Shown: piece after piece, positions 1 to 64,000 of the stretch
How positions within the stretch are numbered: position 1 is the stretch's first letter
How the letters are laid out: each line of letters opens with the position of its first letter
NCBI GenBank assembly: GCA_032718475.1
Contig: JAUCBJ010001327.1
Span: forward strand, 1 to 64,000
DNA: 64,000 bases
Source: Nemertoderma westbladi
Taxonomy: Eukaryota > Animalia > Xenacoelomorpha
Direction: 5' to 3'
Program-made: the position numbers and the translations under genes
Notes under the pieces: generated by a model
Told to the model about the DNA's origin: nothing
Database searches by the model: none
The model's input: the letters and a program-made list of their open reading frames with translations, nothing else

Positions 1-1231
1 GAACACCCGACCAATAAACACTGTCATCGGTGTATAAGTTTAGAGGTCCGAGTCGGAACGACTCGGACTCATCGCAATTCCTGGCCCCGATTTCGTCTTA
101 CCCCCCACTCGGGGATTTCGTCCTTCCCCCATTCGAGCTGGGACGGTGGACGAGAATGCCTTTCTCTGACAGACAGACAGTGCAAGTGTGGGGGCGTACA
201 GTCTGAGAGCCTTGTAGTCGAGAGTTGTCCGGAACTTGACAGTTTACATTCCAACCATTCCGAGATTAAGTTATTATCTGTCTGATTTGGCTGACTCGGA
301 TTTTTCAATGGAGTTCGTTAATGGTATTCTGGATATTTTAAAGTTCCGAAAGTGGTTGATATTCCTTAAACAAACTACTTCCTTCCGATTTTGCGATTTT
401 TTGTTCTTTTATTGGGAATATTGTATAATATTTGCAATTTTTGTTTTTACAGGTGACCGTTAGTATATATTATATTTCTTGCCTATAATACATGTGATTC
501 CAACATTATATCAATATGTACTGAATCGGGATTTCTTATGCGTTAATATAGTAGCTTAATTTACCATAATGTCGTATTAATATATCCTGACACCCTCACC
601 CTAGTTAAGTTTGCTGGTTTGTTAGTTTAATCGGCAGCTGTTGTAAATGTCCCAGATTTAAAAAACCAACTAAGCCTTTACATTACAATTGAACTTAGCT
701 GAACTTAACTGAAAAAAAAAACAATTAAAAAATATTTGCATTTACAATTTTCCAATCTTCTCTGCGAGAGCGACCGATGCCATAAGTGTTTCAAACATCA
801 ATATAACTCAGTAATAACTGCCTTAAACAGAAACAGAATAACAAATTTCCGCAGTAATATGCCATCTCTCTCGCTAATGCTCCCAACCCCTCCTATTTAT
901 AATAATTGCAGATAGGGGGAAAAACTGGACGCAATAAAAATTCATCCCTCTCCAGGGGAAATTCGACGCAAATAACAGCTAATTACTCTCAAAAATAAAA
1001 CGGTAACCTGTTCTATTGTGTTTAGATTATTGTTTGGGTTAAAATAACGTGCCAATGTAACCTTTCCTTTCCCTTGCTCCTTTCCCTAAATTGAGAATTT
1101 AACATTGAGGCGGGATATCAATTTGCCAAGGCGGGTTTTGCGTCCAGTCCCCCCCCCCCCCCCCCCCCCTGTCTCAATAATTGTACCATTTTCAATATAT
1201 GCATGTGTTTTTACATATGTGTATGTATGCG

Positions 1232-2720
1232 AACTCCAAAGAAGCATTAAAAGTATGTCCAATAATAAAGCGAGTGGATTAGATGAAATCCCAGCGGAGG
1301 TATGGAAAACCGGAGTGCTAAACAGACCATTATTGAATGTTTGCAACCGGATGTTAAAAGGGGAAAAGCCACCACCAATTTGGACTAAAGGTCAACTAAA
1401 GCCTCTCCCCAAGAAAGGAGACCTCGGCATACCAACAAACTATCGTGGGATCTGTCTGCTTGTGGTAGCTGCCAAAATATACAATAAAATGATTCTATAT
1501 AGGAATAGGCCTCACATAGAGAAACTACTGCGTAAGAGCCAAAACGGATTTCGACCAAGTAGATCAACAATAGCTCAGATACTTGCACTACGGAGACTGA
1601 TTGAAGGAATTAAGTCAACGAATCTCCCCGCAGTCATGACTTTTGTGAACTTGAAGAAGGCATTCGACTCCATCCATAGAGGTAAAATGCTTGAAATCCT
1701 AAGAGCTTATGGAATACCAGAAGTAATTGTTGCTGGCATTGGATTGTTATATTGTGACACAGAAGCGCAGGTACTCTCACCAGATGGTGAAAATGAGTTT
1801 TTCTCAATCCTGGCTGGCGTACTGCAAGGTGACAACACATTAGCACCATTACTATTTGTAATTGTGCTGGATTACGCAATGAGGACGGCCACAAAGGGTG
1901 AAGATCTAGGATTTACACTTCAAGAACACAGAAGTAGTAGATATCCGGCAACTACAGTCACAGACACCGACTTTGCGGATGACATCGCCCTGCTCTCTAA
2001 TACTCTAGCAGATGCACAGCTTCTACTAAATAAAGTGGAGAGGGCTGCGAAGGAGGTTGGATTGCATATAAATGCTACAAAGACCGAAATCATGACCTTT
2101 AATGTTGATGGAAACTTGACAACCATTGATAATAATCAACTAAGGAAGGTCGACGACTTCCAATACCTTGGATCATGGATAGAGAGTAGCAAAAAGGACA
2201 TAGAAGTTAGGAAAGCAAAGGCTTGGGCAGCTCTATCAAAAATGGATACCATCTAGTAATCAGATCTCTCCAGGCACCTGAAGACTAAGTTCTTTCGAGC
2301 CACAGTGGAAAGTGTATTTTTATACGGGGGTGAGACCTGGACACTGACTAAATCACTTGAACAACGAATTGATGGTTGCTACACAAGACTACTAAGGGCA
2401 GCCCTAAACATCAGCTGGAGACAACACATGACAAACGCCGAGCTTTATGGTACAATACCACCTGTATCAACCACCCTCCGTGAACGCAGATTAAGTTTCA
2501 GTGGGCACTGCTGGCGAAGTAAAGACGAGGTCATACCAGATCTACTTCTCTGGCAATCAACTCATGGAAAGCGTAGTCGTGGACGACCGGCCATAACATT
2601 TATAGATCAACTTGAAAGGGATACTGAACTTGGGAGAAACGAAATTGCGACAACTATGGAGAATCGGGAAGCCTGGAAGGATCTCATTTCCACTGTTCGA
2701 GTTCGACCTAGTAGTAGTAG
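1232..2720 (+). pseudogene. RTE reverse transcriptase ORF, disrupted and lacking the endonuclease domain
   Basis: ORFs 1105-2256 and 2305-2913 are in the same frame, separated by TAG TAA at 2254-2259. The RT homology starts at the insertion boundary. Confidence 0.88.
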
Positions 2721-2791
2721 TTGGAGAATCGGGAAGCCTGGAAGGATCTCATTTCCACTGTCCGAGTTCGCTCGACCTAGTAGTAGTAGTA
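1232..2791 (+). mobile_element. 5'-truncated RTE-clade non-LTR retrotransposon (LINE), in the intron following the GPCR exon
   Basis: RT motifs KASGLDEIP, NYRGICLL, QNGFRPSRS, KKAFDSI, GVLQGD, DFADDIAL, FQYLGS and the RTE-type C-terminus RERRLSFSGHCWR. Ends in an (AGT)n tail. Flanked by the 11-bp direct repeat GTATGTATGCG at 1221-1231 and 2792-2802. Confidence 0.9.
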
Positions 2792-3001
2792 GTATGTATG
2801 CGTACAAACGTGTATGTATGCCAAATTCGTTACCAATCCACATATGGCTAAAACACATTCGCACATCCCGGCAAGGTACCGGGGTAACTACTGATAACTA
2901 CAGCAATAGGTAACTTGAGGAGCTATAGTACAGTAGATGGTGTTTTTCCCTAATAATTATTAATAATAAACATACTAACAACTGATATTGATTCGACTTA
3001 C

Positions 3002-3236
3002 CTATAGATAATGGCATAACCAGACAGGCGACAGTAATATCGGCTACACTCAGACTTATCAGCAAGTAATTCTGCACCTGTTGCAACGGTCTTTGTGTTC
3101 TTATGGCAATGATCACGAGAATGTTTCCGAAAAGTGTTGAAATTATCACCAGAATGAACATTATGGACATGAGAACTTTGAAAGAAATACTTAGTTCTAT
3201 TGGCAAAGTCTCTAGAACAGAAGTAGAGTTTTCCAT
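3002..3236 (-). CDS. First coding exon (N-terminus, TM1, TM2) of a class A biogenic-amine GPCR (5-HT/octopamine/tyramine/adrenergic-like)
   Basis: MENSTS...TLFGNILVIIAI (TM1 GNxLV), NYLLISLSVADITVACLVMPLSI (TM2 LxxAD...MP). N-glycosylation sequon NST. Homology ends at the splice donor AG|GTAAGT at 3002/3001. In-frame stop upstream at 3312-3314. Confidence 0.88.
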
Positions 3237-4093
3237 TACAATATTGATTGATATGACTGATTCCTTGTGTTCGATATTATGCAAATGATGTTGATGATTG
3301 TGAATCAAATATTATCACCAAACTATAATGTTCAATTCATGAGACTTTGGACTAACACAATTAAGTAATAAATGTAACTGAATTGAATTTACAATAATAA
3401 ATTTATTAACGAAAAAATAAATATACAAGGCCTAACCTATTCCTTGGGTAGTCCTACAACACAATACTCTTTCAAATATAATTATTTAGATACTACATAT
3501 AAATAAAATATGCATACTAAAAAAATTTTTAATAATTTTTCATTTAAAATGCGGAAGAATTACAAAACACAAAAAATTTCAAAATTATACCAATTCATTT
3601 AACCAGCAAATAATGTGGTAGTTGCCGTTGGCTTGTGAACTAAAATTCAAACATACAATATTAAAAATAGTTTATACCTTCATATTATTTACAATGAATT
3701 TTACATGACAGGCTGTAATGATATTCAAGGGCTTTGATCGCAGTGCACGTAATAATCTAAACTCATTCATGTAGGTCACTGCATATCATTATTGAGTACA
3801 ATACGCATGTATTTTGCAATGACGGTTAATAAAATTAATTACGCAAAAAATAAAGTTTTCAATAAAGGTAGGGATTATAATATACAGTTATACTCCCATG
3901 TACCACAGGAGAAATTATTTTAATGAAAAAAACAGTATCAATTTACCCAAATGTGACATTGTTTCGGAGCTGACGGCATACTCTAAAACTGTACGCCATT
4001 CTATATGTAAATTATTACTAGTTTATGATGTAAATATAATGGTTATGTTCGGAAATGGAAAAAATGAGAAAGCGCGTCACCGGGGTTTGAACC

Positions 4094-4140
4094 AGCGCTA
4101 TACGTACGTTTCGGCCTTATCAGGCCTCGTCAGTAGCGCT
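4094..4140 (-). ncRNA. Minimal type I hammerhead ribozyme (Penelope-like element type)
   Basis: Minus strand reads AGCGCTA-CTGACGA-GGCCT-GATA-AGGCC-GAA-AC-GTAC-GT-A-TAGCGCT. This gives a 7-bp stem I, an intact CUGANGA/GAAA core, stem II, a short palindromic stem III (ACGUACGU) and a GUA cleavage triplet. Confidence 0.85.
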
Positions 4141-4186
4141 AACCAGTTCGGGCACTTGCCCCTGCCCTGACAATATTGAACTGGTT

Positions 4187-4240
4187 GGCGCTACTGATGA
4201 GGCCTGACACCTGATAGACCGAAACTTAGATATTCTGCTG
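4187..4240 (+). ncRNA. Degenerate second hammerhead motif, inverted copy of 4094-4140
   Basis: GGCGCTA-CTGATGA-GGCCTGACACCTGATAGACC-GAAAC. The core is retained but stems II, III and I are damaged. Confidence 0.55.
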
Positions 4241-6069
4241 TTTCAACCCCCGCCCGATGACGTGATTCCTCATTTTTTTCGATTTCTGAACAAAACCATT
4301 ACATTATTAATTACAGTATTATTAACCCATACCTTTGTTTTCATAACTTTTGTCTTTTCTGCTGCAACTGCTCTATATCCATGACACAAGGTACTGAAAG
4401 TTATCAACGTTTTATAGTTGAATATTAATGATAGATGATGGCCCGGCTCCCATTAATATTAAAATATATGAATTCGGTATTGGTAGCCATTGGTTACATA
4501 TATGAAATACATATGCTTTAGCCCGCATATTAGAAAACAGGGCGAAGTCATAGCAAAGCTCGATATCTGCAGTTTCTACGTTCTTGTAGTGTGAATAAAC
4601 CAAAGATCGTTAGCAGTAATGTCGGTCCTCATTGCAAAATAAAATGCAATTATGAATAAATATTCTTCTATAACCTATGTAACTAGTACTCCTCTCCTTT
4701 GATTAGAGACAGATGAGAGCTTAGAAACATTTTAAATTCCACATAATAGGATTTTCAGCAATGGGGGGAGATAGTGTCTCGTCTGCATTCAAGGGGAGGG
4801 GGGGGAATTGACGCTTGCAAAAGAAGCCCTCCGCTTCCCCACAAGCCCTCAGCTTCCCCAGCATATTGCTTTCACCGTGAGGAGAGACTGTGCACAATCT
4901 GTGCTTTGTCAGTCTCGTACGGTAGTCAAAGTGAAGAGAAGCACACTGGCCTTAGAGATTCGGATGAACCCGAGAACGACATGGGTGCTTGCTTTTATAA
5001 AAAATAAAGCTTTTATATAACTGCTGGAGCGTACCATGCAGAATTATTGATTTCATTATGAAGGTAAATCATAATATTTAGTTATAAGTAAGACGATTTA
5101 ATAATAGGAAATTAAGTGAATCAAATATGTGACTAATGAGATTCTGGTTGTGGTTGCTAATCAATACTCAATACAAACCAGTAACTGAACCAATCGCCTA
5201 TCTGGCTAATTATTGAGCTAAGTAAAATATAAACACAGATGGTAAAGCGAAACAATATAAATATCAACAATTATTCGAATGTAACTATGGAAGCTGGAGT
5301 TTCCAGCTATTAAACGTTGCGTTCAAATTATAGGGTGCTCTCGTGCATTCCACAATCCACATGGCACATTTTAGACGAGTAGACGTAGACGAGTATTATG
5401 ATAAATAGTAGACTGTGGGCCTGAATGCCTTAGTCCTTATATAATAATGAATTTTATGGTAGGTGCATTTTGTTCGTATTATCACTGTAGTTTCCAGTAT
5501 GGCGTCATATGAATGTGGACACTTTTGTATGTGTAAGTAGTAGTAATTAATTAATTACAAAGAACATGAATGCTAATAATTGAGATGGGGATATGGGTCA
5601 GTATATTTTTTCTTTTTTTGTATTTTTTATTTATTTAAATTGTACTTTTTATTTAAATTTTATTTGTTATTTAAATATATTTTTTTTATTTATTAATATT
5701 TCTATTTTCATTTTATTTAATAGTATTTATATATATATTTTTTGAATTTAAATTAATTTTATAATCTCTATTTTAGTTTCAAAGTAGATTTGCTTTATGC
5801 TTAATGAAATTATGCAGTATCAATTGTTTTACAGCACTATTCAAATTTCAATTAAATTTTAATCCGGGATTTTAATCCTTTAATCAAAAGTCAACTTAAA
5901 ATGTTTAAGGTTGATCAGCATTTATTCGTGAATGTGGGTGATATGATAAAGTGAAACACAGATGGATACAGTATAAGTCTAACTAGAGTATGGACACGGA
6001 CAGTATGCCTAATGTCGCAAAGTGGATACTTTATTTGTGGAATTTTTACCAGCTTCAAGACAAGGAATC

Positions 6070-7650
6070 GTGAAAACCTTTTTTTTAATTTATTTGCTAG
6101 GGCAGTTTTAGATGCTGAGTTTTTAAGTTCTATGGGTTAAATCATTCCAAATTTTAGGTCCTGTATATTTTATAGATTTTTGGAAAAGTTGTTAGCGGAC
6201 ACGAGGGACAAAGAACTTTTGTGTAGAAGAAGAGCGCGTGGAATATTTGTGTATTGTTTGGACGGAATATTCTTTGAAAGGTTTCAGTTTTCTTATGTTT
6301 GTTAATGTCGTACATAAATTTAGCTACTTCTAGGTCAAATAATTTTTCTAGTAGGAGGATTTGTAGAAATTTATAAATAGGTGCTGCATGCGCTACGTAA
6401 TGGCTAAAAGTTATTGCTCTGATTATCTTATTTATTTTTCTTATATTTTCCATGTGTTATAGTTGTAGCTATTTCCCCACATTAAAATTCCGTACAGTAT
6501 GTGAGGGTGAACTAGTGCAAAGTACAGGGTTCTCATAATGTGTAGAGGTAAAATGTGTCGCAATTTAAAGAAAATACCAGATAATTTGGATATTTTTGAG
6601 AGTATGTATTCACAATGAGTCGACCAGTTAATTTTATTATCAATATATATACCTAAGTACTTAGTGGCGGTAGCTTCCGTAAGATTAGTGGATCGTATAG
6701 TGATGTTGGGTGTTATATAGTTCCTAGAGTTGTTAAAGATTATATATTCAATTTTTTTAAGGTTTAAGGATCATTTATTGTCAATGAGACAATTGTCTAG
6801 TTTAGAGAGTTCCGAGAGAGTTTAGAGTAACAATCTAATTTTTTCAGTAGTATGTCATGTGGTAGGGTGTCGAAGGCTTTCTTTAAGTCTACTGATATTA
6901 AACATGCAGAGCTACCGTTGTCGAGTGTTTCCTGTAGTTGTTCCGTAACAGTAAGAATAGCGTCCGTTGTCGTTATGGGTTTACGAAATCCGTGTTGACA
7001 TGGTGATAACAGGTCGTATTTGTTTAAGAAAGTCAGTAATTGGGAATTGACTACACGTTCATATATCTTTGTGAATAAGGGTAATATTGATATCGGGCGG
7101 TAATTGTTTTTATCGGTTGGATCTCGGGATTTGAAAACTAGGATTATTTTAGCCTTTTTTAGAGCATCTGGGTAGAATCCATTTTTAATTGAAAGGTTAA
7201 TGAGATAAGTTAGGTGAGAGGCAAGGCTGTGGGCTGCTAATTTGACCAATAAGACAGGAAAATCCTCATAAGTTGAGACATTTTTGTCGTTATCTAACAA
7301 AAAATATATTATTTCAGTTTCACTGGGTTCTATGAGTGTGAAAGAATTAAATTTATTATTTTTTACATAACGAGTTGGTTACCTTTGTGATTCTTTACTC
7401 ACTAATTGAGGTCCAATTGATGCAAAGTGTTTATTTAATATATTAGCAATAATAGATTTATCTGTTCAGTTGTAGTTGAATCTAGTGAATCTATCTTGAT
7501 TTTCATGGGGGACGATAATTTTTTGGATCTATGTAGTGCCGTATTTATTGTTTTCCATGTTTTTATGCTATTGTTTTGATTTTTCAGAAACTCATTTTCG
7601 TAATAACTTTTCTGGGCATTACGCATAATTTTTGTGAGTGTTTTGGTAGG
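6070..7650 (-). mobile_element. Degraded CR1/L2-group LINE ORF2 fragment
   Basis: NNYRPISILPLFTKIYE, QHGFRK, DLKKAFDT (6797-7300), KTWKTIN (7435-7626) and C-terminal IIRAITFS...LEVAKFMY (6154-6453). The central RT part with YADD appears deleted near 6790. Ends are approximate. Confidence 0.85.
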
Positions 7651-7812
7651 TTTTACATTCTGAAAGATTTGTATCCGACGGGTGTATCAAAGGTAAATTT
7701 TAATGAAGCTTCCATATTAACAATCACAGATTTCCCTTAATTCAGGTGATTTTCTGAGGTAAATCCGAAGCGTCTCAGGACCTTATCTCCATTAGAAATT
7801 GCAATTTGGTTG

Positions 7813-10800
7813 GGAACTTATCGCCCCCCTGTACTGAGTTTATAGGAACTTATCGGCCCCCTGTACTGAGTTTATAGGAACTTATCGCCCCCCTGTACTG
7901 AGTTTATAGGAACTTATCGCCCCCCTGTACTGAGTTTATAGGAACTTATCGCCCCCCTGTACTGAGTTTATAGGAACTTATCGCCCCCCTGTACTGAGTT
8001 TATAGGAACTTATCGCCCCCCTGTACTGAGTTTATAGGAACTTATCGGCCCCCTGTACTGAGTTTATAGGAACTTATCGCCCCCCTGTACTGAGTTTATA
8101 GGAACTTATCGCCCCCCTGTACTGAGTTTATAGGAACTTATCGCCCCCCTGTACTGAGTTTATAGGAACTTATCGCCCCCCTGTACTGAGTTTTTAGGAA
8201 CTTATCGCCCCCCTGTACTGAGTTTTTAGGAACTTATCGCCCCCTGTACTGAGTTTATAGGAACTTATCGCCCCCCTGTACTGAGTTTATAGGAACTTAT
8301 CGGCCCCCTGTACTGAGTTTATAGGAACTTATCGCCCCCCTGTACTGAGTTTATAGGAACTTATCGCCCCCCTGTACTGAGTTTATAGGAACTTATCGCC
8401 CCCCTGTACTGAGTTTATAGGAACTTATCGCCCCCCTGTACTGAGTTTATAGGAACTTATCGCCCCCCTGTACTGAGTTTATAGGAACTTATCGCCCCCC
8501 TGTACTGAGTTTATAGGAACTTATCGGCCCCCTGTACTGAGTTTATAGGAACTTATCGCCCCCCTGTACTGAGTTTATAGGAACTTATCGCCCCCTGTAC
8601 TGAGTTTATAGGAACTTATCGGCCCCCTGTACTGAGTTTATAGGAACTTATCGCCCCCCTGTACTGAGTTTATAGGAACTTATCGCCCCCCTGTACTGAG
8701 TTTTTAGGAACTTATCGGCCCCCTGTACTGAGTTTATAGGAACTTATCGCCCCCTGTACTGAGTTTATAGGAACTTATCGGCCCCCTGTACTGAGTTTAT
8801 AGGAACTTATCGCCCCCTGTACTGAGTTTATAGGAACTTATCGGCCCCCTGTACTGAGTTTATAGGAACTTATCGCCCCCTGTACTGAGTTTATAGGAAC
8901 TTATCGGCCCCCTGTACTGAGTTTATAGGAACTTATCGCCCCCCTGTACTGAGTTTATAGGAACTTATCGCCCCCCTGTACTGAGTTTTTAGGAACTTAT
9001 CGCCCCCCTGTACTGAGTTTATAGGAACTTATCGCCCCCCTGTACTGAGTTTATAGGAACTTATCGCCCCCCTGTACTGAGTTTATAGGAACTTATCGCC
9101 CCCCTGTACTGAGTTTATAGGAACTTATCGCCCCCCTGTACTGAGTTTATAGGAACTTATCGCCCCCCTGTACTGAGTTTATAGGAACTTATCGCCCCCC
9201 TGTACTGAGTTTATAGGAACTTATCGGCCCCCTGTACTGAGTTTATAGGAACTTATCGCCCCCCTGTACTGAGTTTATAGGAACTTATCGCCCCCCTGTA
9301 CTGAGTTTATAGGAACTTATCGCCCCCCTGTACTGAGTTTATAGGAACTTATCGCCCCCCTGTACTGAGTTTATAGGAACTTATCGCCCCCTGTACTGAG
9401 TTTATAGGAACTTATCGCCCCCCTGTACTGAGTTTATAGGAACTTATCGCCCCCCTGTACTGAGTTTATAGGAACTTATCGCCCCCCTGTACTGAGTTTA
9501 TAGGAACTTATCGCCCCCCTGTACTGAGTTTATAGGAACTTATCGCCCCCCTGTACTGAGTTTATAGGAACTTATCGCCCCCCTGTACTGAGTTTATAGG
9601 AACTTATCGCCCCCCTGTACTGAGTTTATAGGAACTTATCGCCCCCCTGTACTGAGTTTATAGGAACTTATCGCCCCCCTGTACTGAGTTTATAGGAACT
9701 TATCGCCCCCCTGTACTGAGTTTATAGGAACTTATCGCCCCCCTGTACTGAGTTTATAGGAACTTATCGCCCCCCTGTACTGAGTTTATAGGAACTTATC
9801 GCCCCCCTGTACTGAGTTTATAGGAACTTATCGCCCCCCTGTACTGAGTTTATAGGAACTTATCGCCCCCCTGTACTGAGTTTATAGGAACTTATCGCCC
9901 CCCTGTACTGAGTTTATAGGAACTTATCGCCCCCCTGTACTGAGTTTATAGGAACTTATCGCCCCCCTGTACTGAGTTTATAGGAACTTATCGCCCCCCT
10001 GTACTGAGTTTATAGGAACTTATCGCCCCCTGTACTGAGTTTATAGGAACTTATCGCCCCCCTGTACTGAGTTTATAGGAACTTATCGCCCCCCTGTACT
10101 GAGTTTATAGGAACTTATCGCCCCCCTGTACTGAGTTTATAGGAACTTATCGCCCCCCTGTACTGAGTTTATAGGAACTTATCGCCCCCCTGTACTGAGT
10201 TTATAGGAACTTATCGCCCCCCTGTACTGAGTTTATAGGAACTTATCGCCCCCCTGTACTGAGTTTATAGGAACTTATCGCCCCCCTGTACTGAGTTTAT
10301 AGGAACTTATCGCCCCCCTGTACTGAGTTTATAGGAACTTATCGCCCCCCTGTACTGAGTTTATAGGAACTTATCGCCCCCCTGTACTGAGTTTATAGGA
10401 ACTTATCGCCCCCCTGTACTGAGTTTATAGGAACTTATCGCCCCCCTGTACTGAGTTTATAGGAACTTATCGCCCCCCTGTACTGAGTTTATAGGAACTT
10501 ATCGCCCCCCTGTACTGAGTTTATAGGAACTTATCGCCCCCCTGTACTGAGTTTATAGGAACTTATCGCCCCCCTGTACTGAGTTTATAGGAACTTATCG
10601 CCCCCCTGTACTGAGTTTATAGGAACTTATCGCCCCCCTGTACTGAGTTTATAGGAACTTATCGCCCCCCTGTACTGAGTTTATAGGAACTTATCGCCCC
10701 CCTGTACTGAGTTTATAGGAACTTATCGCCCCCCTGTACTGAGTTTATAGGAACTTATCGCCCCCCTGTACTGAGTTTATAGGAACTTATCGCCCCCCTG

Positions 10801-13800
10801 TACTGAGTTTATAGGAACTTATCGCCCCCCTGTACTGAGTTTATAGGAACTTATCGCCCCCCTGTACTGAGTTTATAGGAACTTATCGCCCCCCTGTACT
10901 GAGTTTATAGGAACTTATCGCCCCCCTGTACTGAGTTTATAGGAACTTATCGCCCCCCTGTACTGAGTTTATAGGAACTTATCGCCCCCCTGTACTGAGT
11001 TTATAGGAACTTATCGCCCCCCTGTACTGAGTTTATAGGAACTTATCGCCCCCCTGTACTGAGTTTATAGGAACTTATCGCCCCCCTGTACTGAGTTTAT
11101 AGGAACTTATCGCCCCCCTGTACTGAGTTTATAGGAACTTATCGCCCCCCTGTACTGAGTTTATAGGAACTTATCGCCCCCCTGTACTGAGTTTATAGGA
11201 ACTTATCGCCCCCCTGTACTGAGTTTATAGGAACTTATCGCCCCCCTGTACTGAGTTTATAGGAACTTATCGCCCCCCTGTACTGAGTTTATAGGAACTT
11301 ATCGCCCCCCTGTACTGAGTTTATAGGAACTTATCGCCCCCCTGTACTGAGTTTATAGGAACTTATCGCCCCCCTGTACTGAGTTTATAGGAACTTATCG
11401 CCCCCCTGTACTGAGTTTATAGGAACTTATCGCCCCCCTGTACTGAGTTTATAGGAACTTATCGCCCCCCTGTACTGAGTTTATAGGAACTTATCGCCCC
11501 CCTGTACTGAGTTTATAGGAACTTATCGCCCCCCTGTACTGAGTTTATAGGAACTTATCGCCCCCCTGTACTGAGTTTATAGGAACTTATCGCCCCCCTG
11601 TACTGAGTTTATAGGAACTTATCGCCCCCCTGTACTGAGTTTATAGGAACTTATCGCCCCCCTGTACTGAGTTTATAGGAACTTATCGCCCCCTGTACTG
11701 AGTTTATAGGAACTTATCGCCCCCCTGTACTGAGTTTATAGGAACTTATCGCCCCCCTGTACTGAGTTTATAGGAACTTATCGCCCCCCTGTACTGAGTT
11801 TATAGGAACTTATCGCCCCCCTGTACTGAGTTTATAGGAACTTATCGCCCCCCTGTACTGAGTTTATAGGAACTTATCGCCCCCCTGTACTGAGTTTATA
11901 GGAACTTATCGCCCCCCTGTACTGAGTTTATAGGAACTTATCGCCCCCCTGTACTGAGTTTATAGGAACTTATCGCCCCCCTGTACTGAGTTTATAGGAA
12001 CTTATCGCCCCCCTGTACTGAGTTTATAGGAACTTATCGCCCCCCTGTACTGAGTTTATAGGAACTTATCGCCCCCCTGTACTGAGTTTATAGGAACTTA
12101 TCGCCCCCCTGTACTGAGTTTATAGGAACTTATCGCCCCCCTGTACTGAGTTTATAGGAACTTATCGCCCCCCTGTACTGAGTTTATAGGAACTTATCGC
12201 CCCCCTGTACTGAGTTTATAGGAACTTATCGCCCCCCTGTACTGAGTTTATAGGAACTTATCGCCCCCCTGTACTGAGTTTATAGGAACTTATCGCCCCC
12301 CTGTACTGAGTTTATAGGAACTTATCGCCCCCCTGTACTGAGTTTATAGGAACTTATCGCCCCCCTGTACTGAGTTTATAGGAACTTATCGCCCCCCTGT
12401 ACTGAGTTTATAGGAACTTATCGCCCCCCTGTACTGAGTTTATAGGAACTTATCGCCCCCCTGTACTGAGTTTATAGGAACTTATCGCCCCCCTGTACTG
12501 AGTTTATAGGAACTTATCGCCCCCCTGTACTGAGTTTATAGGAACTTATCGCCCCCCTGTACTGAGTTTATAGGAACTTATCGCCCCCCTGTACTGAGTT
12601 TATAGGAACTTATCGCCCCCCTGTACTGAGTTTATAGGAACTTATCGCCCCCCTGTACTGAGTTTATAGGAACTTATCGCCCCCCTGTACTGAGTTTATA
12701 GGAACTTATCGCCCCCCTGTACTGAGTTTATAGGAACTTATCGCCCCCCTGTACTGAGTTTATAGGAACTTATCGCCCCCCTGTACTGAGTTTATAGGAA
12801 CTTATCGCCCCCCTGTACTGAGTTTATAGGAACTTATCGCCCCCCTGTACTGAGTTTATAGGAACTTATCGCCCCCCTGTACTGAGTTTATAGGAACTTA
12901 TCGCCCCCCTGTACTGAGTTTATAGGAACTTATCGCCCCCCTGTACTGAGTTTATAGGAACTTATCGCCCCCCTGTACTGAGTTTATAGGAACTTATCGC
13001 CCCCCTGTACTGAGTTTATAGGAACTTATCGCCCCCCTGTACTGAGTTTATAGGAACTTATCGCCCCCCTGTACTGAGTTTATAGGAACTTATCGCCCCC
13101 CTGTACTGAGTTTATAGGAACTTATCGCCCCCCTGTACTGAGTTTATAGGAACTTATCGCCCCCCTGTACTGAGTTTATAGGAACTTATCGCCCCCCTGT
13201 ACTGAGTTTATAGGAACTTATCGCCCCCCTGTACTGAGTTTATAGGAACTTATCGCCCCCCTGTACTGAGTTTATAGGAACTTATCGCCCCCCTGTACTG
13301 AGTTTATAGGAACTTATCGCCCCCCTGTACTGAGTTTATAGGAACTTATCGCCCCCCTGTACTGAGTTTATAGGAACTTATCGCCCCCCTGTACTGAGTT
13401 TATAGGAACTTATCGCCCCCCTGTACTGAGTTTATAGGAACTTATCGCCCCCCTGTACTGAGTTTATAGGAACTTATCGCCCCCCTGTACTGAGTTTATA
13501 GGAACTTATCGCCCCCCTGTACTGAGTTTATAGGAACTTATCGCCCCCCTGTACTGAGTTTATAGGAACTTATCGCCCCCCTGTACTGAGTTTATAGGAA
13601 CTTATCGCCCCCCTGTACTGAGTTTATAGGAACTTATCGCCCCCCTGTACTGAGTTTATAGGAACTTATCGCCCCCCTGTACTGAGTTTATAGGAACTTA
13701 TCGCCCCCCTGTACTGAGTTTATAGGAACTTATCGCCCCCCTGTACTGAGTTTATAGGAACTTATCGCCCCCCTGTACTGAGTTTATAGGAACTTATCGC

Positions 13801-16800
13801 CCCCCTGTACTGAGTTTATAGGAACTTATCGCCCCCCTGTACTGAGTTTATAGGAACTTATCGCCCCCCTGTACTGAGTTTATAGGAACTTATCGCCCCC
13901 CTGTACTGAGTTTATAGGAACTTATCGCCCCCCTGTACTGAGTTTATAGGAACTTATCGCCCCCCTGTACTGAGTTTATAGGAACTTATCGCCCCCCTGT
14001 ACTGAGTTTATAGGAACTTATCGCCCCCCTGTACTGAGTTTATAGGAACTTATCGCCCCCCTGTACTGAGTTTATAGGAACTTATCGCCCCCCTGTACTG
14101 AGTTTATAGGAACTTATCGCCCCCCTGTACTGAGTTTATAGGAACTTATCGCCCCCCTGTACTGAGTTTATAGGAACTTATCGCCCCCCTGTACTGAGTT
14201 TATAGGAACTTATCGCCCCCCTGTACTGAGTTTATAGGAACTTATCGCCCCCCTGTACTGAGTTTATAGGAACTTATCGCCCCCCTGTACTGAGTTTATA
14301 GGAACTTATCGCCCCCCTGTACTGAGTTTATAGGAACTTATCGCCCCCCTGTACTGAGTTTATAGGAACTTATCGCCCCCCTGTACTGAGTTTATAGGAA
14401 CTTATCGCCCCCCTGTACTGAGTTTATAGGAACTTATCGCCCCCCTGTACTGAGTTTATAGGAACTTATCGCCCCCCTGTACTGAGTTTATAGGAACTTA
14501 TCGCCCCCCTGTACTGAGTTTATAGGAACTTATCGCCCCCTGTACTGAGTTTATAGGAACTTATCGCCCCCCTGTACTGAGTTTATAGGAACTTATCGCC
14601 CCCCTGTACTGAGTTTATAGGAACTTATCGCCCCCCTGTACTGAGTTTATAGGAACTTATCGCCCCCCTGTACTGAGTTTATAGGAACTTATCGCCCCCC
14701 TGTACTGAGTTTATAGGAACTTATCGCCCCCCTGTACTGAGTTTATAGGAACTTATCGCCCCCCTGTACTGAGTTTATAGGAACTTATCGCCCCCCTGTA
14801 CTGAGTTTATAGGAACTTATCGCCCCCCTGTACTGAGTTTATAGGAACTTATCGCCCCCCTGTACTGAGTTTATAGGAACTTATCGCCCCCCTGTACTGA
14901 GTTTATAGGAACTTATCGCCCCCCTGTACTGAGTTTATAGGAACTTATCGCCCCCCTGTACTGAGTTTATAGGAACTTATCGCCCCCCTGTACTGAGTTT
15001 ATAGGAACTTATCGCCCCCCTGTACTGAGTTTATAGGAACTTATCGCCCCCCTGTACTGAGTTTATAGGAACTTATCGCCCCCCTGTACTGAGTTTATAG
15101 GAACTTATCGCCCCCCTGTACTGAGTTTATAGGAACTTATCGCCCCCCTGTACTGAGTTTATAGGAACTTATCGCCCCCCTGTACTGAGTTTATAGGAAC
15201 TTATCGCCCCCCTGTACTGAGTTTATAGGAACTTATCGCCCCCCTGTACTGAGTTTATAGGAACTTATCGCCCCCCTGTACTGAGTTTATAGGAACTTAT
15301 CGCCCCCCTGTACTGAGTTTATAGGAACTTATCGCCCCCCTGTACTGAGTTTATAGGAACTTATCGCCCCCTGTACTGAGTTTATAGGAACTTATCGCCC
15401 CCCTGTACTGAGTTTATAGGAACTTATCGCCCCCCTGTACTGAGTTTATAGGAACTTATCGCCCCCCTGTACTGAGTTTATAGGAACTTATCGCCCCCCT
15501 GTACTGAGTTTATAGGAACTTATCGCCCCCCTGTACTGAGTTTATAGGAACTTATCGCCCCCCTGTACTGAGTTTATAGGAACTTATCGCCCCCCTGTAC
15601 TGAGTTTATAGGAACTTATCGCCCCCCTGTACTGAGTTTATAGGAACTTATCGGCCCCCTGTACTGAGTTTATAGGAACTTATCGCCCCCCTGTACTGAG
15701 TTTATAGGAACTTATCGCCCCCTGTACTGAGTTTATAGGAACTTATCGGCCCCCTGTACTGAGTTTATAGGAACTTATCGCCCCCCTGTACTGAGTTTAT
15801 AGGAACTTATCGCCCCCCTGTACTGAGTTTATAGGAACTTATCGGCCCCCTGTACTGAGTTTATAGGAACTTATCGCCCCCCTGTACTGAGTTTATAGGA
15901 ACTTATCGCCCCCCTGTACTGAGTTTATAGGAACTTATCGCCCCCCTGTACTGAGTTTATAGGAACTTATCGGCCCCCTGTACTGAGTTTATAGGAACTT
16001 ATCGCCCCCTGTACTGAGTTTATAGGAACTTATCGCCCCCCTGTACTGAGTTTATAGGAACTTATCGCCCCCCTGTACTGAGTTTATAGGAACTTATCGC
16101 CCCCCTGTACTGAGTTTATAGGAACTTATCGCCCCCCTGTACTGAGTTTATAGGAACTTATCGCCCCCCTGTACTGAGTTTATAGGAACTTATCGCCCCC
16201 CTGTACTGAGTTTATAGGAACTTATCGCCCCCCTGTACTGAGTTTATAGGAACTTATCGCCCCCCTGTACTGAGTTTATAGGAACTTATCGCCCCCCTGT
16301 ACTGAGTTTATAGGAACTTATCGCCCCCCTGTACTGAGTTTATAGGAACTTATCGCCCCCCTGTACTGAGTTTTTAGGAACTTATCGCCCCCCTGTACTG
16401 AGTTTATAGGAACTTATCGCCCCCCTGTACTGAGTTTATAGGAACTTATCGCCCCCCTGTACTGAGTTTATAGGAACTTATCGGCCCCCTGTACTGAGTT
16501 TATAGGAACTTATCGCCCCCCTGTACTGAGTTTATAGGAACTTATCGCCCCCCTGTACTGAGTTTATAGGAACTTATCGCCCCCCTGTACTGAGTTTATA
16601 GGAACTTATCGCCCCCCTGTACTGAGTTTATAGGAACTTATCGCCCCCCTGTACTGAGTTTATAGGAACTTATCGCCCCCCTGTACTGAGTTTATAGGAA
16701 CTTATCGCCCCCCTGTACTGAGTTTATAGGAACTTATCGGCCCCCTGTACTGAGTTTATAGGAACTTATCGCCCCCCTGTACTGAGTTTATAGGAACTTA

Positions 16801-16801
16801 T
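7813..16801. repeat. 32-bp tandem satellite, ~280 copies
   Basis: Unit GGAACTTATCGCCCCCCTGTACTGAGTTTATA repeated head-to-tail with no spacers. Confidence 0.99.
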
Positions 16802-16979
16802 AACTATAACTTATAACTGATTATATAGATCACGTATACTGGTACAGCACAGGCCTAATTCTGTAATTCCTGAATTCTGTAGGCCATAATTAGCCATGCA
16901 CTGCAGTGCGGACTGCTGGACTGCGGTCCTGAATTAGTTTAGAGGGTCCGTTGGCGCCATACCGCCCTACTACTGTCAG

Positions 16980-18141
16980 ACTGACAAGTCCCTAAAAGGT
17001 GCCACCCTGCTCCATAGCGCGGGAAATTCAAATGATTGAAAGACATGTAATTTGTACTGGAAAGGGTGGCAGATCAGATCTGCTACCTATATTTTGGCGG
17101 TAAATTCAAATCTGTTTTAACGTTGAATACAGAATAGAGTAAGACTAAATGTAATTCATTGAATCAGAATAAATTATTTCTTATCGGTTTAACTCACTCA
17201 TCCGTTATTGTTGTTGTTTTATCTATTCTGGGACTTCGAGCAGCACGTGAACAACTAAACCAGCACGTTAACTAGTCTGGGGCTTCGAGCAGCACGTGAA
17301 CAAATAAACTGGCTGGATACCTAGTCTGGGACTTCGAGCAGCACGTGAACAAAACTAAACCAGCACGTTAACTAGTTTGGGGCTTCGAGCAGCACGTGAA
17401 CAACTAAGCTGACTGGTTAACTATAGTCTGGGACTTCCAGTAGCACGTGAACAACTAAGCTGACTGGTTAACTAGTCTGGGACTTCGAGCAAAATTGCAA
17501 ATTGAGGAGGGGGGGGGGGGGGGGGGGGGTCGGGGGATTTGGCTTAACTTCTATCAGTAAAATGTAAAGAACATTTATTATTTGCTTGTATCAGTTATAA
17601 TTACATCAGAACATTATAATTATAACAATATAGCAGGGAACTGATAGTAAAATATATCGCAGGTAAGCCTACTGTAATAACAATAGGTGTATAATGCTTC
17701 TGCCTATACTGCTATATCTGTCCCAGACATGTACCAGACTAGTTAACCAGTCAGCTTAGTTGTTTACGTGCTGCTCGAAGTCCCAGACTTGTTAACCAGC
17801 CAGTTTAGTTGTTCACGTGCTGCTCGAAGCCCCAGACTAGTTAACGTGCTGGTTTAGTTGTTCACGTGCTGCTCGAAGTCCCAGAATAGATAAATCAACA
17901 ACATTACCGGATGAGTGAGTTAAACCGATAATAAATAATTTATTCTGATTCAATGAATTACATTGGCAGATTGGTCTTACTCTATTAATGTATTCAATGT
18001 TAAAACAGATTTGAATTTACCGCCAATATATAGGTGGCAGATCTGATCTGCCACCCTTTCCAGTACAAATAACATGTCTTTCAATCATTTGAATTTCCCG
18101 CGCTATGGAGCAGGGTGGCACCTTTTAGGGACTTGTGCAGT
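16980..18141. mobile_element. Non-autonomous foldback/TIR DNA element with long inverted arms
   Basis: ACAAGTCCCTAAAAGGTGCCACCCTGCTCC at 16984 is the reverse complement of the sequence ending at 18136. Arms are ~400-500 bp and contain ~50-bp subrepeats (CTGGGACTTCGAGCAGCACGTGAACAA). No ORF, and the TSD is unclear. Confidence 0.85.
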
Positions 18142-18806
18142 ACTGTAAAACCGGCTGACAGGACCAGTAGCAACTGCCAACTATATAACTACCGGTACGG
18201 TACTGAACTACGACAGCACTACCGCATTTTCACGCTCCTGTCAGCAATGAAAGAAAATTTATTTTCTTCGTTTACGGTTTCTGCTCTTGTTAACGGTTTA
18301 ATATGTTAATTAAATACTATGTATTGGTACGACCGACGGCACCGGCAACTGGTATAATCAGATGTAGATGTACATACCAATCTGCCAATACAACAATAGC
18401 AATAGGCCTACCCCTACCAACCATCCATCGACTCGGCAACTGCAACCATGGAAGGTATGCGGACTAACCAGCTGACCGGCATTCTAAGTTCAGGTACCCA
18501 CTACCAGAGTCTAGGCCTACCCAGCTGCCCAGAGAATTGTTGGAATTGAAATCAAACAACTCACCACCAAGGCCGCCTCTGTCTGTTGACCTCGACTTTC
18601 CGTATCGCTGCCGCTATGGGCAAAATAGACTAACCGTAACTGAGGATGAAATAATCCGGTTTTTTAATCTCACTCTGCCATCACCCAGTGCCCGGCGGTG
18701 TTGAAATTGACACGCATAGTACAAGCAGTAGGCCTATTGCTCCGAGTTTCCGGCTGGTCAGGTGCAAAGTGCTGCATCTACATTGCCACACTATAGCTCG
18801 GGCTCA

Positions 18807-19114
18807 TGAGGACGAGTACTGCGTAGACTATATTCCTATAAACCAAAACCATACCTGGCTTCGCCTATTGAACGCATCGGTAGTTATAAAGATCGTCAGT
18901 CTCCGTTTAGGAAAGATATTTAAATACAAAATAGGCCAAGCACAACGAGGCTTATAATGAAGACGAGTACTGCGTTGACTATATTATTATATGAACCACC
19001 TGGCTTCACATATTGAACGCATCCCTAGTTATTATTATTATAAAGATCGTCAGCCTGCGTTTAAGAAATATATTTAAATACAAAACAGGACGAACGCAAC
19101 GAGGCTTATAATGA
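18807..19114. repeat. ~150-bp tandem duplication
   Basis: ATGARGACGAGTACTGCG...CAACGAGGCTTATAATGA occurs twice with divergence. Confidence 0.8.
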
Positions 19115-19326
19115 AGTTTGTTCTACCCTTCCGCCCCGTCAGCCCGGGTGGTAGATGTCGTGGTTATGTATTGGTTGGTGGGAAGGGAAGGGGGGGGGGG
19201 GGGGGTGCAGATTAAAAGGGCTGAACACGTACTGTCCCCCTTTCTTTGATTGATTGGCGGTATGGTTAAATTTCTCAAATACTGATTTTGTGATACAGTC
19301 GCTCAATTTTAAGTGTAATTTTCAAT

Positions 19327-19955
19327 TGTAAGTGTACGCGTAAGCGTAGGTGTATGAGTAGGTGTAGGTGTAGGTGCAGGTGTAGGCATAGCGCGTAGGT
19401 GTAAGTGTACGCGTAAGCATAGGTGTAGGCGCAGGTGTAGGCGTAGGTGTAAGTGTACGCGTAAGCGTAGGTGTATGAGTAGGTGTAGGCGCAGGTGTAG
19501 GTATAATTGTACGCGTAAGCGTAGGTGTATGAGTAGTTGTAGGAATAGCCATTAGCATTGGCGTATGTGTAGGCGAGGTGTAAGTGTAGGCATTGGCGTA
19601 TGTGTAGACGAGGTGTAAGTGTAGGTATAGGCATTGGCGTATGTGTAGACGAGGTGTAGGTGTAGGCGAGGTGTAATTGTAGGTATTGGCGTATGTGCAG
19701 GCGAGGTGTAAGTGTAGGCGAGGTGTAAGTGTAGGTGTAGGCATTGGCGTATGTGTAGACGAGGTGTAAGTGTAGGTGTAGGTATTGGCGTATGTGCAGG
19801 CGAAGTGTAGGTGTAGGTATTGGCGTATGTGTAGGCGAGGTGTAAGTGTAGGTGTAGGCATTGGCGTATGTGTAGGCGAGGTGTAGGTGTAGGCATTGGC
19901 GTATCTGTAGGCGAGATGTAAGTGTAGGTGTAGGCATTGGCGTATGTGTAGGCGC
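19327..19955. repeat. Compound (GTGTAG)n-derived minisatellite
   Basis: Hexamer variants GTGTAG/GCGTAG/GTGTAA with higher-order units containing GCATTGGCGTATGTGTAG. Confidence 0.9.
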
Positions 19956-22517
19956 ATGCGTAGATGTTTTTAGTCTAGTATTTACACCCAAAAAAACTAA
20001 AATAAATGAAAATATAATCCCTGCCGATATTTTGCATCAAAAACTTTGATTAATCATTAAAGAGGTTAAGAAGATTATTAATAACAATACACCACATCGA
20101 TAGATGGCATATCTCATTCAGATGAAATAACAAAATTTTGACGAAAATATGTCAGCTATTTATATAACTCCCTTTACAAAAATACAAACAATATCAACTA
20201 ATTGATAGGCCTTATCGGACTCAATACTGCCACACAGCTTGGAATGCACTATTGCTGCTGGAAAAAATGCTTGAAACATAATTTTATCAATGTTCCTCAT
20301 CATGAATTTACTTCTGTAATTGTAGTGTCAAAATACGCGCAAGACTCTCCGCTTTCAATTGAAATAAGCCGCGTGAGAAATGATTGAGATTAATTGTGTA
20401 TTTGAATGGATTGAAAATTACTCTCCATAGAAACCAAGATAAGAAAATCTCAAAGCACTTTGTAGTGACGTCAAATCTGTAGCAGCCAATCACATCCGAT
20501 TTTCAAATTGGCTTCCCGCCATTTTGACCGTTTCCTCGTGTTCTTACAAAAATCTACCGCTACTCGATCCAGGGCAACTTTTTACCCATTTTTCAATCTT
20601 TTCAATCGCTTCTAGCCCAACAATTATTCGTGCACCTACCCTATTAGCAACCATACATACCACTGTCAAATCAAGGGTCAAACTACTATATAATAAATTC
20701 TAGAACAATAAGAGGTTATTATTAGATTTACATTGGGAGAATTAAATTTCCTAGGGGGCAATTTTCTTGGGGTCAAATATCCGGCGGAAAATTATCCTGG
20801 GTGGCAAAGGACATCGAGGACAATTATTGTTAGACAGGTAATTTTCGTCGGGGCAATTGAAATGTTGACGGGGAGCATGTCCTAGGGTGGTATTAACTTC
20901 CTGGTACAATTAATAGGCCGGGGGGGGGGGGGGGGGGGGGGCAGTACCATAATTTACATATAAATTCATTTAGCTTATAAAGGAGTAGATGGAATGGATA
21001 TTTATTTCCCTGAGCAAAACTGCAAAAAAGAATTGAAATAATTTTTTGCACTTGTAACCTAGTTTGGTACATCCGGTGCATCCTTATTATTAAATATTAT
21101 TATTTAATGTTATAAATATAATTGTTAAAATATAATAATTATTATGGCAAATTAAGAGCAATAATTTGAATAATTAACTGCCCAACGGACAACGCACATA
21201 AATATTAATAATGAAGTTGTAGGGAGGGCCTAAGAGTTTTCGTTATACATGCGTTCAACACACTTGAAGCAATAAATATAATTTACGAAAATAATGTACT
21301 TATATTAATTTTGGGTAATCGAAATGTGAATTTAATATGAATTTTGGAATTAAATGATATTTATACGATCGCTACGCCGTAGTAATTACTCATATTCCCA
21401 AATTAATTTCGTTGCTTCGTACTTTGCATAATTCAAAAGGCCTTGAAGTTACATGCGGCCAATAGGATTAGTTGATTAATCAGAAACACAATCTTTTACG
21501 CCTAGCCTAGTCTCTGTCTCACCAGAGAGGTTGAGTGTTTTTGAAATTACGCCCAGGAATGTTTCCCGCGTATATTGATTTCTCGATTATGCTTCGTAAA
21601 TATTTGAATTGTATTAAAACAATATTACGGTAAAACGCCGTAATTAGAATATCCAAAATATTTGAAATGTCACCATTCAAATTACTAACTTCTATACGAT
21701 AGGTTTTTACTCGTTAAATTCTATGTGGTTCCTAAAGTTATCATTCTTCATTTTCTTTACGAATTTTTTTTTTTAGTTACATATTATATTAATTTTGGGT
21801 TGATTTATAAAAAAAATTTATAATAATCGTCATACAAACCGTTATCACAAAACACGTTTGCTTATAAACAAACACCAGTTATAGCTTGCCTACATGTATG
21901 CATCCATGTGCAATACCTCTTCAAGTTGTTCATGGATTAACATTTGTCACAAAATTGTCATGTTACAATTTGAATAAAACTACATACATTCTTTATTAGT
22001 TACATACAGTTAATATTAATAAGTTAATTCGTGAACCACTAATAAATAAGCACTACTGATGGTAAATGTAGTTGGAAATAGGAAATAATATTAGGGAGTA
22101 GGAAATAATGTTTGTAAAAGCTTTGATTTTGTCGTTATAACGACGAGCTTTTAGCAAAAAAATAGTTGTTGCATGTTCCAGTTGAATCCACGTTTCCTAA
22201 TGGTTATACGTTTCAAACGTCAGCCAATGATTTTGTCTCAATTGAGCTTTAAGTGATGCATTAATATCATCTTGGTGCATTAGCTTAGCAATGCACCGTA
22301 TTAAGGGGAGACAAATTTTATTGTTATAATGTATAAAATAATTAAAAACAAACATTGCAAACAATAGGGAGATAAAAGCCAATTTAAATTACACAGGGAG
22401 AATTTGTTTGTTATGAAGTAATAGTTTCATGACAACATTTTAATTTCCCTGTGTCTTCAATGACCAGTTGCGCAAGATCGGTCTATTCCTACAGCAGCAG
22501 CTGGGCAGTGGATAGGC

Positions 22518-23889
22518 AGAAGGTAATCAACCAACGGCTAGCCATGCAGACAAGGTTGGTGGAAGGTAATCAACCAAAGGCTAGCCATGCAGACAAGGTT
22601 GGTGGAAGGTAATCAACCAAAGGCTAGCCATGCAGACAAGGTTGGTGGAAGGTAATCAACCAAAGGCTAGCCATGCAGACAAGGTTGGTGGAAGGTAATC
22701 AACCAACGGCTAGCCATGCAAACAAGGTCGGCGGAGGGTAATCAACCAACGGCTAGCCATGCAGACAAGGTTGCTGGGAGGTAATCAACCAACGGCTAGC
22801 CATGCAGACAAGGTTGGTGGGAGGTAATCAACCAACGGCTAGCCATGCAGTCAAGGTTGGTGGAAGGTAATCAACCAAAGGCTAGCCATGCAGACAAGGT
22901 TGGTGGAAGGTAATCAACCAAAGGCTAGCCATGCAGACAAGGTCGCCGGAAGGTAATCAACCAACAGCTAGCCATGCAGACAAGGTTGGCGGAAGGTAAT
23001 CAACCAACGTCTAGCCATGCAGACAAGGTCGCCGGAAGGTAATCAACCAACAGCTAGCCATGCAAACAAGGTCGGCGGAGGGTAATCAACCAACGGCTAG
23101 CCATGCAGACAAGGTTCCTGGAAGGTAATCAACCAACGGCTAGCCATGCAGACAAGATTGGTGGAAGGTAATCAACCAACGGCTAGCCATGCAGACAAGG
23201 TCGGTGGGAGGTAATCAACCAACGGCTAGCCATGCAGACAAGGTCAATGGAAGGTAATCAACCAACGGCTAGCCATGCAGACAAGGTCAGTGGTAGGTAA
23301 TCAACCAAAGACTAGCCATGCAGACAGACAAGGTCGGCGGAAGGTAATCAACCAATGGTTAGCCATGCAGACAAGGTTGGCGGAAGGTAATCAACCAACG
23401 TCTAGCCATGCAGACAAGGTCGGCGGAAGGTAATTAACCAACGGCTAGCCATGCAGACAAGGTTGGTGGAAGGTAATCAACCAACGGCTAGCCATGCAGA
23501 CAAGGTTGGCGGAAGGTAATCAACCAACGGCTAGCCATGCAGACAAGGTCGGCGGAAGGTAATTAACCAATGGCTAGCCATGCAGACAAGGTCGCCGGAA
23601 GGTAATCAACCAACGTCTAGCCATGCAGACAAGGTCGGTGGGAGGTAATCAACCAATGGCTAGCCATGCAAACAAGGTCGGCGGAGGATAATCAACCAAT
23701 GGCTATCCATGCAGACAAGGTCGCTGGGAGGTAATCAACCAACGGCTAGCCATGCAGACAAGGTCAGTGGAAGGTAATCAACCAATGGCTAGCCATGCAG
23801 ACAAGGTCGGCAGAGGGTAATCAACCAACGGCTAGCCATGCAGACAAGGTCGGCGGAGGGTAATCAACCAACAGCTAGCCATGCAGACA
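22518..23889. repeat. 43-bp tandem minisatellite, ~32 copies
   Basis: Unit GGAAGGTAATCAACCAACGGCTAGCCATGCAGACAAGGTYGGY, with variation concentrated in the last ~8 nt. Confidence 0.97.
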
Positions 23890-25028
23890 ACAAGATGCAC
23901 GGTTGCTTGATGCCAAAGGCCTTGTGCTGCATGGAAGGGTGAACGTAACGTTTAGGCTGAAAACCTTCCATCAAAGATTGGACATAAGGTTGGCGGTAGG
24001 CGGTGAGGTCGGCATCCTCCAGCGCTATCGCTTCGTCCTCACGCCGTTCTTTCTCTCTAGCCTCAGCTTGGAGATTGGAAAGGAAATCCGAGAAGGATTG
24101 TAGGTCTCCCTCGGCGATGCTCCATTTTATGTAATTTCTTTAAGGCTCGTACATCCACGCCGAATAAATCGCGCTCATATCCTCCATATGTGAAACGCGT
24201 ATAACTGTGCTTAGGGAAACGTCCCGTGAATGTTTCCCTACAGTTATACGCGTTTCACGTATGGAGGATATGAGCGCAATTTATTCGGCGTGGATGAACG
24301 AGCCTGTTTGAATTGACCAGTCGGCCCCATCATGCATGGTCATAATGGTTTACTTGTTGGTTAGGGTGTGGTCAGTCGTCACAGTAATACCATAATTTAA
24401 AGTCCTGGTGACTTACGTGTGGAGTTCGGGAACCAGTTTTGCAATAATCCTCCATAGCGTTGAAACGATCTGGCAACACGGGTAAAGGTCTATCTGCAGT
24501 TAAGTACATCATTGTGTGGTACAAACGTTTGAGTTCCGCTATTGGATCGGGGTGGATGCCTTTGGGGTAATGAGTTTGTTGGGTTTGGGCTGCCGCCACA
24601 TTTAAATACGTTTCTCTGAGGAAGGTAAGTAAATCCTGAAATATAGCCGCGTTGTCGCTAGCTTCTACATCGTTCGCTGACATGGTGTCCCGAATCGCAT
24701 CTTCCTTATCCATCTGGGCGGTATTCTCTCATTGTCTTCGTACATGATAGCGCCACATTTCCATATCTTGCCGCTCATGAACGTCTTCGGAGTATATGAG
24801 GTCGTGTGGATGTCCGGATATAACGAATGGTTTGTATGATCCATCGATTTTGGTGTATCTGTTCATGAAGGCGCGATAGTGAAGTCTTTTTGATATCTCT
24901 ATGGGGGACATTAGCGGTTCCATATACTGTTGTGGTGCTCCGGGTGTCAACAGGTCCTCCATCATCGCTCTCATACCTCGGTAATATTCCTCTGAAAGTT
25001 GTTGTCGCTGCGTATTGATATTATCCAT
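23890..25028 (-). pseudogene. N-terminal part of the accessory ORF3 in element A
   Basis: FLRETYLNVA...YPKGIHPDPIAELKRLYHTMMYLTADRPLPVLPD...YCKTG...LWYYCD matches ORF 45494-46252. Sequence 23900-24120 (minus, one frameshift) translates to IAEGDLQSFSDFL...QPYVQSLM...HPSMQH, matching IELGRTYSLQEFL...QPEAQILM...DPSMVPH of ORF 46682-47425. Confidence 0.85.
24143..24305. mobile_element. 163-bp palindromic MITE inside ORF3 of element A
   Basis: AGGCTCGTACATCCACGCCGAATAAAT... / ...ATTTATTCGGCGTGGATGAACGAGCCT forms a near-perfect hairpin. TSD not clean. Confidence 0.8.
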
Positions 25029-25544
25029 TGAATCGTCTTAGAAGTATCCATTATTGTTATTATAAATAAACAATCGAGGCAACTAAAGCTACTGTGATAC
25101 CGTCTGGGGTTTCACATGTAAGCGGATTCAATTCCCTGCACTACCCAGAAAGAAAGTAGAGAGGTCATAAACCATCTCAAAGGGGCTAGCAGGGCTAGCA
25201 CGTTGGGATAGTGGCAGCAGGGAGTGGCGAGATGGAAATTAATCGGGTAAGTCAATGATGGGAGGAGAAATCAGGTGATTGGAACGCATCTATTGGCCAG
25301 GCCGCTCAATACAGTAGCAGTGATTAATATGTGTTAACAATATAACCATTGTACTTGTGGGTTATGATTCACTTGGTATCTGTAGAGTTGTGAGACCGGA
25401 ACGGTTTTTAACCGTCGTCATTACCGTGCTATTATATTCTGACTGTGCTATTATTATGTTCTGTGATTATAACAACTGACACTAAAAACTCAGTTATTCC
25501 AACAGCCTTCGGCCTCAATATCCAGACCACAGCCTTTCAGCAGC

Positions 25545-28500
25545 CTACGGACGCAGCGACTCGTATAATACCAAAACAACACACCGGTCAGGGTTTAGCA
25601 ACCAACTCCTAGGTCCCATCACATCGCATCTAATGTAATCTACAATCCCGACGCCTTTGTCGCTCACGTCACCGAATACATGGAGTTTGTAAGTCTGCAG
25701 GGAGTCTACATTTGGGAAATATGCTCTGGGTAGAGAAAACTTCTCCAAGTAAGGTAAGGACCGTTCCCATCGCCACCAGTCTTCCAATAGTGCCCCTGTC
25801 AAGGGGTCGTCCCAACAATCATTCTCCTTCCACATTCGCTGAACGAGATCTCGAGCTAGTAAAATAACTGGACTGATAAATCCAAGAGGGTCGAAATAGG
25901 TGCTAAGTATGCTGAGGCAAATACGTTTGGTTCGAATTTCACCCTTTCTTAACTTGACTTTAAATACCATAGTATCGCTTTCTGTTAGCCAACGAAGTTC
26001 TAACATTTTAGCCTCTGGCAGGTCGTCCTTGTTTAAGTCTACCCAGTGAAAAATGCGCATGCATATCCCAAGTGTTTTTAAAGCATCATGCGTTTTTATT
26101 GCGGCTCAATAAATAGCGATAAAACTCTTGTGATGTGCATGTGAATCACATGTAAAATAGGGAAGCGATTCCACGCATGCAATTCACAACTTATTTTACG
26201 CATGTGATTCCGTGCGTGAAAATAGCATGGGAATCACACCTCATTCAACGCTTATTTTACGCATGTTTTACACCATGATAATCTCATGCGTTAATTCAAA
26301 TGCGAATCGCATGAATTTAATTACACCAAAGATTATTAATTAAAATAAAGTTGCCTAACAAGAAATAAATAGTTTTAAAATAAAAAATTGATGAATATGA
26401 ATTATCTAATATGGCTGTCGAATTCAGGAGATTATATAAATTTATTTTATAGAATTGAAAATTATAGGGAATAGTTAAAAGTGTATCATAGTTATTCTAA
26501 TCTATTTGTATTATCCTTTATATAAACAACAATTTCTAGTATTGATTCATACAGCATGTTTAATGTTCTATGTCTAGAAGGTGTAATGTAATGTAATGTA
26601 AAGGTTAAAGTACAGTAGGCAGATGGTACGGAAACCCATAGTATCACACAGTAGTGGAATAATCAACTACTGTATCATATTTTCTGACACAAGGTCTAAA
26701 TATATTACACAAAAATCCCAACCAGTAGATTTTTGCGATATTTATGCGTCATGATGCTTGAAAGTCGCAAGTGAGTCACAAGCATGTGAGTTTTATGCGT
26801 CTGGACGCAAGTTGTTGTGATTTTTATGCGACTTAACGCAAGTTGTTGCGACATTTATGTTACATAACTCAAGTAGATCGTTTGCGTAAAGGTCGGGCCA
26901 TAACTCTTGGGAATCACATCAGATACGCCTGCGTTGCACGCTTGCGATACGCTTGCGCACTTTTCACTGGGTAGTTCGGTATCATCATGCTCTGCAGGGG
27001 GTATAGCCTTCAGAAACTCGCGGGAATTGCTAGTGAATTTCGTAATGCGAAATCCTCCAAGTTTCAGGCAGTTTACTGTCCCTTGAGCAATGTCTATGGC
27101 TTCCTTAACGGTCGGGGCTATTTCAAGTTATTGTTCATGTAAATATCCCTTTTGATATTATCTACGATGGATGGTGGAAATGTATCCCGATTGTCGTCAG
27201 CTGTTACGTGTAGCACTGAACATGAGTTCGATGGGCTGGAAATGATACCGAACGCTTGAATGGTCATGCGATGCTCTACTGGATCAGAATTTAAGTCTCC
27301 TTCTGTCCACCACAAGAAATGCATGCTGTCCCGGTCAATATCTAATGCTTTAACTTGCAGGAACATACCCTTTATGTCTGAAGCAAAGGCAATGGCATAT
27401 TGTCACATGCACATTAATATTCCGGGTAGAGACTGCAACAAGCTGGGTCCGGGTAGTAGTTCCGAGTTAAGGGATTGTCCTTGGTACTTAGCCGAACCAT
27501 CAAACACTACCCTAATACGTCCTGGTTTGTCTTCCCTTTCAACATAATGGTGAGTAAGGTAGTATATCCTGTCAGTCTTGGGGGTGTCTGGTGGGACCAG
27601 TTACGCATATCCCTTGCTTATGAATTTAGTCATTTGCTCCTTGTATAACTCATGAGCTGTCGGGTTGGCGGTGAGACACCTTTCCAGTTGTAAAATGCGT
27701 TTATGCGCAAGCGTCTCGTTATTAAATAGTTTGGGTTGGGGGGACCGCCAGAGAAGCCCAACTACGTATTTGCCTTGTTCCGGTAAAAACCTAGTTGTGG
27801 TTCTCTGAATCTGTTTTGCTCGCTCCTCTTCCACTGACAATGCCTTGTCGTTGGAGTTTTGCTCAAGTATTTCCTGCTGCATCAATGTGATGGTATGCTC
27901 TTTGAGTTTTAAGATACGCCTGGCTTCCTCAAGCTCATTCAGTTCTTGCTGCAGGTCAGGAGGTGCATGCAGTAAATTACACAACTCCAACTGGGTGCTG
28001 AGCAATTCTTGGTCGGTCATTAGGGACACAATGTCGGATTCACTGTACCTTGTAAGGAAACAGTCTTGGTCTGAGGACAGGGATGCGTCACTATCACTGT
28101 CGGTTTGGTCAGGGGTAGTAAATATGTCCTCTTCAGTCTCTACGGTCTCATTACAGGGGTGGGTTACTAAATTGCAAGTGTCGGTGTCTGTATTTGTCGG
28201 TCCTTTCCGTTCTAATAGAGTTTTCCGGGAAGGCCGATACAGAACCATCCCACTCTCGCCCGACAGGCGGAGGCTGATATTGGTTCCGGATGTCTGGGTC
28301 CCGTTTCTCCAGAATATCTAAAGCCTCGGGTACATTTTGGCTTATCAACATCTGTACGCCTGGGTAGTCTGGGGTGAAACGGGGAATGTTATGATTGCGT
28401 ACAAGGGCGTCATCATCCCAGTTGTAGGCTTTGGTCTTACTTTTGGCAAAATTCCGGTTGATGACCATCTTGATGTTAGAGACCCTGTCCCGGCCACTGG

Positions 28501-31500
28501 TATCTTGCGGGGTGGACAGGGATGCCTTATAGAACTTTGTCTCAATGGTAGATTGCCAACGTTTCATTATCCCAGATAATTTTAGTTTCATGTCATGGCC
28601 CTGTTCCCTGGCGAACAAGGATTCTGCTAACTCTGCGTCTATGAAGGTGCCCGTACTTCCGGTATCTATTAAGGCATTTACCACAATGCTACTACTTCCC
28701 GCGTGGAGCCGGACTTGGAGCACCGGGAACTCTCTGACTCCGACATCCTGAAATGACTGGGTGCCGGGATTGTTCTCCAATTTGAAACAATCTTCCGATG
28801 CGGGATCCTCATAGGCAAAGGCTTCATACACACTGACGTGGTTATAGCATTCATCGTCGTCAGTAAACCGTCCGTGATAGAATATCCGTGCTCGTAATCG
28901 GTGAAGTGTGCACGTTGGTCAAGCTCTTCCTTCAGGGTCTGGTCTAGGTGTAGCAAAGGGTGATGGGAGCCCTGACATACTGGACACGTTTTTACGTTCA
29001 TTAGCCCACACTTACATCTCAAATGTCCCGGTCTAAGACACAAGAAGCATGTCGACAAGTCCAAAACCGTCTTTCGTCTCTCCTTTTGTGTCTTTTTTAA
29101 GAAGGTGTTGCATCTCGCAAGTGGATGTGCGTCTATTTTACAAAGGGGGCACTTAAGGTTGGTGGTGCCGGCTGTGATTGTGTTATAGGTCTCCGTGGTC
29201 GCCTTACGATTATCCACATATGCTTTCTTGGGGGCGCTATTAGCCTTGGAAGGAGGCATCCTCCTATTTGGTTTGTCTTGGCCACTGTGTTTATTTTCAC
29301 CTCTGGAGTTCACGTCACCGTAATATATGCTTTCACATCCCTCGTTGTCAGAACCAGAATGATCAGAGGGACACTCTTCATAGTTGGTGACATAAGCGTA
29401 TCGCTTCTTGGTTGCTGTCTTATCAGTGTTTTTTATGTCTGAACGGGTGCTTTTTTCCCGGTTCATTGTGATAAGATACGTGGAGGTTTCGGCCTTCAAG
29501 AAACTTCTAAACGAGTCCATATCAGGGAAACATCCGTGTTTAAGTTTGTAATTGTAAGTGTATCGATCCTATCTGGTCCCAGTGGAGCCCTTTGGAAGCG
29601 CACTGGAAACAAGCTGTACTGTCATGATTGTATTGTACACTTGTTTCTGCCCTAGCCAATCAAGCTGGCAACAAATTTCCTCGACTTCATCTCTAAACTC
29701 TACGATCCCGTTTTGAGTAGATCTATTTTTAGAGATTAATCTGTCATACATGTTGCGTGCCAAGCTTTCTTCATTGGCATACCGTTCCTTTAGGGTATCC
29801 CAAACAGTGTTGATGCCGTCTACATGGCCCACATATTTTGCAACCATCTGTTTAGGGGGTCCTTCCAGACAACTAATTAAATATCTAAGCTTCTCACGTT
29901 CACTTAATGGCGATTCTAGAATACTGTCTTTGCAGAACTCCGCAAAGGGTAGCCATTTCAGTTCGTCACCATCAAACTTTAAAATTTGACCTGAGGAGAC
30001 GCACTGTCGAGCCTCATTCCTAGCCATATGTCTGGTGAGGTCGGTTTGGACTGCCGAAGAATTTAATAAAAGGTCGGTTAGATATGAGCTTTGGTCGTTC
30101 TGATGTACTGTATTCTCGGCATGAATACCACTCACATCGGAGGCACGTTTTAAAATTTTTACACCCAGCAAGGGCTACACCCTCAAGAGTCGTCGTCGTC
30201 CAGGGGTCTTGGTTGCTTGATATTTTGTATATAACGGTGGGCGTTATGTAGGCTGGGACCTAACAGGGGTGCATAGGCCTCTGAAGGTGAAGGAGGGTCA
30301 CCTTGTGGGAATGCCTCACCTGGGATGTCTGGCGCAAATCTGACTCCACTTCTGGGGTAGGCTTCCCTTTGCTTGTTAGGGGGGACTGATATCCGACCGC
30401 CAGATGACAACTGCGTTCCTAGTCCCGGATGCCGGGTCCCCACTGGTGCCATTGCTTTTGTGGCTAAGTGGGTCGATCCAGGTTCCAGGTGCCTGTCCTC
30501 AAACTGGTGTTGACGGTTATAGTACATCATTCACTTTCACATCTTTCACTAGCATTGGTGGAGTTTCCTTCATCCGACGAAGCATAAGTCCATCTAATCG
30601 GCTGGTCTCATCCTCCAGTTGAGTGTACTCTTTCCTTACATTGATTTTCACTTAACCTTTTTAGCATTATTTTGTTTTTTAAAACTAGATCGGCCTCCGT
30701 GAGTTCGTTTTCCAGCTGCTCGGCTTCTAACTGCAGCCTAGCTGTTTCCTTGGCAATTTCTAACTTTATTTCAGCAGCGCGCTTACTGGTTTTATTACTT
30801 AGCTGGTTCGCGCTTAGCTGTAACTCCATTTCCAAGATTTCCTTATCAGCCTTATGTCCCTCTATCTGTGCCCGCAGGTCGCGCTCAGCGTCTATGTCAT
30901 CTAGGATGGCTGCTGATTCAGGGCTGGAGGGGGCCAAACCCTTTAACCTCCTACGAAGTTCGGTCTCTCCTACCACAGCTATTTAAGACTGTAGATAATG
31001 GGATATTGCATCCATATCCTCATCTTCCTTGGAATCCTCTGAGTACGTGCGCAGATTGCTCGGTGCTACGGTACCGGAACAGGCTATATCCACACCTGGG
31101 GGAATGGTCGGCCCATGAAGCTTTTCAAGGGTGAGTGCCTTCCCAGCTATTACTGCTACTTCAGCTAACTGTCTGCAGACTATAGCAGTGAGCTCCGCGT
31201 CATGATATCTACTAGATACATCCTGAAGGCGGATAAAAATAGCCGGATTCTGCAGACCAGTTCCTTAACCTTAAAATATGCAACTGGGTTCGTCCTAGGG
31301 TCAGGCTGCACGGTCTGTAGCTCATGTGTAAGGGTTCCTATATGCTGATTGAAGTCAGCTACATGGTCATAAACTAAAGCGGACAGCTCTTCCGTGCTGC
31401 ATGGAACCTGGGGAACCTTTAGTTTGTATAGGTCTGACCATGCCATATCATCGAACCGGAAGAACTTACGAAGTTCCGGGTGGGCATAATGTAGATTTAT

Positions 31501-31578
31501 TAAGTGGTGTAATTCCTCCCCATAAACTTCCTGTTCAGAAGCTCCAGTTCCGGTTGCCACCCTTTCCGGGTAACTCAA
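25545..31578 (-). pseudogene. Gag-Pol of element A, with many stops and frameshifts, interrupted by a TIR element
   Basis: ORFs 31180-31578, 30608-30976, 29569-30171, 28678-29520, 28151-28831, 27601-28248, 27118-27366 and 25545-26060 align colinearly with Gag-Pol of elements B and C. Confidence 0.9.
26042..26971. mobile_element. Non-autonomous CMC/EnSpm-like DNA transposon in pol of element A
   Basis: TIR CCCAGTGAAAARTGCGCAWGC with a 2-bp TA duplication. Removing it restores the pol reading DDTELDLNKDD. Confidence 0.88.
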
Positions 31579-32375
31579 CTAATAATGTCAAATTAAACTA
31601 CAGTCACACAAGTAAACTCTTTGACCCAGTCAATAATTCGCACGGAAATGCACCTGGAATAGTTGCACTCGCACAATGCCGCACAACAGAATTTACCAAT
31701 GTTATTATAATACTATAACACATCAAACCAAACTACAGTATCACTCCAAATAATCGCGGGATTGTCTATATTATCTTTTGTCAATAACGCAACTTTACGC
31801 TTCACATGTCGCCAGCCCATGGATTACGCTGCCCGCAGGGAACGCAGGTCTAACAGCTCAACACGTTCGGAGCATTACACATCGTGGACAATGTAATGTT
31901 TTAAATCCCTTAACAATTCGTCGACAAAGCATTCAGTTCTCAATATCAAATAAAATAAAAACATGTGCAAATAACACAACACTAGTTATACACGTTATTG
32001 AAGTAGTTTACTTACACGGAAACCGCTGAGTGAAGTAGGTATAATAAACTGCGCAGTTTTATTATAGCCCACTACCACAGTGCTCTTGGTGTTCGAGATG
32101 TTAATGTAATTAATTGTACAGGGAGGTGAACACTGTCTTGGGGGCAGTGTTGGGAAGCAATGTTTCGCTGTCAAGGCTTTTATGGGGGGCTGACCTACAG
32201 ATGCCGTCTGTCTGTAACTCTTATGAGTGTTATCAAGTGCCTTGGGGTACCTGCCGCATAGCAGGAACACTCACGAAAGTATGTATGTATATATATATTA
32301 TCTAATATATATATCTGAACTATATTGTGTTGTTGGCGAGTAAATGTACGTGTGGCTTACGTATATTACAGGTAG

Positions 32376-33239
32376 TGTAAAAGCTTTTGCGGACATAACT
32401 AGTAATTTTTACGCAATGCGCAGAATACTCTAAAATAGCCCTAAAATTGTTCAACTACGCGTCGGAAAGAAATTAGAACCAAGATGACGAAATCTATCAG
32501 CTGATTCTTTGTGTACGTGGAGGTTTCTTTCTTCAGGCTTATTCAGCCAATCAGAGCAATCTTCCCCATTATGCCAGTAGAGACCTACCTGAGGAAACTA
32601 GTGCAATGCATTATGGTTATGGTTTTTCTGAGAATTAGATTCATCTCAGAATTCTGTACTAACTATGGTCGTTTCAGACTTTGGCCCAGGAACATCTGAT
32701 GGCCTTAGTTATAAGAATGTAAATCTATTAACTGAATCACCTTGTCATTTGACTTAACTCAATTCATATCGCATTTCATATAACTGAACACATACTGACT
32801 GTTCACCGCACTGTTTTACTGCTGTTTTATATTGTGTTGATTGTTGTTTATTAATGGATGTTATATTTGGAGAATACCGATAAATAATCATAAACCCCCT
32901 CAATCTTCTTGATTACTGAGGTAAGCGGAGAAAGAGTCTACCGGTAGCAACTGCGACTTAAATTATAGTGGTTTTTGTGTGAATTAAATGCTATTTCATA
33001 ATCCTACGTTATTATATAGTAGCGATCAATCGAATAATACAAAGTAGCTTATACCGCAATACTTCTTAAGGAACCCGAATCCAGTCTCCCACACCATGGG
33101 TCATACGCCGCGCACGGACTGGCTTCGGCAGATGAAACTTCAGTACACCAGGTAAGTGGTAAGGGCTAAAGTCGATTCATAATCAAAAGCACAATTAAAA
33201 TTGGCAGGTTAAACTGCTAAAGGTCTGAAAGCGCGAACA
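32376..33239 (+). repeat. 5' LTR of element B (864 bp)
   Basis: TGTAAAAGCTTTTGCGG...GCGCGAACA is a direct repeat of 49791-50910, lacking ~260 bp near 33009. Confidence 0.95.
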
Positions 33240-34820
33240 TTAATAGATTTCAGTTTCTTTATTGCGCAGTAGGCAATAAATAGATTTTGTCTAATGTTCT
33301 GGTAGAACATTAAAAGATTTAGACTCTTTATTGCGCAGTAGGCAATAAAATCAAACGTACCGGTCGGACGGTAAACTGTAGGCCTATTAACCCGAACCGG
33401 TACTTACCCAGTATTATTTCGATTGTGAAATATTGTATATTATAGGCTGTTAGGGGATTAAGGATTGATCACCCCTTATTCCTTTGTATGGTTTACTTAT
33501 TTCTGTCAGTTTTATTTATCGGTAAGTGTAATATTGAGCAGAAGGTGTGTAAGCCTGCTCAGATTGTATAAATAATTTGTAGGCCGGATTGTTGTCTAAC
33601 TGTTGTTAGGTCTCAGGCGATTGCAGTGTATGTAGAGTGTCTGTCCGATAAAGTGCTAGTTAGGAAGGTGGAGGCATCCAGTGCTGTAAGGTAAATCCTC
33701 CACGAAAGAATAAGTCGTACTACGTAGTTAAAACGCCTACTAACTAACCATTTCGGAGTTTGCATATACTGTAGTTTATTTAGGCTTGATAGTAGTCTGC
33801 CAGCATTTGGTCTGTGTTTTATTTAAATAGTCTGTGTGGGTAGCGTAATATTTATTATTCAGAGTTTATGCAAGTATTTGCAACCTACAACTCCCCAAGT
33901 TTATTCCTTACAGTAATTATGCTAGTTATGCATACCGTTATAGTTAAATTAACCCTGGTACTACTTCAGGGCTGCTTGGCATAGGTAAAGACTGGTGATT
34001 TTGTGCTCCGGTCACTCCAGCAGATACCGTGGTTCTTTTGGCTGTTTACGTATATTTAACTGCTAGTTATATGTTGTATAAGTACTTGTACCTAATTTAG
34101 GGTTTAGAGTACAGTGCTTTCCTGAAAGTAATTTAGTGTGTAGGCATTATATTTGTGTTGTAACGTGTTTAATAGGTCCGTTAGCTCTGGTTGGCTTCGA
34201 TAATTAACCTCTAGGTATAGGACACTCCGGGTACATAACATAGTGCTTATAGTTTAAGACTATAAGCCGTCAGATGGTGGTATTTCCTTATCTGGACAAC
34301 GCAACTTACTTAATACTACTTTATTGGTTTCAAATACCGTAATTTCCTGTCAGTTTGTAAGAACCAGATATTCTAACTCCTTGTTAGTCTGGTTCGTAAA
34401 TTTCTTGTTAAATTACCCTAAAAATTGTACGTGTAACTTGTTTATTGTTTATTTAGAGATTGTGTAATCTCAACCCGTTACGTAAGTAATTTGTAGTGAT
34501 AAATAACTTAGTTAAGTAGAATTATCAGTATTAGTGTCTAACAAGTAGCACTCCACTGAGAGCATCAAGCTTCTGTGTAGTGACTTCTTACACAGAAATA
34601 ATAACATTTATTTCAAATATTGTCAAAACCCATTACGGGTATATATATATATATTTATAAATTAATTCAATCAGATTTATAAAATAATAGGCCTGTTATA
34701 CATCAATTAGGTCTTAATATCAGTTGAACTACTGCTTAATATCAGTAATAAAGTAAAGGGAAGGAATTCCTAAAATTTGGAAAATCAGTTATTATTAAAT
34801 AATTGACATTACCGGTATTT

Positions 34821-37800
34821 GGACTTCACCCCATTAGTGACGGAGCCAAATTTATTTTGGACTCTTTAGATGCGGAGATATTAGCTGTGGAGCAGGCTAA
34901 ATTTGACGAAAGCATTCTCATCGCAATGGACAAAGAAGAACAAATAAAGAAAAAGCAAATAGAAGACCGAAAGGTAGCAGCAGCGGCGGCAGCGGTGGCA
35001 GCGGCAGAAGCTGAAAGAAAAGCGGCAGTGGCAGCGGTAGCGGCAGAAGCTGAAAGAAAAGCAGCAGCGGCAGAGGCTGAAAGAAAAGTAGTAGCGGCAG
35101 AAGCTGAAAGAAAAGCGGCAGCAGCAGCGGCAGTGGTAGAAGCAGAAAGGAGGGCATCGGAAGCGACAGCCCAACTAGAGTTGGAGAACCTTCAGGCGAA
35201 ACAAGATTAATTAAATAAACAAAGAGCAGCTACTCAGATGCAACTACTGAGTCGATCTACTCCCAGAAGACAGGGATTTACCTCCTCGGATGAAAGAGAT
35301 ACAACTGATCCCGAGGGTAAAAGTAATAAATCTCGTTCAAACGGACGTAGAAGAGCGCCCCACCGGCATAAGTTGCCTAACTTACCCCCTGCGGTGAGAA
35401 GGGAGCTAGCTAGTGTAGACTTAAGTAATCGAGAGCCAACAGCCCAAATTATTAGAGTAGAAAGACTTCCTACTATAGTAGATTAGCCAGAAATAATTAG
35501 GCCTGTTGGTGAAGCCACTCCCTTGATAGAGACCCCTTTGCTCCAAGAACCTAACTCTAAATTCCCTTTGCACAGTACCAAACTACCTGTGCCCAGTAGA
35601 CAACTGCTGGAATCCCAAACAGTCCTGGACGCCGAGTAAGACATTATAAACAAATTTGTCTCCCATCGTCCCGATGCGCCATCCAGCTACTACGTTGGCG
35701 ACTCCCACCTCCGCGGTTGAGTGGATGGACGAGGGACGATGGGGGATGGAGCAGTTGCTCGGACAGCTCAATGATAATAAACTTGAGTCTTCCAAACAAG
35801 GAATTGAAAGGGACTGTTCAATTGTTAAAGGGAACAGTAAGTTAGAGTTAGTAGGTTAGAGCTGCAAGAAGTACAGCAAAATATCGCTCTAGAGCGCGAT
35901 AAATTAGTAAATATACAAATGGGTATACCACCACCCCCTGTAACAATGTGTCAGCCCGTTAGGTCTGAAGTATTTCATGCGCAAGGTGTTGATACTGATA
36001 TCCCATACAGATCTGATAATAATCCGAGAAATTTATATACCGATAATTCGATATTAAATAATACGATAGCTCAAGAAAGTTTTCACGTCAGATGGCTAGA
36101 ACTGAAGCCCGTCAAGCGGTAAAAGTGGGAGAGGTCGTCAAGTTCAATGGAGATGAGATGAAATGGTTACCTTTTAATGAATATTACAAAGATAACATAC
36201 AGAACTCTGTACTATCCAACGGAGAGAAACTACGATTCCTCATCAAATGCTTGGAAGGACCTTCCAAGTTAATGGCGTTAAAGTTTATTGGATATCCGGA
36301 TGGATTGAGACAAGTTTGGGAAACATTAAACATCAGGTATGGTAATAGGACTAACATAGCTAGGTATCTGTATGCGAAATTAGTAGCGCCCCGAAAGTTT
36401 CTTAGCAGCGGGATTATAGAGTTTTCCGATGAGATTCAGGAGATCTGTAGACAGCTAGACTGGTTAGGTAAGTCTCAGGAATACCAGAGTTCTATGGTTG
36501 TTGGAGCCGTAGCTTCAACTTTGCCAAATGGTGGAGTAGGTACTCGCTGGGACAATCTCGCTGGGTTCTCTATTTAATGGACCAACAACATAGAGACCCT
36601 ACAATGGCTGATCTCATGTCGTTCTTAAACGGAGAGGTAAGATTACAGCTCCTAAAACAGTCTAGAGAGAAGACACCGGAAAGTAAGGTAAGTGAAAAAC
36701 CCGTTACTAGGAGAAAGGTAACACCAGTGTGTTATACAGATGATTGCGAAAGCCAAACGTCATATGACGAGAATAGCGGCAAGGACACCGAAAGATCTTA
36801 TTATGTCAACAAAGTTAGGAAAGATGTAAGTAAATCTAAGTCTCGAACCAGTGACAGGAGAGAACAGGTAACAACTCCCCCTACATCTCCTAAGAGAATT
36901 CATGGAAGCAAGCCCAAAGAAAGAGCTAGCGTACACAACACGACGCAGGTTAAGGTAAGTAACATCAAACCTAAGTGTGTATTGTGCGACGGGCCACATC
37001 GCTTGAGTGGGTGTGATGAATTCTTAAAGAAAACATTGAAGGATAGATGTGATGTCATGTGGGATAAACAGTTGTGCTATAACTGCCTCAGGCCAGGACA
37101 TCAACGAAGAACCTGCTACTCAGACGCGAGGTGTGCTAAGTGCGGCGCGAAACATCATATCTTGCTGCACACCGAGTTTGATAGGACCCGTACGAGTCAG
37201 GTGAGTGAGCCCAAACTACATGTCCAATTCAGTGATATGAACGACACTGACCACAGTTCGGAGATGGAAGGATTCTGCACTGATGAATTTTCAGACGAAA
37301 ATGAATCCTGTTATATGATCAACACAACTGTGTATCGAGCACTTACGTATGAGACCGAAACGGAGAACCCCAACTGTCTATTCCAGATCGACAGCTCTCT
37401 GGTAAAGCCCCAACATCATCTGTCGGTATCCATAGAGTTTCCCGTAGTGCAACTGAGGGTCCATGGGATAGGGAAGAGCTTAATAGTGAACGCCCTCCTT
37501 GACTCCGGCAGTACAGGCACTTTTATAGACAAAGACCTAGCCGAAGATATCTTTGCTGGTCAACCAAAGTTCCGAACCAAACTGAACCTTTCCGGAATTA
37601 TGCAGGTTTGGAAATCCACAGTATCAACAGATTACTATGTGGGTTCGTTGTCCACTCCCCAAGATGAACTCAGAGAAAATAGTGTAAGGTCAGTCAAGAT
37701 GGTGGCGATAAAGAACTTTGCTACTAGCCAAGTGGAGCCTTACAACTGGGACGAAGATCATTTTACCCAGCAATACAACATACCTAGATTCAATACCGAT

Positions 37801-40800
37801 TATCCAGGGGTACAGATTTTTCTCGGCCAAAATGTGCGCGAGGCGCTTGAGACATTAGAAAAACGGCCTGCTCGACCGCGACCACTCCAGATGTACGCGG
37901 GAAGAACAAGAGTAGGTTGGTACTTCACTGGACCTTCCCATAGGACTTTACTAGAAAGACTCCCGAGGGAACAAGTCCACCAGGTAAACAAGTGGGAGGA
38001 AACTATAAGTGAAGAAGAAATTCCAGCTGAGGAAACTCTATACTCCTCAGATAACGACGACATATGTAATTTATATGAAGAGGAAAATACCATTGAACTC
38101 CTCACTGAGAACCAAACTTGGTTAAAACAGGTCAACTTATGTAACCTTATCAGTCAACATAGCAAACAATTGACGTATGATGATGAATTAAATGAAGCGG
38201 TAGAGCGGTATAATAGTAAAATACGCAATGAACACGCCGTACGATTCTTTACTCAAGAAGCGGTAGAGCCTAATTCCTACGATAAAGCATTATCGGTCGA
38301 GGAAGAGAGAGCCAAGCAGATTCAGGAAACAACCACACGTTATCTGAAAGATGAAGGTCGTTATGAGATTGGTCTGCCATTCCAACGGAGAGAACCCAGC
38401 TTCGTGAATAACCGACCTTTAGCGGAAAGAAGAATCGCACAACTTCATCGGCGTTTGACGGCTAACGATCGAGCCAAGGAAATGTATAAAACTCAATTGA
38501 AGAAGTTTATAGACAAGGGATATGCGGAGCGAGTTCTGGAAGAAACACCCATAACGGAGAGAATGTATTATTTGACACATCATTACGTTCCCAAGCCCAG
38601 TAAACCAAACGAAGTCCAGGTAGTGTTTGAAGGCTCCGCCCTTTATATGGGACAATCCCTAAATTCCGAACTGTTGCTGGGACCCAACTTACTTCAATCT
38701 TTGTTGGGAATATTACTACGACTGCGGCAATATTCGATCGCCTTCACTTCCGACATCGAAGGCATGTTTCTACAAGTAAAAGTGTTAGCTAGGGATCGAC
38801 ACAGCCTACGATTTCTGTGCTGGCCTGAAGGAGACCTAAACCGAAAACTGGTAGAGTACTGGATGATGATCCAGGCTTTCGGGATCGTCTCGAGCCCCTC
38901 GAACGCTTGTTCGGTAGTGCGTACCACTGACGATCACAACAGAGACGCCTTATCTAACTGGTTATTGACAACATCAAACGGGATATTTACATGGACGACA
39001 ATTTAAAGTCCCTCCCATCGGTGGAAGAAGCAATTGATGTTGCCAAGGGAATGGTAGAGTGCTTACAACGCGGTGGATTTCGTCTAACCAAATTCACTAG
39101 TAACTCCAGTGAGTTCCTGGAATCGATCCCAGTAGAAGACCGAGGTGTTAAAGACCTGGACCTCAGTAAGGACGATCTTCCAGAAACCAAAACGCTTGGA
39201 TTAAAATGGGACACAGAGAGAGATATTCTATTCTTTTAATTAAAGCAACGAGATAATCCAGTCAGAACTAAACGGATTTGTCTAAGTATCCTGAGCACTT
39301 ATTTCGATCCGTTGGGATTCATTAGCCCAGTCATACTAGTTGCTCGGAGCTTAGTACAACAAATGTGGTTCGAAAACCACTCGTGGGATGATCCAGTCAA
39401 GAGAGAACTGCTAAAGAAGTGGATGAAATGGAAAATTATTTACCATCTATCGAAAACTTTAAGATTTCCCGCTCATATTTCGGTCACGTTCTCCCCACGT
39501 ATTCCTATCAACTCCATGTTTTTGGAGACGCCAGCGATATGGGAATAGGTATAGTAGCCTACCTGAGGGTTGAAACTCCCGATGGAATTAAGGTTTCATT
39601 AGTCGCCTCTAAAGCCCTAATAAACAACAAACTGCGAGTACCCAGAGTGGAGTTAAAGGCGGCTTTATACGCTACTGCCATCGGCCGGAATGTAACGGAA
39701 CAGATCGACTATCCACTAGAGAAAACTGTCTATTGGACTGATGCTTTACTCGTTCTGGAGTATATAACTAATGAAGTCTGCCAATTCAGCGTCTTTGTTA
39801 CCAACAGAGTAGCCATTATACTCAGTCGCTCTAATATAGATCAATGGAGACATTGCCCTGGGACGATTAATCCAGCTGACATCGTTTCCAGAGGTGCACC
39901 TCCTCAAGAATTGATAGATACTCCAGACTGGTTAGGTGGACGCGACTTCCTGAGTAAAGAAGAGGAGGAATGGCCCCCTCATCTCATCACAGCGGAGATC
40001 AGACAAGCCAAGGGAGCGGAGAAAGTCAAACCGAAAACCCGGACGAGTAAATCAAAGTTATTTAAGCCAGTGATAGATCTGTCTGTGCTACATGCCTCCG
40101 GTGACGACGCTGAGGATCTAAACTCACCCGTGGATGATACCAGAGCTATAAATAAATCCGTTATAGAAATCAGGGAAAGAGACTGGAAATCTGAAACACC
40201 AGATGTCTCGCAAGGACTCTCTCCTCTCCTACAAAGAGCGATAGATCATTACAGCTCCTGGAATCGGCTTTGCAAGGCCATTGTGTATCTGAAAAGATGT
40301 TTCCATCATCACTATTCCAGGACGAAGATCGCTAGTGATACCGCTCCAGTAGTATCTGAAAAGGTCCTTGCTACTAAAGATCTTCCCACTTATAGAGTGT
40401 CTGATAAATTTCTGACTGAGAAGATCAGATACCAAGAACATGATGATACCAATAAGCAGATACTGAGACTCCTGCAATGTTACGAAGATTCTGAGTATTT
40501 CCTGTTGTTGAGAAATCCACAGATGCGCTTAAGGGATCGTTTCTCTAGCACAATGATAGGTGGGTTAATATGTGTTGGAGGGAGATTAACTAATGCGCCA
40601 TTGTCCTTTGACACTAAGTTTCCCATACTCATTAGAAATCTTGAAATACAAATCAAGATGATTGTAGATGTTCACAGTAAGCTTTACCATGCTGGTAGAG
40701 AACGAGTTCCTAGCGAAATTCGAACTCGCTATTATTTCCATAAGCCCCATAGAGATCTAAACGAAGTTCTTAGGAACTGTATACCCTGTAGGAAAGCATT

Positions 40801-41884
40801 TAGTAGGCCTTTAACACAGCGAGAGGCAGAATTACCTAGGGAACGAGTAAGCTGTTATGAACCACCCTTTACTAATACTGGTGTGGATTTATTTGGCCCT
40901 ATTGAAGTATACCGTGCTAGGACTATAGTCAAGCGATGGTGCGACATCTTTGTTTGTATGACTTGTAGAGCGATCCATCTAGATATGGTAAATGATCTAT
41001 CTACAAACAGCTTCATACTGAGCTTACGCCAACAAATCGCTCGTTTTGGGACTAGCAACACTATGAGATCTGACAAAGGAACAAATTTCATTGGCGCCAA
41101 TAACGAGATCAAAGCTTACGTAAAGGATTGGAACCAAAGACAGATGGACGATCAGCTACGAGTAACAGCATCTAGCTGGACCTTCAACACCGCCGAAGCC
41201 CCTTGGTGGGGAGGAAGTTGGGAGAGACTCATACGAATTGTGAAGACCGCATTTTACTTTATAGTGCCGTGACGAGCGTATCTCACCGACGAACTTTTGC
41301 GGACGCTAATGGAAGAAATCGCCGCCTATCTCAACGAGAGACCGCTTATGCCAGTCTCCTCTAGTCCCGACTCCCTAGGAGCGCTAACACCCGCGCATTT
41401 CCTACTAAAGAAACCTGTAGCCATGCTCCCACAATCGGAAATCACGGACGGAGATGAATACTGCCGACGAACTTGGCAACTTATGCAGTTATTATCCCGT
41501 CGTTTCGCTGACCATTTCAAAAAACATTATCTTCCTACGCTACAACTTCGAACAAAGTGGTTTGCGCAGCAAGAGAACGTCAGCGCCGGATACATGGTCC
41601 TTATCGTGGAATCAGATCTTCCCCGTAAGAGGTGGCAGACAGGTCGTATCATCGAGACTCATATATCCGATGATGGTTTAGTGCGATCGGTAGAACTCGT
41701 CGTCATGCGACGTAACTTTAAGAAACCTGGAATTGTGTTCGAAACACAACAACTTAATCGCCCGGTTGGTCGTTTATGTTTACTGGAAAGAGACCGAGAG
41801 TTGTCCGGTAACTATGGAAGGCAAGAGACTCTTCCCACGACCACCTCCCTAATCCAACAAACATCTAGGGACTCCGCAATGTAA
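34821..41884 (+). pseudogene. Gag-Pol polyprotein of element B, disrupted and missing the gag N-terminus
   Basis: Triple BEL-type knuckle (CVLCDGPH..C, CYNCLRPGH..C, CAKCGAKHHILLH), protease LLDSGS, RT YMDD (38988-38999), RNase H HVFGDAS...ELKA...YWTDA...NPAD, integrase HSKLYH/CIPC with D(GVDLFGP)-D(SDKGTNF)-E(SWERL). Several stops and frameshifts. Confidence 0.95.
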
Positions 41885-42093
41885 CAGCGTTTGGAGTGGG
41901 TGTCCCAGTGTCCTGTGATGTCACCTTATGACAACTGTCCTGTGATGTCATCAGTGATGTAATAAAGGGTTTTAAACACGGCGGGACCAGTACTAATCTG
42001 TCATTAAGTGCGCTTAGCGACCGGCAATTATTAGAAGTTAATGTCCAATTAAATGGGAACATTTGGCGCAGTCTTCAAAGCATAAATACACAA

Positions 42094-42672
42094 ATGGGTC
42101 TCTTGAAGAAAGGAAAGTCAATACCCAAGAGAAGAACAGAAGGTGATCAATGTGTGGATTCAGAAGATGGTGAACTTAATATTAAACCAGCATCGACATC
42201 AGAAGAATTAAATGAGCTACTAAAGAATGTGGAGCTGAAGGCATATTTAATAGACGAAGGTGGAAAAAACCTAAAAGACGCTGTTAGGCGACAGTTGAAG
42301 TGTTTATTTACACGAGAAATGGCGAGCCAGACTTCATTTAGTGGAAAATCATCAAAGGGTCAAAAAATATCCTTAGTTGAAATGGGCGTAGTTTCATTAC
42401 TAATGAATGTGAATAAAAAACGTGATGGGTATACAAAGGCAAACGTTGAAACGGAAATAAAGTCCGCTATACACAGAATGAGCGACAGGCGCGTTTTTGC
42501 TGTGGATAAGGTTGATGGTGAAGTGCAAACGGGAACGTCAACAGCGACGACGTTGTCGACTGGAGTCGGCGACATGATGGGAGAGGTTCATGGTGAACAA
42601 AACCAGCAGAGGAATGGGAAAACAAATAATAAGAGAGTGAGGAGCTTATCTTCATCTAGTAGTGAGGTGTAG
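42094..42672 (+). CDS. DUF4806/BEN-like domain protein or exon carried by the nested DNA transposon
   Basis: GGKNLKDAVRRQLKCLFTREMASQTSFSGK...K...VETEIKSAIHRMSDRR fits the DUF4806/BEN pattern seen in animal EnSpm accessory genes. The start codon is uncertain. Confidence 0.65.
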   Translation: MGLLKKGKSIPKRRTEGDQCVDSEDGELNIKPASTSEELNELLKNVELKAYLIDEGGKNLKDAVRRQLKCLFTREMASQTSFSGKSSKGQKISLVEMGVVSLLMNVNKKRDGYTKANVETEIKSAIHRMSDRRVFAVDKVDGEVQTGTSTATTLSTGVGDMMGEVHGEQNQQRNGKTNNKRVRSLSSSSSEV

Positions 42673-43149
42673 ATGTAGAAATGGGCCGAAACTGTGAAAT
42701 CTTATAAGATATAAGATTATACAGTATTTGGTAATGGAAATATTATGTAACTATTTAGGTGCAAGAGGGTGTATAATCTTGTGTGATGCTGATGACATGG
42801 TATATAATACATTTAAGTGTAATTTTCTTGTATTTGTAATAATTCTTTAATGAAAAAATAAAACTTGTCTTTTTGTCTTATATGGCCCTTTTATTTATTA
42901 TTTTCTTATAAATAATCTTTCAATGGTGAGAATGGTTTACATACCATAGTATAATAATATATAATAAATACGTTAAATATTACAAATTGAAAGATATACT
43001 ATTATTCAAAAAATCTGATTTATCATTAACTTTGGTTTTATAATCCTATATTCCCTTGTTCTATCTTCGTTTAAGACCCATAAGAAGAGACTCCTATAAG
43101 AGCCACTGTATAGAGAAAACGCATTGCATAGGTACTTTGACTTGGTACT

Positions 43150-43575
43150 TTGATTTTTCGTCCTACCAGACAAGCACCAATAATCATAGTTGTGTTACCA
43201 CATATGATTTTTATCGAGTTGTATCGTGATCAGCGACCTCGAAAACCAGTATATCTTCAGAATTAGCAAACCAAAGGCAAAATTTAACAGTTTATAATTT
43301 TGTGCACTTGTACTTTTCGTTCTGGGTCACCAGAATGGCACCAAAATTGGGTTTGCATTACCAGAAATATTTATAACTAGTTCATCGTGATCAGCGACCT
43401 CGAAAACCTGTATACGTTCAGAATTATCAAACCAAACACAAAATTGTTTAGTTTGACATTTTTTAACTTGTAGTTTTCGTCCTGGGGACCAAAATAGAAC
43501 CAAAAGTTATGGTTACCTTGCCAGATAATATTGTTAACAAGTTTTATCGTGATCAGCGACCTCGAAAACCCTTAT
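43150..43575. repeat. Three ~160-bp tandem units inside the nested transposon
   Basis: Invariant core ATCGTGATCAGCGACCTCGAAAACC at ~43223, ~43384 and ~43546. Confidence 0.85.
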
Positions 43576-44326
43576 AACCCGGGCCAGATGTTGGGAGTGG
43601 GGGGGGGGGGGGTAGACCTGACAATATTTAATGCGCATCACAGGCTTCACGCATTCCCCACGCACCACAATCGCATGCGCACAACGGACGCGTTACGCAT
43701 GCGTATCGCAGCCCAATGCGGGTGACACTTTCCACATGCGATACGCATGCGTTTTTTGTGCGTGACCCGCATGCGTATCGCATGAGAATTTTTGACTGGG
43801 GTGTGACTACATTATTTTATTTTTTTTATTTTTATATTTATGTATGCATTATTATGTAATTTTTATTAATATAATCGTTTTCTTTAATTTTATTTAGTAG
43901 AATAATATTTTAACGATTATTCAGTAGATTAGTGCAATATATTCGTGTTTTATTACTTAATTACTTAGTATAATATATTTCGTTTAACGGCGAGAAATAA
44001 TTCATTTTCTCTTTCCTTACTGTCCGTATCATACTATAAATACGTGACTACAGTAAGATGAAATGTCAGTACTTATTAAAGTACAATATACCGCCCCTAC
44101 TATACTTAAGTATTATTGGTAAGTAGAGTATTAGGAATGTAAAGTTCAGATCCTCGTGTCTCGGCTAAACCAAGCTCTGGGTAGACCTTGGAAACGACTT
44201 GCCTCTTCTCACTGACATTGCTTCTTGCAATATTGCTCTCATACCGTATCTTAAATAATACATATAGTAGAATGATGTCCATTTAACAGTAGCGTTGAAA
44301 CGCAAAAATAAATCTGTTAAACCCTT

Positions 44327-44695
44327 TGACCATCTGAAATTCTAGTCGATTAAGATATCGCGGCACCCACCGATATACTTGAAAGACAAAATTCTAGAAT
44401 CAGTGGTTAACGTCCCCAGACATGTTCTGGAATAAATCGGTGCCCATCCTAAATATTAAATATTTGATAAATATTTACAATGTTTGTTATAACAAATGTT
44501 GAAATAGAGGAAATACTAACAAATTAAATTTGAAATTTTATAAATAAATCTGTTAACCTTTGATCCTCTAAAATTCTAGTCTATTAAGATATCGTAGTAC
44601 TTACCGATACTCTTAAAAGGCAAAATTCTGGAATTAAGGATCCTAGTCCCCAGACATGAGCTGGAATAAAATTGTGTCTATCTTAATATCAAATA
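44327..44695. repeat. Two diverged ~140-bp direct repeats in the pol-ORF3 spacer
   Basis: AATAAATCTGTTAA...AAATTCTAGTCKATTAAGATATCG...GTCCCCAGACATG..CTGGAATAAA at 44327 and 44543. Both copies are also present in element C at ~56620-56930. Confidence 0.85.
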
Positions 44696-45493
44696 ATCAA
44701 ATTCATGGGAATAAATTTTGAATTCATATCCTCTCATGAATTTAATAAATTGTCATTTTATGCAATTTATAAACATTCCCAAAATTCCATTAATTAATAG
44801 ATCACGGGAGCGGAGATTCACCCTATTAAGTATATCAGTGTGAGAGAATCTCCAGTGTATAGTCAATAGCCGATAAAATTCATAAAATCATGTATAAGGG
44901 GAATATTGACAATTAAAGAATCACTATTAAATAGCATCCCAGATCTGTATGCATGAGAAATACCCTATTTCTACCGCTAGCTTTGCATAATGTCACCATA
45001 GTAACAACCACGCTAGAATTAGAAGTGAGATAAAAGAACAATAGAAAGCTTGCCCCATTGAATAGCATGCGGAATAAATAGCACCTTGCTAGTATCTAGG
45101 GATACATAATAATAATGTGACATTCTGGAAGGCATTTGACTAACAGACAAATGGCCCTAATTTGTACAAATTGTGGCAGGAATGTGGAATTTGTGTATTT
45201 ATAGGTGAATGTTACTACTAAAGTGTGTTTACAGTAGCGAGTCGCAATTGTGAAAGTTACTCTGCATCTGTAGCAAGTACCTCCAGTATATCCAAGCCCT
45301 TGGGACGGACAGTGGAGTGACTCGTGCTGGTTATTGTTGTTGTTGTGTAGCTACTACGTTGGCGAGAGGCACAGCTACGACAGTACATCAGCGCTGAGGA
45401 TCTCACGCTGTCTGGGGGCATAGAGGGGGAGGCAGCGACGACCGCTAGCCTTATTATTAGTAACTATAATATCGATAAACTCATATAACAGCT

Positions 45494-48400
45494 ATGACTG
45501 AGTTGATAGAAGGTGATCTTGGTATCAGGGAGCGATATACCCTACCACTGCAAGCGTTTGTTGATAGTTTGATAAGCGGCGACGCTAGTCAACATACGAC
45601 GGAAGACGATGGCCGTTATATCGAACCGCCAATGTCAAAGGAACAGCTCAAGCGTGAATTAGACTATCGGAAATTCACAGCTCGCTATACGCATCGTAAT
45701 GGTACGTATATGGACTTCTTAACTACTGGTCATCCTATCGATTTACACGATACTGACGATGTAGACACCAAAAGGGAAATGATTCTATTTAAATATCATG
45801 CCCAGCGGAGTAGGAATGATAAACTGAGAATTGAACATGAAAATTCTATTCGAAACCGACTCGAAAGAGAAGATGTTGAAGAACCGGATAAACATAGTGA
45901 TTTCAATGAATATTTAGAATTCTTGAGAGAAACTTATCTCAATGTAGCTAGTCAACAAAATCTAGAAACTCAATATCCTCAAGGTATACATCATAACCCT
46001 ATGGTAGAACTCAAACGACTCTATTTTACTATGACGTATCTTACCGCCAATCGACCGCTACCTGTTGTCCCGGATAGCTTCGAACAGATGGAGGAATATT
46101 GTAAAACTGGAGAAAGATCACCAGCGTTTCCCTTACAAGACATGCGTCTTTGGTATTACTGCGATGAATGCCCTAGACCCAATCAACAAACGGAAAGACA
46201 TAAAAATCCGCGGAGACGTTGCGCTAAACACAGTTTTACTCGCTATACTTAAGGGAGTTTTGAGCGAAACTTATTCGACGCATCACCTACGCTCGCTCGC
46301 TCAACTCAATCCTTAAATAAACCTATGATCAGAGTTCCGGAATACTCGGTCAGACCTCCTCATTCCCTGGTGCGACCTCAGACTCTTGATCCTAATAGTA
46401 TGACAGATCCTCCTGAATTGTACTCATTGTTCAAAGATCTAGTGTTATCCGAACAATTAGTCGGTGGCACTCCGGTTGTGGGCTCTCTAGATATTCGCCC
46501 ATCCTACCTAGCCAGATTGGGACGCGGACATCTAATATCTCTGTTCAACCCGTATAATCGTCCTGGTTTAACTCCGATACAACCTGTCACCGAGGTGGAG
46601 GAAAGTTTTGTATGAAATGCGCTAGTCGCTATTCGGCAGAAGATCGGAAAAGGAACTTACGATTGTTTAGACAAACGTAAATTGCAACAACAAGTCCAAG
46701 CGGTAAAAGAATTGGCTTTACCTCAGTTCGATCGGGAAATCCAGAATCTTGAGGAAGATATCGAACTTGGACGAACATACTCTCTACAAGAGTTCTTGGA
46801 CGAACGCTTCCAACGACAAGCGGAGGAAAATCAGCTCGAGGAGAAGCACATCGAAATGGATGAGAGAGAGGAAGCAGCTTTAGCCCAACCGGAAGCTCAA
46901 ATCCTTATGACGGATCTCTATTCCAAAACCATCATTGATCCTTCGATGGTCCCCCATTTCGGAGACAAACTCTTCGCCACGGTACAACCCCAATCGGTTG
47001 ATATCAACTTAAGATCTAGAGATCTTATCGCTGACGCTCCTATGTTACAATGTCCACCAATCGAGGCTGCTCGTGTCGACGGTATACTCGTTGAACCTCT
47101 GGACAATCGAGCGGATCTTGACCGTCGTATGGTACACGAGGTCAATCTACGCGCTAGACCTTTACCGAACTCATTTTACGGGATCAAAGATCACCCCTAT
47201 TATGTCAATTTAACTCAATATTATATGGTGAAACCGGAAGATCCTACACACAGTTTAAAGTTTCTACCATTGATAAATCCCCTTGATCTTGTTGAACTCG
47301 AACAACTACAGAAACATTTAGACCAATTGGTTAAAGTAAACTCATTCAGAAAACTTTATAATGTTTCAAGAATAGAAAAGGACATAATACCTCCGTATAA
47401 TCTCAATGGATTTATTAAAACTTGATTAGTCCATTGGAATCTCGACGTATTATTCGAGGAAGAGAGAATACAGCGATACGGAGATGCAGATACTTATACC
47501 ACGCATTATCTGAAGTATAGCGATTTACCTAATGTAAGCGAATGCGCAACTTTATGGCATCCAGTGGGTATGACCATAGAAAACGCCACCAAAGAGTGGA
47601 ACGAAACTCTTAATGTTATAGAAATGTATGGAGTTGTCACTTACGATAACGAAGGTAGCGTTCCGGTTGGAGAGCTGGGAACTACGCAAATGATACACAT
47701 ACGAGGACTAGCTGGTTCTACTCATTTATTTACTCGAGCGTGTTCCGAAGTAATCGATTATTCTTTTGAGACTCTCACAGAGATACAAAAGAAACTCCGA
47801 CATGGACAGTTCGAACTCGCACAGCGTTATGTTACCGATACCGAGCGCAAACCAGCCATGGGTATAGATGGATCTATGCTACCCCAGCCAGTGCTCGAGA
47901 TGCTGTTTGACGAGATAATCCTTAAAATTGGCTCAGCTGTTTATGGAGATCTCCAAAATGACTTCAGAAACATGGAGAATATCCCATATCCTTTCGTAGA
48001 CACCCAGCTGATTGCACCCTGGGCAGATGGCCGAGGTTTCTTCCGAACCATGTATGCCAATACATCAAGCAGAATCAATAAAGTACAAAGAACCTCTATC
48101 GGACATCTTGCCTTCCAAGAATACGGATGGAATTTCAAAGTTGGAAATCCTGTCAGTTATCAACAAATATATGGAGACCATTATTCTCGATTATATTTTG
48201 ACAGACCATTAACCGCACCTGGAGTCGTCTATAGCTTTATGAGTGTTCCACTCCGTCCCTCATTAGCTATCATCACCCTCACTAGCTTCGAGAACGCCGC
48301 ACTTGCCGGTTGGCTAGCCGATGTGTGCAGTCGCACTATACGTGCTCATCCCTTAGTGCTTGGAACCAAACTCGCCAAGCTAGATGAACACAATAAATTC

Positions 48401-49713
48401 ATCCGATTCGAATGCTTTAGGCGCTTTCTGACTCCGTTCCGCAACATTGATAGTCAGTTCAAGACTCAGAGACTAAGCTGCTGAGAAGTTGGACAGCGCT
48501 GGATTTGCCATTTTTAAGGACGTTTGTATACAGAACCTACATTCGTCTGTCATACAAAGACCCCGAATCCCCACTGGTTATTCTATTGTGGAAGTTCAAA
48601 CAGTGGGTTCACTTGAAGAAACAGCTGCACCTGGAAGAAGAACCAATTTGCTTGGAATCCGAAGAGATTCAACCCACAGCCCCCAGGAGTAGCGACAATG
48701 ATTATGTGTTGGAATGGTATCAGGGTCCACAATGTCTCACGGCATATGATTATCGGCATGCCAATTACAATTCTAGGAAACGTTGCCGATTATGTGCATC
48801 ACGAGACCACTTTACCCCGGTGGACTCCAGCGAACCCTGCTCCTACTTTAAAGAGCAACATATTATGGAGATTTATTGTGCGTATTGTTGACTCAACAAT
48901 CTACACATCTTTGCCGCCTGTCCTCAATTTATGACTCAATGTCACCATTGTCAGTTCAAAGGACATGCAAGTTTCGATTGCCCTTTCAACCGAGATCTGG
49001 AGAGCGTAGACGAAACAGTTACCCTGCATTTCATCAGAGCTTGGGAAGCTAACGCGGATCTCCATTGCGAATCACGTCACCGATACTATCCAGGACGTGC
49101 GTATGAAGGAGTCTATGCGTTTCACCCATACCTCTTTGCATCCGTCGAACAAAATTCTCGCATTCGCAGTTACGAACTGATGAAGCGTGTTGGCAAGAAT
49201 ATTTCAACTAAATATGTTCATAAATATCTTAGGAATATTAATCCCAATAACCTGAATTCCTATAACTTGATTAACTTCATCCGTCAAGATCAGGAATACG
49301 GCGACTTGTTCATAAACTCGCATGCTGAATTACAAGAAATTCATAGACGACCCTATGAATATAAAGCCAGAGAACGCGAATTAGAGAGAACAATTAAACC
49401 GCGGAAATTTCTCACTACACATGGTCAACCTACCGCTGTCGTACAAACGACCCATCAAGGACCGGTAAGAGCTGCCATCCTGAAACGAGCTCTAAAGGTT
49501 GTTCGCCCTCGTTCCACCGATGTTGATATCGATCAACCGGGTACCTCGACCGGCGGATACACCGACCGTAATCCAAAACCTTCTGATGCAATCGCATTGC
49601 ACCCTTCCCCCAGGAGTTATAGCCCTCCTAGTAAAGTGGCTCACCCCAAAGAGAAAAAGACTCGTACTAGTCTCAAAAAACATCATAAACGCCGTTCATG
49701 AAAGAAGGACTAA
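45494..49713 (+). pseudogene. Accessory ORF3 of element B, ~1400 codons: unknown N-terminal domain, DEDDy 3'-5' exonuclease-like domain, CCHC knuckles, basic tail
   Basis: ORFs at 45494, 46325, 46682 and 47564 share one frame, separated by single stops (46250, 46613, 47423). One frameshift lies between 48454 and 48482. ORFs 48505 and 48931 share a frame with a single TGA at 48889. Element C has sense codons at the positions of the stops at 46250, 46613 and 49699. Confidence 0.88.
47630..48260 (+). other. WRN/EXD2/Mut-7-like DEDDy exonuclease domain within ORF3
   Basis: ExoI VVTYDNEG (D at 47645, E at 47651); LPQPVLEMLFDEIILKIGSAVYGD (ExoII D at 47948); FVDTQLIA; SIGHLA...K; RPLTAPGVVYSFMS (ExoIII Y at 48230, expected D is S). 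Confidence 0.75.
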
Positions 49714-49790
49714 TAGTTTAGAGTATTTTTGTATTTTAGAAACTGTGATTTTTATATTTTAAGAACTTAAATCCCATTTTCTGGGAGCGG

Positions 49791-50910
49791 TGTAAAAGCT
49801 TTTGCGGACATAACTAGTCATTTTTACGCAATGCGCAGAATACTCTAAAATAGCCCTAAAATTGTTAAACTACGCGTCGGAAAGAAGTTATAACCAAGAT
49901 GACGAAATCTGTCAGCTGATTCTTTGTGTACGTGTAGGTTTCTTTGTTCAGGCTTATTCAGCCAATCAGAGCAATCTTCCCCTTTATGCCAGTAGAGACC
50001 TACCTGAGGAAACTAGCGCAATGCATTATGGTTATGGCTTTTCTGAGAATTAGATAAATCTCAGAATTCTGTACTAAGTATGGTCGTTTCAGACTTTGGC
50101 CCAGGAACATCTGATGGCCTTAGTTATAAGAACGTAAATCTATTAACTGAATCACCTTGTCATTTGACTTAACTCAATTCATATCGCATTTCATATAACT
50201 GAACACATACTGACTGTTCACCGCACTGTTTTACTGCTGTTTTATATTGTGTTAATTGTTGTTTATTAATGGATGTTATATTTGGAGAATACCGATAAAT
50301 AATCATAAGTAATCAATCTTCTTGATTACAGAGGTAAGCGGAGAGAGAGTCTACCGGTAGCAACTGCGACTTAAATTATAGTGGTTTTTGTGTGAATTAA
50401 ATGTTATTTCATAATCCTACGTGTGTCAGTTGCAATCCTCCTTATATATGATCAAATTCAGTGACGGTCGGCAAATTAGTGTGAAGTAGTGTAAAGTAGT
50501 GTGAAGTCGTGTGAAGTCGTGTGAAGGTTAATAAAGCATCTCCTAAAGAATGCGCTATTTACGAAACTCTGTGGCCATCTAGTTGTGATTAGTATAAGTC
50601 ATAACTCTGTTTTTATACTTAAAGCGCCACGTCCTAAAGGAACTGTTAATATTTCCCCGAAAGTAAATATAGTTGTCAGAGATTATATAGTAGCAATCAA
50701 TCGAATAATACAAAGTAGCTTACACCGCAATACTTCCTAAGGAACCCGAATCCAGTCTCCCACACCGTGGGTCATACGCAGCGCACCGACTGGATTCGGC
50801 AGATGTAACTTCAGTACACCAGGTAATTGGTAAGGGCTAAAGTCGATTCATAATCAAAAGGACAATTAAAATTGGCAGGTTAAACTGCTAAAGGTCTGAA
50901 AGTGCGAACA
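49791..50910 (+). repeat. 3' LTR of element B (1120 bp)
   Basis: TGTAAAAGC...GTGCGAACA, preceded by the short purine-rich GGGAGCGG (PPT-like) and followed by the TSD GGTAG. Confidence 0.95.
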
Positions 50911-51877
50911 GGTAGGACACTATGTTGGACTTAGTGCATGGTAAGCGCACAGTTCACTTGTGCTGCATACATAGTGTCAATAGATATAAGTTACCAGTTG
51001 GGGAATAATATTGCAGTACTATGGATGCACACACTCGCACTAAAATGAACCGAATCTATTACAGACAGGGCGCAGTCAGCACCAACCGTGTGGAAATCGA
51101 GTTGGTTTGATCTCTGGTCTTGTATATTCATCAACAATAGTAAAGCAATAATAGTAAATAATGATAATGCAATGATATATGCAACAAGATGTTAAAATGC
51201 ATGCAGCAAGCCACAATGCATGCAGGCAAGGCGAAATATTACGAGTCTGGTAGTTACAATGACTCACAACAGGGTAATATGTTGTTAGGTTACGCCCGAG
51301 AGAAATGGGATGAACATCGACTATATAAACAAGTAATACTGCAAAAATAGAACAGCCAATAGGACGCAAGAATACCTGCACCGGTAGTTACCAATGAGAG
51401 TTCAGCACTATACCACAACTGCTGCTAGGCAACATATAAACAAGGTTCACGGTGGTATACAACACGAGTTAGGCATAAATGTTATAAGCACAGAAATTGA
51501 ATGATTCTCTGATAATAAATATAAGATTTCGATATGCAGTTAGCCCGTGCAGCAAAAAGACAACTTCAAACTATAATTTTTTCTAGACAAATTCAAACTA
51601 TAATTATTATGTTGTAATCATCTAATGAATTGTAAAAGCTGTTGTGATTATAGAAGATAGAGAGCAGTTAGCGAAATGATTATTTTGTTCTATCGGATTG
51701 AGTAGTCAGAGAGGAGTCGAGGTGTTAATTGATTAATAATAATATAATAACAGCAGTTGCCATGAATTCAATACAATCGCGCACAAGAAGTGATAAGACA
51801 AATTAGTTCTTATTTTTGTAACTAGAAAGCCAGCAAGCTGGCTGGAAGGAGCCCGGGGGAAAAATCCTAGCCAAGAC

Positions 51878-52777
51878 TATGAAGCGCCGTTTACGCCAAA
51901 ACTATCTGAATAAATATTATACTCAAGATGTGTCAATAAAAAATATTATACTTAAGATGTATCTAAATTCTCGGCCGAGATTCTCGGCCGAGTTTTTCCC
52001 GGCCGAGATCTCGGCCGAGTTTTCTCGGCCGAGATTCTCGGCCGAGATTCTCGGCTGAGTTTTTCTCGGCCGAGTTTTTCTCGGCCGAGAAAGTATTAAA
52101 ATATGAAACGGCGGGAAATTTAAAATGGCGTTGTATTTGCAATAATTACAGTATTTACAGCAGTACAGTACATAAGCCTGCATCCTATTGCTACCGTTTC
52201 ACTTCACTATCCTACACGTGTGCAGCTATGCCTATGGCTGTATGGCTGATGCCAATGTAGAACTGGTTGGAGGTATCAGCGGTGGGAGGCCTCGTTACGA
52301 AATTACGGAGAGGCAGTTGCACTATTTACAGAATATTGGATTCTCTCGAAGAGATACGGCACGCATTTTGGATGTTAGCGAACGAACTATTTCAAGGCGT
52401 TGTAAACAATATGGACTGAATAATAATAAATACTCTGATATAGATAATGTCAACCTTTATAAAGCTATACGACATATATTGAGCAATATTTCCCGCTGTT
52501 ACAACTTTTAAGATTATAAATTCTCGGCCGAGAAAAACTCGGCCGAGAAAAACTCGGCAGAGAAAACTCGGCCGAGATCTCGGCCGAGAAAAACTCGGCA
52601 GAGAAAACTCGGCCGAGAAAAACTCGGCAGAGAAAACTCGGCCGAGATCTCGGCCGAGAGAAACTCGGCCGAGATCTCGGCCGAGAATTTAGATACATCT
52701 TAAGTATAATATTTTTTATTGACACATCTTGAGTATAATATTTATTCAGATAGTTTTGGCGTAAACGGCGCTCCATA
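51878..52777 (+). mobile_element. IS3EU-like DNA transposon, internally deleted (900 bp)
   Basis: TAT...ATA termini, ~95-bp TIRs followed by CTCGGCCGAG arrays, and 6-bp TSD CAAGAC (51872-51877, 52778-52783). The internal HTH fragment GRPRYEITERQL...FSRRDTARILDVSERTISRR is typical of the IS3EU/IS481-like transposase N-terminus. Confidence 0.85.
52245..52511 (+). pseudogene. Transposase N-terminal helix-turn-helix fragment
   Basis: ORF 52188-52511 has the HTH pattern xARILDVSERTISRR, with no catalytic core following. Confidence 0.75.
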
Positions 52778-53006
52778 CAAGACTATTACAAAGAACTATG
52801 TCAGTCAGCAGTAAGTAAACTAAAATTGTCTAAACTGCAAGGCGTGAGGCTAGCTGACTTTGTGGCTCGCCCCACATAATAAAAAATGCAACTTAGCTAC
52901 CACTAACAAAAATATAATATGAAGCAAATAATTTCATTATCAAGCACGTTTACAAGATATAAGATGCGATTACCGAATATTTATAAAAAATGCCCATGAT
53001 GCACAA

Positions 53007-54205
53007 TGTTTGCTTGCGCTTTTGAAGACCTTTGACAGTTTAACCTGCCAAAATTAGAATGTCTTTTAGATGATATATATTCTTTAGCTTTATGACGAGT
53101 ATTTGATACACTACATTAGCTGAAGCCAGTCTATGCGCAATCATTCACCCGTTGGATATACCCGGGAGACTGAGTTCGGAGCTTAATGATTGATGGTGTA
53201 AGCCTACTGTATTATTCGACTGATCGTAATATATAATCTCTGACAAATATTATTCACTTTCGGGAAATATTAACAGTTCCTTTAGGACGTGGCGCTCTAA
53301 ATATGTAAACAGAATTATGACTTAAACTAGACACAACGAAAAGGCTATAGATTCACGTATATGGCGCATTCTTTAGGAGATGCTTTGTTATCAGTTACAC
53401 TCATACACAATGCTGCACAATACTGCACACTAATCTGCCGACCTTCACTAAATTTGGTCACGTATAAAGAGAGCAACATACAATTTATGTCGGGCATATG
53501 AAATAGCATTAGATTCACTTCAAACCACTCAACATAGGTCGCAATCGTTTATCTGTAACCGGTCTCTCTAACCTTTAGTATATCAAGAAGGTGGGGTGTC
53601 TGACTATTGATCAGTATTCCGATATAATAATTCATCAACCAATATAATGAATAACCATCAACAAAAGCAGTAATGTAAGATATGAATTGCATAGATATGT
53701 ATGATAAGATTGTAATTAACTCGGTAACTCAAGTTAGTCGTTTGCATTGATAACAGATATACGTTCTATAATTAAGCCTACTAATGTAAAGCTAAAGAAC
53801 GCTGATATACGGAGGTGCTAAAAGCCGATGTTCTTAGGCTCTGAGCAAAAACATAACACTGAACTACTGAGTTCTGTATACACCTCCAACACAGAGACAA
53901 AAAACGCTCTGATTGGTCAACCGAACAACGAGAGAACAAAGAAACAAAGAAACGTCGACGTGGCAATATCAGCTGTTAGCCGTCGTCATGGTAGCGACAC
54001 TGTTTTCAAGAGTATCCAGCTTATCGCGTCACGAGATTGCGGATTATGTCCTCTAAAGTACAAATACAGTACAAGCACAGAAGAAATGACTTTTATGTCC
54101 CCTAAAACACCAGCACAGCAAGGACACGGCCTCCTTATGCCTGGCAAACCAACTACAGAGTACTTTAAGGGAAAATAACCGGTTAATGACGCAAAAGCTT
54201 TTACA
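53007..54205 (-). repeat. 3' LTR of element C (~1.2 kb)
   Basis: Minus strand starts GGGAGCGG|TGTAAAAGCTTTTGCG and ends GGCAGGTTAAACTGTCAAAGGTC...GCAAACA, homologous to the LTR ends of B. Confidence 0.85.
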
Positions 54206-54283
54206 CCGCTCCCAGAAAATGGGATTTAAGTCTATAAAATATAACAAATCACAGTTTCTAAAATATAAAGATACTCTAAACAG

Positions 54284-55803
54284 TTAGTCTTTCTTACGCA
54301 GACGGCGTTTACGCAGTTTTTTGAGGCTAGCAAGAGTCCTTTTCTCTTTGGGGCGAGCCACTTTACTAGGAGGGCTATAAATCCTGGGTGAAGGGTGCAA
54401 TATGATTGCATCAGAAGGTGTAGGATTATGGTCGGGGTATCCGCCGTTTCGATATGCTTCTCCTCGAGCTGATTTTCCTCCGCTCGTAGCTGGATACGTC
54501 CATCCAAAACTCTCGCAGAGAATGGGGTTGTCTAAGTTCGATATCTTCTTAGAGATTCTGGATTTCACAATCGAACTGAGATAAAGACAATTCGTTTATC
54601 GCTTGGACTTGCTGTTACAACTTACGTTTATCTGAACAAACGCAGGTTTCCTTTCTGATCTTTGTAGAATAGCGTTTAACTCGTTTGGTACAACGCTCTC
54701 CGCCACTTTGGTGACAGGTTATATCGTGTTAAGCCGGGACGATGGTAAGGGTTAAACGGCGATATTAAATGTCCGCGTCCCAATCCGGCTAGGTAGAATG
54801 GGCTAATATCTAGGAAGCCCACAACTGGGGTGCCACCGATTAATTGTTCAGGTAACACTAGATCTTTGAGCAGTGAGTACAGCTCGGGAGGATCCGTCAT
54901 ACTAATAGGATCAAGAGTCTGAAGTCTCACTAGGGAATGAGGAGTTCTGATCGAGTATTCCGAAACTCTGATCATAGGTTTATTTAAGGATCGTCTGAGT
55001 CGAACGAGCGTAGGGGATACATCGAACAAGTTTCGCTCGAAACTCCCGTAAGTATAGCGAGTAAAACCGTGTTTAAAGCAACGTCTCCGCGGATGTTTAT
55101 GTCTTTCCGTTTGTTGGTTGGGTCTTAGGCATTCATCGCAATAATACCAAAAATGCACGTCTTGTAGGGGAAACGCGAGTGATCTTTCTCCAGCTTACAA
55201 TATTCCTCCATCCGTTCGAAGCTATCCGGTACAACAGGTAGCGATCGATCGGCGGTAAGATACATCATAGTGGAATAGAGCCGTTTGAGTCCTACCATGC
55301 GGTCATGATGTATACCTTGAGGATATCGAGTTTCTAGATTCTGTTGACTGGTAATATCGAGATAGGTTTCTCTCAAGAATTCCAGGTATTTGCTGAAGTC
55401 GCTGCGTTTATCCGGCTCTTCAACATCTGCACTTTCGAGTCGGTTTCGAATAGAATTTTCGTGTTCGAGTCTCAGTTTATCGTTCCGCTTCCGCTGGGTA
55501 TGATATTTAAATAGACCATTTCCCTTTGGTGTCTATATCGTTCGTATCGTGTAGGTCGATAGGATGACCAGTAGTTAAGAAGTTCATATATATACCATTA
55601 CGATGCGTATAGCGAGCGGTGAATTTTCTACAGTCCAACCCACGCGCAAGTTGCTCCCGGGACATTGGCGGTTAGATATAACGACCATCGTCCTCCGTCG
55701 TAGTTAGACCAGCGTCGCCGCGTATCAAGCTATCAACAAACGCCTGTAAAGGTAGAGTATATCGCTCCCTGATACCAAGATCATCATCTATCAACTCAAT
55801 CAT
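54284..55803 (-). pseudogene. Accessory ORF3 of element C, with an internal deletion removing the exonuclease and knuckles
   Basis: ORFs 55125-55376, 54676-55158 and 54284-54568 align to B 45494-46855 and then to B 49552-49713. Junction near 54447. Confidence 0.9.
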
Positions 55804-57449
55804 ATCTGCTATATAAGCTTATCCATATTATAATGAGTTTATATTTAGGCGAGCGGGCGTCGCTGCCTACCCCTCTCTGCCCCCGGACGGTGCGAGATCC
55901 TCAGCGCTGGTGTACTTTCGCCGATGTGCCTATCGCCAACGTCGTAGCTGCACAACGACTACAACAACCAGCACGAGCCACTCCACCGTCCGTCCCAAAG
56001 GCTTAGATATACTTCAGGTTCTTACTGGAGAGTTAGGGTTACTTTCACAATTGCGACTCGCTACTGTAAACACACCTTAGTAGTAACATTCACCTACAAA
56101 CGCACAAATTCCACGTAACAGTCACAAATGGTACACATTCTATCACACATTCGGGTCATTTGTCCGTTAGTCAAGTGCCTTCCAGAATGTCACGTTGTTA
56201 TTATGTATTCTTGGATACTAGCGGTGTGCTATTTATTCCGTATGCTATTCAATACGCAAGCCTTTTATTGTTCTTTTAACTCACTTCTAATTCTAGCGTG
56301 GTTGTTGCCATGGTGACATTATGGAAAGCTAGCGGTAGAATTAGGGTAATTCTCATGCATACAGATCTGGGATGCTATTTAATAGTAAGTCTTTAATGGT
56401 CAATATCCCCTTTATACATGATTCTATGAATTTTATCGGCTATTGTCTATACATTGGAGATTCTCGCACAAAAATACACTTAATAGAGTGAATCTCCGCT
56501 CCCATGATCTATTAATTAATGGAATTTTGGGAATGTTATAAATTGTACAAAATGACAATTTATTAAATTCATTGAAATATATGAATTTAAATTTATTCCC
56601 GTAAATTTTATTATTTAATGTTAAATAGACACAATTTTATTCCAGAACATGTCTGGGGACTGGGATCCTTGATTCTAGGAATTTTGTCCTTTTAAGAGTA
56701 TCGGTAAGTGCTACGATATCTTAATCGACTAGAATTTTAAAGGATCTGATATTTGACAGATTTTTGTAAATATTAATAATTAATATTTAGGATGGGCACC
56801 AGTTTATTCCAGAACTTGTCTGGGGACGTTAACCATTGATTCTAGAAATTTGTCTTTCAAGTATATCGGTGGGTGCCGCGATATCTTAATCGACTAGAAT
56901 TACAGATGGTCAAAGGGTTTAACAGATTTATTTTGCGTTATACACTACTGTTAAAGGGACATCACGCTACTATATGTATTATTTAATATACGGTATGAGA
57001 GCAATATCGCACGAAGCAATGTCAGTGTGAAGAGGCAAGTCGTTTCCAAGGTCTACCCAGAGCTTGGTTTAGCCGAGACACGAGGATCTGAACTTTGCAT
57101 TCCTAATACTCTGCCTACCAATAATACTTAAATATAGTAGTGGCTTTATTGTACTTTAATAAGTACGGATATTTCATCTTACTGTAGTCACGTATTTATA
57201 ATATGATACGGACAGTAAGGAAAGAGAAAAAGAATTATTTCTCGCCGTCGCACTAAATATATAATATACGTAATTAAATAATAAACGCGAATATATATTG
57301 CACTAATCTACTAAATAATCTCTAAAATACCATACTACTAAATAAAATTAAATAAAACGATTAAAATAAAATTACATAATAATACATACATAAATATAAA
57401 AATAAAACAAATACAAAATAATAGAGTCACACACCCACTCCATATGTTG

Positions 57450-60400
57450 TTACGTTATGGAGTCCCTAGATGTTTGAAGGATTAGGGAGGTGGTCGTGGG
57501 AAGAGAATCTTGCCTTCCACAGTTTCCGGAGAGTCCTCCATTCCCTTCCGGTAAACACAAACGACCGACTGGGTGATTGAGTCGCTGCATCCCGAATACA
57601 ATTCCAGGTTTCCTCTTCGTCCTGGAATAGTGACGATAGAAACATCGCTCTAGGTACACGACGGCCTTACAAAGCCGATTCCAGGAGCTATAGTGGTCCG
57701 TCGCTCCCTGCAGGAGAGGTGAGAGTCCCTGCGAGACGTCTGATGTTCCAGAGCTCCAATCGCTCTCTCTGATCTTCATGAAGGATCCACTCGCGGTGGG
57801 GAGGTCCAGATCCACGGCGTCGTCCCTGGCAATATGTAATACCGACAGATCTATCCCGGGTTCAAATAACTCCGATCCACCCGTCCGGGTTTTAGGTTTG
57901 ACTTTCTCCGCTCCCTTGGCTGGTCTAATCTCAGTCGGAGTAAGATGGGGAGGCCATTCATCCTCCTTACTCAGGAAGTCGGGTTCACCTAACCGGTCTG
58001 TAGTATCTGTCAGTTCTTGAGGAGTTGCTCCTCTGGAAGCGATGTCAGTTGGATTAAACTTCTTGGGGCAATATCTCCATTGATCTACATTGGAGCTAAT
58101 ATCGTCATTATCTGAGGAGTATGGTGTTCCCTCAGTTGGGTCGTCTCCCTCACTAGTATCATCTTCCCATTCACTCACCTGGCAGACGCGATCTTTAAGC
58201 AGTCTTTCTCTGAGTGTCCTTCGGGAAGGTCCAGTAAGGTACCAACCTACTCTAGTTCTTACCGCATAGGTCTGAAGTGGTTGCGGTTGAGCAGGTCGTT
58301 TCTCCAATGTCTCCAGCGCCTCATGCGCGTTTTGACCGATTAATATTTGTACTCCAGGATAATCGGTGTCGAATCTAGGAATGTTAAGTTGTTGGGCATG
58401 ATCATCTTCGTCCCAATTATAAGGTTCCACTTGGGTGGTAGCGAAGTTCTTTATTGCCACCATTTTGACTGACCTTATACTGTGTTCTCCTAGTTTATCC
58501 TGTGGAGTGGACAACTCACCTATATAATAGTCGGCAGCCACAGCAGATTTCCAAACCTGCATGATCCCTGACATGTTTAGCTTGGTTCGGAACTTGGGTT
58601 GTCCAGCAAAGATGTCTTCGGCTAGTTCTTTATCGATGAATGTTCCTGTGCTGCCGGAGTCCAGGAGGGCGTTCACTATATAGCTCTTCTGAGGTCCGTG
58701 GACCCGTAACTGGACTACAGGAAATTCTCGGATTCCTACATTTGAAGTTGGCGCTTTCCAAGATTGTTGTTGATCTGAAGTAGTTAGGGTGAGGTCGCTG
58801 TCTGTGTCTTTCTCGTACATGAGTGCTCGATACACTGCGGTGGTGTTTATTAAGTAACAGGATTCGTTTTCGTCGGAGAACTCGTCCGTATAGAATCCTT
58901 CCATCTCAGATTGATCAGTGTCGTTCACATCACTGAATTGGACATGTAGTTCGGAATCACTCACCTGACTCGGACTATTTCGCTCGAATTCAGTGTGCAA
59001 CAAGATATGATGTTTCGCACCGCACTTTGCACACCTTGCGTCGGAGTAACAGGTTCGCCGTTGGTGTCCTCGTCTGAGGCAATTATAACACAACCGCTTA
59101 TCCCACATGACTTCACGTCTATCCTTTAGTGATTTCCTCAGGAATTTATCACACGCATTTAAACGGTGGGGCCCGTCTCACAGCACACATTTGGGCTTGA
59201 TGTTACTTACTTTAACATGTGCTGTGTGGTGCACGTTCGTTCTTTCCTCGGGCTTTCTCACCTGAATTCTCTTGGGAGACGTAGGAGGATTTTTTCTTAC
59301 CTGTTCTCTCCTGTCATTGGTTCGAGACTTGAATTTACTTACCTGGTCTTTAGGCATTTTATTGTCATAGTAAGATCTTTCAGTGTCTTTCCCGCTGTCT
59401 TCCTCTTGAGAAGCCTGGCTTTCGCCATCGTCTGTATAACACACTGGTATTACCCTTCTCCTAGAAACGGGTTTCTCACTTACCTTGTTTTCCGGTGTCT
59501 TCTCTCTGGACTGCCTTAGGAGCTCTAATTTCACTTCTCCATCTAAGAATGACATGAGATCAGCCATGGTAGGGTCTCGTCGTTGTTGTTCCATCATATA
59601 TAACACTTTCTTGTCCCAGCGTGTACCTACTCCACCCTTGGGCAAAGTAGATGCTAAGGCTCTAATAACCATAGCACTCTGATACTCATGAGACTTACCT
59701 AGCCAATCTAATTGTCTGCAGATCTCCTGAATCTCATCGGAAAACTCTATAATTCCGCTGCTAATAAACTTTCGGGGCGCTACCAACTTTGCATACAAAT
59801 ACCCAGCTATGTTATTCCTATTACCATACCTGATGTTTAGTGTATCCCAAACTTGTCTTAATCCGTCAGGATGTCCAATAAACTTTAACGCCATTAACTT
59901 GGGAGATCCTTCCAAGCACTCGATGAGGAATCTAAGTTTCTCTCCATTAGATAGCACAGAGTTCTGTATGTTATCTTTGTAATATTCATTAAAAGGTAAC
60001 CATTTCATCTCATCTCCATTGAACTTGACGATCTCTCCCACCTTTACCGCTTGCCGGGCTTCGGTTCTAGCCATTTGACGCGTAAAACTTTCTTGGGCCA
60101 TCGTGTTATTTAATATCGAGTTATCGGTATATAAATTTCTTGGATTATGATCCGGTCTATAGGGAACATCATTATCAACAGGTCTATAATTACCCTTAAT
60201 AGGGTTCACTATAGGAGTTTCTACTTCGCTAGCAGTATAGATGCGTGTAGGCTCCACACCTTGCGCATGAGATACTTCAGACCTAACAGGTTGACACATG
60301 GTTACAGGGGGTGGTGGTATACCCTTTTGTGCATTTACTAATTTATCGCGTTCTAGCGCGATACTTTGCTGCACCTCTTGCAACTCTAGCCTACTTTCCC

Positions 60401-62427
60401 TTACTGTGCCCTTGAATTGCTGAACGGTCTCCTGCATCTGTCCGAGCAGGAGATCCATCCCCCGTCGTCTCTCATCCACCCATTCAACCGCCGAAGCGGG
60501 ATTCGCCAACGTTGTAGCGGGCGGACGAGGGACAACGGGCGACAAATCATGAATATTTCGCTCGGAGTCCAGGGCATGAGCTGTCTCATGGGCTGTTCTG
60601 CTGGGCACAGGTAGCTTAGTGCTGTGCAAAGGGAATTGAGAGGTAGGTTCAGGGAGTACAGGTGTCTCTACGACCGAAAGGGTGACTTCGGGAACAGGCC
60701 TAACTATTTCAGGCTCATCTACTATAGTAGGGAGTCTCTCTATTGTAATTATTTGTTCTGTGGGTTCTGTACTCGCTAAGTTGGTGTTATTTAGTTGCCT
60801 TCTAACAGCTGGAGGCAAATCAGGCAATTTTTGACGGTGGGATGTTCTTTTACGTCTGCTTAGGCGAGATCGATTTCCTTTGCCTTCAGTATCGGTGGTA
60901 TCGCCTTCCTCAGATGATGTATAACCCTGTCTTTTGGGAGTAGATCGATTCATCATCTGCATATTACTAGCTGTTAACTGTTTACTGAAGTCGTCTTGCT
61001 TCTCTTGAAGATTTTCCAACTCCAGTTGGGCGATCTCTTCAGCCGCTCTCCGTTCTGCTTCCGCCACCGCTGCCGCTTTTGCCTCTGCCGCTGCTGCTTT
61101 TGCCTCTGCCGGTGCTTCTGCTGCTGCCGCTTTTGCCTCTGCCTCTGCTTCTGCTGCTGCCGCTTTTGCCTCTGCCTCTGCTTCTGCTGCTGCCGCTTTT
61201 GCCTCTGCCGCTGCTTCTGCCAAGGTCGCTTTTCTTTCTGCCTCTGCCACTGCTGCTATCTTTCTGTCTTCTATACGTTTTTTCCTTACTTGTTCTTCTT
61301 GGTCTCTAGCGATGCGGAGTTGTTCATCGAATTTAGCTTGGTTCGCCGCTAACCTATCCACATCAATTGCATCCAACACACGCTGGGCTCCTTCACTATT
61401 AGGGCTAAGTCCATCTAGCCTTCTCCTCAACTCTTCATCTCCCAAAAAACGCTGATAGTCCGACAGATAGATGTCAATGGCATCCTTCTTATGCGGTTTC
61501 TCTGCCGTCGCTTCACTTTCCACTTGGGAAAAAGTAGCGTCCGTTGATTCTCCATGGGTTGAGCGCTCCTCCAGCTGAGCTTTCCACTGAGCTGTTCCTT
61601 GAACCTGGCGACTCACCCGTTGAAACCAAGTCTTTACGGCAACTTGCAACGACGTGTCTTTTAGAAGCCTCTTCAAAGGCTGATAATATTAGCCTGATTC
61701 GCAGAATTCTTTCTCTAACTTGATAAAGCAGTTGTCCCTGCTCTTGAGGTCCTTTAGGTTGTTGAAACAGTTGTTTTTCTACTCGCTCCATAGAGCTGAA
61801 GAATCCTTGTGCGTATCCGGCTGCGGACCTCTTCCATACAGCTGGATCGATGGTTTCCTTGGCTACTCCCATCCGGTGTATGTCTTCCCAGACAGCTTCT
61901 GATAAATCAAACGGGAGTCCGGGTCCGGGGAAGTTCCATTGCGACTCGACCATAGACTTCAGTTCTTCCCTTGTGTATCCCTCATAACGATCTTTAGTGG
62001 ATCGCTTACTTCTCGCCCAATCGATCTGGTGTTCTTCCACTGCAATCAATATCCTAGTGAGTACGGCTGCAGGAAGGATGAGAAGGGGATCCGAATAAAC
62101 CGCATCCGTCATCTTTGCTCCGCGCTCGGGTGTCAGTTCTACAGTATCTTCACTACTGGAGCTGTCGGGCCGCTGAGAAATAAGTTCTTGGCTCGCGGGT
62201 TGTTGCTGTTCCGCTGCTTCTTGGTCCCGCTTAACCTGAGCTCGAGTGCCTATGATAGACCTACGATGTTGGACCAGCCTAGGTTCTGTTATTACTACTG
62301 GAGGGATGACCTTCCTCACAGTGGGAGGTGAACTGAACTTAGGACTAGACGGTTCTACACCTCTATCTGAGTCGCAGATAGTTACATCTAATAAACTGTC
62401 TGACAGGTTCTGCTTAGTATCAGACAT
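57450..62427 (-). pseudogene. Gag-protease-(deleted pol) of element C
   Basis: ORF 61513-62427 (ATG), a frameshift near 61670, ORF 59178-61676, an in-frame TGA at 59178-59180, then ORF 57450-59108 with LLDSGS and fused pol remnants. Confidence 0.92.
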
Positions 62428-62544
62428 GTTTGTTTACACAGTTGAATGTCTACTGCAATTACAGTCTAAGTAAGTCTAGTAATTCAGTATTAACTGCTAG
62501 CCTAGTAATTAATTACCGATACTGCTACTCAGTGTAGCGTGATA

Positions 62545-62800
62545 TATAATATATTAGTATACCGGTATGCTTATAGTATATATAAGTATTATTACAGACT
62601 AGTTTATCACCGAAACCGGTATATAGTTTAGCATAAATATATATAAATATAATAGGCCTATCGTGGATACCGGTATGCAGTTTACACTTATAGTGTATAT
62701 ATAAGTATAATTATTAACTGGAATTAATTACAGAATACCGGTATGATTTCAGCACAAATATAAATATTATAATAGGCCTATCGTAAATACCGGTATATCA
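62545..62800. repeat. ~120-bp tandem duplication in the leader of element C
   Basis: ACCGGTAT...TATAAGTAT...ACCGGTAT...TATAATAGGCCTATCGT repeated twice. Confidence 0.7.
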
Positions 62801-64000
62801 ATTATTTTAGAATAATTGAATTTCTGAATTTTAAGGGTTACTTGGTTACTTTAACTTACTTTATTACCGTGATTTAAGCAGTAGTCCAACTGATATTGAG
62901 ACCTAATTGTGGTATGGCAGGCCTACTATTTATAAATCGTTTGAGTTGATTTATAATATATATATACCCGTTTAAGGGGTTTTGTCAATGTTGAAATAAA
63001 TGTTATTATTTCTGGGGGAGTCACTACACATAAGCTGTGCGCTCTCAGTGGAGTGCTACTTGTTAGACACTAAAACAAATAATTCTAATTTACCTAAGTT
63101 ACTTAATACTACAAATTACGTACAATTCGGGTTGAGATTACAATCTCTAAATAAACACAAAATTTTAATTACAAATACACGAATACAAATTTTTAGGGTA
63201 ATTTTACAAGAAGTCTACTAACCAGCCTAACAAAGGGTTAGAATATCTGGTTATTACAACGGACAGGTTATTACGGTATTTGAAAATAATAAGTAGTAGT
63301 AAATACACTGCGCTGTCCAGATAGGAAAATACCACCGCCTGACGACCTATAGCCGTATCGCTATAGGTACTACGTTATGTATCACGGAGTGTTCCTACCT
63401 AGAAGTTAATAGAGCTAACGTACGTGCCTATCAACCACTTTACAACACAAATATAATGCCTACACTAATTACTTTCGGAAAGTACTGTACACTAAACCCT
63501 AAATTAGGTACAAGTACTTGTATAACAAATAATCAGTAGTTAAAAATACTTGAACAGCTAAAAGAACCACGGTATCTGCTGGAGTGACCGGTGCACAAAA
63601 TCACCAGTCTTTACCTACGCCGAGCAGCCCGTATAGTACCGGGGTTAGTTTAACTATAACGGTATGTATAACAAACACAATTACTGTAGGAATAAACTTG
63701 GGGATTGAATGTTGCGAATAATCGCATAAACTCTGAATAATAAATATTACGCTACGCGTACAGACTATTCAAACAAAATGCAGACCAAATACTGACAGAC
63801 TACTATCAAGCCTAAACAAACTATGGTATATGTAGACTCCGAAATGGTTAAGTAGTATGCGTTCTAACCCAGTAGTACGACTTATTCTTTAGATGGGGGT
63901 TTACCTTACAGCGATGGCTGCCCCTACTTCCTAACCGTTCTTTATCGGACAGATGCTTTACACACACCGAAATTTCCTCAAACCCAACAGCAGCCAGACA

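What the first reader, a model, noticed from the sequence alone, without database searches (positions are those of the whole stretch)
47630..48260. Exonuclease domain keeps ExoI D/E and ExoII D, but ExoIII YxxxD reads YSFMS
Seen: VVTYDNEG...G..L; LPQPVLEMLFDEIILKIGSAVYGD; FVDTQLIA; TSIGHLA; RPLTAPGVVYSFMS. Known: EXD2/WRN-type domains have the same blocks in the same order (vlGiDxE, LPxxLxxlLxDxxIlKvGxxxxxD, vDlxxla, sLxxLa, LtxxQvxYAaxD). An insertion of ~45 aa follows the ExoI strands. Inference: the missing fourth acidic residue is either decay in this copy (AGT codon) or marks a pseudo-nuclease RNA-binding module, as in EXD1/Egalitarian-type proteins.
Basis: partly seen in the sequence, partly recalled or inferred. 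Interest (0 to 1): 0.8.

Follow-up and report, generated by a model that had tools for sequence, protein, structure and literature searches.

The report
Exonuclease cargo of giant BEL retrotransposon
An 18.5 kb jumping gene in this genome carries an extra gene for a predicted nucleic-acid-trimming enzyme joined to zinc knuckles; the catalytic residue reported as missing likely sits 16 codons further on, so the family's enzyme is probably a working nuclease, not a dead one, although this copy is broken.

Summary
The motifs are real and the domain is DnaQ/DEDD-like, but the ExoIII reading is probably out of register. The domain lies in a broken ~1,400-codon extra ORF (45494-49701) between pol and the 3' LTR of an 18.5 kb BEL/Pao LTR retrotransposon (32376-50910, 5-bp target duplication), followed by three CCHC-type knuckles. 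The Ser codon (48242-48244) has no variant at 5% or more in four sequencing runs, so it is not decay. The only homologue found (P0001: exonuclease plus knuckles) has ExoIII Y-x3-E, and its Glu aligns best with window Glu 48290-48292, not Ser 48242. YSFMSVPL then matches the 'W-x4-L' block that precedes ExoIII. This copy has six extra in-frame bases at 48271-48286 and no ExoIII Tyr. Against this: profiles of bacterial DEDDy proteins alone do not separate the two registers, only one homologue exists, and the model's C-terminus is unreliable. Variation among copies is mostly synonymous (14 of 18). Best reading: an accessory exonuclease with a D-E-D-E tetrad. DEDDy third ORFs are published for Gypsy-like rotifer elements; I found none in print for BEL/Pao. 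New variant of a known kind; activity untested.

The parts
32371..32375 (.). left target-site duplication (5 bp)
   Evidence: same 5 bases directly outside both LTRs
32376..33239 (+). 5' LTR, TG...CA
   Evidence: 829 of 859 aligned bases identical to the 3' LTR
34803..41884 (+). broken gag-pol of BEL/Pao type
   Evidence: Pfam DUF1759 E 1.5e-13, Asp_protease_2 E 0.022 (weak), Peptidase_A17 E 1.1e-16, Integrase_H2C2 E 5.1e-7, DUF5641 E 6.7e-21, in that order
41932..42672 (+). 246-codon ORF inside the element, unassigned
   Evidence: only weak Pfam rows, DUF4806 E 0.11; the stretch has no match in the second copy
45494..49701 (+). accessory ORF, about 1,400 codons, broken by stops at 46250, 46613, 47423 and 48889 and by a frame change near 48454-48484; no transmembrane-like stretch
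   Evidence: highest 19-residue hydropathy 1.44
47570..48343 (+). DnaQ/DEDD-like 3'-5' exonuclease domain
47645..47653 (+). ExoI Asp and Glu
   Evidence: invariant columns D26, E28 in 26 of 26 rows of A5; anchored alignment to P0001 prefers this Asp over the D-T-E at 47837 by 11-18 points
47948..47950 (+). ExoII Asp
   Evidence: invariant column D127 in A5
48230..48253 (+).
   Evidence: no variant at 48242-48244; aligns with the W-T-K-P-L block of P0001
48271..48286 (+). stretch where this copy is six bases longer, in frame, than other copies; it covers the position where ExoIII Tyr is expected, and this copy has no Tyr there
   Evidence: 10 of 10 listed contigs that bridge it with 31 or more bases on each side are 6 bases shorter; 32 of 760 records were listed
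48290..48292 (+). Glu, likely the fourth catalytic acid (ExoIII)
   Evidence: aligns with P0001 Glu233; only a synonymous variant among copies
48784..48981 (+). three CCHC-like zinc knuckles, the second interrupted by a stop
   Evidence: zf-CCHC_3 E 0.04; matches P0001 502-559, E 7e-4 within the window
49791..50910 (+). 3' LTR, with about 260 extra bases, preceded by a short purine-rich tract
50911..50915 (.). right target-site duplication
53195..64000 (-). second, internally deleted copy: gag-pol, then both ends of the accessory ORF, then LTR; it lacks the part matching 46860-49550, so no exonuclease domain
   Evidence: blastn 70-90%; tblastn
24189..30174 (-). third, more distant copy: gag and protease, a pol fragment, then the N-terminal part of the accessory ORF (41% amino-acid identity)

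Best explanation
The domain is part of an accessory gene carried between pol and the 3' LTR of a BEL/Pao retrotransposon family, and it likely encodes a working 3'-5' exonuclease whose fourth catalytic acid is likely Glu 48290 rather than the Ser at 48242. Shown: the element, the gene's position in three copies, the conserved ExoI Asp/Glu and ExoII Asp, selection on the reading frame, and that this copy is broken. Inferred (about 0.75): the ExoIII register, giving a D-E-D-E tetrad. Inferred from the family's known chemistry (about 0.55): two-metal-ion trimming of 3' ends, with the zinc knuckles holding the RNA. Inferred and untested (about 0.3): the target is silencing RNA aimed at the element, so that the gene works as counter-defence; trimming the element's own RNA is the close alternative.
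For: Element: LTR pair, TG...CA, 5-bp duplication, BEL/Pao domains, same gene order in two more copies. Family: 2,490 contigs of run X1 lie on 1.2 kb of the ORF, 1,617 of them under 95% alike. Selection: 14 of 18 differences around ExoIII and 25 of 38 best-supported differences in the ORF are synonymous, against 22-30% expected, p 4e-5 or lower. Fold; P0001 against a DEDDy profile gives probability 91%, E 1e-6, with Tyr on Tyr and Glu233 on the ExoIII Asp; Glu233 is also the best placement of the ExoIII block in P0001; 25 of 30 Atlas feature hits of P0001 30-270 fall in the PF01612 set, best score 0.94.
Against: Only one homologue was found in 1.84 billion representatives, so the register rests on one comparison. 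The block after the shared F-x-D-P alone does not align better than shuffles (686 of 1000 reach the score). The ExoIII block profile does not separate the registers (left half 5.1 versus 4.1, acid plus helix -6.8 versus -7.2) and ranks Ser 48242 third ungapped. MAFFT with full-length references chose a third register, at Q-Q-I-Y-G-D. The model is under pLDDT 50 from residue 155 on. All 49 references have Asp, not Glu, as fourth acid. This copy has no ExoIII Tyr; the residue in other copies is left open. No activity or target was tested.
Confidence: 0.62

Rival explanations
1. Pseudo-nuclease: YSFMS is the true ExoIII, the fourth acid is Ser throughout the family, and the domain binds RNA without cutting it, like EXD1.
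For: L-x6-Y-x3 spacing fits at 48209-48244; hhalign of the window alone and the ungapped block profile accept this register; the Ser, Met, Val and Pro codons at 48239-48250 show no variant at 5%.
Against: The collinear homologue has both blocks and carries its ExoIII in the second; Pro at +2 and +5 would break the helix; the low-confidence model has coil at 202-242 and a helix only at 243-256, just after Glu241; the Glu has only a synonymous variant.
Confidence: 0.15
2. The register is as in the best explanation, but the domain works mainly as an RNA-binding module: it keeps acids, as Egalitarian does, and Glu in place of the last Asp leaves little or no activity.
For: Egalitarian keeps all five residues yet does not need them for RNA binding or oogenesis. 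No reference here has Glu at this place (0 of 49). Large insertions flank the site.
Against: All four acids are kept in both the window protein and P0001 at about 27% identity. Rotifer retroelement DEDDy ORFs also carry an Asp-to-Glu change at another position, DEED, and are described as intact, though untested.
Confidence: 0.17
3. The ORF is a separate insertion or a captured host gene with no role for the element.
For: The element is longer than the 4.2-10 kb given for the family and holds other unexplained DNA (41904-43793 has no match in the second copy).
Against: Three copies, down to 41% amino-acid identity, keep the ORF in the same place and orientation; it has no introns that I could see and is under purifying selection across many copies.
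Confidence: 0.04
4. The fourth acid was an Asp at 48242 that decayed to AGT in this copy.
For: This copy is decayed elsewhere (four stops, a frame change).
Against: No difference at 48242-48244 in any of four runs with full cover of the place.
Confidence: 0.02

Closest known systems
DEDDy-type ORF3 of bdelloid rotifer LTR retrotransposons Juno and Vesta, and of Terminons (PMC5408684; PMC6431247)
   Same: A DEDDy-like exonuclease gene in the env position of an LTR element, without transmembrane segments, with one Asp changed to Glu, activity untested.
   Different: This element is BEL/Pao by its Pfam domains; the rotifer families are Juno and Vesta (Gypsy-like: recalled label). The rotifer motif is DEED, here likely D-E-D-E. 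This ORF is about 1,400 codons with three knuckles. Kinship to the rotifer ORFs was not tested: their sequences were not at hand.
EXD2/WRN-type and RNase D exonuclease domains (PF01612)
   Same: Block order, ExoI D-x-E, ExoII Asp, L-L-x-D-x-x-I-x-K-x-G and D-T-Q blocks.
   Different: About 41 extra residues after the third strand, a longer segment before ExoIII, Glu as likely fourth acid, below every curated cut-off.
P0001 (unnamed 648-residue protein, ENA, one contig of 9,449 bases)
   Same: Exonuclease followed by three CCHC-like knuckles; 32% identity over 112 residues, E 2e-14 pairwise; ExoIII Y-x3-E-N.
   Different: Much shorter N-terminus and smaller first insertion; its genomic context is unknown.
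EXD1 and Egalitarian
   Same: DEDDy-superfamily domains used for RNA binding.
   Different: EXD1 is described as inactive; Egalitarian keeps D-E-D-D and Tyr. Neither is carried by a retrotransposon. No tree could be built against them.
Belpaoviridae (BEL/Pao elements; PMC8742986, PMC3118150)
   Same: LTRs of 0.2-1.2 kb, gag then protease, RNase H, integrase.
   Different: 18.5 kb against 4.2-10 kb in the ICTV profile and a 15 kb upper bound in the survey; third gene is not env-like. 'Exonuclease' does not occur in the main text of PMC3118150 or PMC9094657 nor in the ICTV profile.

Membership tests
BEL/Pao LTR retrotransposon (Belpaoviridae) | Paired LTRs of 0.2-1.2 kb with target-site duplication | tested here: met
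   864 and 1,120 bp, TG...CA, 5-bp duplication
BEL/Pao LTR retrotransposon (Belpaoviridae) | Gag, protease, RNase H (PF05380), integrase in Gypsy-like order with BEL-type domains | tested here: met
   DUF1759, Asp_protease_2 (weak), Peptidase_A17, Integrase_H2C2, DUF5641; PF05380 marks Bel/Pao (PMC3985635)
BEL/Pao LTR retrotransposon (Belpaoviridae) | Reverse transcriptase domain | tested here: inconclusive
   No RVT_1 row for the ORF pieces scanned; the region between protease and RNase H is broken by frame changes, and 39007-39391 was not scanned
BEL/Pao LTR retrotransposon (Belpaoviridae) | Primer-binding site and placement in an RT tree | not tested
   No host tRNA set or reference RTs at hand
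DnaQ-like/DEDD fold | Profile or structure match to the RNase H-like exonuclease core | tested here: met
   (direct, weak but above shuffles); through P0001. The structure match (EXD2, Z 8.8, rmsd 3.6, 106 aligned, residues 1-149) is circular, as the model was built with DEDDy rows
DEDDy exonuclease, strict | ExoI Asp-x-Glu and ExoII Asp | tested here: met
   47645, 47651, 47948
DEDDy exonuclease, strict | ExoIII Asp | tested here: not met
   Glu (48290) in the preferred register, Ser (48242) in the other; 49 of 49 references have Asp. Hence filed as a DEDDy-like variant, not a strict member
DEDDy exonuclease, strict | ExoIII Tyr four residues before the acid | tested here: inconclusive
   Present in P0001; absent in this copy in the preferred register, where six extra bases lie; left open for other copies
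DEDDy exonuclease, strict | Metal-dependent 3'-5' exonuclease activity | not testable with these tools
   needs an assay
EXD1-type pseudo-nuclease | Family-wide loss of catalytic acids | tested here: inconclusive
   Three acids are present; the fourth is present if the register is Glu 48290 and absent if it is Ser 48242
EXD1, EXD2, EXD3/Mut-7 or WRN subfamily | Grouping in a tree with animal members | not testable with these tools
   No tool returned those sequences
Rotifer retroelement DEDDy ORF3 pool | Clustering with Juno, Vesta and Athena DEDDy ORFs | not tested
   Sequences not fetched; the paper's supplement was not opened

The most novel reading that the evidence does not exclude
A lineage of giant BEL/Pao elements and the source of P0001 share an undescribed subfamily of D-E-D-E exonuclease plus zinc-knuckle proteins that destroy the host's silencing RNAs: a transposon-encoded suppressor of silencing in the env slot.
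Probability: 0.2. Interest if true: 0.7.

Novelty: new variant of a known kind. Interest (0 to 1): 0.42.

Why it matters
It extends exonuclease cargo from rotifer elements to a BEL/Pao family with many copies and shows the gene is under selection, so the element needs it. What such nucleases do for retroelements has been open since 2017 (PMC5408684 says activity is not demonstrated). An intact-looking natural relative (P0001) with Glu as fourth acid makes both questions testable: is a D-E-D-E site active, and on which RNA? The dead-enzyme headline that earned the 0.8 score is probably an alignment slip.

Tried and rejected
Searches without a result: word-index protein search with the window ORF, near and longer lengths, and with P0001 40-270 (itself only); Pfam on the domain; PDB by sequence (one search hit only the knuckles); Atlas features of the window ORF, best 0.81, uninformative; metagenome and viral contigs; plasmids; earlier findings by sequence, place and one word set. 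Single-sequence fold: pLDDT 32.8, unusable. Second model: C-terminus under pLDDT 50, so it does not settle the register; viral fold library gave no match at E 0.001; the wide VIA search was not run. hhalign against the narrow EXD2-like profile gave 6% or less for both proteins. No RNA holder was listed, which says nothing on expression. Rejected: ExoI at the D-T-E of 47837 (no room for two strands); ExoIII at Q-Q-I-Y-G-D (it uses up the S-I-G-H-L-A block and gives no acid); a hidden frameshift at 48230-48245 (no indel row there); an env gene (no hydrophobic stretch). My recollection that a C. elegans Cer element has an exonuclease-like accessory gene found no support, and the paper I wanted was not held; it stays an unchecked lead that could lower novelty. 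My recollection that Asp-to-Glu at the Klenow ExoIII Asp keeps much activity was not found and is not used as evidence.

Full report
1. Observation. The quoted blocks are all in one frame of the stop-to-stop ORF 47426-48484. Against bacterial EXD2-like proteins the window has about 41 extra residues after the third strand (A5). Pfam does not see the domain, but RNase D models match the ExoII block (E 0.0088 and 0.035) and a phage exonuclease family the ExoI part (E 0.033). Of 16 weak hits in 301 bacterial genomes, 10 were DEDDy proteins. A profile of 50 bacterial DEDDy domains gave 13.1 bits against at most 7.6 for 200 shuffles (67 reported). The fold call stands.

2. Context. The ORF lies inside an LTR retrotransposon at 32376-50910: LTRs 32376-33239 and 49791-50910, TG...CA, 829 of 859 aligned bases identical, with the same 5 bases on both outer sides. 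Gag, protease, RNase H and integrase domains of BEL/Pao type come in Gypsy-like order; RT was not detected in the pieces scanned. After pol lies a reading frame of about 1,400 codons (45494-49701), broken by four stops and one frame change. It holds an unassigned N-terminal half, the exonuclease, three CCHC-like knuckles and a basic tail, and no transmembrane-like stretch. Two further copies in the window keep gag-pol and parts of this ORF in the same order, one at 41% amino-acid identity; both lack the exonuclease part. No whole genome was held. In public runs 2,490, 1,888, 1,095 and 45 contigs lie on 1.2 kb of the ORF, most under 95% alike (four runs, at most three samples, one possibly the window's source). 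BEL/Pao elements are described from metazoans (PMC8742986), so the host is probably an animal.

3. The codon asked about. The complete difference table for 48190-48345 has 23 rows at a 5% cut-off and none at 48242-48244, with all bins covered. The Ser is family-wide, not decay. Leaving out the five rows inside the indel stretch, 14 of 18 differences are synonymous; of the 40 best-supported rows (288 more were not shown), 38 lie in the ORF and 25 are synonymous; 22-30% would be expected (p 4e-5 or lower). The frame has been under purifying selection.

4. The register. One homologue came from 1.84 billion representatives: P0001, E 2.5e-5, 32% over 112 residues, with the same exonuclease-then-knuckles layout. 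Against the DEDDy profile P0001 aligns at 91% probability with ExoI, ExoII and ExoIII in place, its ExoIII reading Y-x3-E; Glu233 is also the best placement of the ExoIII block. P0001 has two P-containing blocks here, as the window does. Forcing Glu233 onto Glu 48290 equals the free optimum under four gap settings and beats Ser 48242 by 5 to 17 points. In this copy the Leu-to-Glu distance is 13; 10 of 10 listed contigs that bridge 48271-48286 with 31 or more bases each side are six bases shorter (32 of 760 records listed), which gives 11, the distance in P0001 and in 49 of 50 references. The Glu codon varies only synonymously. After Ser 48242 come prolines at +2 and +5, where none of 49 references has one. 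This copy has no Tyr in that helix; what other copies carry there is left open.

5. Results against. The block profile scores the two registers alike once two positions of offset are allowed, and neither helix scores well (ranks 83 and 147 of 279). The C-terminal block alone does not beat shuffles (686 of 1000; with the upstream block 14 of 1000). MAFFT with full-length references picked a third register. Its match to EXD2 (Foldseek E 9e-4; Z 8.8, rmsd 3.6, 106 aligned, residues 1-149) is circular. I put the Glu register at about 0.75.

6. How it likely works. DEDDy enzymes trim 3' ends with two metals held by four acids and a Tyr (established; tetrad and Tyr as the signature). With three acids shown and a fourth inferred, the family protein likely is such an enzyme, the knuckles (P0001's match retroviral nucleocapsid at E 1e-4 and Air2 at E 0.064) holding the RNA. 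Most BEL/Pao elements replicate with gag and pol alone, so a gene kept by selection in the env slot more likely serves against the host than in the core cycle; I favour trimming of silencing RNAs (about 0.3), with processing of the element's own RNA close behind. Both are inference; PMC5408684 raises 3'-end processing of element RNA and a silencing role, and says activity is not shown.

7. What is known. PMC5408684 (parts 1 and 2 of 5 and passages) describes DEDDy ORF3s with a DEED motif in rotifer Juno and Vesta elements and Terminons; PMC6431247 and PMC6338049 (passages) repeat this. The Egalitarian preprint (passages) shows Egl keeps its catalytic residues and calls Exd1 inactive. PMC8742986 (whole text) gives 4.2-10 kb genomes with gag, pol and sometimes env; PMC3118150 and PMC9094657 (passages) have no 'exonuclease' in the main text; PMC3985635 (passages) ties PF05380 to Bel/Pao. 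Ten searches (listings only, apart from the papers named) showed no BEL/Pao element with an exonuclease gene; the library lacks most subscription papers, I opened no supplements, and a recalled Cer-element case could not be checked. Four unchecked earlier findings of this scan report exonuclease third genes, live and dead, in other LTR elements, three of them called Gypsy; they suggest the theme recurs, and I did not test them.

8. Verdict. A real, selected accessory gene of a very large BEL/Pao element, DEDDy-like with a likely D-E-D-E tetrad, broken in this copy. Not a strict DEDDy member (no ExoIII Asp), probably not a pseudo-nuclease. New variant of a known kind; interest 0.42.

Noticed in passing
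window 7813-16801: Satellite of 281 copies of a 32-bp unit, 99% matches.
   Followed up: no
window 22519-23890: Tandem array of 32 copies of a 43-bp unit, 91% matches, just beyond the third copy's accessory-ORF fragment.
   Followed up: no
window 16980-18141: Fold-back element: 410-bp inverted arms, 92% alike, with internal 49-bp repeats.
   Followed up: no
window 1090-2256 and 6797-7378: Reverse-transcriptase fragments, RVT_1 E 5e-30 and 1e-13.
   Followed up: no
window 41932-42672: Unbroken 246-codon ORF between integrase and the accessory gene, only weak DUF4806 match, absent from the second copy.
   Followed up: partly
window 45494-47422: The N-terminal 640 codons of the accessory ORF match no family at a curated cut-off (Pfam on all three pieces; NCBIfam and PHROGs on two), yet the first 257 codons are kept in all three copies.
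   Followed up: partly
window 51878-52777: Short inverted-repeat element rich in 13-15-bp units, lying between the first element and its inverted second copy.
   Followed up: no
window 33593-64000: The first and second elements lie tail to tail, forming a 30-kb imperfect inverted repeat.
   Followed up: partly
window 19327-19963: Degenerate 6-bp-based repeat open in three frames on the minus strand.
   Followed up: no
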